Shown here: positions 1-64,000 of the stretch, piece after piece | Layout of the letters: each line of letters starts with the position of its first letter | Position numbering within the stretch: the first letter of the stretch is position 1 | Source of the DNA: Oculina patagonica | Taxonomy: Eukaryota | Reading direction: 5' to 3' | Assembly (NCBI RefSeq): GCF_052425735.1 | Contig: NC_135759.1 | Coordinates: forward strand, 30,814,001-30,878,000 | DNA length: 64,000 nt | Notes under the pieces: model-generated | Seen by the model: the letters and a program-made list of their open reading frames with translations, nothing else | Databases searched by the model: none | What the model was told of the DNA's origin: nothing | Program-made: the position numbers and the translations under genes

Positions 1-1037
1 ACACCGGTATGAATCGGTTTTGATCGGCTCTTTTCAAACAGCACGTCGAAAGACGATGTCGAAAAATGAATGTAGAAAAATAGCTATGCATGTAACACTG
101 AAAGGGGGTGTAAATTTTATTCCATTTATACACACTATATCGACAAAAAAACAGATACTTTTCAAAATAAGGTTATATCTGGACAAGGGAGACCAGATTC
201 AAACAAACGTACCCGCCCAACTTTACCATCCCCTCCCTTTTAAAGAGCGTACAATAAATTTTTATCTTCTCTCTTGTCTTTTTTTGCTATGGGTAACCCA
301 AGTTGGCTGGTGGTCAAAGCCAACTAAGACAACTAAACTTATCACTGGCCTTATTCGATGCAACTGTTCTCAAATGCAAAAAAACAAAAAAACAAGCGAC
401 AATGGTGTCTTAACAGATAAAAGACAGTTGTCTCACCAACTCTGGGCTTTTAGGTCATTGGTCGACGGACCTACCTGAGCCAAATCGCCAAGGGAAAAGC
501 CCTGGGAACGAGGTTGCTACCTTGTACGGGTTACTTCCCTCAAATGAGAATTTTAGAGAATTTTTGAGAATTTTAATATACTTTTTATTTTTATTTATAT
601 TCAATGTTTATTTTTACACACGTACACATTCTAACGAGAACTGTATGTACTCCTAAGTGTCACGTGTATAAATAAAATTAGATTGATTCATTGATTGATT
701 CATTGATTGAGGGCGCTAGCCGCATTAAAGCTGACGATGAGACGAGGAAAGTTTTGTAAAATCATGTCAGATAACCAGAGATGCATGTAACACACGGTTG
801 GAAAAAACACTTCTCTGACTACCACAGTTATGAAAGGTTGGCATGCATGTGTTAGTATTACTCTTTACTCGCATCAGTAATTCAATTTTTGAGGGGTGTG
901 TACTACTTGAACGAAACAAAATTCGGTATAACAAACAAATTAATTAAAAAAGTAAATGAATATCTACATAAAGAAATGAAAAAGGTTAATGAAAAAATTT
1001 AAATGCTGTTTCGATGAATTGATGCAACTAACAAGAG

Positions 1038-1477
1038 CCCGGGGGTACTCGACATAATTTCTGGTAGGAAGGTGCGGCCCGGCCTCCTAAACCCTGACCC
1101 TGTTTAAGACACGAACCTCTGACTTTCCTACCCTGTTTAAGACAGAAGGCCAATTTTTGATACCCCGCATGGTCTAAGACATAAACAAGTACCTCACTGG
1201 CTTTGTTGTGATTGTGAATTAAGCTAAGTATCAATGCCGAAATCAACGTAAGTCAGAATACGGAAGAATTTGTGAAAAGTCGGCTTGTTACACCTCTGCA
1301 GGCATGTAAGCCTATCCTGTTTGACATTGGTCCATGCAAAGATACCCCATTTAAGACAAAAAAAGGTGAAATATATACCCCGTTCAAGACAGAAAAGCCT
1401 GAAAACCATACCCTATACCCATACCCGCACTTCCCCGTTAAACCCTAATAAGGGAGTGCCCTCCCCCCCCCCCCGGG
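1038..1477. mobile_element. MITE with CCCGGGGG termini (EnSpm/CMC-like, tentative)
   Basis: Starts CCCGGGGGTACTC and ends GAGTGCCCT(C)nCCCGGG; flanked by AG on both sides; internal repeats of CCCTGTTTAAGAC; no coding capacity. Confidence 0.55.
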
Positions 1478-1916
1478 AGAAAGAGAGACAGATATGTAAA
1501 ATGGTCATTTATCGAGCGATTTGTGAGTTCAGGCGTTGACCATTTCCAATATGTTCTCTACAGCGTTTATGTCTCTGCCTCTTTCCACTCATGTGTATAA
1601 ATGGATACTGACAGATAGCTGGAATGGAGCAATCTGACAAAGTGCTTGGGGGAGGAGTACTAAGTCACTTCACGTACATGGAAACCGTGTTAGTTACACC
1701 GATGAGCAATCTGCATGGCTCATCCGACAGATCCTGACCCCTTTGTCAGGACTAGAGCCGTTGAAATTCCCTGGCCTATCATGTAGAAAAGTCCAATCGA
1801 TACTGAGCCCGGCATGATAAAGGTGTTTCAGTTGCGGACTCTAACAAAATGGTTCAGTTGCCTTCTTGTTTCTCTTACCCAAGGTTTGGAAGAGGGTTGA
1901 ACTTTACCCTGAAAGC

Positions 1917-2873
1917 TCAGCCCGCCATAATTTGAGGATCATCTAGATTTGAAGGTGCTTGTGAGACAGTTGACTTTCTCGCTCGTCCCTCCCAGGTAGC
2001 AAGAAGAGGATGTATTCTCCCGAACGCTCGACGGAAACTACTCATTTGCCATGCGTACAAAAACTGGTTAGATGAAGAATTTACAAGTATTAGCAAATAC
2101 TGAAGGTCCCTACACCAGTGTATGACGTCACAACTGCACGTGCTGCATAGATTAATGACGTAGATCATAACACAAGATGGAAAACTGCATACAAAGAAAG
2201 ACAGTAAAATAAAAAAGAAACATTTCGTTACTTTCTTTTCTCTGAGAAGCCCTCGACGTTGCGCTGTCTGTCCGAGAGCAGATCGCATGTGTTTCTCGTG
2301 AGCGTTAAGACTCTTAACAATGCGAACGAAATAGCAAACTAGCAGTATAAGAGTTAAGATTATGGCTGTGTTGGCAAAAATGAAGGCCAACATGTAAAAG
2401 CCAGTGCCAAAGTAAAGAAAAGGCAAACCGCAGGATATAACCCATATAGCAATAGAAGCAGTTATAGCACTGGAGGAAGACAGTTTTCGTATGGTTGTAG
2501 AAGTCACAGCTAGATAGCGATCTGTTGCCAGTGCAGCTATACTCAACACTGAAGCAGTTGAGGTCATAAAATATGACATATAAACCAACCAACGAAGACC
2601 GAGGACTTCACGTGCCATTGCTTCGGAGCTGTGGTACCAAACAAACACCGGCTCGGTAACAATGCCAATGAATGAGTCCGCTATAGCCAGGTTCAAAATC
2701 AGATAGTTGAACGATGATTTGAGCTCGTTGTTTGGGTCTTTGATGATGGCCCAACAGATAAGCAAGTTGCCGGGGACTGTGATTACACACAAAATGGCCG
2801 AAACACAAGCAGTAGTGACGGACGTAGGAAATGGTGCCCATACATCGTCGCAGAGATTGGCTCCGAATGTCAT
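1917..2873 (-). CDS. Orphan class A (rhodopsin-like) GPCR, paralog 1, 318 aa, single coding exon
   Basis: Seven hydrophobic segments; GN in TM1, LAIAD in TM2, DRY after TM3, W in TM4, CSFP in TM6, NQFLY in TM7, FRRAF helix 8. Confidence 0.93.
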   Translation of the reverse strand: MTFGANLCDDVWAPFPTSVTTACVSAILCVITVPGNLLICWAIIKDPNNELKSSFNYLILNLAIADSFIGIVTEPVFVWYHSSEAMAREVLGLRWLVYMSYFMTSTASVLSIAALATDRYLAVTSTTIRKLSSSSAITASIAIWVISCGLPFLYFGTGFYMLAFIFANTAIILTLILLVCYFVRIVKSLNAHEKHMRSALGQTAQRRGLLREKKVTKCFFFILLSFFVCSFPSCVMIYVINLCSTCSCDVIHWCRDLQYLLILVNSSSNQFLYAWQMSSFRRAFGRIHPLLATWEGRARKSTVSQAPSNLDDPQIMAG

Positions 2874-4920
2874 CGCGAGTTAATTCACAACTGAATTCAG
2901 AATCCAACGAGTGCGGCGTTTTTTTCAGTTTAAATTATCTTGTCATCTATCATTTTCCGGAAATTTGCGGGACAGGTTTCTTCATCAAATCTCCTCTCCC
3001 ATTCAAAATCGGTTACCGCTTACTGAAGTGGCTTTTTTTACTTTGTTACAATTTGACGGTATCTCAGTCTCGTTATATCCCTGAAAGTAATAAAGATTAT
3101 CGATCACAACATGCAAAACCTATACGACAACTAGAAAAGAAAGTGGATTTAAAACTGCACAATAAATATCGAAAAAATAATTTCATTAATTCTGTGTTGG
3201 CTAGTCGTTGCAAAAATGGAGCACTTTTCTTTTCTGTTGTTGTTGTTGACATTTAGCAACTTAAAAGATGAACTGCTGTTTTTAAAACGAAATTATAACG
3301 TCTTACCGACGTATTTCTTTGCTTTGAATATTAGTTTTTTTTCACCTTTGGTCCGGCAAAGTTGAATTGTGTCAAAAATCCACTTATCCTTGTAGAAAAG
3401 CTTAAAGGCAGATGTTTTAGTTGGCTTAGCAATATTACTTGCGTGTTTTCGGTTGGTGATGAACATAAGTGACATTTTCCGGTTGAATTTGAATTAATTC
3501 TAACAAATATCCGATTTCAGTAAAATTTGTGTAATAACAAGCAGCTAGAACAGCTAGAGATCTTTACTTCCGAGATTTGCAGTGGTAAGAACCTGAGATG
3601 TACGCTAGGTAAAAAACAACTTCACGGTAAGGAGAGGGATTGTGTTAGATATAACAAATAATTACACAAGGAAATGTTAGGGGCAAAACTTACAAGCGCA
3701 GCTGCTGCCTGCGGTAGTACATTGTAAAGCGTTTCATAACATTTGGTGTGGTAAACATGTTAGGAAATTTACCGGATGGTGTGATAGGGATTAATTAAGA
3801 ATTTTGGCTTTTATCGACGACACAGGGACTCACCAGGACGCGTGTTTTTTTTTTCATGTATAATTCACAACTACAAGGCATTTATTTTCTGAAAATAAAC
3901 ACACAGAACAAATACATAGCTATTTGCTATAATTACTTGTATCATTGAAAGGAACTCGTTGTTATGGAAATTACATACGAAAATGAAGCAACACAAGATA
4001 AAAAATAATCGGAGCAACGACAATTGATTATAATCCGAAACTGAAATTAAAATTGGAATTTATAATGCAAACGAGTAAAAGCGATAAAGATCAAGTATTG
4101 ACACTGATGCGACACATCAATGAAGAAATGGAGAAGAATGGTTGTTCTACACATGCCAGGTAACTCCTTTAGTGTATGAGTGCGAAAGAGAAAGTAGACT
4201 TACAACAACAAAAACCCAGTAACTGAGGACGAAACTGATTATTGAAAACAAAACAGCATAATCCTTTCAGGCCTAAAGCGTATAATTTCGATTCAGTGTT
4301 TGTTATAGAGTTAATTACTTGAACAGTCCTCTCGTATGCAAACTAACAAGGGAGAATCTCCAACGGAACCATGGCTTTTTGTTTGCATGAAAATCTCGTA
4401 GACTTTTCCTCACATCTCTGAGCTTTATTGTCCATTTTATTCTATATTTAACGGCTTTCCTTTCGTGTTTAAGTTCATGATTGGTTAGGAATAATTGGCA
4501 ACACATTGCCGAAATAATTTTCATCAACAACTTTATTGGTTAGCGTCGTTCAGTGTCGATGGTAAGTGAGGGAAATAAAAGGTCTTTCACGGGATTTTAG
4601 TTCGCAGTGGGAGTTTAAAAGTATCCCCCCTCGAAAATTCACAACAGTACGGGACAAGACAACCTGAACACAAATGCAGTAACAAAACCAATAACAACAT
4701 CTAGATAAAATACAGCAGCCAGAAAAGAAGAAATCTTTGCCGAGGAAGATAAAAGCGCCAAACTTTTAGATCAAGCGCTCTTTTATCCGTCCTCCCCGCT
4801 CTTCTGGTAAAAAAAGAGAACCTGATCTCAGTTTTAGGATTGGGTTCTGAAAATTATAGTATCGAATAGTACTCTATACATGTAATTCCAGTAATATCAT
4901 ACGGTTTCGTCTTCTTTATT

Positions 4921-5842
4921 TTGGTGCCAAGAGAAATCTTTAACTCCCCACTCGGCAAAGTGCGAAGCAATGCTTCTGATGAGAAAACCGCATATCGGTC
5001 CTCTAAATTCGATCATTATCGGAGAAAATCGAATAGACTGGGTGAAACACACTCGCCTTTTGGGCGTCACTATCGATGACCGGCTGGCCTGGTCACATCA
5101 TCTTACAGATGTAAAAAAGAGTTTTGTGAACAAACTGAACCTCTTAAAGAGGAGTTCGCTCTTAAGGAGAGACGCCCTTCTGGATTTGTACTTTAAGGTC
5201 ATCCTGCCAGCAGTTCTTTATGGTCTTGTCGTCTGGGGCGGTTGTGTTAATGCAGAGCAACTAAATTCTTTGGAAGTGCTCCATTGTAGGGCGGCCAGAG
5301 TGATCAGTTACAACTTGCCCCGCGATATGCCATCCGCTGAAGTCTACCAGTACACGAAATGGAGCACACTAAACTACTTATACAAACTCCGGATAATTAA
5401 ACTATTTTACAGGGTGGTAAACGGTGAAGCACCAGCTGCATTGTCACACTTAGCGAAAAAAGCCAGAAGAAACAATAATATCGTGGTCCCTAGACTTAAT
5501 TCATACTTTGTAAAAAATTTAATTGGACATAGGGGGGCCATCCTATGGAATGCTGTTTCGTCGTATAATACAGGATCCCAATTTTCGGTTTTCTATCGAA
5601 AAGTGAAAAATGACAATTACATTAAGGAGCTTAATTTCAATGCTCAGTCGGTTCAGTCACTCCCTAGGCATTACAATGACTTTAAATGTTGTTAATTGTT
5701 ATGTAATTAATTATTTTTATATAAGTTACGATCCAATTTAGTATATAAGTATTTAGTAGTAATTTAGAAATATATTAGTTTATTAGTATTTAGTATAATA
5801 CACGACCCAACAAGCATTATGCTTTAAACCCTATCGTGTGTA

Positions 5843-5873
<31 letters not shown>
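4921..5873 (+). mobile_element. 5'-truncated non-LTR retrotransposon (CR1/L2-like): C-terminal part of the RT ORF, 3' UTR and (GAT)n tail
   Basis: ORF 4970-5695 has LLGVTIDDRLAW, LYFKVILPAVLYG..VW and RGAILWN, typical of the LINE ORF2 C-terminus. It is followed by an AT-rich UTR, a short stem-loop (CACGA...TCGTG) and about 10 GAT repeats at 5843-5873. Confidence 0.85.
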
Positions 5874-5874
<1 letters not shown>

Positions 5875-5997
5875 ACTTGCACTCCGTTTTTTGCTTACAT
5901 TATCTTTGTAACCTCCATCACAAAGCTAGGATAAATTCTTAGCGTTTATTTTATAAGAGAAAAAAATCTTCCTACATAATAATGTGAAAGCCTAGCC

Positions 5998-6340
5998 TAA
6001 TATATACTACTTATTACCGAGAGTGAGGTCATACGGGGATCCACGAGGCCTGAGATGACCGAGGAGCGGGCCACAGGCGAGAGATCCGTGACCGAACGGA
6101 CGAGAGTTAATGGCCTAGCGCACAAGCACCGGGTGAACCCCGCCTGTGGCCCCGCGCAACAGAAGATCGGAATGCATCTCAGGTGAAAAGATAGTACATG
6201 TCGGTATGTCGCGCAATGCGCAGTAGCTTCCACCAAAAAACCATGAAAAACCCCCGAGCCGAGAATCTATGCCCGGTCTTACAAGAAAAAGCCCGCCAGC
6301 AGCCAATCAGAGCGCGCGTACTATTGTAGCCATATAATAA
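5998..6340. repeat. Interspersed repeat, unclassified (GC-richer block)
   Basis: Abrupt GC shift, bounded by TATATACTACTTATT and GCCAATCAGAGCGCGCG..ATATAATAA; resembles repeats recalled from cnidarian genomes; no TSD confirmed. Confidence 0.4.
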
Positions 6341-7028
6341 TATGAGTTAATTGAATTTGTGAGAAAGTACCAGAAACTGAAAGAACTTGTATAACCTTTA
6401 CCTGTGGCTGGGTTTACTTTCACTTTGCAAATAGGACAATCGGTGTTTTTTCTGAAAGTACTAACATTCAGTCCTATACCCAAGCAAACAGAAGTTACAA
6501 AATTCTCGACAATAAATGTAACCAAATTTCCACAATAGCTTATTTTGAAAAAGCGCGATTTCCTTGGCTGGGAGTATCCGTGACAGCACTTATAGAGGAT
6601 AATTGATTATTATTGGGAGGGCAGGGAAGCGGCAAGTAAAAACTTCTTGACTGAATGCCGAACGCTGAATGCGGCAACGCTATCATGATTTCAGGGTTTA
6701 TTTTAAGTCTAGCTGGGGTTATCAAACAAGAAGCCACCTCTACAGGTGTATTAGGGTGGATTCTCTCGAGGAAGAAAAGTACACGAAATGTCTTCTTCCT
6801 TTAGGAAACACGTGTTGACTGGTTCAGTTTGTTCTTCCATGCTGTTTTCTAACTGTTTCGTTATCTTCAATAATTAACGCAGAAATCACCACTGCATTCA
6901 GGGTTCCTCCCGGTATTCCGCTGCACTGTATTTGTTTATCGTGTCCCCTCAAATAATACCACCCGCGTGAATACTCATGGCTCAGGGACTAATTTTGCTA
7001 GACTTGTTACCCTTCAGTGCACGCTATT

Positions 7029-8090
7029 CTAAAATGGTAAGAAGCTTTCTTCTTTAGCTAAAGTTATTGGATTTGTTTCACCGATCTCATCTATGGCCAC
7101 TAAACGAAGGTTGCCAGGTTCCAGAGGAATCAGTTCCATTTCATCTGCAGAATTAGAGTCAGCGGTAATCAGTCCATTAGTGTTGATGATCGGCGCAGTG
7201 ACCTGGTACGAGACTGTCTGGCACAAAACCGCTGAAATTGCTCGGCGAAAGTTCCGTACTTTCCAGGCATACAGAAACTGATTTAAAGAGCAGTTCACCA
7301 ACGGGAATAAAAACTGCAGGTCCCTCAGCCAATGAATAAACATGCAGTCACATTCGTCACAAAAATTGATGACGTAAATCATGATAAATGACGGTAGCAA
7401 ACACACAAGGAATATTGCTAGAATAGTGTAGAAAGCTCGTGTTAGATTTCTCTCCATTGATATGGCGTCCAGCTTGATTTGAGTCTGTTTAAACCAGTGC
7501 CAGCGAGAGATTTGAGCTTTTAATCTTTGATGGATGCGGATGTACGAAAACGTTAATATACTGATTATTATGACGAGAGCGGTGTTCGTGAATATAAACG
7601 CAAACAAGTAAAATCCAGTGATGAAGTAAAGGCATGGTAGTGAAACAGATATCACCCATATCAAGACCGATATCATGACGATTGTTTTGGTTGATAAGAG
7701 CCTCTTGTAGTAAGACATCACTGTTAGATATCTGTCCAGGGTTAGCGCAGCAAGACTCAACAACGACGCTGTGTATGAAATAAAAAACGTCAAGTGAATA
7801 ATCCAAATGTTTTCCATGACCGGGTATTTCATGGCTTCCCGAATGTGGAACACAATAAACACCGGTTCAGTCAAAGCTCCAACGACCAGATCGCTAATAG
7901 CCAACTGCAGAACGAAATAGTTGAATGAAGTCTTTAGTTCTTTATAAGGATCCTTAATTATTGCCACACAAACTAGAACATTTCCAGGCACAGTGACCAG
8001 GCAAAGTACCACAGATACCGACGCCGTGAACACGGACAGGGTAAATGGCGGCCAAATTTCTTCACATAAATGCTTGATAAAAGGCATCAT
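7029..8090 (-). CDS. Orphan class A GPCR, paralog 2, 353 aa, single coding exon
   Basis: 7TM with GN, LAISD, DRY, CLLP, NQFLY; clearly paralogous to 1917-2873 and 14876-15952. Probable 5' UTR splice acceptor (ttttaacAG) at 8124-8125. Confidence 0.93.
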   Translation of the reverse strand: MMPFIKHLCEEIWPPFTLSVFTASVSVVLCLVTVPGNVLVCVAIIKDPYKELKTSFNYFVLQLAISDLVVGALTEPVFIVFHIREAMKYPVMENIWIIHLTFFISYTASLLSLAALTLDRYLTVMSYYKRLLSTKTIVMISVLIWVISVSLPCLYFITGFYLFAFIFTNTALVIIISILTFSYIRIHQRLKAQISRWHWFKQTQIKLDAISMERNLTRAFYTILAIFLVCLLPSFIMIYVINFCDECDCMFIHWLRDLQFLFPLVNCSLNQFLYAWKVRNFRRAISAVLCQTVSYQVTAPIINTNGLITADSNSADEMELIPLEPGNLRLVAIDEIGETNPITLAKEESFLPF

Positions 8091-8184
8091 TCTAGGCTTG
8101 GTTCAGTTCACCAGCATTTTCACCTGTTAAAAAAACATTAGTTCAGCATACCTTAGAAAATTTAACTGCCACTGTATTAATTCA

Positions 8185-8291
8185 TAGCCTGCATAGCTGG
8201 CGGTATTGTTGGGTTTTAATGCGTTGTCGCGGCTTCGCCGCTTACTTGTGCGCGCTATAAAACCCAACAATACCGCTAGCTACGCAGGCTA
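8185..8291. mobile_element. 107-bp palindromic MITE (TAGCCTGC...GCAGGCTA) with 9-bp TSD
   Basis: About 35-bp near-perfect TIRs; ATTAATTCA at 8176-8184 and 8292-8300. Same family as 55134-55303. Confidence 0.85.
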
Positions 8292-11200
8292 ATTAATTCA
8301 GTGAAGATACAATAGCCTGTTGAACAGGGAGCCTCGCGAGGCGTGCGAGAAGTACGTGACGGCCGCGCGCGTTCGCACTCTACTGAGAATCCCGCGATAT
8401 CGTTCATCCTCACTAATGTAATGATAGTCACTGTGCAGAAAGATAATCTCGTGGCATGTTTTTTTTTTCAGCTTAGATTCATTTAGATGCAAAACGAATG
8501 TCTTTGATTGGCTGGCACATACCGAAACAGCTGTAATGATTTCGTGGAAAATTGCTTTCAAAGTGCGTCTGCGAAGAACAGTCCTTTGTCTGATGGGATT
8601 GCTTAGGCAGGCCGATAGCAGTGCAGATTTATTTGCAACATAAACATCTACTGAAAAGCACATGAACCTGCTTTTTTCATCACGGGGATGTTTAATTGTT
8701 CTTGCATCAATTAATCGCATTCCAATGTGATATACTCACTGCCACTGTGGATTTCAACTGCTACTAGTCACGGAACTACTTTACTTGATTGTTGTTCGAT
8801 TTAAATTCTCACTTAACCTTAACGTTTTAGTAATAGATATTTTGCGAAAGTGAAGAAGCTTCAAGAGTAGTTTATGCGATAGGCGGCAAGCAGAGGTTCC
8901 GGCTCAAGCTATGAAACGTCACGTGATACGAGCCTAACGCTTTCCTCCTGACCCCCCCCCAAAAAAAAGAAAAAAGCTCGTAAATCTTTGCTGATTTTGT
9001 GGTTGTGGCGAACGATGAAGGGCTGCTTCAATGACAGGCTGTTATCTTTAAGAGTCAAGTGCAAAACAAGTGTTGATTAATCACGCGTACGAATATTTTG
9101 ATGAAAAGCTCGGTTTTGAATCTCAACATTAGTGAAACGGTTTAATATGCCAAGCCGCCCAGGCCAGGGCAAAAAAGAAGCATCGAATCCGAAATTTGGA
9201 ATTAATTTTGTTGCCTTATATTTTAAGATTTTCCGTTAGACGTACTGCGATTCGTTGCAATCTATGTAAAGGTTATTTCCTACGTACAACTTAGAAAAAA
9301 CCTCGAGTGAATATGCTTGTTTTCTTTTTTTTTTGAGTGTTATGAAGTTTGACATTCCAGGATCAGTTTATATCAGTTATATCAATTATCGGCAAAGAGT
9401 TAGGCGCGCTTTGAGGCATGTTTATTTTGGATTATGTAATTTCGCAAGGACCAATGCCACGTGATAAGAAAGGTAAATTGCAAAGAGCATTTTTTTTATT
9501 CTCGTGGTACGGATGCAGTATTTATTTTATGGGGTGGCTGACCTAATAAGAGAGAAGTGGGAGTATTCGTGGAGTAACAGGTTTGTCAGGTTTGTGAAAG
9601 GGTGGAGCGGGAGCTTAAATCTTATTTTTATTATGTGGTAAGTGAAGATGGTAAAAGGGTAGGTCAAGCTTTCGTATTTCGTTCCTTTCTGAGGTTTTCA
9701 CAGGAAATTCTCACACCTTAGCTTAGCAGACCTATTCAACTATTCTTCAACTGAAAAACGAGATACAAAATATCTGTGAGAAAATTCCCGATTCCGTGAT
9801 TCCAGGTAACCCAAAGTTTTCACCCGGTGAGCGATGAGAGCCATTGTTTGGCGGTCTTGAAATCCAAATCAGACAGAATGTTTACATAACTATTGAAGGG
9901 AGTGCTGACTATTTACAAAGTATTGGAATCGACCTGACCTTATCAGTTTTAAAACAAAAGTAGTTTTATAGCTCAGCGCGAGACGACTGTACGCGTCTGT
10001 TGCGAATGAATTTTTTGCTTTCCTTTTGCTAGTTTTGGCAGTACTTCTCCCTCGGACTTCTCTCAAGCCCACTCAAACAGAAATGTCACGCAAACATCAA
10101 TTACATGTAATCGAAGGTTGACGTGACGGGTAAAAATAGAACAAAGAATAGAAAGAGGTCTTGGTTTGACAGGCGCTAGGCGCGAGATACTGTATGATGA
10201 AATCATCGATTTGATCTTGCATCAACGTTTTAAAACAAATGTTGTTTTAGTTAAAGATGATTTCGCAAGTTATAATAACCTCCGACGAATCGGGTTTCTT
10301 GCAATTCATGCACAATAAGATCTATTTTAGGAGAATAATTCAGCCGGGCATTCGTGCATGCAGGGATCGACCTCTTTCAAACATTTGCCTGAAAATATAA
10401 AATGTTTTACCTACCATCACTGATCCCGCTGTTAATACTGTGACAGACAGTGGAATCCTTCTATTTGTGCCAATTTATTCGAGCTGATGCGCCACCCTAT
10501 CACTGGACAGCCATTTTCTCGCTGCAAATTATATTAAACGGTTTACATCTCCAAGCGCTGTCTCTATTAAGTATTATCAGCACTTGATTTGACCATCCGT
10601 CATCTGCACAATATTGGGTGTCACAAAAATATCTGGATTATCTCTAACTATAAAGCTTCACTGCTGAGATGAGATTCAACTGAACTGAGCTCGGTGTGCT
10701 GGCGCGGCCGCAGAATCAGCGACGCGTATTTTTATCCTGGAGTTACTATATATGGTATCTCAGGGGAGGAAAAAAAGCTTTAAAACTGACAGGGTAAGAA
10801 AAATGTTTGTTTTTTATAGCATAGAAAAACAGTTGATAATAATTGTTGTCTAGAAATAACCAGTCGGATAGACGGCTTGACCTGGTGCGCGCGTGAGCGC
10901 GAACCTGACAAGACATGTACGGTACCCGTGTTTATCGCAGTGTTTATCGTGCAACGAGACTGCCTTGAGCGCTAAGTAGAAAGCTATAGAAAGACAAGAA
11001 AGGCGCAATTGTTAAGATTCAAACAGAACAACACTTGTTGGCATGGTATACGTCCAAACACAGAATAAATACACATTTGGTATTCACATTTTCCAGCTTC
11101 GCCAAGCGCAAGAAAAACTTACAAAGTAATTATGTCTAAGATCTCTAGATCAGAGTAGTAGCTGAGTATTCCACTGGTAATGCGCTTTTTCTAACTTTAA

Positions 11201-13889
11201 ACAACACAATCACTACAGTGACTGAATAACTCACCCTAATCTCAAATGTTGCTTTTCCAGTCTTTATTGATGCTACGATAATATACTGAACAAAAGCTAC
11301 GTTTGGGTACCTGTGGTATGCCATTAATGAATTCCGAAAATTCCTTGAAATAGCTAGAGTTCAGTAAAAACTTTAATTTCCGCTCTTTTTGTATAGACCT
11401 AGACAGGACAGGAAAGATTATTACATCGAGAACAGTATAATAACACTGATCAGGTCTACTTTTATCTATTAAAGGCTGATTAAAGATAGGCAGATTGCTT
11501 TTTGTAAAACTACCTTGGACCTTGCTTTTGTACACAAAGTACCAAGTACACTCACCTTAATTCTGGAATTGGCAGGAATCTATATTTCAAAGGGATCGGT
11601 ATGCTCGTCGGAGACCCATTTGAGTGTGGGTGAAACTTTCTTTGACCATAAAAAACAATTCTCTTGCCTGATTGGTCTAATCCGCCAATTATGGCGGAGA
11701 TTTTTATTTCTTCATGTCTAGCCCTTGACGAGCTGAAAATATTTGAACACCCCAAGTGAGATAAGAAATTCGCAATATAGACCTCATAAACGAAACGGCG
11801 AACATCCCCGTCTATTTCATATGCGTCTTAAAATTATTTCATATGCCCCTCCCTCCCCCTAACCCAGGGACCTTATGCTGTGGTGCGAAGCGAAAGAGAA
11901 CTCAATTAAGCGTTAAGCCGGATTACTGCCGATTATAAGCCTTTTTTATGTGTTACGTAATTATTACTTCAGTATTGGGTGGGTACAAAACAAAGACCGA
12001 AGACCTAAGACCCAAATGTGGACAGGAAAATGGTCTTGAACAGATATGTCTTTTTAAGGTATACAATCATACCCCCTAGCATATGAGACCTGATTAACCA
12101 CCCCTATAACTTTTGCAACTTTTTCCTCTTTCAATTTTAAAATTAAGTAAATATCTGACAACAACCCACACATTAAGAGCTGCAAATTAAGCTATAGTTT
12201 AGGGGTATACCCAAAATATAGGCGGAATGAGATGTTTTTTAATGTTGTATTTTTTTGGTTTTGTCACCTTTTGAATTGAAACAGTGACCTCCTCTGGGTC
12301 TGTTAGTATGATTTATGACATACCAGAAACAATACTTTTCAAATGGTATATTGTATGTGGTCTTTGGGTCCATAGTTACCGTTTTACAAAAATGTGGTAT
12401 TTCCCATGGGAGTGAAAGGGTAAAGGGGGGTTATGTACAAAACAAAGACCCTGGTCAAACGTCCGGTCGAGAGTCATGTCCGAGACTCTTTCATTCCAGA
12501 CGATTCTGACGGGGTCTTCGTTTTGTACTTTTGGTGGGGCTAGGTACAAAATATAGACTCTAGTAAATTTGATGACAATGTCTGATTTTTATTTCCAGCG
12601 ATTTAAAGGCCTTTTTTGTTGTTTGTGTTTTTATTAATATTCTGAAGTAATCTAGAAAGTTCGTATTTGATAAAAATATTTCTGAGCAATTAAATTATTT
12701 TTTAAAATTTGAATATCAGTGAAGAGGAACAGAATTCTTTGTTATTGTAGTCGTTGGATGACTGATTCGATAACATACTTGTTTATTGAATTCAATATTT
12801 TTAAACGAATCATCTTAATCTCCACGACTAGACGCTACTTTGTGATTACGACAAGTCACGACTGCACTAGAGTGCCCCTGGGAACAAATTATTTGCATCC
12901 CTGTGGAATAAAACCGGATATAGGTGTTAGACACTGCAGACAAATCAATCTTCAAACTTAAGTGCGTTGCTACAACAGCCTGTATCGACTGAAGGACTAC
13001 GTTGCGTCCATCTATCCATTGCGAACAAAAACAGTGCTAGTCACAAGACGAATCGTGCAGAGGTAGGAAATATTACTATTCGTAACTTCACCCTTACCTT
13101 TCCTATATTTGTATTTTGTCCAGGGTTTGTTATAAAACTCACGCATTACGACATCACTGCCACCCGTACGTGATTGCGCTCACTGCAAAGCCGATTAAAA
13201 ATATTACTTATAATTTCCAGATAATTGCTATTTGCATCTCACTTTTAAGAGCGGAGAAGACGCCAACAATGTGAATAACTCGATTCCCTGGTACGAAATA
13301 CTCGAAGCACAGTCGCAAATTCAGTCTTGTGGAGACAAGTTTTTCGTGCAAGTTTTAGATTATATTTTCAGTCTGGAGTTTTCTGAAGCGTGAACTTTGA
13401 CGCATGTTAGTTGTCTTCGTCTCTTTTATCGACTAAGCTCTTGACTACCACCAGCCTAGATTCTATGACTTCTATCTAGTATCTGTGCAACTGATGCCAG
13501 TGGCTGCTTTTATTAAAACAAAAGCACACACATGCTTTGCTTTTCTAAAGAAACTTATCACGAGCATGATAATTTTTGGATTGCATTATGGGAATATTTC
13601 TTTTGTACATGAACAATAGATTTCCTTTCAGCGAACAATGATCGGACAGACCCAATTGTTAGTTGAATTACTGTCTGTGCAAAGAACCCTTCCAATCCAC
13701 GGAAAAGTTTTTCTAGAACAAATATCCGTTACAGGTTCTGATTGTGAAGTGATATTACAATAATTTTGAGTTTTTAACTTTTTGCACATTCTTTCTTTAA
13801 GCTGAAGTTTTCTGTATAAAGTTCAGGGGACATTTAAATGGATAAAAGCGAGCAAATATAAGTAGAGCAGACACCATTGTAAATGAATA

Positions 13890-14208
13890 CAGCTAATTCG
13901 AGAAAGGTTGTCGGAAAAAAAGCACAAAAGTGCACGCGATAAGACCGAAAGGTTTTATGGGTAGAAGTAGAACGATGGCGACATGACAGACACGAATTTT
14001 CAAGTTTTCTTTCTCTTCAGACATGTGGAATTAAGGTACGCTGGAAGAAGAATTTTCAAAACTGAAAACACGCGACAGTAAAAGTAAAGCTACAGAAAAA
14101 GGCCTCCTGAAAGAAAAAACAGAAACTTTATGTGCAATAATACAGCCTTGTACCTTGCGTCGCGTGCACTTTTGTGCCTTTTATCGACAACCTTTCTCGA
14201 ATTTGCTG
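13890..14208. mobile_element. Tc1/mariner-type MITE (TA TSD)
   Basis: TA|CAGCTAATTCGAGAAAGGTTGTCG ... CGACAACCTTTCTCGAATTTGCTG|TA; imperfect TIRs of about 50 bp. Confidence 0.75.
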
Positions 14209-14875
14209 TATATAGTAGTAGACGTTGTCAACTCCATTTTATCAGTTGTCAGCAAAGTTTAATATTATTATCATTAATTGGATTAGGATATTTTGTGATA
14301 TCTTACAAAATATTTTAAAATCAAAATGGTGGTCCTCACCGGATTACTGTATTCACAAAAACAAATCTAATCATTGGTTTATTTTTTATTGTACGTTTTT
14401 TATAAAGGGGGGAAATGCAATTTGTTTTCATTTATAAGATTCGCTCATGCATGCATAACCTAAGAGATATCTCTGTTGCTAAGGGAATTACCTCGTTGCT
14501 ATGAACACTTATCCACCCCAACCTCACCCGGTCACCATGAGTCCAATAGTGTATTTTATTACTTGATATTCTAAACAAAACCGCTTACATAAAATCTCTT
14601 ATTCTTAGACGTATCAGCGATGTCACCTATCAAAAGGAAAATAATAATACGTGAACCAGGACTGAAGAAGACAGCTATTGAGAAGAATTAACAATTTGTG
14701 AGCGTCTATAAAAAGTGTATGGAAAAGAAGAAAGCTGAAGAAACGTAGAGTTAAAGCTTAAAAAAAAAACAACAGGTTCATTTACTCAATTCGAACTGTG
14801 CACCCCAGCAGTGTGAATCGTAGTCTCTGGTACAAACATTTTCCATTGGATTCTATCAAGAAGAGACTAGAGAAG

Positions 14876-15952
14876 ATGGTTTTTATGACGAACTTGTGCG
14901 AAGACGTGCAAGCGCCATTCCCTACTTCGGTGGTGACTGCAGTTGTTTCAATGGTGCTCTGTTTTATTACCGTGCCAGGCAATATTCTAATTTGTATCGC
15001 CATTATAAAGGATCCATACCATGAGTTATCTACTTCATTCAACTACTTTGTTCTCCAGTTGGCTTTGAGTGATGTCATCGTAGGTATCTTCACCGAACCT
15101 GCTTTTGTCGTGTGGCATATTCGCGAGGCTCTTAACTATGGTGTCATGGAAACAATATGGATTGTCCACCTTACGTATTTCATCTCATGCACAGCCTCAC
15201 TTCTTAGTCTTTCAGCTCTCACTCTGGATAGACATCTAGAAGTTGTTTCTATCAGAAGGAAACTCTCCTCTTGTGCTGTAGTTCGTATCTCTGGGATGAT
15301 ATGGCTTTTATCGCTGACAATACCTTTTATTTACTTCGCAACCGGATTTTACCTGTTCGCGTTTCTATTCGCCAACACTGCTGTTATTACAACGTTTGTA
15401 ATCGTAACATTTTCGTACTGTCGAATTTATTTCAAACTAAGAGCCCAAGTGGCCAGATGGCGTTCATTTTGTCAGGACCACGTTGCGTCGAAAGCTATGG
15501 CCATGGAAAAGCAAGTAACAAGAGCATTTAACTTGATATTAATGTTCTTTATTTTGTGTTTGATACCATCGTGCATCATGATATACATTATAAATCTATG
15601 TGACAAGTGTGACTGCATATTCATCCACTGGCTGCGAGATCTACAGTTTCTTCTGACGTTGGTCAATTGCTCGATTAACCAGTTCTTATACGCTTGGAGA
15701 ATGCCTAACTTCCGAAAAGCCATAGCTGCTATTATTTGCGGTAAATCAGCAGTTGTGAATCGCTGTGCAATTCCACTATCTCCTATCAAAATAACGATAT
15801 CATGTAATCAGAGGGGCAGAATAGAAACACTGGAGTTTGCATCCCCCAAAAAGTACATGTACATTACCGATACCCCGGATGATACAGGTGACAATAATGA
15901 CAATAACAATATGCAACAACCTCAAAATGCTATTCACATAACGAGTGTATAG
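14876..15952 (+). CDS. Orphan class A GPCR, paralog 3, 358 aa from the first ATG
   Basis: 7TM with GN, LALSD, DRH, CLIP, NQFLY. The ORF-track start at 14798 is GTG; the first in-frame ATG is at 14876 (alternative 14885) and aligns with the paralog N-termini (NLCEDV / NLCDDV / HLCEEI). Confidence 0.92.
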   Translation: MVFMTNLCEDVQAPFPTSVVTAVVSMVLCFITVPGNILICIAIIKDPYHELSTSFNYFVLQLALSDVIVGIFTEPAFVVWHIREALNYGVMETIWIVHLTYFISCTASLLSLSALTLDRHLEVVSIRRKLSSCAVVRISGMIWLLSLTIPFIYFATGFYLFAFLFANTAVITTFVIVTFSYCRIYFKLRAQVARWRSFCQDHVASKAMAMEKQVTRAFNLILMFFILCLIPSCIMIYIINLCDKCDCIFIHWLRDLQFLLTLVNCSINQFLYAWRMPNFRKAIAAIICGKSAVVNRCAIPLSPIKITISCNQRGRIETLEFASPKKYMYITDTPDDTGDNNDNNNMQQPQNAIHITSV

Positions 15953-16079
15953 AACGCTTAAAAATGGTTTTCATTCTGCCAAAGACAGACGAATCATAAC
16001 AAATAGAAGATTAGTCTCTTCCAGTTTTAGACTTAATGGAGACCTCTAAAGGCAGTGCCTCCAACTTACCTCTGTGGTC

Positions 16080-16390
16080 ATACTTACCTGCCTGCCTGCC
16101 TACTTACCTACCACATCTGTCTGCCTCCAACCTCTGCCTGCCTTCCTACCTAACTACCTACCTGCCTGCCTGCCTGCCTACCTACCTAGGTACGCAGGCA
16201 GATGTGGGTAGGTAAGTATACCAACCTCTGCTTGCCTTCCTAACTACCTACCTGCCTACCAACCTACCTATCTACCTATAGCTACCTACCTACCTACCTA
16301 CCTACCTACCTACCTACCTACCTACCTACCTACCTACCTACCTACCTACCTACCTACCTAACCACCCACCCACATACCTACACACCCACC
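16080..16390. repeat. (CCTA)n/(CCTG)n compound microsatellite downstream of GPCR3
   Basis: Pure CCTA run at about 16282-16360 with degenerate flanks. Confidence 0.95.
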
Positions 16391-19300
16391 TTACTACCGA
16401 AGGTAAAGTACAAGATAAATAATATACCTAAATATCGAAAAGGCGTTAAGTAAAGAAAAAAAAAACAACTCTTTATGTTACACCATACCTGCATACAGCT
16501 GTTATAAAAATTACAGTTTTGATAAAATAAAGCACCACACTAGAAAATTCTACTGCAGTACTACGACGCCTTAAAACAAAAAAATTAAGATTTAAACTCC
16601 AGTTTCATGTATTTTTATGATTTACCTGTATGACCTTCCTTACATCAGTTATTTGGCTAACGAGTAGCGGTTGCACCTTAAGGACAGAATTTCTGCTGTC
16701 TGTCCGTGATTGTATACAATATATCTTATTGGTTCTCCAGCACAAACTACATACACTGGAATTGCCAACAGAGAGAAGTTAAGTGAAAACATGATCCTTG
16801 CAGTTGTGTCCCCTTCATACTCAGCATTTCGCAAATTAAGTTAAAACAAGAAAGGAAAAATTACAGCCTTCACAGTAAATCAACGATTGGAAGTCGAACG
16901 AAATTTATTTGGTAAATTGGATTGCAAACAATTTATTGATCCATATACCTTCGATTGTGCTACTATATTCCAATGCAGTTCAACTCAATAGCACCTCGAA
17001 ATATTCTTTGCAGAATTAAAAGTGTTCAGTTTTTTCGTCTTTTTCTTGTAAAATAATGTGATCAATTTACAAAAGCAAAAAGGTGTGGCTATAGAACCAA
17101 CCCATGGCCAGTCACCTGCCAAATCTAGCTGTAACTCAATACTGGGGTTATTAGTTTAAAAATGTGTCTCTAGACATGAAAAAAAAAAAAATACGCAAAA
17201 CACTATTTGTGTCACTGTGTATGCGCATTAAAACTACATATCTATGCTGTAAATTAAACGAATCCTATTATTGGGTTTATTCTGTCAGTAAGATCTTCAA
17301 AGAGGAACATGCTGATGTAAAGCAGTATCTTACTACATCATTACGACAAATAAAATTATATTTTGTTACGCGTAGCACCGCCACATTGGATAACAACAAA
17401 AGATTCTACTGATCTCTTTGTCTTCTCTTTCTCTTCTGATAGAAGAGTCGAGTTTGCTATGGAACATAACGGAAGCGTTTGACCACGGGGAGGCTAGTCT
17501 AGTTTCCAGGTGATTATAAAAGGTAAAGGGGAACCTCAGGAACCTAAAATACGAAGAGAAACTAAGGAAAAACAGGTTTAAAATAATCAAAGTTCTTATC
17601 AGCTGACCTCGACGAAGACCGTCATACATTCAGTTTAGCGTCAAAAGGTTTTATTGAAGAGGGATTTTTTTGTTAACTGGCCACCTTTCATCGTGCAATG
17701 CGTTATTAAACCACCTTGGAAGAAAATTTCTGGAACCTTTTGTTTTTAGAAAGCTTTTGCTACTGTTTTTACACTGTTTTTTAGCTAGCTTTTACATGTA
17801 CGCCGGCAAACCACCATTTTGAGTTCTCGCTGTCTATGTTCACTGCCTCATCCCGGAATCTAAACTGCCCTGAGAGTCCTGATAGCGCCCAATCCATTAT
17901 TAATTTATATCCATGGTGCTTTACAAAAAAATATTAAAAAAGACAAAGAAACGACAATGAGAAAAAAGATAAAAAATAGTTAAAGGTCTTAACATTAAAA
18001 AAGAATTATTACCAAGATAAGAATGAACCGATATTTTTGTTGCACACCAGATCATCCTTTCTTATGTACCTTATCACATCGCCTTATAGTCGAAAAGCAG
18101 AATTTGATCATAATTTGAATCATCGTCACTTAAGATTAAAACGTTTTTGTGGGTGTGTACCAATCTTTTGTATGACCGCCAAAGAAATCTGGTTGTGTTT
18201 AAGAAACGAGCTAACCAGATTTTTATAAATCTTTGGTTCAAAGGGCATCTTGTGGCGTACTTTGTAAATTCCCTTTCATTACACCGTTCTACATTTGCCA
18301 AAATGGTCTCTCTTCTCATACACTAAACAATCTGTTTCTGTAAAGAAACCAAGAGAATTACGTCTTTAAAATTTAATCAGGTGCCTCTATAGCACTGATT
18401 TGGACACAGGAAGAAGAGTAAAAACGGCTCAGTTTCAACCTTCTCAGTTTTTGTGCCTAGGGCCTAGGCCGCCTAGCCCCTAGGAATATTGATCGAACCA
18501 CTTTGTGATGGAAGATATTCTTGTTAACAATAGAATTGTCATCGATCCAATCAGAACAGAGCATTTCGTCATTGCGTCAGCGATCGTCGACCCGCGTCAT
18601 GTAATCTCTGCGTAAGTGGAAAAAGACAGGTGGAAGACGATCCCCAACACTCAGAAGAGGGGAAAGATGGTTCGTACACTGCCAAGATCTACAGAGCTTT
18701 AACCAATAGGACCCGCAGAAGAAGTAATAAGCTGATTGATGGAATTGAAGATTGCCGCGGAGAGCATTGCTTGTGCGGTCTCCGTCTTTCAAGTTTTCGC
18801 TATTTTCTACATTTAATTCTCATTTTTTTTTTCTATATCTCTAAAAAAGTTGTGAACATATTAACTTATTAATAAGATTAAGAAAAAGTTATAGCCGATA
18901 ACGGGGCCGACTTGTGTTTTTACTTTCAGGTGCCGTGTTTTAAAAATATTCAGTACTTCAAAAAGGAAATTGAGTTTTTTTTATTGAAGGTTAAATGGAA
19001 ATGAAATCGTGAGTCGAGTTCAAGGGACGATTAGCATTTCGCTGCTTCACGCTGCTCAACACACTGCTTCACTCGTACTGAGTTACTGACTTCTCCCAAG
19101 GCCACAATCGTTGAGATGCCGCAAATCGCGAAGTTTGGGATTTGTAGTAAATTTTGTGCGATATTTTTCCACGTCCCTCCCGCCGGCGTTGTTATTCTTT
19201 TTTTTTTTTGCTTTTCATCTCAGCTGTCGAGAAAGCCATTTCTGGCGTGTTATCTCACCAGTCCACACTCAGAAGGACGAGTGTAGGTCAACAAGGGCAT

Positions 19301-22300
19301 CAAACCAGCTTCTAACCAAGCAATCCTGTACACGAACAAATATCCGCGCATATTTTAAAGCAAATTAGAGGTACGAGGGAGACTTCCAATTTCTACAATC
19401 ACAAGTGGCTTTCAGCCCTAGGCACACGTACGCATTGCGGACCTATTTTTTTTATTACAAAGAGCACAGCTGGTGATATTAAATAATAATAATAATCTTA
19501 AGGGATATTACGTGTCAAGAGAAAATTTTTTGTTCGAATTTATCGTCATTTTACAAAGCACCCTTTCATAGGTGGATTGTGTTTCGGCGAAACGAATTTA
19601 AATCAAGTTCATATGCAATGCAACGTTATTTTCTAGAAACGTCATTTTGAGTGTCTCTTGATATCACATAGCTACAATCCGAGCCACAATAAGTTGGGAC
19701 GCTTCAAACATTGGCCAACTTCTCTTTCCCATAACCCCTTAACTTGCCCCTCTGCAATGTTGTTCATCACCTCTGTTCATGGAAACCAACAAAACATAGA
19801 AGCTAGGCTAGTTTGACCCTCTGTAGTGATTAGCAATCTTTTGCCAAACAAAAGACAGGAAAACTAAGTTTTTTTCGCTAGCTTTTGCTTTCCCAAGCAG
19901 ACACGTGACGATAGAAAATAATCTCCAAAGGAACTCAAATGAATTGAACAATTTATTCCTATAATGCAATAGACCAACACTGAATAAACATAACCATTTG
20001 TGCATGCATTTCGGCACCTACCAAGCCCTGTTATTGGTCGAATGACTAACCTCTTCTTACCTTTGATACTATCGCAGACGATAACAGAGAAAATCATTAA
20101 GTAGGTTGGGATTTTGTCGATGTAACAAAAAGATTTTCAAAACTAACATGACAAGCAATTTATGTCAAATAATAAAGAGAATGAAGATTTCGAGCGTTAA
20201 TGAAGGGGGTAGCTTTGTAGCTGGCAAGGAAAAAAATATTTCAAGCAGTCACGGTTTCGTCTGGGATTTGCACGAACGAAAAAGAAAAATCAGCCCGGTA
20301 TTTGATACAGTAGGAAGCATATTTAGTTGGATCTAATTGGCATAGCTGCATAGAATATTAGAACAATAAAGAATCACGCATTGTGCTGGATAAACCCCAC
20401 ACATGAAAGTTTGGACGCAAACGCTGGGTCACTAAAAGAAAACGATGTTTATTGAAAGGAAACATTCATTTCTATGTTTTATGCTCTGGAAATTTATTCA
20501 TATATACAAAATAAGCACTTGCTTCCAACATGGGTGAACCGGCTGTGCATCATCACAAAACAATCTGGCTCTTTTTTCTAATTTCCATTAGACTTCTAGA
20601 TATGATCGGTTGTGTTCCGTTCGTCTCTTCGGCGCCTCCTCGGCTGGGGCAGTGGCACCAAAAATCTTCCAGCTGGCTGGCTTAAGCTTGTTTTTGTATC
20701 GTGTTTCGCTGCAAAGCCGGCCGGACATCAGAAAAATTGTAGAGATATATTACTAGCCAGCATGGGGCTTCATGCTATGGCTGAATTCCATAATATTTAG
20801 CATACATGCAACCATTTTTATTCCTCCCAAAAGGCTTACAAAACCGGGAAAAATTTATATCTAAAAAGTTATGTTTGGAAATATCTTTTCTTCGAGAAAC
20901 GTCCAAACCAAGTTTTTAAACCCTTGAAAATAGTTTTGCTTCTGTTATTTCTAGCACTCCTGCAATTGTATTTTCAAAGAAAAAATTTTGGTGAATAATG
21001 TTTCTTCCTTAAAAAGAGAAAAGCCAACCGTCACACTGATCCCAAACATGTCACTTTATTTCAAGGTGATAATTGGAGAGTTATGTAAAACGAGCAAAGG
21101 CCACTGTTATAATATTACCTTCCAAATACCTCTACAAATGAATTTAACTGTTAAAATAGATCGTCTTTCGTCACGAACGCTGAAAATGGTTTAATCCAGA
21201 CAAATATTTCCTGTGGTAAAAAGTGAAGAATTTTGCCGGAGGGAAGATGTGTAGATGTGTCAATTTTGACCGAATTTTCAACTCGGTTAATGGGTCGAGA
21301 GGATACCATTAGACTTCAAAGAAGTTATAGTGGGACATGCCTTAAGCGGCCCTATACTTAGCGGAAACTCTCTATTTAGCGGACGGTGTTTTAAGTTCCC
21401 GGAATTGATCCTGTATAATTACTGTAAATAATACCTCCATTAAGAGAACGTGGGTAGATTAACGTCGCCAAATGTAAGGTACTATCGATATCGACTTGAG
21501 ATCTCTCCAAATCTCCAATTTTTGGACACTACCAAAACGAATTTTGAACAAAACGGGCTTATTAAAAACAATATTCTTATATAGAAGGGTCCAAGATGCA
21601 GAACATGGCTTGCAAATGAAGTCAGGTGTCAAAGCATGCGCGGCTGCAAGTTTTCCTGTTAAAAATGTCTTTGGTTCTTTCTTTGACTTAATTGATCTTT
21701 TTAAAACACGAAATAACTTCAAGGCGGGACAAATGATCTTTAATACCTCTTAAGATATTTTAAACAGTGCCTTCAGTTTATACCTGTACGGTTCGGAGTC
21801 AACGTTCGGTGTTTTGAAATGAGCCGGAAATTGTACATTGATAGACAACAGGCCTTTGTGATTTTGGACCTATTTGAGAGTCTTCGAGATTTTTCGCTCG
21901 TTTAACTAGTCCATAACCCCAGCTTGTTTGATCGAGCACTGTTGATAGTTGAAGAGAGGTGAAGAAAACTCTCAACGGAATTTTAGTCCCCCGACTCTCA
22001 TCGACTGTTTTTCTCTTTGATCCAACCCTTGTGAGACTGACTGGCCCACTTGAAACTACGAGCGCCCCGCTTGTACATAACGATAAAAGGAGAATTTGGA
22101 CGAGCTTTCCACGAGGCTTAGGAGCGAATGCAGTTTAAACTCCTATCAGACAACAGTAGCTCTGACAATTTGGAACATTTATCTCAAAATATTTTTTCTA
22201 TAGCCTGGAGTGGAGGCGTTTCTTGGCGAGCGATCGCTAAATTTGTTCGGTATTTGCGGGGGCAGCCTCAGACCTCAAAAAAACGAGGAAAATAAGACAG

Positions 22301-23131
22301 AATTAAAAATGTACGTCGATCATGTTTAGGAGAAATAATTCTCATCGTTCCTTTGCGACTGCGTCATTTAAACACATTGAAAACTACTCGCTTCTTCGTA
22401 GAGCAGCCTAGCTTTTCTTAAGAAACAAGAGCGACCATGGGTATTCATAAAGATTTGCCTACGTCTAGACCAAGCAATCAGCTTTAATTGCACTTACACT
22501 ATGAGGTATTTTACAAAACAAAGGAAGACACTTTGCGTCGGATTTACGAAAAGACGCACGTGAAATCTTAACATTTTTTCTAATTTGGCTCATTTCTCCA
22601 TTATTACTATTTACACAATACACCCTTGCTATAAGAAAGCTATTAATTGAAAGAGATAACCTCAGCTTTTTTCATCGCCTTATCATTATAGCATCAACGC
22701 AAGAGAACTCCGCGTGGTTTTCGTCACATCGTAAACAACATTTTTCTGCAAAAAGTTACGGATAATAGCATGGCTCCATCATCGGCCTCCAAATACGTTG
22801 TTCACAGGTTCTCGAGCTACTCTGAGTGAAAAAAGTGTTCCAAGCACACTTGCAGAATCGTTTATCTATAACAAAAGCGTGTTAGATCAGCATGTCAGCA
22901 TGATGGAAACTCATTTTAAACTCGTTAACTACTATGGGCCTTCTACTGATAATCATATATCAACTTAATCCGGCCACAAGAAACACAGTGTAAATTATAC
23001 TTCACCCATTTTGTAACATGCATCTGATCCTCTTAAAATTTTAACATATAATCCTAGGCCTGAAGGATACTGACCAATCTAAAACAATACTAAACAATCA
23101 ATAAAGACCTTGGGTGGAAAACGTGCGTTTG

Positions 23132-24253
23132 TCAGTAAGCTTCGGCGAGGTACATACTAAATTCCTCTCTGTCCAAGTCATCGCATAACAGTTCTGTAAA
23201 GTTTTCTAACATAGTCCCTGAATTTCCTCCCCTCATCCGTTCAGTATACTCATCACCTTCCTCATCATCATTTTCTACAGTTTGCGGTTGGGCAAATCTA
23301 CAAGAACTCAATCTCGTTCTGCCGACTATTTTGCGTGGTTGTGTATCTTCTGTGGGTACTGTAGATCCACTATTTCCTGCGGGATGTACCGCACTTTTGA
23401 CAAATGATGAACGAGGTCTATTAGGATAATAATGTTCAGATGATTTTATCTGTCCGGACTGATAAGCACAGGGCGAAAACATCGCATCTTTCCTTCCAGT
23501 TTCGACGGGATAAAACACATGCTCAGGGCTTGCGCCAGATCTGGCATCGTCAAAATCTGCTGTGTTCCGATCTGATGAAAAGCATACGCCGGCTTTGAAT
23601 TGGGCATTATGACGATCAAGGGAAGCTGATCCGATAAAGTGAGATCTGCTGTGTTCCTTTTCCAATCTTGTTGGAGAGTATGCATGGTAATCGTGTTGAT
23701 TGTTAAAAGATTCTCTGAACATACTGTAACTCCAATCTTCAGTTCCTGCAGAGTAATATTGCCCTGCAAGGTCCGTGTACTGAGTTGAGGCAAAATGTCT
23801 CTCTTTGGGACTCGGATCTGGGGTAGGAGGCAGTCCGAACACCTGGCTGCTCATAACAACGTTAGAAATACTGCTGATGAAGGTTGGGTTGATGTATGTC
23901 GAGTTTGTTCGCTGGCCAGGTCGTCTCTCCTGCGAGCGCCTCTTTGGCGTGTAACGGTAATTTGGATGTTCTTTCATGTGACGAATTCGAAGCCTTTCTG
24001 CTTTCTCGACGAAAGGACGCTTTTCCTTCGTAGTTAGCTCATTCCATGCTTTGCCTAACAGCTTGCTGATCTCTGCATTGTGCAGTTTTGGGTTCTCTTC
24101 AGCAAACTTACGTCTCATAATTTTTGCCCATATCATAAATGAATTCATCGGCCTCTTCACATGCGAGTCGTCGTCGTCTTCAAGGTAAGTCGATGGAAGC
24201 ATCTGCGGCTGTACCATGCCAGGCCAATTTGTAGCAAACTCGCTGTGCCACAT
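23132..24253 (-). CDS. Sox-family HMG-box transcription factor, SoxE/SoxF-like, intronless, 373 aa
   Basis: HMG box [14 protein letters not shown]...[14 protein letters not shown]...[28 protein letters not shown]; LPPTPDPSP motif; C-terminal [11 protein letters not shown] resembling the DxxEFxQYL motif of SoxF/E. Confidence 0.93.
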
Positions 24254-27200
24254 TTTCGTTATTGAGATCTGCGATAAACTTTCAACGTATCACTGCAGCT
24301 GCACACATAGAGCTCTTAATTCGAGTGGGATGCTTTTATGTAAGAGGACCGACCATATATAGGACAGGGGTACGGTTTCGTGGCGCGGCGTCTTTGGTAG
24401 GGGGTAACTAAGGCACGAGCTTTGAAGAGGTCTTACTGTTAGGTTGACACCTTCCCATTATCTCCCATAGTGGGAATTTAGCGTTCTAGTTCAGAAACAA
24501 TGTTCAACATGTTTTTTCCAAAATTGCACAATTACGGAATTGACGTTCCATAATGCGGCCTCGAGCTTAAGCTATTGAAAAGCAATAAGCAAAAACAACT
24601 GGGGATTTAGTTTATTTACAATTATGAGACGCTTAAATCTACCATGTGTTTCTTATTGACGAAGCATTTTTTTCGCGTGACCCTAGATTCGGAAACAGGG
24701 ATTGCACCTTTTTCCTGTCTGCACTGTCAACAGGAAATGAAATTTCAACATTGTTGGCTCATTGTCGCACGGATGTTGTTTTGAATTTTTCTTCTGGGCA
24801 ATTTCACTGGTAAACCTCTTTTTCAACTTGACATAAAAATCTTGACCCTTTTTAGCTTAGAGTGGGTGAGAAGTGGATTTAATTGAAGTCTTTGAACGCT
24901 GAACAAACTTTGTTTCCGAGCTCGGTTAAGTGACTACAGTCAGCTGGAATGCAGAGCTTGGCTCAAGTTATGTAGATTAGACACGCAATTTTTATCTTTT
25001 AAACTATCTCGAGATTACTTCTTTTATGCCATAATCAGCAATGATGACACTCTCACGAGAAGCTTAAAACTTGATGGAACATCATTTGGGTGCTGTTTTT
25101 GGTCAAATTTGGAGACAGCAGTGTTATGCCTCTGGATAAACAAAGGATAAACATTAACCGCTATCATAGCGAGTATCTATCGATACTCCACTTGACATGT
25201 GACCTAAATGCTTGGTATCTAACCTTGTCGTTTTCCATTGCAAAAACAAACATCAAATATTATAGACACGTGATCAGTAGGCAAAGAAATCTTACTGGAA
25301 CAATCGCAATATTTGTGATAATTAAAACCTCGTTTTGTCTTATTTTATTGTCTATTTTTATCAAAAAAAAAAGAAAGAAATTAAGTCCGCCATCGGACGC
25401 AAGGTTATCAGGATCAATTGAAAATCCCAACGGAAAGAACCTGAACAGGGCATGAGTTAAAAAAGTCAAGAGCTTTCAAGGTGCAGAAAGGAAATATCCT
25501 GTGGAAGCTAGCTATGGACATCTCGGGTCCCAGGTTAGAACAATACAGTTGAATCATCCCTCCCCAAAGATATGGCCACTTCAGAGAGCTCAAAGAAGAA
25601 AATGATTCATCGTGTAAACCGAACGGGCACAACCAAAAAAATTATGTAGTGTGTCTCAAAACGGAGCTAATAGTACTTCAAACACCTACACGAAATGATT
25701 AATAATATCTCAAAAGAAACATTGTGATTACTAAATATCAACAATTATCGATAATAGACGGACTGGATTAGAGACTAAGGATCACAAGTTCTTGTGGGGT
25801 GAAGTCTGTCATCACTTGACCATCTGCCGGAGGATCAATTTATCACTTGTCATTGTCAAGACTGGGGTAGCGTTCAGAAGATTAGACCGACCATGTGTCT
25901 TGGTTATTGACACTGTCAGTTAGCATCTTCATAAATCTGGGTCAGCGATACAATTTCTTTGGAATTGATACTAGCAAGAGGTGTTACAAATGTTGTAATG
26001 GCGCTCTTGACAACAGAAATGCTTCTACTTTCTATAAAACGCACCACTTTTTAGCACATTTATAGAAGTAAAAATTTTGCAGCAGTATTTTGCTTGCATC
26101 CATTAAAGGTAATGAATAAATTACAAAAGAGAAAATATGGAACGCATCAAGATTTAACCACTTTTGCTACCATACAATTTTTTTCAAGTTTTCTTTCGAT
26201 GTAAATATTTTTAAAAGCCTTAAAATTGATTTCAGTTTTTGGTAATGATAATTTTTGAAATGAGAATTTAATTTCGTAGAAAATAGGGTACATCTTGAAA
26301 GTTGATGCCAACGTTGTCTTCTGAACAAATTTCAGTTATCCCGGGTTTTGTTCAGACTATTTGAATTTGTAAATAGCATAGTTTTAAACTATTTTTATTA
26401 TTGTGCCTCCGGTCATCTACATGAATTCCGAAGTCAAGTTACACCTCTTATCTTTGTTATCAGACTGATTTATCAGTTACACCAAGGCAGAAAGATCGGG
26501 ATCTTGGGTAAAGACATGAAGGAGTGGAAGAAGAAAAACTCTAATAGCCTACTCTTCACAGGGCTTTTCAGTAACTATTTACAATAAAAATTACACTAAT
26601 GAATGAAAACAAATTTAAAAAATGTACAGTAGGTTTTAAGTTAGGTTGAAAATGATCTGAATGAAGTGCATTTACTTTATTGCGCCAGAGGGTAAAAAGA
26701 CCCCGCTTAGACACCTAGCAAATTAAGAACATACGAGATGGATACGGTTAAATTCGTAACACATTTAACGTATTGGGATCGTCTATAACGGACCTCGCAG
26801 ACAAGTCTACGGACCAAAATGCACTGAAGAATAAACTTATCACCGATCTGCAATTGTAAGATGCGGTGTCGTATAAGTACAAAATAGACGATAACTGCTT
26901 CGTAAGTAGAGAAGCCGCAAAAGGTGAAAGTAAAACGTGGGATGATTCAAAATGACTGCTAATGTTTTGTCGTTGTGATCTTGCAAAGTTTAGAGTTACA
27001 AAAAGAGTTGACATATATATATATGTATACTGAAAGTACTTCATTGCCCTGTTTATCTTCATCTCTCGATGACGTATAAATTCAACATCCCCATTGATGA
27101 TCAACTCTGCTTTGGCTTTCCACTGTAAAATTCAGGTTCGCATGTATGCATAGCATGTACATGTACTTTTCACATCAAAGGGTAACTAAGAATCGGATAA

Positions 27201-28243
27201 AACGGATAGAACGAGAAGCATGTATTTTGTTATTACCGAAATTGATGAGTACAAGAGACATCATGTAACAAGAATGTCCCTTTGGCAAATCCATAAACCT
27301 TAAAAACTGAACAGCCAATCAGGACACAGCATTTTCACACCAATGATTGTAATGTTTCATGTTAAATAACTTGAACATCAGTGCAACTCTAAGTTACTGT
27401 CTGACGTGAATTTCCTGAAACGGCACTAAATGCATCAAAGATAGATGCAAGAATTGTTCTTTCAGGTTATTAACAGTAACAAGATAAGAAAGTAATTTTT
27501 CTTAAAATAAGTCCATGTTGCGACATGGCATTTAAACGGAATCAGGGCACACTTCAAGAATATATAGACACGTATATAGCGTTTCTGACTGTCCACATAG
27601 TTATCCGTTTGTGAGTTTCCTTTGTAGAGTTCTATTCTAGCAAAGCACAATTATTGGGCCTCTTTAACCAGTGCTAAAAATACATAACAGTGCCCCTGGG
27701 TACCCGGTTTCCTGATTACCTTCTTTTCTTCAGTAGGGTGGATATTCAACATGAACAGTGGGTAAGAGTTCACTTTGAATAATTTCAGTTGTTGTTAGTT
27801 ACATGTATTTTTTCACTGTAAAAAAGGAAATCTAAACGAAAGGACCACTACTCTGCAGCTATTGTACCCACTCATCCCATACGCTGTGTCCACTATCTTT
27901 AACTCTGCAAGTGTGTTTATAATGCTCTGTTTTTACACACATAATGGTTTTCATTTAAACTTTTTACCTGATAGATACATTCTCAGTTTTGCTTTATTTA
28001 TAGCAATTTATACTGGGTGGCATTCGTTTATGTACAAAGCCGGTGCCCAGAAGGGTCTTGTATTAGAAACACGTATATTTCTTCCGTGACATGCTTGACA
28101 TATCTCCATAGCAACCTCATTCCCGGGGTCCTTCACTTCCTCATTTCCTCGCGTAAAAACAAGAGAACCCTGAGAAATCTTACAGAGCATGCGGAAATTA
28201 AAAACATGTGACGCACGCTTCACAGGCGAACAATGATGCAACT

Positions 28244-28361
28244 GCACGAACCCAGACACGAAAGCCCAACACATAGATTATGTGAACTAGATTGTGTTGT
28301 TTGTCGCACGAACCCAGACACGAAAGCCCAACACATAGATTATATGAACTACATTGTGTTG
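28244..28361. repeat. Two-copy tandem repeat, unit about 62 bp
   Basis: GCACGAACCCAGACACGAAAGCCCAACACATAGATTAT..GAACTA.ATTGTGTTG occurs twice. Confidence 0.85.
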
Positions 28362-28935
28362 CTTGTCTTTTACTATATTACAGTAGTGGCCGGCTACGTG
28401 GAATTTAGTTCAAGTGTCAGGGTATTCTGCAGTTAAGCCCAGTCGGATCAAACCCGTTTTACGGAAACCAGATTACACTCGAGCAAAACATTCTTACAAG
28501 TTATCCATTAGAAGATTCAGCAAAGTGTAATTAAATTCGCATTGTGCAAAACCAGAACAGCTTACCTAGGCTGAAAAATTTTAAACAATTCAAGTCATAA
28601 CTTAAAAGTTTTCTTTTAAGAAAACACACATATATATGTAAATTAAATCAAAAGGTAAATTAGTCACATATTTTTAAGTATCAAATTTTTAAAGTTAACT
28701 TATTTTTCAATAAGATAAAAGAATCTTTTATTTTTGTCAATTATTAAATTTTAGGGAAACGTTGTTAGGTTAACCTCGTGTTTTCTTTTTTTAAAGATGT
28801 ATGTTGATGTCATATGTTGCTCAGTAAACTCCATCACATGGCGCGTTTTTTAAATGACACCGGAATTATCTTATTAAGCTAATCCTAACAAGATGTATCA
28901 ATAAATAATTGTCAGGGTTGCAAACTTGGCAGCAG

Positions 28936-31900
28936 CTAATACACCGTCCATGATAACTGTTTCATACGCCCGCCACGCAGCATGGCTTCTTCAAGAGCTT
29001 GACGGGATCTGTCCGTAACGCGAGGGCAGCCATCAAATATAAGAATGTTTATTCTTGGACAGCAAGCGAGCAGTGCCTCAATGCTGACATCTGTTATGTG
29101 AACACAGTGTGACACTTGAACTTCCTGCAAAGTAAAGAAGTCAAAGAAAAATCAAGAGCTTACAGTCATATCTTTTAATACAGTAAAGCTCTTCGAAGAC
29201 CTTTCGAAGGGGGCTTAATCCCAGCTTAATAGAGAGGGGCCTTTTAGAGACGGGAGGCTTATTTTAAATCATACAGTTTAATCCCGATAACTCAAACCCT
29301 CAATGACTCAAATGTCTCACTGAATCGAACATTTTCCCTTCCCTTCCAGGTCATTTTCTTACTAATTTTACTCTCGCTAACTCGAACCTTGTTTATTTTC
29401 CTTGAAGGTTCGAGTTATCGGGATTCAACTGCATATCAGTTGGAGTTCATGTAAATATGAAATAAAGGTATTAATAAAGGGGATTTATTAATGTTTTAGT
29501 GCTGTTTTGAAGGCAAGCAAATCTCTCTTTCGGCAGTCGATTTCAAAACTCAGGACTGACAATGTGTCAGTACGAATTAGGGAGAACAACAACAAGGTGT
29601 TATTTGAACTGCAAAATTACTAGTTACTTCTCAAAAGAAGAACGGCGATTGAAATAAAAAAGGTGACACACCCCTCCCCTAAGCGAACGTCTGGAACAGG
29701 CTAAACATTGTACTTACTTTAAGAGATTGTTGACATATTCCACTCGTTAAGTGCATTATACCATCATCAGTTACCTGCAAATTATTTTAAAAAGTCAGTT
29801 ATATAATAGAAAAGCCCACATTTTTATTCAGTCCACTTATTTAAACAGGATTTGAATATAACATTTTGTTCCGGCAAATTATATATATATTTATATATTA
29901 ACAATAATTTTGTATTTTATGGATAACTTGCTTCCATTACCCTAGTATTAGAGATGTTGAGACTTTGAAGAAATCTGCAGTTGAGTGCTATGAGCTGAAG
30001 TGATGCATCTGTAATGTTGACACATCCACATAAATTGAGATGTTCCAAATGACTGCAGTGTTGAGTCAGAGAAGCAACTCCATCATCTGTAACATAAACA
30101 CATCGGCGGAGATACACTGTTTGAAGGCGGCAACAAGAGGAAAACACTTTGCTGATACCTGTAAAACGAAGAAAATGCATTGTATTACTGAGCCTCGTTA
30201 AAACAAATTAATCTTCACCCTCTGTCACCTTCATGCAGTTTTCATGTGGGTATTCTTTTCATCTTTGCTGCTTTAGGAATTCGCTCATGATAAAAATTGC
30301 AAGTTTGTACTTCGAAATCGAGGCTTGGTGGCGAAACTAGTCAGTCGGACGTAAACATGCATAAGGGCTATTGTTTCTCAAAGCTCTCATAAGCAACTGC
30401 TCCTGCAAGCCACCATGACCATCTCTGGAAAGAACCAACTGCCTGGTCTTTTCCTTGGTTTAAATCTCTTGTAAACGTCCACTCAAAGATTTTTGATTCA
30501 ACTCTGGGTCATATTAGTAAGCACTTCAATAAAAGAACACACTACTTGATTACATTTATTGTAGTATAACAATAAGATGATTTAAGGCTGGAAAAAGATT
30601 TATGCTAAAAGCGGCTTAGGTAAGCGACAAGTCTCTATTGTTTTAGTGTGTGGTTGCTTAGCTTACAAGCGCTCATTCTCATAAACAACCTGAGCTCTAG
30701 TCAAATTCCTGATGTGGTCACTTACAAGAGCTTGACTGTTCATGTACAGTGCAATATTAACAGAAATGTATAGTAGTCAGGGTTTGAGACTAACATTTTT
30801 GCTAACTACAACCTTTCAGCCTTACCCAGTCACTGATTAATGTTACAACCTAAATAATGCTTGATTTCCCCAGCCTGCGTTGCAGACCAACTAAACCCCG
30901 GTACAGTCTAAATTTCCCAGACAGGCTGATAATTAGCAGAAACAGTTTTCTTTCACTTGTCGCTTTTGTCACTGGAAAGTCCTAAACAAAGTTATCGTTT
31001 GGTGCTTTTCGGTAACTTACTTAATAGGCTTGTCCGTATTCTTTGATATATGTCAACAGTGAACTTGTTAGATCTGTTCTCTCAGAGTCAATTTCAATTT
31101 GGGGTTTCTTTTCACAAAACTGCCTTAAATTTCCACTAGACATTTTGGCTAGTGAAAACCCAAAATCTACTAGGCAAAACTGCATTTCTACTAGCCTTTG
31201 GCTAGTTGGCTTCTGTAAGTCTCAAGCCCTGGGTAATGAGTACTTAAATTGAGTATTACTTACACGAAACTGCCCTATGACCAGACATTTCTATCACGTT
31301 TTGCAAATTTGCAACCAAGGAAAGTTGCATGTAGCTACTAGCTAGTCCCACTACTATGTTAAGCCTGCTCACAGGCTCACCTTTGGACCACAAAGCAGTC
31401 TCTTTCATGCAGCTTTGCCACTTGTACAAAAGACTGCTCACTGGCTACATGTACATTGTACATTATGTTTTTTTGTCAAAAATGTGCCCTTTCAAGATGG
31501 TAGGGAAATTAAGGGCTTGAGCCAGAATCATCACATACCTTTAGAAGTGATACTCTCTCTTGAATGCTTGGTAGCATTTAAGTCCAATTTTCGCAAATTT
31601 TTACAAATGCAGAGACAAGCAAGTCCATCATCTGTTATTGTGCACTCACACAGCTCCAGCTCTCTTAAGGCAGGGTGTAATACCTTAAAAAACATAAAAA
31701 AATGCCCAGTCTATAAAAGGACAAACGAACATGACTTCTTATGGTTTGCAATTCCTTCATTTATAATTATGTAATTAGTATATACTACTATAACAGTGGA
31801 CAGCGTTTTTTGCACATGCTGATTGGCTACTCAAACTCTGAAAATCTTTTGCTATTCACCTCAGAGCAAGGAAAACGAGAAAATATTTGAAAATATTGTA

Positions 31901-34900
31901 ATCTTTGACAGGAATAAATTAGTCAAAAATCATCCTTTTGGGCTATATTATCTCACTGTTTTAGTATAAAAAAACAGCTATTCACTTCAGTGTCAGTGGC
32001 TAGTGGTGAATATTAAACTCGCTGATTCACAGCAAGGTAAGTATCCACCACTAGGCACATTGACTTCGGTGAATAGTTGTTAAATATTAATAACAACATT
32101 GTTTGTAACAAAGTGCATGAATTTACATGTAACAACAGGTTTGATGACTTTTTACATAAACCTTTCAAAAATGACAAATAGGAGTCATGAATGGTCCCTC
32201 AAAATGTCGCAGTGCTTGCAGTGCTCGCAAAATCTTAGTGGGTGCTCCTTTGCTCGTGCTCGCACATTTTTACAAGTGCTCGCATGCTCGATTTTTAGTG
32301 GAGGTAGGTTTTTGAAAAGTGCTCGTTGCTCGCAAGGCTAATTTTTGTCAATGCTCGTGCTCGCAAAGAAAAACGCTGTGCTCGCATGCTCGCAAAGACC
32401 ATTTGATACCCCTACAAATCATGACAATGTATGAACAAGCAAACAACTGTACATGTTCAAATGTGTTCATCAAACATTAAAAGTTCGCTTTGGTTCTCTT
32501 ATATGTATTTAACATAATACATGATTTGAAATAAGCACCAGGTCTCTAATAAGCCCTCTCCCCTTTCAAAAGGTCCTAAAAAGAAATAAGTCCCCTAGAA
32601 GCTTAAAAGAGCTATAGTATGTGAACTAGGAGTATCTTATTACAGAAAATTAAAGCTCATGTTAATTAAGGTATTTGAAATTAAAGCATATTAAATTAAG
32701 GTGAATAATATTTTGAGGAAAACTTACTCCTGAATAAAGGAAATAAATATGAAAGAGGAGGTAGATTTTTAAAATGAAGGAAATTACCGGTAACATGATT
32801 AACATAAGGAAGTGCAGTTTTTGGTGACAGCAAGAACAAATTTTGTTTCAACTGAACATTGAAATTGTTTTGGCCAAAGTCATAAGATGTTTATGTGTCA
32901 GATTTCGAACTGCTCTGATAATTTCACAACATTATACATGTAGGATTTTACATTGCAAAAGAAAACAGTTTGTAGAAAAGAAAGTCAACTATGTCTGGAC
33001 TGGATCCAAAATTTGGGGAAATATAACGTTGCAGAAATTAACGCTTCACTTAATCAATGTTATGGAAATTAACGCAGACAAAAATTAATGTGAATTTTTA
33101 AAATTCGTGTTAATTTCATGGAGCGTTAATTTCCTCTCAACAAGGGAAAAACACCAAATTCTCAAAAACAACATCTGTGTTACTGTACATGCCATAAGAT
33201 AGCTAGCTATAGTTTATAGGAGAACAAGAAGCTTGAGAAGCTTGAGAAGCTTAAAATCGGGCGCTTAATAATTAGCTATCTGTTTTGACTTGAAAAGCAG
33301 GGTACAGTACAGTAAAAATCACTGGAAAAACAGTCACTTAAACCTATTCAGGCCGGGAGGGGGGGGGGGGGGGGGAGCTTTTGAGGCCCGCGCTGACTTT
33401 GGACGCTTATAACTTTTTCAAGATTCAACCAAACGCTGCCAAACTTTGCGCGTTTATCTAAAATTTATCTCGCAATAATCTGGTAGGATTAGTTATTGTG
33501 CCAGTAACTTGAAATCATCATGGCAACGTCATTTTGACAGGCTTGTTTTCCCAAATTTGAATTTTTCGTGTTTCTATTTAATAATGAAAATCTGGAATGT
33601 TTTCAAGATTGCATTATTACTTAGGGCCTGTTTACAAGCAGGTAGGGTAACCCTAGGTGCTAGGGTTACCCTAGCAAGAGGGTTAGAAGATAGCCCGGGT
33701 TTACAAGCAAAATTCGCAGGTAGGGTAACCCTACTTACCCGGGTCAACTTACACCGGTTACGCTTCAGTTAACCTTGTAAAATTTTGTCGTTAGAAGCTG
33801 TTATTCGAAAATAATTCCGTTCCAGTGCAAAAATACGACAAATTGTGAATGAACACGATGTTTCTTGGTCACAATTCGCTGTTTTTGTCGGTATTTTTAA
33901 ACATATTTAGCTTCTTGGAGCCAAAATAAAGTTGTCTCGGGTAGGCGAGTTATCCCTAGCAGAGCGTTTACAAGGCGCTAGGGTTACCCTAGCACCTAGG
34001 GTAACCCTAGCACTCAGCTAGGGTTACCCTAGGTGCTAGGGTAACCCTAGCGCCTTGTAAACACGTCGATGAAAATAAGAAGAAATGTGGGAGCGCTAGG
34101 GTAACCCTCCTGCTAGGGTAACCCTAGCACCTAGGTTATTAATGACATAATGGTCTCAAATTATAAAAATATATTTCGCACAATACAAATAAACGATTGA
34201 ACTAGACGTCTAGAAGATATAAATTTGTAACACTTAGCAAAGTGCAGCCTTTTCGCAATACTTAATAAAGGCGGGGTTTTACCTGAAGACCAATTTTTCC
34301 AACGCTTTAGGTGGCTGACGCATTTCTCCTAATCAGGTAACTACTATTGTCAAGAAAATGATCACAACTTTTTGACCAATGATTAGGTATTTGTTTCATA
34401 CCATTACTGTAATAGCAACTGGTGAAGAATAGTAGTACTGATCCAAAGTATAAGGGCTGGAAAACACTGAAAACCATTTCAGCCGCGTTTCAAGGATTCC
34501 AAAAAAGCTTTACTTATCCCATATATATTTGTTTTGCAGTATTTTGTTAATTTTTGGACAATTTTGGGGGATGTCTGGGAGGCGATAGTTTTTCTCAAAG
34601 GATTAGTAAAATTTAGACAAATAAGAAATATTGGAGATTTAATGTGATTTTAAAATTTGAATTTGAAGTTAAAAATTGGTGGACGGACACCAAACAGTCT
34701 CCTGACAACCCGGAGTGCTCTTGCGAGGGGGTCAACTGTTTGGAGGTGTTTCCATTCTTTTCTTCAATCCCTTCTTTAAATCTCTTAAAGTTCCATTCAA
34801 ATTCAGGTAGAACCCCACCTTAAGTTTTGTTCTTGTGAGAAAACAACAGAAGTCAAAGGTTGCGTGATATAACCAACCATGGATTTTAATTCTCCCTCCC

Positions 34901-37900
34901 TTTCCATCTCCTTAGCCTTTCACCCCCACCTGTCCCTCCCTTTCTACTCTCATTCAATTTAATGTTTGTTTACATTTCCTAACCAATTCAGTATCGTACT
35001 AATCTGTGCCAAGCAACCAGATAATAACAGAAATTTGCCTTAATTTTGATCTCCCATACCAAGACCTTAGAGTATAAACCGCTAATAAAACAAAACACAC
35101 TTGATAATAATTTTCTGAGGTTATACACCTTGCAGTATTAACGTACTAACGAACTTGATAACAAACCCCATGTCGTACTAAGGATTTTTACTGATCAACA
35201 TAGAAAATAAGTTCACAAGGGTTTGTTCCCAAAACGTTTTTTACTGTACAGAGGGTCTGTATATTGACCTGTAACTTGTATACCGTATTGAAAAATTAAG
35301 AACGAACCGACTTCTGCCCGCTACCATGATATCATGTTGAAAAATTAGCTCGTTCGAAACCGTAGTAAAATCGTTAGAGACAGACAAGATACAGCCGTTT
35401 ACTGGCAGTCTTTGAAAATCCTGAATTTCGTCAAAATGAGCCAAAATAAAGTTTTAAAATTTCCTTTATCAATATGGTTCTTATCTTTTTATTCAATTCT
35501 ATGAACTGCTTTTATGCAGTACTGTCCACAAAGATTTCAATTTCCTCAAAGTTTCGGGACAAATGGATACAAAATATTTCGTGCAGAATGTAATTTGAGT
35601 AAGCGAATGTTTTCGCGTCTATAAATACTCCAAGCAGTGAATGGAAAACCGTTTTGTTTTAATCGATGAGTACCACTTTCAAATAGTTATAATCCATAAA
35701 AAATAACAATCAGATCAGAATACAATAATTATTAATGTAAGGTCTCGCTATTATGTCTCGGCAGAGATACTTCTTTTTGCAAGTTCAAATGTATGCAAAT
35801 TTCGTGTGAAATGTAATTCGATTCCATTGTCTTGTTTACAAAGTCTTTCTTAAGAAAGTTGTATTTTCGTGAATAAAACCCATTGGCCTGTTTTGTTTTC
35901 CTGATCATGTTTGTCTGTGATTTTTACAAAACATGTGGTCTTTTTTTTCGGAACTTTAAGTTGTACAAAAATTCCTCTTTTGAACACAGATGTCACTTCC
36001 GGAATTTCTCATCTAAAATTCAATTGGTATTTAATTATAATTATTCGAAGTTTTCATTTTCGAGTCATCTTTTCATTTGATAGCATTACTGATCTCGTAA
36101 AAAATTCCATTCAAGTTCACACCAATACTGTACATTGCCAATGTTTTGCTGACGTCTTGAGAAGTGTCATACTAACGTCACTAGTCAAATCTAAAATATA
36201 TCCAAACCAAGTTGTGCAAACATTCTACTCTTTGTGACAGGCGACTTTGACGCCCAACTGTGCGGAAATGAAAATCGACATACTTCTTGCTAAATATATA
36301 AAAAATAGTTTTAAAGTGGAGTCCGCCTCAAAAAAATGTACCGCCAGATCACACTGCTATTTGTAGAAACCAGCAAAGCGTCTAGTTTCAAAGTTTCCCA
36401 CAAAAACATTGCGTGACATGAATGACGTTACCCCTTTTATTTACAAAAATAGCTTCAACTTGTCAAAGCAACTATAGTTTCACAATGGTGATTATTAGTA
36501 CTTTACCCGTTAAGCTTTTTTCTCTGTCCTCCCGCCGAAGCAAAGAAGAGAACCAGATTGCAGATTAGCCCAAAAGTCGACCCAGTGTTCCTACAACGAT
36601 TTACTGTCAAAACTGAAATGAAACCGATTGGCCCAGGCTATCCCCGTCATTTTTAGCCGACAGAAGACTATCGTCTAGGACGACCAAAGGGTAAACTATA
36701 AATCGGCCACGCCCGATTAATAAGTCCTTGACGGTTCTTGTCGTTTTTCGGTGCCTATTCATCTTCGGCATCTTTCTCATCCACCTCTCGTTCTGTCCTG
36801 TGTCTGTCATCACACGAAAGAAAAGCTGATTCTCAAAAAATCTGCCACAAAGGAAATTGACAAAAACAATATGAAAACCATATATCGAAAGTTTCTTATT
36901 CTAAAATTTTATCATACGTCTTAATTCAGAGCTACAAAGAAGTTCCTCCTTTTGAGTTATTGATACTGTTCTTACAGTACCTCTTTCCACTAGCGAAATT
37001 TTACAAAATTCCTTCGCGGCGAAAAGGTAGCGCGAATCCAGAACAGACTCCAATCGAGAGAGTGGGTTAATTCTAGATTACTATTAATTAACTATTACAA
37101 CATTCATTTTTAAAATAGTTTCCCAAGCCGACTAAGCTAACTAAACGTCGAGTGTATCTTTCAGTAAACAAAACATGCCGTTATGACGCCGGAAATCCAG
37201 CTCACGCATACTATACCCCGTGACTCACGCAAACCTCCGACTTACGTGCTACTACAGTCATTCCTTTCTAAACATTTTTTTTTGACCACCACCGTACCTT
37301 TCTACCCAAAAAACTCATGAAACCGCCCGGTTTTAACCTGTTTTAACCTTTCAAAAATTAGAGCGTTCGAAACTAAATAAGATCCGTAATCACAAACAAC
37401 ATACAGCCGTTTACCAGCACTCTTTAAAACTCCTGAAACCCTTCAAAATCAGGCAAAATAAATCTTTGAAATAACCTTTATCAATGTTTCTTATTTTTTA
37501 TTCAGTTCTATAAAATGCCTTTCATACACTACTGTCAAACAAAAATTTCAATTTCCTCAAAGTTTCAAGACAAAAGAATAACAAATATTTCGTGCACAAT
37601 GTAATTTGATTAAGCCAATATTATCACGTCTAAAAATACTTCAAGCAATTCAGTGAAAACCCGTTTTTTTTTTCGTATCAACGAAAACCACTTTCGAATA
37701 ATCAATACATGAAAATAACAATAAGATCAAAAGGAAGAAAGGAACCTTTCTAATTATTTGAAGACTTTCAAAGCCGTGATATTATGCATCCAATCCGCGA
37801 TAAAATTTAATTACAACAAAATCCAAGTTCTCATTTTGAAGTCCATTTTTTTCAGTTGATACCTTTATCCAACTTGTGAAAAATTCCATTCAAGTTCCTA

Positions 37901-40900
37901 TTAATACTGTACATTCCCAATGTTTTGCTCAGGTCTTCAGAAGCGTCTTACTAACCAAATCTAAAATAATTCCAAAACATGCTGTACAAACATTCTACTC
38001 TTTGTGACAAACGACTTGACGACCAATTGTTCAGAAATGAAAATCGACACAGTTCTTGCTAAATAAAAAAAAAGTTTTACGGCGGAGTCAGGCTCAAAAA
38101 ATATACCGCAAGATCACACCCCCATTCATAGTCAGAAACCAGCAAACCATCTAGTTTGCTAAAAAAAACACTGCGTGACATCAATGACGTTACCTTTTTC
38201 ATTTACAAAAATAACTTTAACTTGTCAAAGTACCGTAAAAACCCGCAGATAAGCCGCACCTTTTTTCCAAAAATTTTCGCTCGAAAGCGGGGGTGCGGCT
38301 TATCTGCGGGAACATTCGGAAAAGGTGCCGTAAATTTTCGTGGACTGATGCTAATTTATGGAAAAGTATGTAAATTAATATTACACAAAACTACAAGAGA
38401 GTACCGGTCATTGCTTTTGCAAGTTTGACAGCTCCTATACTGTTTGCAGTGTCGACAATGGCCTATAACTTTAATAGTATAAATATTGATACTTTACGAG
38501 CGAGAAAATACCACGAGTATTCACGAGTAAGATGGCCAATTGTTTCTTTCTCATTTTGCACTTCGATGGAAAATTTGTCGAACTGATTATGAAATTCTCT
38601 TCATGCAACGAGTTTATCTCCAATAGATGGCTCCCAAATCTCCTTAATTTGTCGATATGATAGCCACGAAACCCGAACGCCTCCATCGCCATCTTGTTTT
38701 GCTTTACGTTCTCGCCCTAGTCCCATATTTCGCATCCGATCAAATGCCTGGTTACTAAGCTACGAACGTTTTGCAAACGCAAGTTGTTCAATGTTGTGAC
38801 ACAAAAATCTATGGAAAAACTGCGTTGAATGAAGAAATACCTGTCAACAAATGCCAGAAAAAGATCACCCATAATATGTCAAAGTTGGTTTTCATTATAT
38901 TAAAGAGCTCAAATTGTGGGTAAGACTGAAGTATTCTCTGTTTCAATGTTCATTGAGTTTACGTTCGATGAAGAAGACTTCCTAAAGACTCAACTTTGGA
39001 TTTTTGACTCGACTTTGGATTTTCTTTGATTCACTTTCAAAAAACTTTTTTCCAACATTTGAGTTGTTAAACTCAGGGTGCGGCTTATCTGCGGGTGCGG
39101 CTTATCCGCGGGTGTTTACGGTAAGTGCAATTTCACAATGGTGAATATCAGTACAGTATGGGGCCCAGTTCTCGGCCGGGTCCAGTTCTCGGCCACTTTG
39201 TGTTTAACGCGTTTTTTCACACTCCAGTTGAATTAAAAGAAAAAGGTATTTCCTTCAAACGATAGACTGATTCATGTGCTTTAAGTATCTTGAGTTTGAT
39301 CGTTCAATTCGATATAGAAAGCTCACAAGTCGAATTTACGCGGAGGTAGGTGAATTTGCATTCCCGAAAAATTTGTTTGTTTACGGCTCCTTAAAATTCA
39401 TGGATGTAGTTAAATTCGTATTTTATCCAAAAGCCCCCACCATACGAGCTAATTTTTGGCATGTGAAACGTAGAATAATTCAGCTTTCTGCTTTAGTTAA
39501 CTTTTCGTTGAACCGTTGTATTTTTTGGTCTTAATTTACTTCGAAATTTTTTCTTGCGACGTTTGCGTATTTGCCAGTTCTCGGCCACCCTGCTCGCTAT
39601 CACAGCTTAGCGCTTGGTTTTTAATATAATTTCATCTGCTGCTGCCAGAATGAAAGAAATAAATGTTTTAAAAATAAAGTTCAATCTTATCTCTAAGTTT
39701 TGAGCTGACTCTTGTCTTGTCTATTATTTCTACAACACCTAACTCTTTCAAGACCTTTTCACTGCAAAATAAACCATCTAAATGCATTGGTCACACAATG
39801 CGGTTTTGCCAGAACCTGCACATAGGCAACTAGGCGCGTTAAAATCCTTCTTTTCTAAAGTAAAACAAAGCCTCATAAAAATAATTTGGGATCGATATAA
39901 CATAAATAGGTTTACAGAGTGATTTTATGACTGTGAAAATTAATTGAGCATTTTTTTTACAGATAATTACGCACAAGCTTTTTAGTGGCCGAGAACTGGG
40001 CCAAGGTGGCCGAGAACTGGGCCCACAAATGGAGCTTTTATTTTTATTATTGCTCGGGAAAATTAATTTTTGACCGGTCGATAGCTTTACACCAAAAAGC
40101 TGAATAATGTACCTAGCTCTGGGAGAAATTTCAAGTTCCTGCGGTTCTTCTGAGGTAAGAAATACAAGTTTACGTCAAAAGTGGCCGAGAACTGGGCCCC
40201 ATACTGTACTTTGCCCCGTAAGCTTTTTTCTCTGTCCTTCCGCCGAAGCAAAAAAACACAACCTGATTACACATTAACCCAAAAGTCGACCAAGTGTGCC
40301 TGCAACGATTTCCTGTCAAAACTAAAATGAAAACCATTGCGGTATGCGTCACCCGTAGCGGTTTTGTAGCAACCCCAAGCTATCCCCGTCTTTTTGGCCG
40401 ACAGGAGACTATGCTCTAGGACGACCAAAGGGTAAACTATAAATCGGCCACGCCCGATTAATTAGTATTTTCATCTTTCAAGACTGAAAGAACCTATCGT
40501 AACATTTAACAGGGAATTTGGGTGACTTCTTCTTCTTGCAACGCCTAAAATGGACATTAATGCAGCTGTAACAGACCTATACACTGCAGGATCAGCAGAA
40601 TTTCAGATCTGACAAGTATAAAGTCAGTAAATAAACAACATTGTGTCTAGATACCCGGCAGCCGGGAAGTGTTTTCAAAATACTACATACCCGGCAGTCT
40701 GAAATTATTCTAGAATTTCCACGGAAAAACCAATCCAATCCTCCTCAAAACTATAGATCTTTGCTTAGAAATGCCAAGCGATTTCAATTATAGTTTTGGC
40801 TTTGTGTTTGAGGAAATTTTCGAGCTTGGGCATACTACAAAATCTTGATTCTTCGACACTTAGAAAAAATTCGTACTCTGACTCCGGTGTCAACTCTTAT

Positions 40901-42588
40901 AGAATAATTTCTACAAAAACTGAAGTTGAAACCCTGCGAGAGTATTCGATATTTGCTGAGAAATGTGAAGCGATTCTAAATAATGTTTTGCTTTTGTTGT
41001 GGACGAATTCTCTTGGCTTCGGCGTACTATAAAATCCTCGACTCACGGGCACGGTTGTTCAAAAGACTAGATACCCGGCAGTCAAAATTTCATGAATAAT
41101 CAATACATTCAATATCCACAAAAATGATCATTGAAACCTAGCTCCCGAGAGTATTTCAGTATTTCAATTTTCGGTCGGAAATACCAAGCGAGTTTTTACA
41201 ATGTCAGTTTGGTTTTGCACAAATTGTACGAATTTTATGTGACTCACGGGCACGATTTTTCAAAGACTACATACCCGGCAGTCAAAAATCAGATCAACAG
41301 AACCTCAACGCTATTAGGCACACGTTGCGAACTGATCTGAGAGTGGTCTCCTCACTGAGGGGACAAATCCCCTGAATTTGAAAAAATCTACTTGAGTGAC
41401 TATATATAGAGGAACGCTTTGTATTTCTATTTAACCGAGAGCTTCGTCGCTTCCAACGCTAAGCCGTTTAGCCCACAGAAGAACTTCGTCGCTTCCAACG
41501 CTGAGTTCGTTTTGGCGCGAAAAGCAACACCACGTGCCACCTTTGTCACGCCACTAAAGTGTCACACCGGAAGTTACATCGGTGGCGGACTTTCGTCACC
41601 GAACGCTCAAGCGTTTTGTAGCTATTTTGTACTACTTTGCCGAGGCAATTGTTGAGGCCTTAAGTTGGAAAATCGCTTGGTATTTCTACACCGACATCTC
41701 AGCAGGTTCAAATGGAAATTTTGATGGAAAAACGGGAAGCTTTTTTGACTGCCGGGTATGTAGTCTTTGAAAAATCGTGCCCGTGAGTCACATAAAGTTC
41801 GTACAATTTGTGCAAAACCAAACTGACATTGTAAAAACTCGCTTGGTATTTCCGACCGAAAATTGAAATACTGAAATACTCTCGGGAGCTAGGTTTCAAT
41901 GATCATTTTTGTGGATATTGAATGTATTGATTATTCATGAATTTTTGACTGCCGGGTATCTAGTCTTTTGAACAACCGTGCCCGTGAGTCGAGGATTTTA
42001 TAGTACGCCGAAGCCAAGAGAATTCGTCCACAACAAAAGCAAAACATTATTTAGAATCGCTTCGCATTTCTCAGCAAATATCGAATACTCTCGCAAGGTT
42101 TCAACTTCAGTTTTTGTAGAAATTATTCTATAAGAGTTGACACCGGAGTCAGAGTACGAATTTTTTCTAAGTGTCGAAGAATCAAGATTTTGTAGTATGC
42201 CCAAGCTCGAAAATTTCCTCAAACACAAAGCCAAAACTATAATTGAAATCGCTTGGCATTTCTAAGCAAAGATCTATAGTTTTGAGGAGGATTGGATTGG
42301 TTTTTCCGTGGAAATTCTAGAATAATTTCAGACTGCCGGGTATGTAGTATTTTGAAAACACTTCCCGGCTGCCGGGTATCTAGACACAATGAATAAACAA
42401 ACATCCTAGCTACTCACATTTGCAAGATTGGAGTCCGTCAGAAGACCTCGCTTGGAGAGCAAATTAACCAGCTTTGTCTTTATCTCTAATGGAAGCAGAC
42501 CTAACGAAGTTTCGTGGTCTGGCAACTGACAAGCCACTGCTCTCAGGCAATGATTTTGTAAACTACTTACCACTGCAAAAACCGCCAT
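28936..42588 (-). CDS. AMN1: Protein AMN1 homolog (cysteine-containing leucine-rich repeats), 5 exons, 259 aa
   Basis: Exons 42588-42418, 31683-31539, 30158-29941, 29774-29718, 29124-28936; all GT-AG, phases 0,1,0,0, total 780 nt. The protein (LLSKRGLLTDSNLANVLHP..., CPRINILIFDGCPRVTDRSR..., KQLSWTVY*) matches recalled vertebrate AMN1 end to end, including the terminal WTVY. Confidence 0.92.
32179..32414. mobile_element. MITE-like element with TGCTCG internal repeats
   Basis: Imperfect TIRs TAGGAGTCATGAATGGTC / GACCATTTGATACCCCTA; about 10 copies of TGCTCG. Confidence 0.5.
33624..34136. mobile_element. PIF/Harbinger-type MITE, right end truncated
   Basis: TTA|GGGCCTGTTTAC start, the same terminus as 60439-61009; many palindromic TAGGGTAACCCTA subrepeats; matching right terminus missing. 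Confidence 0.65.
35340..36722. repeat. Copy A of a ~1.4-kb diverged direct repeat in AMN1 intron 1
   Basis: Colinear with 37353-38230 + 39124-39153 + 40209-40460; both copies end in TAGGACGACCAAAGGGTAAACTATAAATCGGCCACGCCCGATTAA. Confidence 0.85.
38233..39121. mobile_element. Non-autonomous Tc1/mariner/pogo-type element (TA TSD)
   Basis: TA|CCGTAAAAACCCGCAGATAAGCCGCACC ... GGTGCGGCTTATCCGCGGGTGTTTACGG|TA; the empty site is visible in copy A. Confidence 0.88.
39154..40206. mobile_element. Non-autonomous Tc1/mariner/pogo-type element (TA TSD)
   Basis: TA|CAGTATGGGGCCCAGTTCTCGGCC ... GGCCGAGAACTGGGCCCCATACTG|TA, a perfect 24-bp TIR; internal CCAGTTCTCGGCC repeats; empty site in copy A. Confidence 0.9.
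40639..42391. mobile_element. Foldback/MULE-like element: 650-bp TIRs, 453-bp spacer, 9-bp TSD
   Basis: Arms 40639-41288 and 41742-42391 are reverse complements with about 4 mismatches seen; AATAAACAA at 40630-40638 and 42392-42400; four TA(G/C)ATACCCGGCAG subrepeats per arm. Confidence 0.93.
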
Positions 42589-42704
42589 ATTTTCGTATCG
42601 CGATGGGTGGCAACCGCTGGCATTTTTCTGTAACACGCGGGCTCAAGAAGAAGAACAAAGTGGGCGCCAGTCTCCTCGCTCTCTCTCCTCACACGTTGTC
42701 CAAG
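42589..42704. promoter_or_regulatory. Bidirectional promoter / 5' UTR region shared by AMN1 and DERA
   Basis: 116 bp between divergent ATGs; CpG-enriched; ATCGCGAT palindrome; YY1-like AATATGGCGG over the AMN1 ATG. TSSs are not known. Confidence 0.75.
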
Positions 42705-45700
42705 ATGTCTTCCCATTTAGTTCGTAATCCTGGAGTTCCGCTCGATTTAGAGTGGGTAGGCAGGTCACGAGTTAACCTTCCTGCAGTTAAACGACGTGCA
42801 GACACGCTAAAAACCCGCCGATCGATAAAGAAGCAATGGCAAGCGGCTTGGCTTCTCCGAGCGGTGACTTGCATAGATCTAACCACCCTCTCAGGGGATG
42901 ACACTGCGACCAATGTTGCTCGGCTGTGCTTCAAGGCACAAAACCCCGTGAGACAAGACTTGCTGGAAAGCATGGGTATGGCCGACAAGGGTATAACCAC
43001 AGGTGCCGTTTGTGTTTACTCATCGCGCGTTCCGGACGCTGTCAAGACTCTCAAGAATATTGAGTCCAATGTTCCAGTTGCTTCAGTGGCTGCAGGATTC
43101 CCAGCAGGTATAAAACGAACCTAACTCTGATCGATGATTTTATTTTGTTGCCACTACCCCGCCCCCTTCAACTCCAAACCCCTCCTCATCGATATGTTTT
43201 AGTACTTGTAGAGGCCGTCATGTCAGGGGTGTAAAAAATTTACATGTTGGGGCTGTATTTAGAGGTGGAGCCTTTGTGGGGCCCATGGCACCTAATACGT
43301 GGAAAGCTCTTGTATTGCATTTCAAGCAAGTTTTAGAGCAGTAGTGATTGTTAGTGCTTTTAAGAAAGTTTTGCATCCTGGTTGTAACCTCCCTCACACC
43401 CCCTGTCCTCCTGGTTGTATTAAGTGTGTTTGTGAGCAGAGTGTCTCTCCAGGCCAGTGCTTAATGCTAGTTTCTGTATCAAAGTAACTAGGAATATTGC
43501 ACTTGAACAAAATTTATTATTTTGTTCTTGGAGGAATTCAATAAGTACAGTATAATTTACAGGAATTCAATAAGTACAGAATAATTTTCAGGATTAGTAG
43601 TCACAAGAAATATAATGTGGGGTTTTATTACAGGTCAGACTCCTCTCAAGCAAAGACTGGAGGAAATAGAGACTGCCGTGGCTTCAGGTGCCACAGAAAT
43701 CGACATTGTAATCAGCAGAGCATATGTACTGGAGGGAAACTGGGAAGCACTTTATAATGAAGTGCAGGCAATGCGCAAAGCTTGTGGAGAAGCTCATCTT
43801 AAGACAATTATTGCCACAGGTACTATTATTTTTTACTTGTATGTTCAACCTTCCAAGTTAAGACCATTTAAGTCGCCATGGCAACTAAAATTTTGGAGCA
43901 GGCATTTAAATTAGAACTGAAGTCGCCAGCCTGGCGACTAATAATTGAGAAGAAGGATTGAAAGTGTGAGCTTAATTTAGCGCCTAAAATTTTTCACTTG
44001 CGACCAAACTTGAACAGAAGGTGGCCAAATGGCCACTAAGGAAAAAAATAATTTTGGAGGGTTGATGTTGTCTGAGGTCATCAGTCTACAAATGAAACAG
44101 ATAGACTGAAAAAGGGGTATTGCAGTCATTGTACCAGTATGCCAAACTTGTCCCTTTTTTAATTTTAGATTCTTGTGCCCAGAACAGGGTTGTCATTTAA
44201 GTTGAAGTTATAACCCATATCATTTTGCTCTGTTTGCAAGTGTAACTTCAGTTGACATCTTCACCTGTAACATCAAGTGAACTCAGCTGTAACAGGTGTT
44301 ACAGGTTACAGTGCCCTGCAAGATGTCACATACATGTACACTATAACTAAATCACTTTACCTTACCCCTTTGTAAATACTTTTCGACTGACGACATTAAT
44401 ACAATGTCATTAGTGGACGGTGAGCAAGAGTTTTAGTTACCTTTTGGCAGTGGTGTATGAAAAGCCATTTACAAGTACTGGTATAACCAGTTGGCCTTCT
44501 GTTGATCAATAGAAAACACCTGATTAGCTAACCATTCATATTGCAAGTTGCCAATTGTCAGCCACTGGGTTGTTTCACATTGGGTTCACATGCATTTTAT
44601 TTTGTCATACAGGTGAACTTGGCTCTTTAACCAATGTATACAAAGCTAGTTTGGTTTCGATGATGGCTGGCTCAGATTTCATTAAAACGTCAACTGGTAA
44701 AGAGTCGGTAAATGCAACATTCCCAGTTGCATTGGTTATGGTGCGGGCAGTCAGGGATTACTATCAGGTATTACATGTACCTGTAGTGTATGGGCATTTT
44801 GCCATGAGAGAAATTATACAAGTGTTGACCATCCAATAAAGAACCTAATATCTTTCTAGCTGCAACTGTTAAATCCATGTTGGGCACTCTTATTATTCAG
44901 TTTTATCTGCGTCGTTATGCTGCCTAGAAGAAGAGATTTGCTAAACATTGGGCTAAAACTTAAAAGGTTAAAACCAACTTGGTCCAAAAGTTTTAAATGG
45001 GATGACTTTTCAATGTTAGCTTGACATCATCATCAGGTCAAAGATGAATATAATTGGGCACAAATACAAATGTACGGTAAAAAGAATTCCTAAGAGAAAC
45101 AAATTATTTGGTAAAGCTATGATGATGATGATGCAATAAGGTATTTGTATGCAGAGTTATGTTGCCATTTTGTAAATTATGAACCCATAACTTTTCTGGA
45201 TTTTGTAAACTGATCTATTCATTTTTGATTCTTTTTGTTTCTTTTGTTAAGATTTTTCTCAGAAAAAATTGAGTCAAATACATGTATAAATAAAATACAG
45301 TAAGAATAACTTAAAGAGTGTCATATCCAAAGAGTGGCTCTTTATCCCCTACTTCCAGATCGAATTGGAATTTAAAAGTGCTGGTTTTTGTGGAGGGAGG
45401 AAAACTGGAGAACCCAAACAAAAACCCTCAGAGCAAGGTTGAGATCAACAACAAACTCAACCCAGGTTTTGAACCTGAGCTCTCTCACCACTTTGTGATC
45501 CCAGCTCCCCCCAAACAAATTTATTTATCTCTCTGTTTTTCTAATTTACATGTTTAATGCTTTTCATAAAAAAAGTTAAGAAACCTTATTTGCTTCCTGT
45601 TTCAGCAAACTGGTCACAAAGTAGGCTTTAAGCCAGCAGGTGGGATCCGTAGTGCCAAAGATTCTTTAACATGGCTCTCCATGATGAAGGAAGAACTTGG

Positions 45701-46536
45701 AGATGATTGGACACATCCTAACTTGTTTAGAATTGGTGCCAGTTCTCTGCTTGGAGACATAGAGAGGCAACTATTCCACTATGTAACGGGGAGGTGAGTG
45801 AAATCTTTACTTGCGGTAATTTTACAAGTGTTTACATGAAATATTAGAAGTACAAGGAGAGGAAGAGGCTAAGTCAAGTCAAGAATGTACAGAATGATAA
45901 CGTAATTCCTTAAAGTTGGGTTTGAGGATTGACTCAGTAAAAACCTACATACCCACCTTTTTTGTCACTGTTATTTAATGTTATTCAAATATTACCTGAC
46001 TAGTAAAAATAACTTGGTATAAAGTATGACAGGATACATGTATGTACCGTTATTATTCAACAAATGCACACGCTGTCCAAATATGGTCAAAATGGGATTG
46101 TTATCTGTCATCCGTCATGACAGATATCCTGCGACATACATAGCTTGTCAAGATTCGTTTGAAATCTTGGAAATGCTGCACAACCCCAGTTTTTTCTAGT
46201 TGCAAAATATATTTTGTTGATACATGTACTTTGTTGAATAACAAAACAATTATCCTGCTCAATCTTGCGGAATTTCATCTGATTTTAGCCAACTCAGCTG
46301 TAGTATCAGGTGATATTCCGCACAATTTTGTAGGATGATTGTTAAATATTTACACTGTAGTAAACAACTGAATTGGTACATAAAAATTGAGTTGAGCAGT
46401 TTCCATTAAGAATGAAAGCCTTTGTATTGTGGTGATGAGGCTTAAACGTTTTCACCATACACATATAAATATTGAACAAAACTATTTTTTTTTCTTGTCT
46501 AGATATGCTGCACAGCATGAAATGGCCATGGCATGA
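42705..46536 (+). CDS. DERA: Deoxyribose-phosphate aldolase, 5 exons, 321 aa
   Basis: Exons 42705-43107, 43634-43819, 44613-44767, 45606-45793, 46503-46536; GT-AG, phases 1,1,0,2, total 966 nt. Motifs IDLTTLSGDDT, GFPAG, EIDIVI, DFIKTSTGK (Schiff-base Lys), GFKPAGGIR, FRIGASSLL. Confidence 0.96.
43846..44064. mobile_element. MITE with 5-bp TSD (hAT5-like, tentative) in DERA intron 2
   Basis: ATGTT|CAACCTTCCAA ... TTGGAGGGTTG|ATGTT. Confidence 0.7.
45300..45512 (-). mobile_element. Degenerate tRNA-derived SINE in DERA intron 3
   Basis: Minus strand starts GGGAGCTGGGATCACAAAGTGGTGAGAG (A-box-like), then GGTTCAAAACC (B-box-like); the body GGGTTCTCCAGTTTTCCTCCCTCC resembles recalled cnidarian SINEs. 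Confidence 0.6.
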
Positions 46537-47065
46537 TTGCTGTGAAACTCATTGGTGTAAATTGGAATATGACAGCCTATCTAGAGGGAAAGATGTAATC
46601 AATTTTATTATAGAGAACTGTGCCAATTTAAAAAACTTGCATATTAAAGGGAAGATGTGAACTGCATTGTACATGGGAATGGGAATCTGTGTTTTTTAAC
46701 TGGAGTTGTCAAATGTGACCTATTTATATAATCTTTTAATAAAACTGTAATCAGGTACTACAATGTGGCTTCTGTGTATCATACCAGCTGTCGCCAGCGA
46801 GATGCAAATCCAGCTTTCTAGAATTGAGGATGGGTACTTGAGCCAGCGGGTTAGAAGTCAAAAAAGTTATGGTCTGTCGAGAACATGCATTAGTGCCCCT
46901 TGAATCACAGTTAGTAGAGGTGATTGCGTGACGAGCACAATGAACAGCCGCATAGAGGTTAGAAATTTGAACGAGTGGAGATTTTTTTAAGTTGGTGGAA
47001 ATTTTTTTTATTAGTTAAAAACACGGTCAGTCGAGAAATTTTCACCAGTCGAGATCTGACATTAA

Positions 47066-47852
47066 GGTCGCGCAGGACCCTTGCAATCATTAGTATGTAT
47101 TTATTTAAAGAGTATGCACGAACTGCCGGACGACTGAAGCCGACAACAAACGAAATATTCATGAGAATATTTGTTTTTAAACTCTTTTGTACAAGTAATT
47201 TCTAGTAATTGTTCTCAGCTTTGTGCCACGTGCGTTGGAACATAGGGAATTATCATAATTAGATTCACAGCTTTGAATATATCACCCGTTGTTGTAAACA
47301 GTGACTCGGAAGGTCTTTGGAAGCCCCAAAACCTGCAATTTTGTGTCCAAGTTTTCTCCGCCGATATAGAATTTCAAGAGTTGATTCGCGAGGAACATAA
47401 ACTTGGTGTATTCTATTGTGCTATGACTAGAGCGAATTTTTAAATTTCCTTTTCAAAATGAAGATAGCACGTTTCAAAGTTAAGATTTCACATTTTTGCT
47501 CTCTTAGAAGCCATTAACTTGTAGCAGTTTTTGAAATTGAAAATTTCGTTCTAGCCATAGCACAAAAGAGGTTAAGATTTATCACTAGGCTATATAATCA
47601 TTTAATTTGGTGCGCTGTCCTACCCGAAAACTTGGATACAAAATCGCATTATTAAGGGCTTGTAACATCACAGTCAACGGTCATCCCTCAGTAAAAGGAG
47701 AATCATGGTGTAATTCCATCATCCCCGAATATCCTTGTTAAATTTTAGAGGAATCGATGTTCAAAATGTAGCGAATTAAAGCTTTACAAGATAGCACTCC
47801 GTCAAGAAATTTGGCTAATGAATTTTTTAATGAGCAAGGGTCCCGCGCGACC
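47066..47852. mobile_element. Kolobok-like non-autonomous DNA transposon (TTAA TSD)
   Basis: TTAA|GGTCGCGCAGGACCCTTGC ... GCAAGGGTCCCGCGCGACC|TTAA; empty site in the paralogous segment near 54055-54066. Confidence 0.82.
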
Positions 47853-48115
47853 TTAAAGAGAACAGTTTTTAAGGAGCTTTCCCACGGAGGGCGATTCTTG
47901 AAAATCTTAAATAACCTTTATTTTTAACATTTGAAATCTGCAATCCCGTTCAAACTTCTCGAATCTTAACAATCCTTGTTCTTTTTGGCTTATTATTACT
48001 ACTTATTACACTAAGTAAACTTAGTTAACTTTTATTCTGAGGTAATTTCGTAAATCAATATACCATGCGTGACCAGGAGCCCATCAGTGACAGCTCCTGC
48101 TGAGGAAACTCCTGC

Positions 48116-48844
48116 TCTAATAAGATCTATTTGTCCACAGTATTACCGATAATAAGCTATTGTGATACGTGCTTTTGCCCTTTGGGCAGCACTAACAAAA
48201 AGTCTCTTGAACGCCTACAACGACGAGCTGCGAAAATAGTATACGGTTTTAAACCTGACATAGCCACGGAAACAATACTCGAACATGTACTCGAGAACCT
48301 ACGTTGGCCGCCTCTTACAAAAACTATGGAAAAGCACTGTGCACTGTTAGTTAACGAGTGCTTGGTCGGAGACGTTCCCTCATATTTTAAAGACTATTTC
48401 CTGTTACGTAGCCAGGGCGACAAGCAACATGTTTTTAATCAGAGATGCACTATAGATCGTCTTTTACTGACATTATACTTCCAAACATTCATTTAGATGT
48501 CGCTAAAAAGTCTTTTTATTATCATGGTGCATTCATTTTTAATTGTCTTCCAACGATTATTAAGACTATGCAGCCAAAGGAACGTTTTCAAGCTATCTCT
48601 GCTTTTTATTCTTAGGTTATTTTTAGAACATTTTTAATTCGAAATTTACTTATTTTTATGAGAACACTAGTACTTCTTTTAAACTTTTTAACTTTTTTTA
48701 GCATTTTAGCGGTATCTTTTTAAAGTAGATTTTATAGATAGATAGATATTTTATACATACTCTCTTTTACTTTAAATTTGTTTTATTCTCACAGGGCCCC
48801 CGTTGATACCAGTCCTGCGACTGAAGGGGTCAGGTCACCCTGTT

Positions 48845-48848
<4 letters not shown>
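48116..48848 (+). mobile_element. 3' fragment of a degenerate non-LTR retrotransposon
   Basis: ORF 48131-48496 has VLPIISYCD, LERLQRRAAKIV, LRWPPL and VPSYFKDYF, and continues with a frameshift (KSFYYHGAFIFNCLP); absent from the paralogous segment at about 54322. Confidence 0.8.
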
Positions 48849-48908
<60 letters not shown>

Positions 48909-48912
<4 letters not shown>

Positions 48913-50187
48913 GCGTAAAAAAACGGCATTGTAAAAAAGCGGTTTTCTTACAATTATATATTTTGTAAAAAAGCTGCATTTTTACACTTATATATTTGTA
49001 AAAAAAAATGATTCGAAGGCTATAGCTTTCTTTCAATTAAAGCAAGTGTTCTGAATCTTTCTGTACGCTTAAAAGGCTTGAATTATTTGGCAGTGTCATT
49101 CTGTATTTTAATGTGTGAACATTTGTATGGCCGGTTTCTTTACAAAATTAGGTTGCAAGAAAAAGGTCTGTCTGCTATACATGTAGCTCAGCAAAGACTA
49201 ATTAAAACGGTTAGGTTTTTTCGTTTGTTTGAAATAAATTTAAATCGATAAACACTGGAGCAAGTTCTTCGTATTATATTCTAACTCTCAGCCTAAAAGC
49301 AGACGTTTGTTGTTTTAAACAGATTTAAATTTCAACTCGCCGATCGAAGGCCGCCGGAATGATGACTGTTTAGTTTTGATGAAGCAGCTGGCCTCAAATA
49401 ATAAACCGCTTCCGTTCTTAATTTTCGCATCACCGAAGCACGAGATTCGTATGAATGTATTTTAAATAGAGCTAATTTAAAAAAGTGAATATCCTGATTT
49501 CACCAAATGATTTAGTTTTCGTGACCTCTGCATGACCCTTGCGTAAACATTCACATGTCGAAACATATTAGCCAGTTTCAGTCCCTCGTTTTTTTAGCGA
49601 ACGAAAATCAATATCTTGATCGAAATGAAACAGGCTTGATGTACCGGGCATGCAAGATCGCTTCATTATCACGAACACTTCAAAAAGTGTAGCAACAAGG
49701 CAACTAAACAGATCTAGAAATGCTACACGTTTCGCATAATATTAACGTTGTGACTCAGTGTTCGACTGAGGCTTTAAGACAGTTGCGCTTTGGTATATGG
49801 GTTTTGGCATACCCTAATTCCAACTCAAATTCTCTAAAGGTACTCTATGCAGCATCTTGTCCGTTTTTCTGTAAAAAAGCAACTTTTTTACAAAGATATT
49901 TCTTGTAAAAAAGCAGCTTTTTACAAATATATATTTTTGTAAAAAAGCAGCTTTTTTACGATTATATTCTTGTAAAAAAGCAGCTTTTTTACAAATATAT
50001 ATTCCTGTAAAAAAGCAGCTTTTTTACAATTATATAACTGTAAAAAAGCTGCTTTTTTACATAAAAAAGCAGCTTTTTTACAAACATATATTCTTGTAAA
50101 AAGGCTGCTTTTTTACAATTATATATTTGTAAGAAAGCTGCTTTTTTATGTAAAAAAGCAGCTTTTTTACAAAAACCGTTTTTTTAC

Positions 50188-50193
<6 letters not shown>
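48909..50193. mobile_element. TGT...ACA DNA element inserted in a (TA)n microsatellite
   Basis: TGTGGCGTAAAAAAACGG / CCGTTTTTTTACACAACA TIRs; (TA)n on both sides (48848-48908, 50194-50229); about 9 palindromic GTAAAAAAGCAGCTTTTTTAC subterminal repeats at 49870-50172. Confidence 0.8.
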
Positions 50194-50232
<39 letters not shown>

Positions 50233-50344
50233 GTACGTGTACGTGGCGGTTCGATGGCGGTGCATGTGAGCGACATTTCAGATAATTATTTTATAATTCA
50301 CATTCGCGCCTCTTGTATGCCGTAGATTGACTTCACACGCAATC

Positions 50345-51994
50345 ATGACCAACACTACTTTCCTCAACATTTTGGCCGATGTGGTTGGTTGGGGTTATTT
50401 CTCGTGTTGGATAGTATCCTTTTTCCCACAGATATACGAAAACTGGAGACGCAAATGTGTGGTGGGTTTTTCGTTGGATACGTTGGCCGTTTATTTCCTC
50501 AGCTATGTGATGTACATGATTTACAATTTGACGGTCTTCTTCGACCCGAAACTTATCCCTGGAAATTCGAATGAAGACAACCCTGTAAAGCTGACGGATG
50601 TCGTGTTCGCTGTCGTAGCGTTTCTTTGTACAATTGTCCTTGTAATACAGTGCTTAATTTATGATCGGGGATCGCAGACAATTCATCGAAGCACTGTCGT
50701 TGTTTGTATTGGTTGTTTGCTTACTCTGGCTGTCCTAACTGTTCTTCGCTGTTTTGGTGTCGGCTCGTGGTTTTTGGTCCTCCAGTACTGTGGATACGTA
50801 AAACTGGTTGTGTCATTTGGAACGGTAAGTTATTCACCGAAGTTAACGTGAATTACGTGCGTTCAATAACGCGTTAAACATGCATAAAATTAACGTGAAT
50901 GTATCGTTAATTTTCCTATAATAAGGTATACTTTTTTAACCTTTGTACACTGAGTAGTGAACTTGTGTTTATAAGAATCTCTTTTATAATAATGTTGAGG
51001 GTAAGAAAGGGTAAAGTCTTATTAGAACAAGCTAAGAACATAACCAAGGCTGATATTTGGGTAAGAACTAAATTTGTTTCCCCATCATTTATTCTGAAAA
51101 TGCAAAATAATACACGTACAGAATGAATCAACCTATGGCCATCTTTTAATTATTGGGAAGGCATTTTTTGCAGGTTGAATTTCGTAGTCTACTTCGCACT
51201 CCGGTTAGCCCGAATAACACTCCGATTAGCCTAAATTAGCTTAGGTTGCTTGGGTTGACCTTATTGTTAGGGTTTTTGCAACTTCAACTCAAATAAACGG
51301 GTTGTTTCAACCTGCAACCTGCAAAAAATACCTGTCGACCTTTATTTAAATCTGACTCGGCTGGAACCATCAATTCACGTGACAGTGACATGGACGCCAG
51401 AGTCGGAGAGTTTCACTGCAAGAGGAACATTTTAAGGACGGCTTCCGGCTCAAATCGTCGATATAGAGGGTCCTGAGGGGGGTGAGGGGGAGGGAGGGGG
51501 GGGGGGTTGGAATAAATCCCATTTTCCCAGCCCAGTTAAAAAAATGAACGTTGAAGTGAGTTTTTGAGTTAACTGAAAAATGTTTAATACATTAATAAAA
51601 TACTGATTAAACCAAAATATACTTTTTCATTACATGTATTTAGTATTATCCTCAAGTTTGGCTAAATTTCAAGCGGAAGTCGACAGTTGGATTTCATATT
51701 GGTGGAGTGCTCCTTGATTTTGGAGGTGGAGTTCTTAGCTTTTTACAAATGGATCTGTACTGCTTCATTGAACACAGTAACGATCAACTGACTGGCAACA
51801 TTCCCAAGATGGCCCTGGCTGTAGTTTCACTTTTATTCAACATCATCCTTATCTTGCAGCATTATGTTCTCTATTTTGGAAATGAACACAAGGCCAGTGA
51901 AAATGAACCATTGCTTGGAGGCGCGCACCGGAAGACTAACTTTTATACCGTAGACGTCAACGCTGAAGAAAGAGATTTTCTGCCGACGAGTTAG
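50345..51994 (+). CDS. Cystinosin-like PQ-loop transporter, copy 1 (2 exons seen, 276 aa)
   Basis: Exons 50345-50824 and 51644-51994, phase 0. Motifs GWGYF..W.VSFFPQIYENWRRK.VVGFS.D, YPQVWLNFKRKSTVG, LLDFGGG, ILQHYVLY; dileucine ENEPLL. A possible acceptor at 50324-50325 means upstream exons cannot be excluded. Confidence 0.88.
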
Positions 51995-52194
51995 ACTTAT
52001 GATTTTCTGATGATCAGTTTGCCGAGTTTCAGTGGAATGTGAGTGCTAGAGAGGTTAAAAGAAACGACCTTGCTGCTATGGAAACTGCTTAATTAACAAC
52101 ACAATAAGTGTATACCTCCTCCCTCCCCCTTTCCCGGATGTTTTTCTACTTGCTTTTGGTGGCGGCACCCACAAGAGTCCTTATCATGTTCCCC

Positions 52195-52708
52195 AGGGCT
52201 GGGTTGTTAGAAAGCCGATTTCTGTTACACTAACTCAGGATTAAAAGTTGATCAAGAATTCAATTTCTTTTGTATGACAAAAGTGTTTTTATTGCTTATG
52301 TTTTGTAGAATTTAAGATTAGTGGAGGACAGAAAATACCATCAGTAAACAGAAAACCAGGGCCGTAACTAGCAAGAGGCAAGACAAGGCACTTGCCTCGT
52401 CTAGATTTCAACCCAAACTTCAAAATTAAATGTGTTTAGTTGGGAAAATAATCCCCAGTTCAACAAGATTGAGTTTTTTTTTCAAGAAATACCTTATAAA
52501 AAATGTTTAAGAAAGAGTTTCAGAGCTTCTAGATTTCAAAACATTTTCTGGACGGCATGCCTACAGAACGTTAACCTCGCAAAATCTTGCCTCGTCTATG
52601 CTAAAGGTCTTGTTACGGCCCTGAAAACCTCACTGAAAAGTTAAAAAACTGAAATCAAAGTTCACGCTAATTCTGGATTAGCTTAATCATGCTTTGAACA
52701 ACCCGGCC
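52195..52708. mobile_element. Harbinger-like MITE with a nested 5-bp-TSD element at 52357-52623
   Basis: Outer ends GGGCTGGGTTGTTAGAAAGC / GCTTTGAACAACCCGGCC; inner element AAAAC|CAGGGCCGTAAC ... GTTACGGCCCTG|AAAAC. Confidence 0.7.
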
Positions 52709-53546
52709 AAGGGCTTTAAAACTGTCACTTCACCACTGCAGCTGTCACTCCATTTTGAGGTTTCAAAAAGGACAATCGTGTTCCTGTAAATTAGGCAAAG
52801 ACACACGGATCAATTTGTATTTTAAAACAATTTTTTAAAGATACAGTTGAGCCTCTAATACGGACACCGAAGAAACGGAGCAAAGTGTCCGTATTAGAGA
52901 GGTGTCCGTAAGGAGAGGTTCGACTGTACAATAACAATGGGTTTTAAAACATAACCGAAGGTATTTCTTCCTTTTGATAAATATATAAAAGGATTACTCA
53001 GGCAGGTGATGAGAATATTAGAAAAGATCGTCAATAAAGCTTTTTTTGTGTTAAGACATTTGCCACAAAGTTTCCAGAACAAACGTTAAAAAATCTGTAA
53101 CGAGAAATAATTAAAATTTAAGCTTTGGACAACAGGCTCCTTACATTGAGTTATTTACTGAGCAGTCACTGAAAATGCGCCAGATGTTGTAAGCGAGTCT
53201 AGACTTTTTCCTATGTAAGCTATTAACAGGACAATTTAATTTACAACTGCATCTACATCTACTGTCCATAAGTATTAAAGTCGGTAAAACTCTTACGACA
53301 TCACACCGCCAGAAAACTATTAAAAGTCATAAGAATTTAAAACTTGCTAAAACACTACGCGATTATAGAAGATTTACGAATGAATGAATGAATAACTTTA
53401 TTTCCCATACTTAAAAAACGTTGGTTTAAAAGGAGTCTAAAGAACTAAAGGTAACTATCCCCTAGGGGAGGCATTTCCAGTCAGCGATAATTCTTGGATT
53501 CTTTTGAGCTCAAGACGGATTTGAAAACAGAATACTTATATGTCTC

Positions 53547-53956
53547 NNNNNNNNNNNNNNNNNNNNNNNNNNNNNNNNNNNNNNNNNNNNNNNNNNNNNN
53601 NNNNNNNNNNNNNNNNNNNNNNNNNNNNNNNNNNNNNNNNNNNNNNNNNNNNNNNNNNNNNNNNNNNNNNNNNNNNNNNNNNNNNNNNNNNNNNNNNNNN
53701 NNNNNNNNNNNNNNNNNNNNNNNNNNNNNNNNNNNNNNNNNNNNNNNNNNNNNNNNNNNNNNNNNNNNNNNNNNNNNNNNNNNNNNNNNNNNNNNNNNNN
53801 NNNNNNNNNNNNNNNNNNNNNNNNNNNNNNNNNNNNNNNNNNNNNNNNNNNNNNNNNNNNNNNNNNNNNNNNNNNNNNNNNNNNNNNNNNNNNNNNNNNN
53901 NNNNNNNNNNNNNNNNNNNNNNNNNNNNNNNNNNNNNNNNNNNNNNNNNNNNNNNN
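53547..53956. other. Assembly gap (410 N)
   Basis: Run of N. Confidence 1.
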
Positions 53957-54593
53957 CGTGACGAGCACAATGAACAGCCGCATAGAGGCTAGAAATTTGA
54001 TTTTTTTTTTAGTTTAACACTCGGTCAATCGAGAAATTTTCATTGGTCAAAATCTGACAATAAAGAGAACAGTTTTTAAGGAGCTTTCTCACGGAGGGCG
54101 TCTTGAAAATCCTAACCTTGATTTTTAACATTAAAAATCTGCAATCCCGTTCAAACTTCCCGAATCTTAATAATCCTTGTCATTTTTGGCTTATTATTAC
54201 CTCTTTAATGGTTTTCTCTCTTTATCTTAGTAAACATTTGTTCTGAGGTAATTTCGTACATCTATATACCTTGCGTGACCAGGAGCCTGTCAGTGACAGC
54301 TCCAGCTGAGGAAACCCCTGCTGCGGCCAAATAATATAAATAATAGGGTTCTTATTTCCAAACTCGGAGCGCAAATGAAATTTATAAAAGCGTGAAATTT
54401 TTGGTCTGATATCATCCAGACTTCATCAGTCAATGAGGCGTGGTTTTTTCAAGATGAATGTTAAGAAGTCATTTCAAAGCCTCGGGGGAGTTTAATAAAA
54501 TTCTGTCATAAATTGGAGCTAAATTAAAACTAAAATTATTTTTAGGTTACGTTCGCGGCTTTTGTATACCGCAGTTTGTCTTCACACACAATC

Positions 54594-57500
54594 ATGGCCA
54601 ACACGGCTTTTCTCGTCATTTTGGCCGATGTGGCTGGCTGGGGTTATTTCTCATGTTGGATAGTATCCTTTTTCCCACAGATATACGAAAACTGGAGACG
54701 AAAATGTGTGGTGGGCTTTTCGTTCGATTCGTTAGCCTATCTTCTCCTCAGTTATGTGATGTACATGATTTACAATTTGACGGTCTTCTTCGACCCGAAA
54801 CTTCTCCTTGGAAATTCGAACGAAGACAACCCTGTAAAGCTGACGGATGTCGTGTTTGTTATCGTAGCGTTTATCTTTACAAATGTCCAGGGAATACAGT
54901 GCTTGAGGTACGACCGAGGATCGCAGACAATTCATCGAAGCACTGTCGTTGTTTGTATCTGTTGTTTGCTTGCTCTGGCTGTCCTCACTGTTCTTCGCTG
55001 TTTTGGGGTCGGCTCGTGGCTTTTGGTCCTCCAGTACTGTGGATACGTGAAAATGGTTTCTTCATTCGGAACGGTAAGTTATTCATCGAGGTTCTTTTAC
55101 CGTTTTCACCAGAGAAGTAAATACACCGTAACCTAGCCTGCGTAGCTAGCGGGATAAGCGCGGCTCGAGAAAAATCGCGGGCAAAGCCCTTGTGCGTGAG
55201 CGGCGCAGACGCAATTCCCTCGCGGCTTCGCAGCTCGACTCCGCCGTTAACCGTAAGCATAAGCAAAGCGCTCACTCGCGAATCCCGCCAGCTACGCAGG
55301 CTAACTGTTACCCGGCCTTGGTCAAATTGAGACCTCTCATTTTCAACCTTTGTTCACTGAGTCATGAATTTTTGAGTCACGAATTTTTGTTTGTAAGAGT
55401 TTAATTTATCTCCCCATCACATTTATTGTGAAAATGCAAATACACAAACGGAATGAATCAACCTTCCGTGTGACTACTCCAACCAAGGCCATCTGACAAA
55501 ATTTTGTGCAATTTGATAAATGAAAACCTCGGACATTAAAAATAGATTTATTACAAATTATCAATCTAAGCAAGCTGCACACTACAAAAGCAATAAATTT
55601 ATAACCTTTTTATTATTTTGACACTCAAACAGTATTGCTCAATTTGCGGGGTAAAAACCCGCACATAAGAATCTCATTTTTGTGGGGGCAAAGCCGCCAC
55701 ATTGTTAAGAACCTGTTACCCTCTAAGAACGTCTTTAGCGTAAAATCTGGAAATAGGTTCTTATTTCCTAAAATATATTAAAAATATTTACGTTTCAAGA
55801 AATAAGGTAAGTCGATATTCTGGATCCTCTTTGGAGTCACCTTGGAGACTTATCTCTCCAGTTGCAATGTAAATCAATGTTGAAAATCATAAAATATTAT
55901 TGATAAAATCACATAAATAGAAATAAAATGGTATGCAAATTTCATGGAAGGAAAAGGCTGAATACCATTAAAAAAATCTATAAGCAACGATGTAAATTTC
56001 TCTTCAGAAAATAGCCAAGAACTGTAATACAACTCGGCTGGAACCAGCAATTCACGTGGCAGTGATTAACATTTTACATGTAACTGCGTTTCGGGGAGTT
56101 TCATCATTGTTCATTGCAATAGGAAAATTTTAAGGACGCCTTCAGTGTGGCTTGCGGCTCAAATTGTCGGTATACTGCCAGCCTCAGTCAACAAATAGAT
56201 GCTTACATGCATGGAATGTCACAGGTAGCCAAAACTTTGGAAACCATGTCTATTGTTTTATCATTCGTACATTACATTCTCATGTTGGCTTTGTTCTATG
56301 AGTGAAAATTAACATATTTCTAAAATCGCTCGGACCTTTCCCGGGGTATCCAATCGAACAAGATCGAACCAAAAATCAATCGAACCCAATCGTCACCAAT
56401 CGTTCGATTGGGTTCGGTAATCGAACAAAATCGAACATCTATTTTGCTGTGAGTTCGATTTTCGAACCAATCGAACCAATCGAACATAATCGAACACAAT
56501 CGAACACAATCGGGTTCGATTTTGTTCGGAATCTTTCTCTCAGTTGATAAGTAAATCACGCAGGACTAATCAAAATCGACTTTTATTGAATGAAATAAAA
56601 ATAAAAACGCCCAAATATCGAACTGAATGTCAATGTCAAGTAAAATATATTTGGTAGAAGAGAACAAAACGACGGTAAAACTGAACTGAAATGCACTATT
56701 GTTTACATTTCTATATTAGAAGGAAGGATATGGTTTCTGCCATGATTTTCACCTTTACACTCAAACAGAAGTTGCACCATTTCATTCACTGCAACACAGG
56801 CAGTTGTGTTCAATATGTGAAGAATCATTACTAGTATCCAAAACGCTGCCGCCATCAGTCTGTCCAAGCCCTCAAGGGCGGCCAAAAGCGACGTTAACAG
56901 GAGAAGAGCAATTTCCAGCATGACAACAATTACATTGGAGGAAGTGCTTAAAACATGGATGACAAAAATAACAAGTGAACAAGTAAAACAATTTTTTTCT
57001 TAAGATCGAAATCGTCGTAATAAGCAAAAAACTTGCATGCAAAATTGACTTTAGTTTCGGACGAGTACGTTGTTCGACTGCCCCAGCCGTGGCTCTTGAA
57101 ATCAATCGATGCAGAATTAACGTCGCGTCGCTGGTGTGCCCGTGGCTATTGTTGGCTATTGTGCAGACAATCGCCCTATCCTGGGGTATGGCGAATCACC
57201 AAAAAAGGATTAGGGGAACGGTGCACCGTACAATATGTACGCAGTATAAACAAACAGGAGTTCGGTAATCGAACGTTCGATTGAGTTCGATTGTTGGTTG
57301 TTCGGTAATCGAACGTTCGATTAAGTTCGATTGTTCACTGTTCGGTAATCGAACGTTCGATTGAGTTCGATTGACCAAATTTTATTGTGAGTTCGATTAT
57401 GTTCGATTACCGAACCCAATCGAACGATTGGTGTTCGATTGAGTTCGATTACCGAACGTTCGATTGGATACCCCGGGACCTTTACAAAGCGAAGCGTAAT

Positions 57501-58285
57501 GCCGCACCGGCAGGTATTTTTTGCAGGTTGCAGGTTGAAACAACACATTTATTCGAGTTGAAGTTGAAAAAACCCCCAATATAAAGGCTAACCGCGAGCA
57601 ACCGAAGCTAATTTAGGCGGCTAACCGGGTGCTAATTAAGGTAACCTGAGTGCTATACAGGCTAACCGAATGTGTCTAAAGCTTTGAAAATGTGTGGCAA
57701 ATGTGATGGTTAATGTGATTGACATTTAATACAAGAGACATAAAACGTTTGAAATTTGAAGTTTAGCTTATGTCGTTTTTACAAACTGCTTTCTTACTGG
57801 TAGAATTTCTAGCACATTAGGCAGGGGTACAAAAATAGGCCATTTTACATTTATTATACTGACCTCTCAGAGTGAGTTTGGTGAGTTACAACAGCTGACG
57901 CATGAACTGTTTGATTTTTTTCTCATATTTTTAGAATTATCCTCAATTGTGGCTTAATTTCAAGCGCAAGTCGACAGTCGGATTTCATATTGGTGGAGTG
58001 CTCCTTGACTTTGGAGGTGGAGTTCTTAGTTTGCTACAAATGGATCTGTACTGCTTCATTGAACACAGTAACGATCAACTGACTGGAAACATTCCCAAGA
58101 TGGCCCTGGCTGTAGTTTCACTTTTATTCGACATCATCCTTATCTTGCAGCATTATGTTCTCTATTTTGGAAATGAACACAAGGCCAGTGAAAAAGAATC
58201 ATTGCTTGGAGGCGCGAACCGGAAGGCTAACTTGTACACCGTAGACGTCAACGCTGAAGATAGAGATTTTCTGCCGACGAGTTAG
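54594..58285 (+). CDS. Cystinosin-like PQ-loop transporter, copy 2 (2 exons seen, 276 aa)
   Basis: Exons 54594-55073 and 57935-58285; same phase-0 intron position as copy 1; about 34 amino-acid differences from copy 1 by hand count; dileucine EKESLL. Confidence 0.88.
55134..55303. mobile_element. Palindromic MITE (TAGCCTGCGTAGC family)
   Basis: TIRs TAGCCTGCGTAGCTAGCGGGAT / ATCCCGCCAGCTACGCAGGCTA; decayed 9-bp TSD ACCGTAACC / ACTGTTACC. Confidence 0.8.
56340..57477. mobile_element. Non-autonomous DNA element with AATCGAAC subterminal arrays and 6-bp TSD
   Basis: ACCTTT|CCCGGGGTATCCAATCGAAC ... GTTCGATTGGATACCCCGGG|ACCTTT; perfect 20-bp TIR. Confidence 0.88.
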
Positions 58286-59714
58286 TCTTTCTTGTAACAT
58301 GTTAGGTTTTCCGTTGGTGAGCACTCCCAATAGGAGGGAGGCTCCGACCGAAGGGGGTACCTTTTCAGCCTAAGGGCTGAGGGGATCATTCTCGTCCCCA
58401 GAGCCGCTTGTCCCCCTTAGCGGGCAAAGCCTGGGGCACAAGGAACTTGCAAGCGGCTGTGGGGATGAGCATGGGTAGGGATTTCACGAGTTGAAGTATA
58501 CTGAAGGGAAGGGAAAACTGTTTCTTAGGTTTTTTTAAAGGACGTTTCAAAATATCTAGAACAGACCTACCGAGCGGTCGATTCATTTAAGTTTTTAAGG
58601 GGTTATTCAAGTGAAATATTAAGAAAAGAGATGCAGTACCCGTACCTAGGTATGTGAAAGGGGTACTATTTTCCTATCGAGGTATATGAAAGGGAACCTT
58701 TTCAGTCTGTCGGTTTGTGATTGCTAGAGAGGTTAAAAGGAACGACCTTGCTACTATGGAAACTGATTTATCAACGACACAATAAGCCTACCTCCACCCT
58801 GCCCCCCTTTCCCGGATGTTTTCCCAATTTTTTTCCATGGCTACACACACAAGGGTCCTTATCATGCCCAGCAGCTATCATACTAGCTTGAGGTCTCAAA
58901 AAGAACAATCATGCTGCTAATTATTAAAGAAAAGAAATATGGATCAATTTGTATGTTAAAATAATTTTATGAAGAAACAGTAATAACGCTTTAAAACATA
59001 ACCGGAATTTTTTATTCCGTGACGTTTTGAGATATATGGAGGCTACAACACACAGGTAGGCGATAGGATGTTTCAGACGTGATGTTTACAGAAGATCGTC
59101 AATAAAGCGTTTTTGTCCTTTGTCGACGTACATCAGTTTCTACCAAGCGATTAAGACAACGTTTACAAGCTTGAACTCTTGGGAAAGAGAAGAAAGAAAA
59201 TACTAATAAAAACAGGAGGGGGCTCTATTAATTTTTTTAGATCATGATAAGTATTGTTTATCGTCTTGTATCAAAAATGCTGAACAGGTCTCTGCAATAT
59301 TTTTTTTGCTACAAGTTGCGTCAGTTTTATGCGCTGATCAAAATTAAAATTTCGCTAATAGCTATGAAAACACCAGCAAAAAATTGTATAAAGTACGCAG
59401 GACAAATGCTAAATGGACCAAGATTAATATTTGAATAACTGCTTAAAGAAATATTTTCCATTCTATCTTTTTTAGCCACTTGAAATGTTTTTGCAGTTTT
59501 TTTTATGTTTAAGTGCGAGTAAATTTCAAGTGTGCCATTTTAATATCAGAGTATCAACCTAAATTTTAAAACAGCACTGTTTTGAAAATATTAGTGTGAT
59601 ATTTATTTCCGTCTCCCTTGAATATTCTTTGGCAAGGAAAGTGATTGCTCAGCATTGTTAGGACTCCTGGAATATCTTGGATGCTTGATCAACGGGTATC
59701 TCTTCCCCACCTCT

Positions 59715-61760
59715 CGTGTCCCATGATCTTGTCGCAAGTACTCTTTTGACCTCTTGGTGGAAAACCGTAAAAAACCTTGAGGAAGGGAAAAAATTTTGTA
59801 GCACGGGAAAAAAATTTGCTATTTCAACTTTTGTCTTAATGTTAAACAGGTCTCTCGCAGTATTAGTGGCGTACGTTTTGTTTGTTGAACGCAATTGAAA
59901 TTTCGCTAATATATAGCTGTAGAAACATCAGCTAAAAATAATATATAATACACAGGTATAGATGGCCATGCTAAATGGACCATTATTTGAATAGCTGCTT
60001 AAAGAAAATGATTTCTTTTATTTTAATATTTTGCTCCTGTAAATGTTTCTTCAGATGCTCTATGTTTTTCAAGTGCAAGTGAATTTACTTTGATGTCCAT
60101 TTTTGTTGTTATAGTCTCGCCATAAAGTCGGCAGTAAAAAGCTCTAGTGTTGCCAAGTTCATGTGATTGATGAACCTTTAACCACCAAGCATGGGTAAAC
60201 AGATTGGTTCCAAACATTGAAACAAGACCGCCCTAAATCCTGTTGTCTTAAACCTTATAAACTAAGATTTTTTACATGAAATAATAAAAAAGGCTAAGGT
60301 GTTACTTTTCCCTCGAGGCAAATTCGTAATGGTCCACACTTTCAAACAAACTTGTTTAAACATTTTTCTTTTGTGAACAATAAGAGCGTTCTCTTCCCTT
60401 CCTCACATGTCCCGTGATCTTGTCGCAATACTCTCTTAGGGCCTGTTTATATGGAGGAGAGTTGTCCCTGGTAGGAGGGCTACCCTCTCCCCCGAGCTAT
60501 CTTTTGCCGAGCGTTTATATGAAAAAGTTGTCCCTGTTGACCGAGCCAAAACTTGGCCCTCTTGGTTCAAAAGACTGGCGAGAGTTGTTTTGAAACTTCT
60601 ATTATGTCTGCCTTTTTTTATTAAGGAACGCTGAAACATCGACCACGACCTTTTCTTGGACAAATTTACCGGCGACTTCGATTTAAATGTATCTGCAATT
60701 TTGTTTTTGTCGACTGCAGCGTTTGCGCATGCTCTGTATGTGTCAACTTGTCCCTGGTAGGCTAGGCGAAAATAACCAAACTGTTTATATGGAAAAAAGT
60801 TGGCTCGCTCCCCAGGGTCACCCTACCTTCAAAGCGAGTGACCCTCCACCCAGGGTCGCCCTGCCCCCCGAGCCAACTTTGCAATTTCTCATATAAACAG
60901 TTCGCAGCTATTTATAAAGAAACGTATGAAAAGCTCTCTCGCCCGGGGTGGCTCGGTATGGAGGGTAACCCTCCTACCAGGGACAACTCTCCTCCATATA
61001 AACAGGCCCTTAAGAATACTTTTGACCTCTTAAAGGGCCTAACATAACCACGTGGCCGAAATGCCTTTGCCGTGCTTACGAAAACCTAGAGAAAGGGAAC
61101 AAATTTTGTAGCACGGGGGCGGGAAACATCAATATAAATAAAAACAAAGTTTGCTATATTGACTCTCATCTAAATGTTAAACAGGTCTCTCGCAGTAAGT
61201 GGCCGGTGTAAGTTCTGTATGTTGAGCGAAATTGAAATTTCACTAATAGCTATAGGATCACCAGCTAAAAATAATATGAAGTAAACAGGTAAATGGCCCT
61301 GCTAAATGGACTTTTATTTGAATAGCTGCCTCGGTAGAGAAAATGATTTCTCTATATTTTAATATTTTGCTCCCGGCCTGTAAATGTTTCTTCAGATGCT
61401 CTATGTTTTTCAAGTGCAAGTGAATTTCTTTTATGTTCTCTTTTATTGTCATAGGTTCGCCACAAAGTCGGCAGTGAAAAGTTCCAGTTTAGCCGAGTTC
61501 ATATGCTTCAGTCGACGAACTTAAGGAAACTGTGGAGGGCATGAGGAGGGTTAATAAGCTTCCAAGTAAATGATTAGTTCCAAACATTGAAACGAGACCG
61601 CCCTAAATCCTGTTGTCTTATACCTTATAAACTTTGGTGTTTTGTTTATAATCCAAACATAAACTAAGGTGTTTCTTTTCCCTGAAGGCTTCTTCTTAAT
61701 GGTCCACACTTATAAACAAACTTGTTTAAACATTTTTCTTTTGTGAACAATAAGAGCATT
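59715..61760. repeat. Tandem duplication of a ~700-bp non-coding unit (59715-60390 and 60409-61760), with a partial third copy at about 59270-59500
   Basis: Shared blocks GATCTTGTCGCAA, AACAGGTCTCTCGCAGTA, GCTAAATGGAC, GACCGCCCTAAATCCTGTTGTCTTA and AAACTTGTTTAAACATTTTTCTTTTGTGAACAATAAGAGC. Confidence 0.85.
60439..61009. mobile_element. PIF/Harbinger-type MITE (TTA TSD)
   Basis: TTA|GGGCCTGTTTATATGGAGGAGAGTTGTCCCTGGTAGGAGGG ... CCCTCCTACCAGGGACAACTCTCCTCCATATAAACAGGCCC|TTA. Confidence 0.92.
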
Positions 61761-61945
61761 ATTTCTGAAAAGCGGCAACTGTTCCCCCCACTTACGATAT
61801 TATACAAACTAAATGGTTCTGAAGTATATACAAACACGACTAAATAGACTTCATAAATACAAAACGAGTACGTTTACTATAAAAAAACTAACACCGTTCC
61901 TGTTTCTACGCATTTTCAGTTGTGGATGAATCCAGAACAACGAAG

Positions 61946-63598
61946 ATGAATATCGTGGCAAGCTTGTTGCTATCTGCGTTGACATACGCTGTTTCAAATG
62001 GTTTGTATTGTATTTCAATCAGCTAACTAACTGAATTCAGTAACCCCATTTTAAACGATCTGTTCTTAGGTCGCTAGTTAGTAATCTTATGATACGAGCA
62101 AGTAGCAAATTTTACCGAAAATGCTTAAACCCTTCCTTCTTCATTTATCAAATGAGCAGACTATCTCATCCAGGAAACTTTATGTGATTGAAGCTCATTT
62201 CTAAGCTTGTCTTAGAAGCGACTATCAAATACTTTAAACGTTTGTCTATACAAAAGCAGCTTGACTTTATGTCAAAGCAAAATGCGCTTAGAAAGTGACA
62301 AATTTCATTAAGGAAAAAGAGTAGCTTAAAACATCTACGATTCAGCTACGGACCTTCATCATTACCTCTCGATCGCCCTTCAAAACACCATCAATTATCC
62401 CTACATTCTAACTATTCAGAATCTGTTATTTTATTTTATTTCATTTTGTTAAAATTTCTTTAAAAATTTTATGGTAACACATTTTAATACTTTTTTTTAG
62501 GTTGTGACACCGTCCTGACAGAAGCAGGAGCCTGTTGTGTTTTCCCGTTCGAGTACAATGGTGAAAAGCACTGCGAGTGCACCAGCAATAATTGGTTTCG
62601 ACCGTGGTGCAGTTTGACCCCTTTCTATGCGGGAAAGTGGGGACATTGTCCAGGTATATCTATTTTTTAGTATAATTTCCAGAGGTAGATATAAAAATGA
62701 GACATTCTGATTCATCGAGAAGCTCTGGTTTATGATGCGCTAGGCGGCGAAACGGAATAAAACATTCGCTTATTCGAAAAAAAAATCGACCTGGATTTGG
62801 GTATTCTGCAAATTGATAACCAAAGCTTTTGGACCAAAAATATTTTCCAGGAGATGTACGTTCTCAAGGTATAAGAATTGATCGCAAACACGGTTGTTTT
62901 GGATATCTCACGCGGGCGTGAGAAATTTAGTAAAAAATGAGCATATAATTATGCAGACCCATCTCGTTTAAAGAATTTAAATTTCTTTGTTTGAAATTTA
63001 GTACAATTGTTTCTTTAAAAACTGAAATCGTAAAGTCGTCTCTTTTCAAGATATACATAAGGCAACAGTAAAGTAACAAGCACCCTTCGGATCAGCTACC
63101 TTTGTATATTTGTTACTATTTTTATTAAAAATAAATATTCTTTTCCATTACACAGCTATCAATCAACAACGCTCCAGTTTAAACTGTATTATACGCGTAA
63201 AAAAGTCCTCTCCTTTCCTCCCCCTTTCTCTACTTTTTTTTCTTAGTTTCGAATTTTCTGAAGATGAAGCTCTAGAGCTTTAATAACTTTGTTACTTTTG
63301 GTTCATTATAAAGAGGGTCTGGGTAAGAGTATTAGACATCAACTTGCAAAGGCCCAACACTCTATCTCCTCCTCTCCAAATTGTTCATGCTAGCTAAATG
63401 ATTAATAATATAGTTGCTCAGTTATTTGGAGGATTTAGGCCAATATACATGGTAATGTGTGTACAGTCATTTTGATAACAGTTTAGGGGTTAAATCACAT
63501 AAACTGCTCACTGATTCGTTGTTCTTCTTGTCTGATTGTCTGCCATTATGATTTCTTTTTAGATGATCAGGCAACAACTTCTCCTCCAACTTCTTCAG
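61946..63598 (+). CDS. Secreted fibronectin type II domain protein, 5' part (continues beyond the window)
   Basis: Exon 61946-62000 is a signal peptide (MNIVASLLLSALTYAVSN); exon 62501-62653 is an FN2 domain (CVFPFEYNG...CT....PWCSLT..Y.GKWGHC); exon 63563-63598 is an S/T/P linker (DDQATTSPPTSS). All introns are phase 1, GT-AG. Not in the ORF track. Confidence 0.82.
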
Positions 63599-64000
63599 GT
63601 AAACTGACATTCAAACAAATTTATGAGTCAAGCTTGTTGTAAAGGAAAACAATATATGTATCATAAAGAAATTAATCTTTCCAAAACGCCGAAGGATCTA
63701 AACGGCTGCTTGCTTCTTATAATCGGACCAGACAGACAAGGTTGTTTGTTGTGATTTAGCATTCGAAACTGGTTGCACTCATTTAAATGATCTGTTTTGG
63801 CTCGCTAGCACTGTAATTCTAAGTACTTTAATGATACGGGAAAGCAAACCGAAAATACTTATTGTAAAAATGTTACTTTTACATTAAACAGCGGATTTTC
63901 TTAACTCATCCAGGAATCTTCAACTGAATAAAGCTCGTTTTGTAAGCGTACCTGAGAAGCAACTAAAAAATTCTTAATTTTTTAAAAACAAAAACAGCTT

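Follow-up and report, generated by a model that had tools for sequence, protein, structure and literature searches.

A foldback-shaped Mutator-like element, derived by internal deletion from an autonomous parent, beside the predicted first splice donor of an AMN1-like coral gene

The 64,000-nt stretch of Oculina patagonica DNA analysed here (the window) contains an AMN1-like LRR gene on the reverse strand and DERA on the forward strand, arranged head to head and divergent. Exon 1 of the AMN1-like gene has a coding part of 57 codons (42418-42588), a frame that stays open directly up to the predicted donor of intron 1, GTGAGTAG, which we read from the sequence at 42410-42417 of the reverse strand. 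Exon 2 starts at 31683, after a polypyrimidine-AG acceptor (AG at 31685-31684), and the joined peptide stays in frame. Intron 1 therefore spans 31684-42417 on the reverse strand, or 10,734 nt, with the element described below at its 5' end. Exon 1 contained no Pfam domain; exon 3 encodes an FBXL2-type cysteine-containing LRR (E 8e-39) and the later exons encode FBXL2-type LRRs. Protein-atlas look-ups for the host gene returned LRR clusters only, or nothing named. AMN1 is a short cysteine-containing LRR protein that lacks an F-box; we label the gene AMN1-like from its N-terminus and its C-terminal ...SWTVY, which resemble human AMN1. The first coding exon of DERA (42705-43124, forward strand) is an ORF that matches solved deoxyribose-phosphate aldolases (E 8e-6). 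The original prediction placed the end of an inserted element at 42391 and the start of the intron at 42417, and we read the same coordinates. With 42417 counted as intron position +1, the first base of the element is +27. The 26 nt that separate it from the donor are undisturbed, as is the donor consensus. The AMN1 ATG lies about 200 nt from the element and the DERA ATG, at 42705, lies 314 nt from its right end, and the element adjoins a compact bidirectional AMN1/DERA promoter.

The element spans 40639-42391 (1,753 bp), is non-coding and consists of two inverted arms of 650 nt each around a spacer of 453 nt, such that arm sequence makes up 1,300 of the 1,753 bp (74%). The left arm (40639-41288, forward strand) is the outer 650 nt of a 1,029-nt TIR that characterizes the family, and the right arm (41742-42391, reverse strand) pairs with it, with 647 of 650 positions paired in register in a predicted fold of the AMN1-sense RNA. 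The arms had been described as about 99% identical; they match at 646 of 650 positions (99.4%), and the four mismatches are at arm positions 296, 328, 450 and 595. A perfect 9-bp target-site duplication (TSD) had also been claimed, and identical copies of AATAAACAA were indeed read directly on the left (40630-40638) and on the right (42392-42400) of the element. A 15-mer, CTASATACCCGGCAG, is present four times in the left arm and four times in the right arm (eight occurrences in the element versus none expected). Other internal repeats of the arms are degenerate (60-80% identity) and spaced by about 200 and 384 nt; Tandem Repeats Finder detected no tandem arrays of arm subrepeats, only three 8-10-bp repeats with about two copies each.

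To place the element within a family, we compared it with the rest of the genome. The original prediction called for a genome search for an autonomous MULE with the same ends, and such an element exists on a different chromosome (L061, 9,630 bp). Its TIRs are 1,029 nt long, 100% complementary to each other and carry four copies of the 15-mer each. Because of its position and repetition, this motif is a putative transposase binding site. A single ORF of 1,658 aa encodes the transposase, with matches to the ZSWIM1-3 RNaseH-like domain (PF21056, 8.5e-37), MULE (PF10551, 1.6e-13), ZSWIM3_N (2.6e-10) and PHD (7.4e-07); a Ulp1-type protease was undetected in its N-terminus by Pfam at E 0.01 and by phmmer against the PDB. 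Aligned over its full length, the window element matches the ends of L061 at 99.4-99.6% identity. Positions 1-651 of the element correspond to L061 158-808, with the left arm matching at 99.4%, and positions 653-1753 correspond to L061 8591-9787 less 96 bp, a gap that falls between two 29-bp direct repeats. The window element is thus a non-autonomous, foldback-shaped Mutator-like element (MULE), as had been proposed: its ends match those of an element whose ORF encodes a MULE-type transposase. These alignments also show that it was derived from the 9.6-kb autonomous MULE by the loss of 7.8 kb of its interior. What remains is the left TIR's outermost 650 nt, 171 nt of subterminal sequence from the 3' side and the entire right TIR. 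The foldback shape results from the internal deletion of a MULE with long TIRs, and the element is in kind an ordinary deletion derivative. The same comparison accounts for the spacer (41289-41741, forward strand), which BLAST aligned to L061 8591-8761 and 8829-9787. Position 41289 is the final base of the left-end match, 41290 is a 1-nt filler C, 41291-41461 are the 171 nt of 3' subterminal sequence, and about 41433-41741 are the inner part of the right TIR, which is unpaired. We considered whether the spacer could be a captured RNA gene or another special cassette and ruled this out, as Rfam and tRNA scans of the spacer found no Rfam family and no tRNA, and the spacer is residual sequence of the parent.

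The family is sizeable and uniform. Searching the genome for its termini with up to 2 mismatches gave 148 hits, versus none for a control pattern, and we estimate about 75 near-identical elements. Perfect 9-bp TSDs flank 29 of the 35 complete copies examined; no two of these are alike, and their A/T content is 95%. Only one intact transposase ORF is present in the genome, the next best match being 51% identical, and this sole intact gene probably mobilises non-autonomous copies in trans. The exact 1,753-bp structure occurs in three copies, each at a different site and with a different TSD. This derivative has therefore inserted independently at least three times, and the two copies at other sites indicate that the derivative itself transposed. 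The window copy differs from one of them, C13, at 6 sites, and the arm mismatches are common to the window copy and its sister copy in a tree-like pattern; only two substitutions, 40966 T and 41088 T, are private to the window copy. Randomly picked arms of different copies are 99.2% identical (mean divergence 0.84%), about the same as the 99.4% between the two arms in the window. Arm identity hence dates the family and not the window insertion, and we rejected it as a clock for the latter since unrelated copies are equally alike. The family thus represents DNA transposons of a reef-building coral that look currently or very recently active, comprising a single intact autonomous copy among about 75 elements whose sequences diverge at less than one in a hundred positions.

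We then asked whether the insertion is present at this site in other coral samples. In each of the runs X3 (organism B) and X9 (organism C), one 683-nt contig joins 40629 to 42392, skipping 1,762 bp. The joint is flanked by 105 and 170 nt, the nine target letters fit on either side of it, and the target occurs just once in these contigs. The flanks of X3 and X9 differ from the window by about 1.5%, with flank differences at 42460 and 42550, and absence in organisms B and C may reflect a difference between species and not a polymorphism within one. Run X1 (organism A), which may be the assembly's own sample, gave no empty-site joint and a mismatch-free 227-nt contig over the left junction that enters the element by only 27 nt, less than the 31 letters of our bridging rule. 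The insertion is real and recent, and two other coral runs lack it at this position; this follows from the empty site in X3 and X9, the element's own TSD and the sister copies elsewhere. The description of the element as very young thus held in part: the insertion is recent given the empty site in other samples, but the 99% identity of the arms does not serve as its date.

It is extremely improbable that the structure is instead a fold-back created during assembly, or that it inserted long ago and had its arms homogenised by gene conversion. Long-read chimeras can generate long inverted repeats, and reads from the filled site came solely from the run that may share its sample with the assembly. 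However, the perfect TSD agrees with the lone target copy of the empty-site contigs, two further loci harbour an identical 1,753-bp structure next to TSDs of their own, and an independent short-read contig spans the left junction. The tree-like sharing of arm mismatches with the sister copy and the presence of only two private substitutions also speak against this reading. An artefact had been considered unlikely from the outset, and the TSD, the sister copies, the mismatch pattern and the empty site in X3 and X9 all agree with that view. Overall, we have high confidence in an account in which a deletion-derivative MULE, probably moved in trans, inserted recently. The copy was cut and pasted into an AT-rich 9-mer, so that it now starts at base +27 of intron 1 in the AMN1-like gene. 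As two other coral samples lack it, the insertion, which lies beside a bidirectional promoter, is a ready presence/absence marker.

Target-site duplications of MULEs are 8-11 bp long, typically 9 bp. Drosophila Foldback elements (FB or FB-NOF, for which PMC3169594 cites Potter 1982), which are classed with MULEs, consist mostly of two long inverted arms with 9-bp duplications, have a coding insert in rare copies only, and have arms built from short tandem repeat arrays of variable length. The coral element resembles them in being mainly long inverted arms with a 9-bp TSD and in belonging to a family where coding copies are rare, but its arms are not composed of short, variably numbered subrepeats in tandem. 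Animal genomes are known to contain Mutator/Foldback elements whose TIRs are composite and whose target duplications measure 9 bp (PMC3169594). Like the coral family, Tm1 of root-knot nematodes is a MULE-related animal family with long composite TIRs, internally repeated motifs, 9-bp TSDs, one or few transposase copies and many non-coding derivatives (PMC3169594). The two differ in that the TIRs of Tm1 are made of 13-15-bp tandem repeats, whereas the coral arms contain degenerate units of about 200 bp and four copies of the 15-mer; arm identity averages 93% in Tm1 versus 99.4% in the coral element, and the Tm1 transposase has 496 aa and is Phantom-like, whereas the coral protein has 1,658 aa and is of the ZSWIM type with SWIM and PHD domains (PMC3169594). 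Maize Mu/MuDR belongs to the same superfamily and also has 9-bp duplications; its deletion derivatives are mobilised in trans and its insertions tend toward the 5' ends of genes, and its TIRs are about 200 bp long, compared with 1,029 nt in the coral (PMC3440606, PMC6446971). More generally, MULEs favour insertion in or near genes (PMC6446971).

The original prediction held that AMN1 pre-mRNA would carry a near-perfect hairpin of about 650 bp, and the computed fold of the sense RNA is consistent with it: the model predicts an intramolecular stem of 647 bp in the AMN1-sense RNA, with a folding energy of -1339 kcal/mol versus about -455 for shuffled sequences. Transcription through the intron would yield this stem, which would leave with the intron, and in a hexacoral it is a plausible substrate of ADAR and Dicer. 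Hairpin-derived endo-siRNAs of hexacorals are loaded into AGO2 (PMC7713132), a multi-species screen for hyper-editing included coral, and a DNA transposon that is palindromic can be hyper-edited on its own (PMC5625713). The palindromic Harbinger repeats of Xenopus are similar in that a single copy folds onto itself into tight dsRNA when transcribed, with no need for a second copy; they are about 220 bp long and their editing by ADAR was observed, whereas the coral stem of 650 bp is predicted (PMC5625713).

With these pathways present in hexacorals (PMC5625713, PMC7713132), the intronic hairpin could be diced to endo-siRNAs or hyper-edited to a meaningful extent, and the insertion, as a polymorphism, could modify how AMN1 is spliced or how the AMN1/DERA promoter works. 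The predicted stem begins 26 nt from the donor, the element lies close to both start codons, and the insertion-free samples mean that alleles could be compared. We nevertheless consider this reading unlikely. The donor consensus and the adjoining intron bases are undisturbed, and the element provides neither a poly(A) signal nor a usable acceptor: AATAAA and ATTAAA are absent from both of its strands, there is no polypyrimidine-AG acceptor inside it, and it contains only two GTGAGT strings, in the far arm. Moreover, the stem departs with the intron and would hence be nuclear and short-lived, and, because the genome has about 75 near-identical copies, small RNAs are hard to assign to this locus. 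In run X20, the RNA contigs contained family fragments only, with the flanks of other copies, and showed a mixture of mismatches (T>G, C>T, A>G, G>A, T>A and A>C) and no A-to-G clusters, although contigs cannot show editing levels. In the same run, depth was zero on AMN1 exon 1 and on the flanks. X20 is a weak test since the run consists of contigs and the family is multi-copy; the RNA runs listed contained only 5-6% of the words. The net effect of the insertion on AMN1 and DERA is most likely small or none, and endo-siRNA production, hyper-editing, activation of dsRNA sensors and changes in AMN1 splicing or DERA expression are consequences that we only infer. If heterozygotes exist, they would offer a natural experiment on a 650-bp intronic RNA hairpin in a cnidarian, with editing, dicing, splicing and promoter activity as readouts.

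Alternatively, the intronic TIR hairpin might seed small RNAs that silence the single autonomous MULE and with it the whole family, because a copy in a transcribed host intron would produce a long hairpin of pure TIR sequence. The precedent is maize Mu killer, a rearranged copy whose hairpin transcript was proposed to arise by transcription out of the neighbouring gene and to silence the family (PMC3440606). The arms of the element share 99.4% identity with the TIRs of L061, the sole intact autonomous copy, and the element, which lacks a terminator signal, lies about 0.3 kb downstream of the host promoter. If such silencing took place, a housekeeping-type bidirectional promoter would drive the hairpin, and carriers and non-carriers would differ in transposon activity. 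We regard it as very unlikely. The read-through hairpin model was questioned by later work on Mu killer itself (PMC3440606), and many other family copies could serve equally, so that nothing singles out the window copy. The family also still looks active, judging from its low mean divergence and its perfect autonomous copy. The two hairpins differ in content as well: that of Mu killer includes transposase coding sequence, whereas the coral stem is predicted to consist of TIR only (PMC3440606).

The foldback element consists of a left arm (40639-41288) and a right arm (41742-42391) of 650 nt each, which a repeat finder scored as 99% complementary and which are separated by 453 nt. Direct comparison revealed four mismatches, at arm positions 296, 328, 450, and 595, in agreement with the ∼99% identity of the original prediction, and the perfect 9-bp TSD described there is AATAAACAA, present on both sides of the element at 40630-40638 and 42392-42400. 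When searching the element's own genome (529 Mb) with one arm as a query, we obtained 297 first-look candidates, 40 of which were scored, each with 99-100% identity; the spacer was likewise found elsewhere in the genome. An arm pair spaced 9 kb led to L061 (C6:38339407-38349036), a 9,630-bp autonomous Mutator-like element (MULE) with the same ends, the kind of parent for which a genome search had been proposed. L061 has terminal inverted repeats (TIRs) of 1,029 nt that are 100% complementary, is flanked by a 9-bp duplication of its own, and contains one ORF of 1,658 aa with the Pfam domains ZSWIM1-3 RNaseH-like (E 8.5e-37), MULE transposase (E 1.6e-13), ZSWIM3_N (WRKY/FAR1-like DNA binding; E 2.6e-10), and PHD finger (E 7.4e-07). 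Between the N-terminal part and the DNA-binding domain of this transposase (ORF at 2977-7953 in G000:C6:38339250-38349200) are long low-complexity 'GSAVDKDDG'-type repeat units (residues ∼480-700), and long overlapping ORFs in two other frames (4415-5095 plus, 4448-5335 minus) are by-products of this repeat. Neither Pfam (E 0.01) nor phmmer against PDB revealed a Ulp1-type protease domain in the transposase.

Alignment with L061 indicates that the foldback element is a deletion derivative of this MULE. Positions 1-651 of the element correspond to L061 158-808 and are followed by one filler C (position 652), and positions 653-1753 correspond to L061 8591-9787 minus 96 bp between two 29-bp direct repeats, the 7.8-kb interior with the entire ORF being missing. 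The 'loop' is made of 171 nt of 3' subterminal sequence and the inner right TIR, the partner of which was deleted; hence, the foldback shape arose incidentally when a long-TIR MULE underwent deletion. Classical FB elements contain arrays of tandem subrepeats, whereas Tandem Repeats Finder detected no such array in this element. The described systems closest to the coral family are Drosophila FB-NOF and, in root-knot nematodes, the Mutator/Foldback family Tm1 (PMC3169594), and its genetics are like those of maize Mu and MuDR.

A 38-nt terminal pattern (≤2 mismatches) was present 148 times in the genome (72 forward, 76 reverse; control, 0), giving a family of ∼75 elements. The genome has only one intact transposase ORF of this family, the second-best match being 51% identical. 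Another MULE transposase gene, at G000:C5:7315471-7318233, is open over 1,326 aa, is only 51% identical to that of L061, and belongs to a related but separate family of the same genome. Perfect 9-bp duplications flank 29 of the 35 complete copies among the fetched loci, every one different; they are 95% A/T (18 pure A/T), and AT-rich 9-mers are the family's target. Matching 9-bp flanks were absent in 6 of 35 paired termini (loci L006, L011, L038, L047, and L051); these pairs might come from two elements lying side by side or nested, or from rearrangement between copies. Copies other than the 9,630-bp parent range from 754 to 2,600 bp, as abortive gap repair would be expected to produce. A length of exactly 1,753 bp is shared by three copies with different duplications, one in the window and one each on C13 and C9, and therefore this derivative has moved by transposition in its own right. 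Between the window and C13 copies, which are sisters, there are 6 differences, and four derived bases are common to both. Each arm of the window element contains four copies of the 15-mer CTASATACCCGGCAG, as does each TIR of L061, all in the outer 650 nt, with none expected by chance. From this arrangement, the 15-mers are putative binding sites of the transposase, and the window copy can presumably still be mobilised. Two 1,726-bp family copies are located 1.4 kb apart (G000:C4:29880748-29882473 and C4:29883854-29885579), and because their duplications differ (TAAAAAGTA versus TAAAATGAA), the pair suggests local hopping, not tandem duplication.

The window element is located in a minus-strand gene, putatively AMN1 by its likeness to the human protein. 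Pfam detected no domain in exon 1, and the name was not recovered from a protein atlas, which offered at most LRR clusters. Coding exon 1 (42588-42418; open, 57 codons) ends directly at the predicted splice donor GTGAGTAG (reverse complement of 42410-42417), which puts the start of the element at position +27 of intron 1, as predicted. Exon 2 starts at 31683 after a polypyrimidine-AG acceptor and carries on the frame, thus intron 1 is 10,734 nt long, and exons further on encode FBXL2-type cysteine-containing leucine-rich repeats (E 8e-39). The neighbor named as DERA is genuine and divergent (ATG at 42705), and its exon 1 matches solved deoxyribose-phosphate aldolases (E 8e-6). The two start codons, on opposite strands, are 116 nt apart (42588-42705), an unusually compact bidirectional promoter, and the element is thus ∼0.2-0.3 kb inside this region. 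MULEs tend to insert in or near genes (PMC6446971).

AMN1-sense RNA from 40589-42450 had a predicted folding energy of -1339 kcal/mol, compared with ∼-455 for shuffles. The anticipated stem of ∼650 bp is recovered in this fold: of the 650 positions of the arms, 647 are base-paired in register, one pair being G-U, and three are mismatched. The element contains neither AATAAA/ATTAAA on either strand nor a polypyrimidine-AG acceptor, hence read-through and ordinary removal with the intron are the default expectation. Hexacorals possess the pathways by which the predicted hairpin might be processed or edited at this locus. In Nematostella, endo-siRNAs from transcribed inverted duplications are loaded into AGO2 (PMC7713132), and a screen for ADAR hyper-editing that took in coral showed that single copies of palindromic DNA transposons can undergo editing by themselves (PMC5625713). 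A role of the element akin to that of Mu killer (PMC3440606) would be very improbable. RNA run X20 had zero depth over exon 1 and the flanks, and its family sequence comprised only short fragments with other copies' flanks attached and mixed mismatch types. Over its 1,753 bp, this copy carries two private substitutions (40966 and 41088). In a family of ∼75 near-identical copies, signals could be traced to the window locus only with difficulty unless they covered one of these bases or a junction.

The original prediction called the element very young. Family arms have a mean pairwise divergence of 0.84% (47 distinct arms) and the element's own arms differ by 0.6%; therefore, arm identity dates the family burst and fails as a clock for the window insertion. 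The decisive evidence came from public runs aligned to positions 39600-42650. A 683-nt contig in each of two runs from different studies, X3 (organism B) and X9 (organism C), passes from 40460-40629 directly to 42392-42496. Both contigs omit 1,762 bp, the element plus one duplication copy, the 9 letters fitting either side of the joint, and are a precise empty site; ∼5 of 367 flank positions differ from the window. X1 (organism A), which may represent the sample used for the assembly, gave a 227-nt contig (40439-40665) across the left junction without mismatches, and no empty-site joint was found among its contigs in 39600-42650. The empty site in X3 and X9 together with the filled junction in X1 means that the insertion is real, and it is younger than the split of these haplotypes or species. 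The original observation is confirmed, and the structural side of its interpretation is upheld and broadened with respect to the MULE identity, the autonomous parent, the youth of the insertion, and its absence from further samples, the proposed functional effects being conjectural; the insertion is of value chiefly as a marker and natural test case. Another very young high-copy repeat, not related to the MULE, is present 177 bp to its left (39960-40462); a first-look search of the genome yielded at least 1,193 candidates for it, with 98-100% identity in 40 of 40 scored ones. It seems to be likewise absent from the X3 and X9 site, as their contigs match the window no further left than 40460.

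Follow-up and report, generated by a model that had tools for sequence, protein, structure and literature searches.

The window analysed here, a stretch of 64,000 nucleotides from Oculina patagonica, contains two tandem PQ-loop genes on the forward strand, which we refer to as copy 1 and copy 2. Their features are as follows.

50345..50824, forward strand: copy 1 exon 1, 160 codons, covering TM1 to most of TM5 and the first PQ motif
50825..51643, forward strand: copy 1 intron, 819 nt, GT..AG, phase 0, with an interspersed repeat inside
51644..51994, forward strand: copy 1 exon 2, 116 codons and TAG, with the second PQ motif, TM6, TM7 and a tail bearing ENEPLL
53547..53956, no strand: assembly gap of 410 N in the intergenic stretch that separates the two copies
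54594..55073, forward strand: copy 2 exon 1, 160 codons
55074..57934, forward strand: copy 2 intron, 2,861 nt, GT..AG, at the same codon position as in copy 1
57935..58285, forward strand: copy 2 exon 2, 116 codons and TAG, with a tail bearing EKESLL

Each copy encodes 276 amino acids in two exons without an internal stop, and both GT-AG introns are in phase 0 at the same codon. Every exon scored 45-71 bits against the Pfam PQ-loop profile (PF04193; cut-off 22), giving two repeats per copy (E 6e-20 and 2e-12 in copy 1), and the P-Q hinges (P144, Q145, P283 and Q284) are kept in both. The gap is the sole run of N within the window, and since it begins 1,552 nt past the stop codon of copy 1 and its final N is 637 nt upstream of the copy 2 ATG, it is intergenic and crossed by no reading frame. 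The original prediction of two intact PQ-loop genes is confirmed by these gene models and the paired Pfam repeats, the gap breaking neither gene. Both proteins start about 10 residues ahead of TM1 and lack an N-terminal luminal domain.

Residues were mapped with HMMER (phmmer) against PDB chains, using human cystinosin (8dke) in its native numbering. Both exons aligned to it (E 1e-23 and 4e-17), and the mapped sites are free of nearby indels. W138, F142, D205, K273, N288, D305 and K335 are kept in both copies, and with them the luminal-gate salt bridge D205-K335 and the proton/amine site D305. The position of human N166 is occupied by Y50 in copy 1 (codon 50492-50494) and L50 in copy 2, that of K280 by T160 in both (in copy 1 the last codon of exon 1, 50822-50824), that of Y281 by Y in copy 1 and N161 in copy 2, that of N301 by G181 in both (copy 1 codon 51704-51706) and that of D332 by N in both. 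Every residue that had been listed beforehand as kept or changed was reproduced by this alignment. Further changes, not listed beforehand, are G169S, S298H and H211V in both copies and one at D346. At D346, the TM7 partner of D305 (PMC9385667), copy 1 has N226 (51839-51841) and copy 2 has D226 (58130-58132).

The replacement of K280 bears directly on function. The two lysines of the carboxylate clamp are K273 and K280 in the human protein and K55 and K166 in the plant protein; human K280A, K273A and D305A are dead transporters, plant K166A and K166R are inactive, and analogues without a second carboxylate are not transported (PMC9385667). In copies 1 and 2 the clamp is incomplete, with K273 kept and threonine at the K280 equivalent (T or S throughout the clade described below). 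Since K280 is replaced and its mutants, like those of plant K166, are dead, canonical cystine binding by either copy is unlikely, in support of the original prediction that these proteins probably do not carry cystine in the canonical way. The accompanying statement that N166, K280 and N301 line the cystine site stands for K280, given the dead mutants (PMC9385667). For N166 and N301 it comes down to conservation, and no statement that either residue contacts cystine was found in the accessible literature.

In order to decide which changes count, we tabulated residues across 208 sequences of the family, of which 195 lie outside the hexacorallian clade to which copies 1 and 2 belong. Among these 195, the human residue is shared at K280 by 190 sequences, at N166 by 185, at G169 by 188 and at D346 by 179, while every clade member has T or S at K280, F, Y or L at N166 and S at G169. 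The clade-specific changes are K280T/S, N166F/Y/L, G169S, S298H (invariant within the clade), H211V and, in most members, D346N, the aspartate being present in copy 2 and in the Acropora-type member P0041. D332N, which had been put forward as a sign of pocket rewiring, carries no weight and was rejected as a meaningful change, as 85/195 relatives and the validated Arabidopsis cystinosin have N there. N301G is a real change but weak evidence alone, the position being variable (N in 137/195 and G in 15), and we do not regard it as diagnostic by itself.

Among solved structures, both copies are closest in sequence to the cystinosins of human and Arabidopsis (E 1e-15 to 1e-24) rather than to SWEET, KDEL-receptor or other PQ-loop proteins, with SemiSWEET reaching only E 0.34, which identifies the copies as true cystinosin-family (LCT / SLC66A4) paralogs. 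In the tree they fall in a separate, well-supported clade (98% SH-aLRT) with a long stem, placed outside the metazoan canonical CTNS group. Transfer from short protist forms, or a deep relationship to them, was considered as an origin: a quick tree grouped the clade weakly (64%) with short proteins, but a cnidarian-specific duplication of canonical CTNS was not rejected by the AU test (p 0.47). As far as our searches show, the clade is confined to Hexacorallia (stony corals and sea anemones). It is also found in the non-symbiotic Nematostella, Actinia tenebrosa and deep-sea Desmophyllum pertusum, so its origin is not tied to symbiosis. The residue table and tree together indicate that the changes are not particular to copies 1 and 2 but define the whole hexacorallian clade. 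Within it the two copies are derived members, forming a subclade with P0001 (96% support). In both, the F that is invariant elsewhere in the clade at position 166 has been replaced, TM3 is altered, and a 21-residue C-terminal tail has been lost that is retained in other corals and in a third Oculina copy, copy 3, which lies some 22 kb outside the window. Exactly three clade copies are present in the assembly, without haplotig twins.

A second short "cystinosin homolog" of Actinia tenebrosa (P0055) is sister to the clade (95% SH-aLRT). It is of the short form and shares the TGNIPK and NPVKLTDVVFA motifs with the clade but, unlike the clade, retains K280, N166 and G169; on these features it looks like an intermediate form. 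No paralog of this type was found in the Oculina genome.

The search for a separate canonical CTNS elsewhere in the genome found a multi-exon gene on another chromosome (contig C14). It has every canonical residue, its TM core is encoded by seven exons, and its tail carries YEVI. Copies 1 and 2 share with human cystinosin (CTNS / SLC66A4; 8DKE, 8DYP) the seven-helix fold and two PQ-loops, and are about 34-40% identical to it and to the C14 orthologue across the TM core. Because the conserved residues listed above are common to human cystinosin and the two copies, these proteins probably also share one scheme of gating and proton coupling. The canonical proteins differ in having an N-terminal luminal domain, a GYDQL or YxxPhi tail signal instead of ExxPLL, and six introns in the TM core as opposed to one at a different codon; the copies in turn differ from the human protein by K280T, N166Y/L, G169S, S298H, H211V and N301G, with D346N in copy 1. 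Judged by these features, copies 1 and 2 are paralogs of CTNS and not its orthologue. Arabidopsis cystinosin (7ZK1), a validated short-form cystine/H+ symporter of 277 amino acids, resembles them in length and in the absence of a luminal domain, and no other PDB entry matches exon 2 as well (E 1e-22). However, it has K55, K166 and D232, whereas the coral clade has no K166/K280 equivalent and most members have no D232/D346 equivalent.

The superposition on cystinosin structures was made with the AlphaFold model of a Porites orthologue (P0040), not with models of copies 1 and 2 themselves. The model has pLDDT > 90 over most of residues 1-240 and lies within 1.9-2.2 A rmsd of 8dke and 7zk1 (1.9 A over 237 columns for 8dke; TM-score of 0.87 normalised to target for 7zk1). 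As modelled for P0040, the clade keeps the seven-TM PQ-loop cystinosin fold. Retained across the clade as well are both PQ hinges, the D205-K335 salt bridge, D305, W138, K273 and N288.

Since the transport machinery is kept and the cystine-gripping lysine is lost, a different cargo is probable. We therefore propose, as an explanation that we hold to be somewhat more likely than not, that copies 1 and 2 are proton-coupled endolysosomal transporters, LCT-family paralogs with a changed substrate that is not cystine. Proton-coupled alternating-access carriage would still work, and the conserved acidic dileucine tail signal (ExxPLL) probably targets the proteins to endolysosomal membranes. With K280 changed to T/S, one arm of the two-lysine clamp on cystine's two carboxylates would be lost, and the changes N166F/Y/L, G169S, N301G, S298H, H211V and, in most members, D346N would remodel the neighbourhood of the pocket, although N301 and D346 vary also among other family members. 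Because of this loss and remodelling, the site that receives the head group of one alpha-amino acid (K273, D305 and W138) would be expected to survive, while the distal site would now be neutral, hydrophobic or histidine-lined. The likely cargo would be a mono-carboxylate amino acid or a related small metabolite.

To our knowledge, no other member of the cystinosin subfamily has been assigned a substrate. Among eukaryotes the cystinosin binding site otherwise hardly varies, as seen at K280 in the sampled relatives. A clade in which the engine is kept, an essential lysine is replaced and purifying selection acts would thus offer a natural experiment on specificity change in PQ-loop carriers, and a concrete candidate for a lysosomal or symbiosome transport activity in corals. 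In public annotation the label is simply "cystinosin homolog", which would lead reconstructions of sulfur and thiol metabolism in corals astray.

An alternative is that both copies continue to export cystine with H+, the clade being a redundant or tissue-specific cystinosin. The S298H change places a titratable base on the TM6 face of N301 and D305, which might serve as a stand-in for K280 at lysosomal pH, so that this histidine, protonated in the acidic lumen, would replace K280 together with K273. Its invariance in the clade is consistent with such a role, as is the retention of K273, D305, W138, D205, K335, N288 and both PQ motifs. Furthermore, the second clamp lysine is on TM2 in plants and on TM5 in human (PMC9385667), and the clamp can therefore be rebuilt from another position. 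Nevertheless, even the conservative K166R is already inactive in the plant protein (PMC9385667), K280 is nearly invariant in the rest of the family, and N166, G169 and H211 have changed together with it. Since canonical CTNS is retained in the same genome, nothing forces copies 1 and 2 to hold the old function. We consider continued cystine export unlikely.

The proposed change of substrate includes a special case, in which copies 1 and 2 would be transporters of the lysosome-derived symbiosome, passing a sulfur or nitrogen metabolite between the host and its algae. Oculina patagonica is facultatively symbiotic and has three copies, compared with one clade member found for Nematostella, and the dileucine signal is compatible with an endolysosomal route. 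The pattern also parallels that of non-canonical NPC2, which is anthozoan-restricted, intron-poor, fast-evolving on a long branch and tandemly duplicated from a conserved lysosomal protein, and of which Nematostella has a single copy but symbiotic species have several (PMC6548501). The likeness is in evolutionary pattern only, since NPC2 belongs to an unrelated family of soluble sterol binders and its symbiosome localisation has been experimentally shown (PMC6548501), whereas the members of the cystinosin-like clade are predicted membrane transporters. Weighing against this special case are the clade members in the three non-symbiotic species, the main text of a preprint on the Aiptasia symbiosome proteome, in which cystinosin is unmentioned, and our search of the accessible literature for coral cystinosin paralogs, which found no paper linking cystinosin to corals. 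A symbiosome role is therefore a testable speculation, quite improbable as matters stand, for which NPC2 (PMC6548501) may serve as a close precedent. It is more doubtful still that hexacorals evolved a new proton-coupled PQ-loop carrier of a mono-carboxylate sulfur/nitrogen metabolite that acts on the symbiosome/phagolysosome membrane in host-symbiont nutrient exchange; if true, this would be the membrane-transporter counterpart of the non-canonical NPC2 story.

It is also conceivable, but very unlikely, that the two duplicates are decaying or transport nothing, being either near-pseudogenes or proteins with only a scaffolding or signalling role. The dN/dS between them (0.37) exceeds that of either against copy 3 (0.25-0.27), the C-terminal tail was lost through a shared nonsense change, the D346 position is N in copy 1, and neither copy turned up as a protein in database searches. 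No exact copy-1 transcripts were seen among the contigs of sequencing runs that we took to be RNA by guess (RNA-like runs). Contigs from three such runs do contain a joint skipping exactly the 819-nt intron of copy 1, but they are about 5% divergent from copy 1, match neither copy 2 nor copy 3 exactly, and may derive from a different population or a closely related species. On the other hand, exact 31-mers cover 70% of copy 2 exon 1 (fraction 0.70) in one RNA-like run of the same study, and Logan contigs 1.6-2.4 kb long contain full-length intron-free ORFs of clade members. Despite a dS of 0.18, neither reading frame and none of the four splice sites has been disrupted, dN/dS remains well under 1, and all mechanistic residues outside the pocket are kept. 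By these substitution rates the two copies are under purifying selection. In another coral, a syntenic gapless contig carries DERA followed by a copy-1-like and then a copy-3-like gene, and the copy-1-like gene has its truncating stop at the same position, so that the truncated type is conserved in a second species.

The assembly gap between the copies could suggest that the tandem pair is an artefact, with two haplotypes of one gene flanking the gap, but this is extremely improbable and was rejected, since the copies differ at 70/831 coding nucleotides and 34/276 amino acids (12% of residues; dS 0.18), their introns are unlike (819 and 2,861 nt), their similarity outside the exons is patchy, and the same kind of tandem cluster lies on the gapless contig of the other coral. 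Divergence, selection and synteny together indicate that the two copies arose by lineage-specific duplication within the clade and are probably functional.

The two tandem PQ-loop genes in the window, copy 1 and copy 2, belong to an unstudied, automatically annotated clade of hexacorallian cystinosin-like proteins with a rebuilt substrate site. Each has one phase-0 GT-AG intron at the identical codon position, of 819 nt in copy 1 vs 2,861 nt in copy 2, and each encodes 276 residues with no internal stops. The exons, each with a single Pfam PQ-loop repeat that passes the curated cut-off, and the sole N run in the window are as follows.

50345-50824, + strand, copy 1 exon 1
51644-51994, + strand, copy 1 exon 2
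53547-53956, N run, intergenic
54594-55073, + strand, copy 2 exon 1
57935-58285, + strand, copy 2 exon 2

The N run starts 1,552 nt past the copy 1 stop codon and ends 637 nt ahead of the copy 2 ATG, touching neither reading frame; it overlaps part of the copy 2 upstream region, and the gene spacing is as assembled. A (TA)n microsatellite lies at ~50190-50230, ~115 nt upstream of the copy 1 ATG, and an interspersed repeat is common to both introns in opposite orientation (51196-51337 and 57508-57653).

When compared by phmmer with all PDB chains, exon 1 matched human cystinosin best (8dyp, E 5e-24; 8dke, E 1e-23), while the best matches of exon 2 were to Arabidopsis cystinosin (7zk1, E 1e-22) and then the human protein (E 4e-17). 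Against 8dke, which is in native human numbering, the sole indel was a four-residue gap in the TM2-TM3 loop, and the hand alignment behind the original prediction was found to be right at every position. Both copies retain W138, F142, D205, K273, D305 and K335, and in both K280 is replaced by T, N301 by G and D332 by N. At the N166 equivalent, copy 1 has Y and copy 2 has L; at the Y281 equivalent, they have Y and N, respectively. Further to these positions, N288 is retained, G169 is S, S298 is H and H211 is V, and at the D346 equivalent copy 1 carries N and copy 2 carries D.

In plant cystinosin, the two cystine carboxylates are salt-bridged to K55, functionally human K273, and K166, which is human K280, while one cystine amine pairs with D191 (human D305) near W24 (human W138) (Loebel et al. 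2022, PMC9385667). The K166A mutant is inactive, as is K166R, and cystine analogues without the second carboxylate are not transported by the plant protein; in human cystinosin, currents are abolished by K273A, K280A and D305A (PMC9385667). Furthermore, D232 (human D346) touches D191, coupling both gates (PMC9385667).

To place the substitutions among relatives, 208 family sequences from two sources, a word-indexed profile search and an exhaustive HMM search across 1.84 billion representatives, were aligned, and the columns were read via copy 1 with the 195 sequences outside the clade as the comparison set.

Residues at human cystinosin positions in the 195 other sequences and in the clade
K280: K in 190/195; clade T or S
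N166: N in 185/195; clade F, Y or L
G169: G in 188/195; clade S
D346: D in 179/195; clade mostly N, with D in copy 2 and an Acropora-type member (P0041)
N301: N in 137/195, G in 15/195, A in 8/195; clade G
D332: D in 90/195, N in 85/195; clade N

D332N, one of the changes listed originally, is uninformative, since N is nearly as common as D outside the clade and is also present in Arabidopsis cystinosin, a validated cystine carrier. Going by the conservation figures above, N166 and N301 may be cystine contacts in cystinosin; N301G is indeed observed, but as this position varies among the other sequences, with G in some of them, it is weak alone. Positions at least 80% conserved outside the clade and altered throughout it numbered fourteen: S154C, L158F, N166F, G169S, Y191I/V, N204T, H211V, S234H, S270G, K280T/S, W297F, S298H, W326N and F349L. 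The Montipora foliosa member P0007, labelled 'cystinosin homolog', has N at K273 too and would, if its gene model is right, be without both clamp lysines.

Close relatives with 55-86% identity and the signature T/S280, F166, S169, G301, H298 and N332 were found in the corals Porites, Montipora, several Acropora species, Orbicella and the azooxanthellate Desmophyllum pertusum, and in the anemones Actinia tenebrosa and Nematostella vectensis, where NCBI labels them 'cystinosin homolog'. Search scores fall sharply from the clade to ordinary cystinosins, and no octocoral or medusozoan members were found among the matches, many of which lack a taxon name. The clade had an SH-aLRT of 98% and a long stem (0.62) in a maximum-likelihood tree (LG+C20, 105 rows), and its sister (95%) was a second short protein from Actinia, in which K280 and N166 are still present. 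Clade and sister were not nested within the metazoan canonical cystinosins in this tree; joining them with the Oculina canonical gene was not rejected by the AU test (p 0.47). The clade's single intron lies at a codon unlike that of any canonical CTNS intron, which retroposition followed by intron gain would fit. The AlphaFold model of a Porites member, rather than of the window proteins, is confident across seven helices and superposes at 1.8-2.2 A on human and plant cystinosin, with the exception of the 8dyp crystal structure (3.2 A); SWEETs and KDEL receptors were far behind as structural matches.

The genome was also checked for a separate canonical CTNS, and a multi-exon gene was present on another contig, G000:C14, at ~18,925,700-18,931,000 (~18925743-18930993). 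Its TM core, rebuilt from seven exons including a 26-nt mini-exon encoding VYLNWKRQ, carries N166, G169, F170, K273, K280, Y281, N301, D305, D332 and D346, and its tail has the tyrosine motif YEVI. Since the canonical gene sits there, the window genes are additional paralogs and not the cystinosin of Oculina.

Homology, fold, intactness, purifying selection, taxonomic spread and the loss of K280 with its accompanying changes are established for these proteins, as is the presence of a canonical CTNS. We infer that they would still cycle as proton-coupled carriers, since all gating and coupling residues are retained. Cystine binding by the two-carboxylate clamp would be lost, and the favoured ligand would have a single amino-acid head group and carry no charge on its distal part. 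The main alternative is that the clade still carries cystine, with the invariant new H298 restoring the positive charge at acidic pH, which we consider unlikely. A change of substrate, as first proposed, is supported in part, by the loss of K280 and the separate canonical CTNS, and gains nothing from D332N and little from N301G.

Copies 1 and 2 differ at 70/831 coding nt and 34/276 residues (dS 0.18, dN/dS 0.37) and are under purifying selection; beyond the exons, they are alike only over the ~60 nt ahead of the ATG and in some fragments of repeats. When the entire assembly was searched at the DNA level, exactly three copies were found, all on one chromosome-scale contig, and no haplotig twins. 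Copy 3 (G000:C2:30899694-30902700; locus L018 3695-4174 + 6288-6701) is ~22 kb past the window end, and is a two-exon gene of 297 aa with the exon structure of the other two. Its residues 46-297 are identical to NCBI 'hypothetical protein ACROYT_G006954 [Oculina patagonica]', a model that begins at Met46 and is without TM1; the complete protein is obtained by starting at an in-frame ATG 45 codons earlier. In another coral, a gapless contig (L025; ENA ERZ25067872, ctg20992) has DeoC/DERA, then a copy-1-like gene with the same stop position and then a copy-3-like gene with the tail end ESRV, the latter two at 10001-12480 and 13659-17950, and the intron position is the same. Because of the dS, the unlike introns, the three copies without haplotig twins and this synteny, the cluster is genuine and predates the species, and the same evidence rules out a haplotype or assembly duplicate. 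Upstream of copy 1, an open frame at 42474-43124 (+) resembles deoxyribose-phosphate aldolase (DeoC/DERA), and between it and copy 1 a 121-aa open frame (48131-48496, +) loosely suggests a retroelement remnant. In Acropora cervicornis, a fused 927-aa model named 'Deoxyribose-phosphate aldolase' clusters with the clade and likewise implies the order DERA then cystinosin-like gene.

In an exon-1 tree, copy 3 lay close to the scleractinian consensus on a very short branch, and copies 1 and 2 formed a derived subclade (96%) with the other coral's copy-1-like gene; copies 1 and 2 are the most derived members in this genome. In the derived genes, Y or L takes the place of an F that is otherwise invariant at the N166 position, the TM3 stretch SFQGIQ becomes IVLVIQ in copy 1 and NVQGIQ in copy 2, and the two differ mutually at the Y281 and D346 positions. 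Both have TAG at the position of a TTG in copy 3, dropping a 21-residue tail with the ending S-x-V in copy 3 (QESPV), in Porites and Acropora and in the copy-3-like gene of the other coral. By motif, this ending looks like a class I PDZ ligand. Since the other coral's copy-1-like gene is truncated identically, the short form is a conserved type and not an accident; types with short and with long tails coexist across species. All scleractinian members and Actinia have an acidic dileucine-type motif (ENEPLL, EKESLL, EQEPLL, EKHQLI) ~10-15 residues past TM7. Signals of the form [DE]xxxL[LI] direct adaptor-dependent endolysosomal sorting, and the motif suggests such sorting of the clade proteins. 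The symbiosome role raised originally is possible, and gains plausibility from the parallel with non-canonical NPC2. The clade did not originate for symbiosis, since it is present in three non-symbiotic species.

Logan contigs of four runs (presumed RNA) were aligned to 50300-52400, and in three of the four a contig leaves out precisely 50825-51643, which is bounded by GT..AG. Genes of this type therefore do yield spliced transcripts, and the intron is modelled correctly. These contigs cannot be assigned to copy 1, since they are ~5% off it, and they have no exact match to copy 2 or copy 3. In an index search, one run of the same study held 0.70 of the copy 2 exon 1 31-mers, above any DNA run, which suggests that copy 2 is transcribed. 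Full-length, intron-free clade ORFs on short Logan contigs of other corals also point to transcription. Two stretches, 50868-50938 and 52288-52400, had very high contig depth in every aligned run and are probably common repeats.
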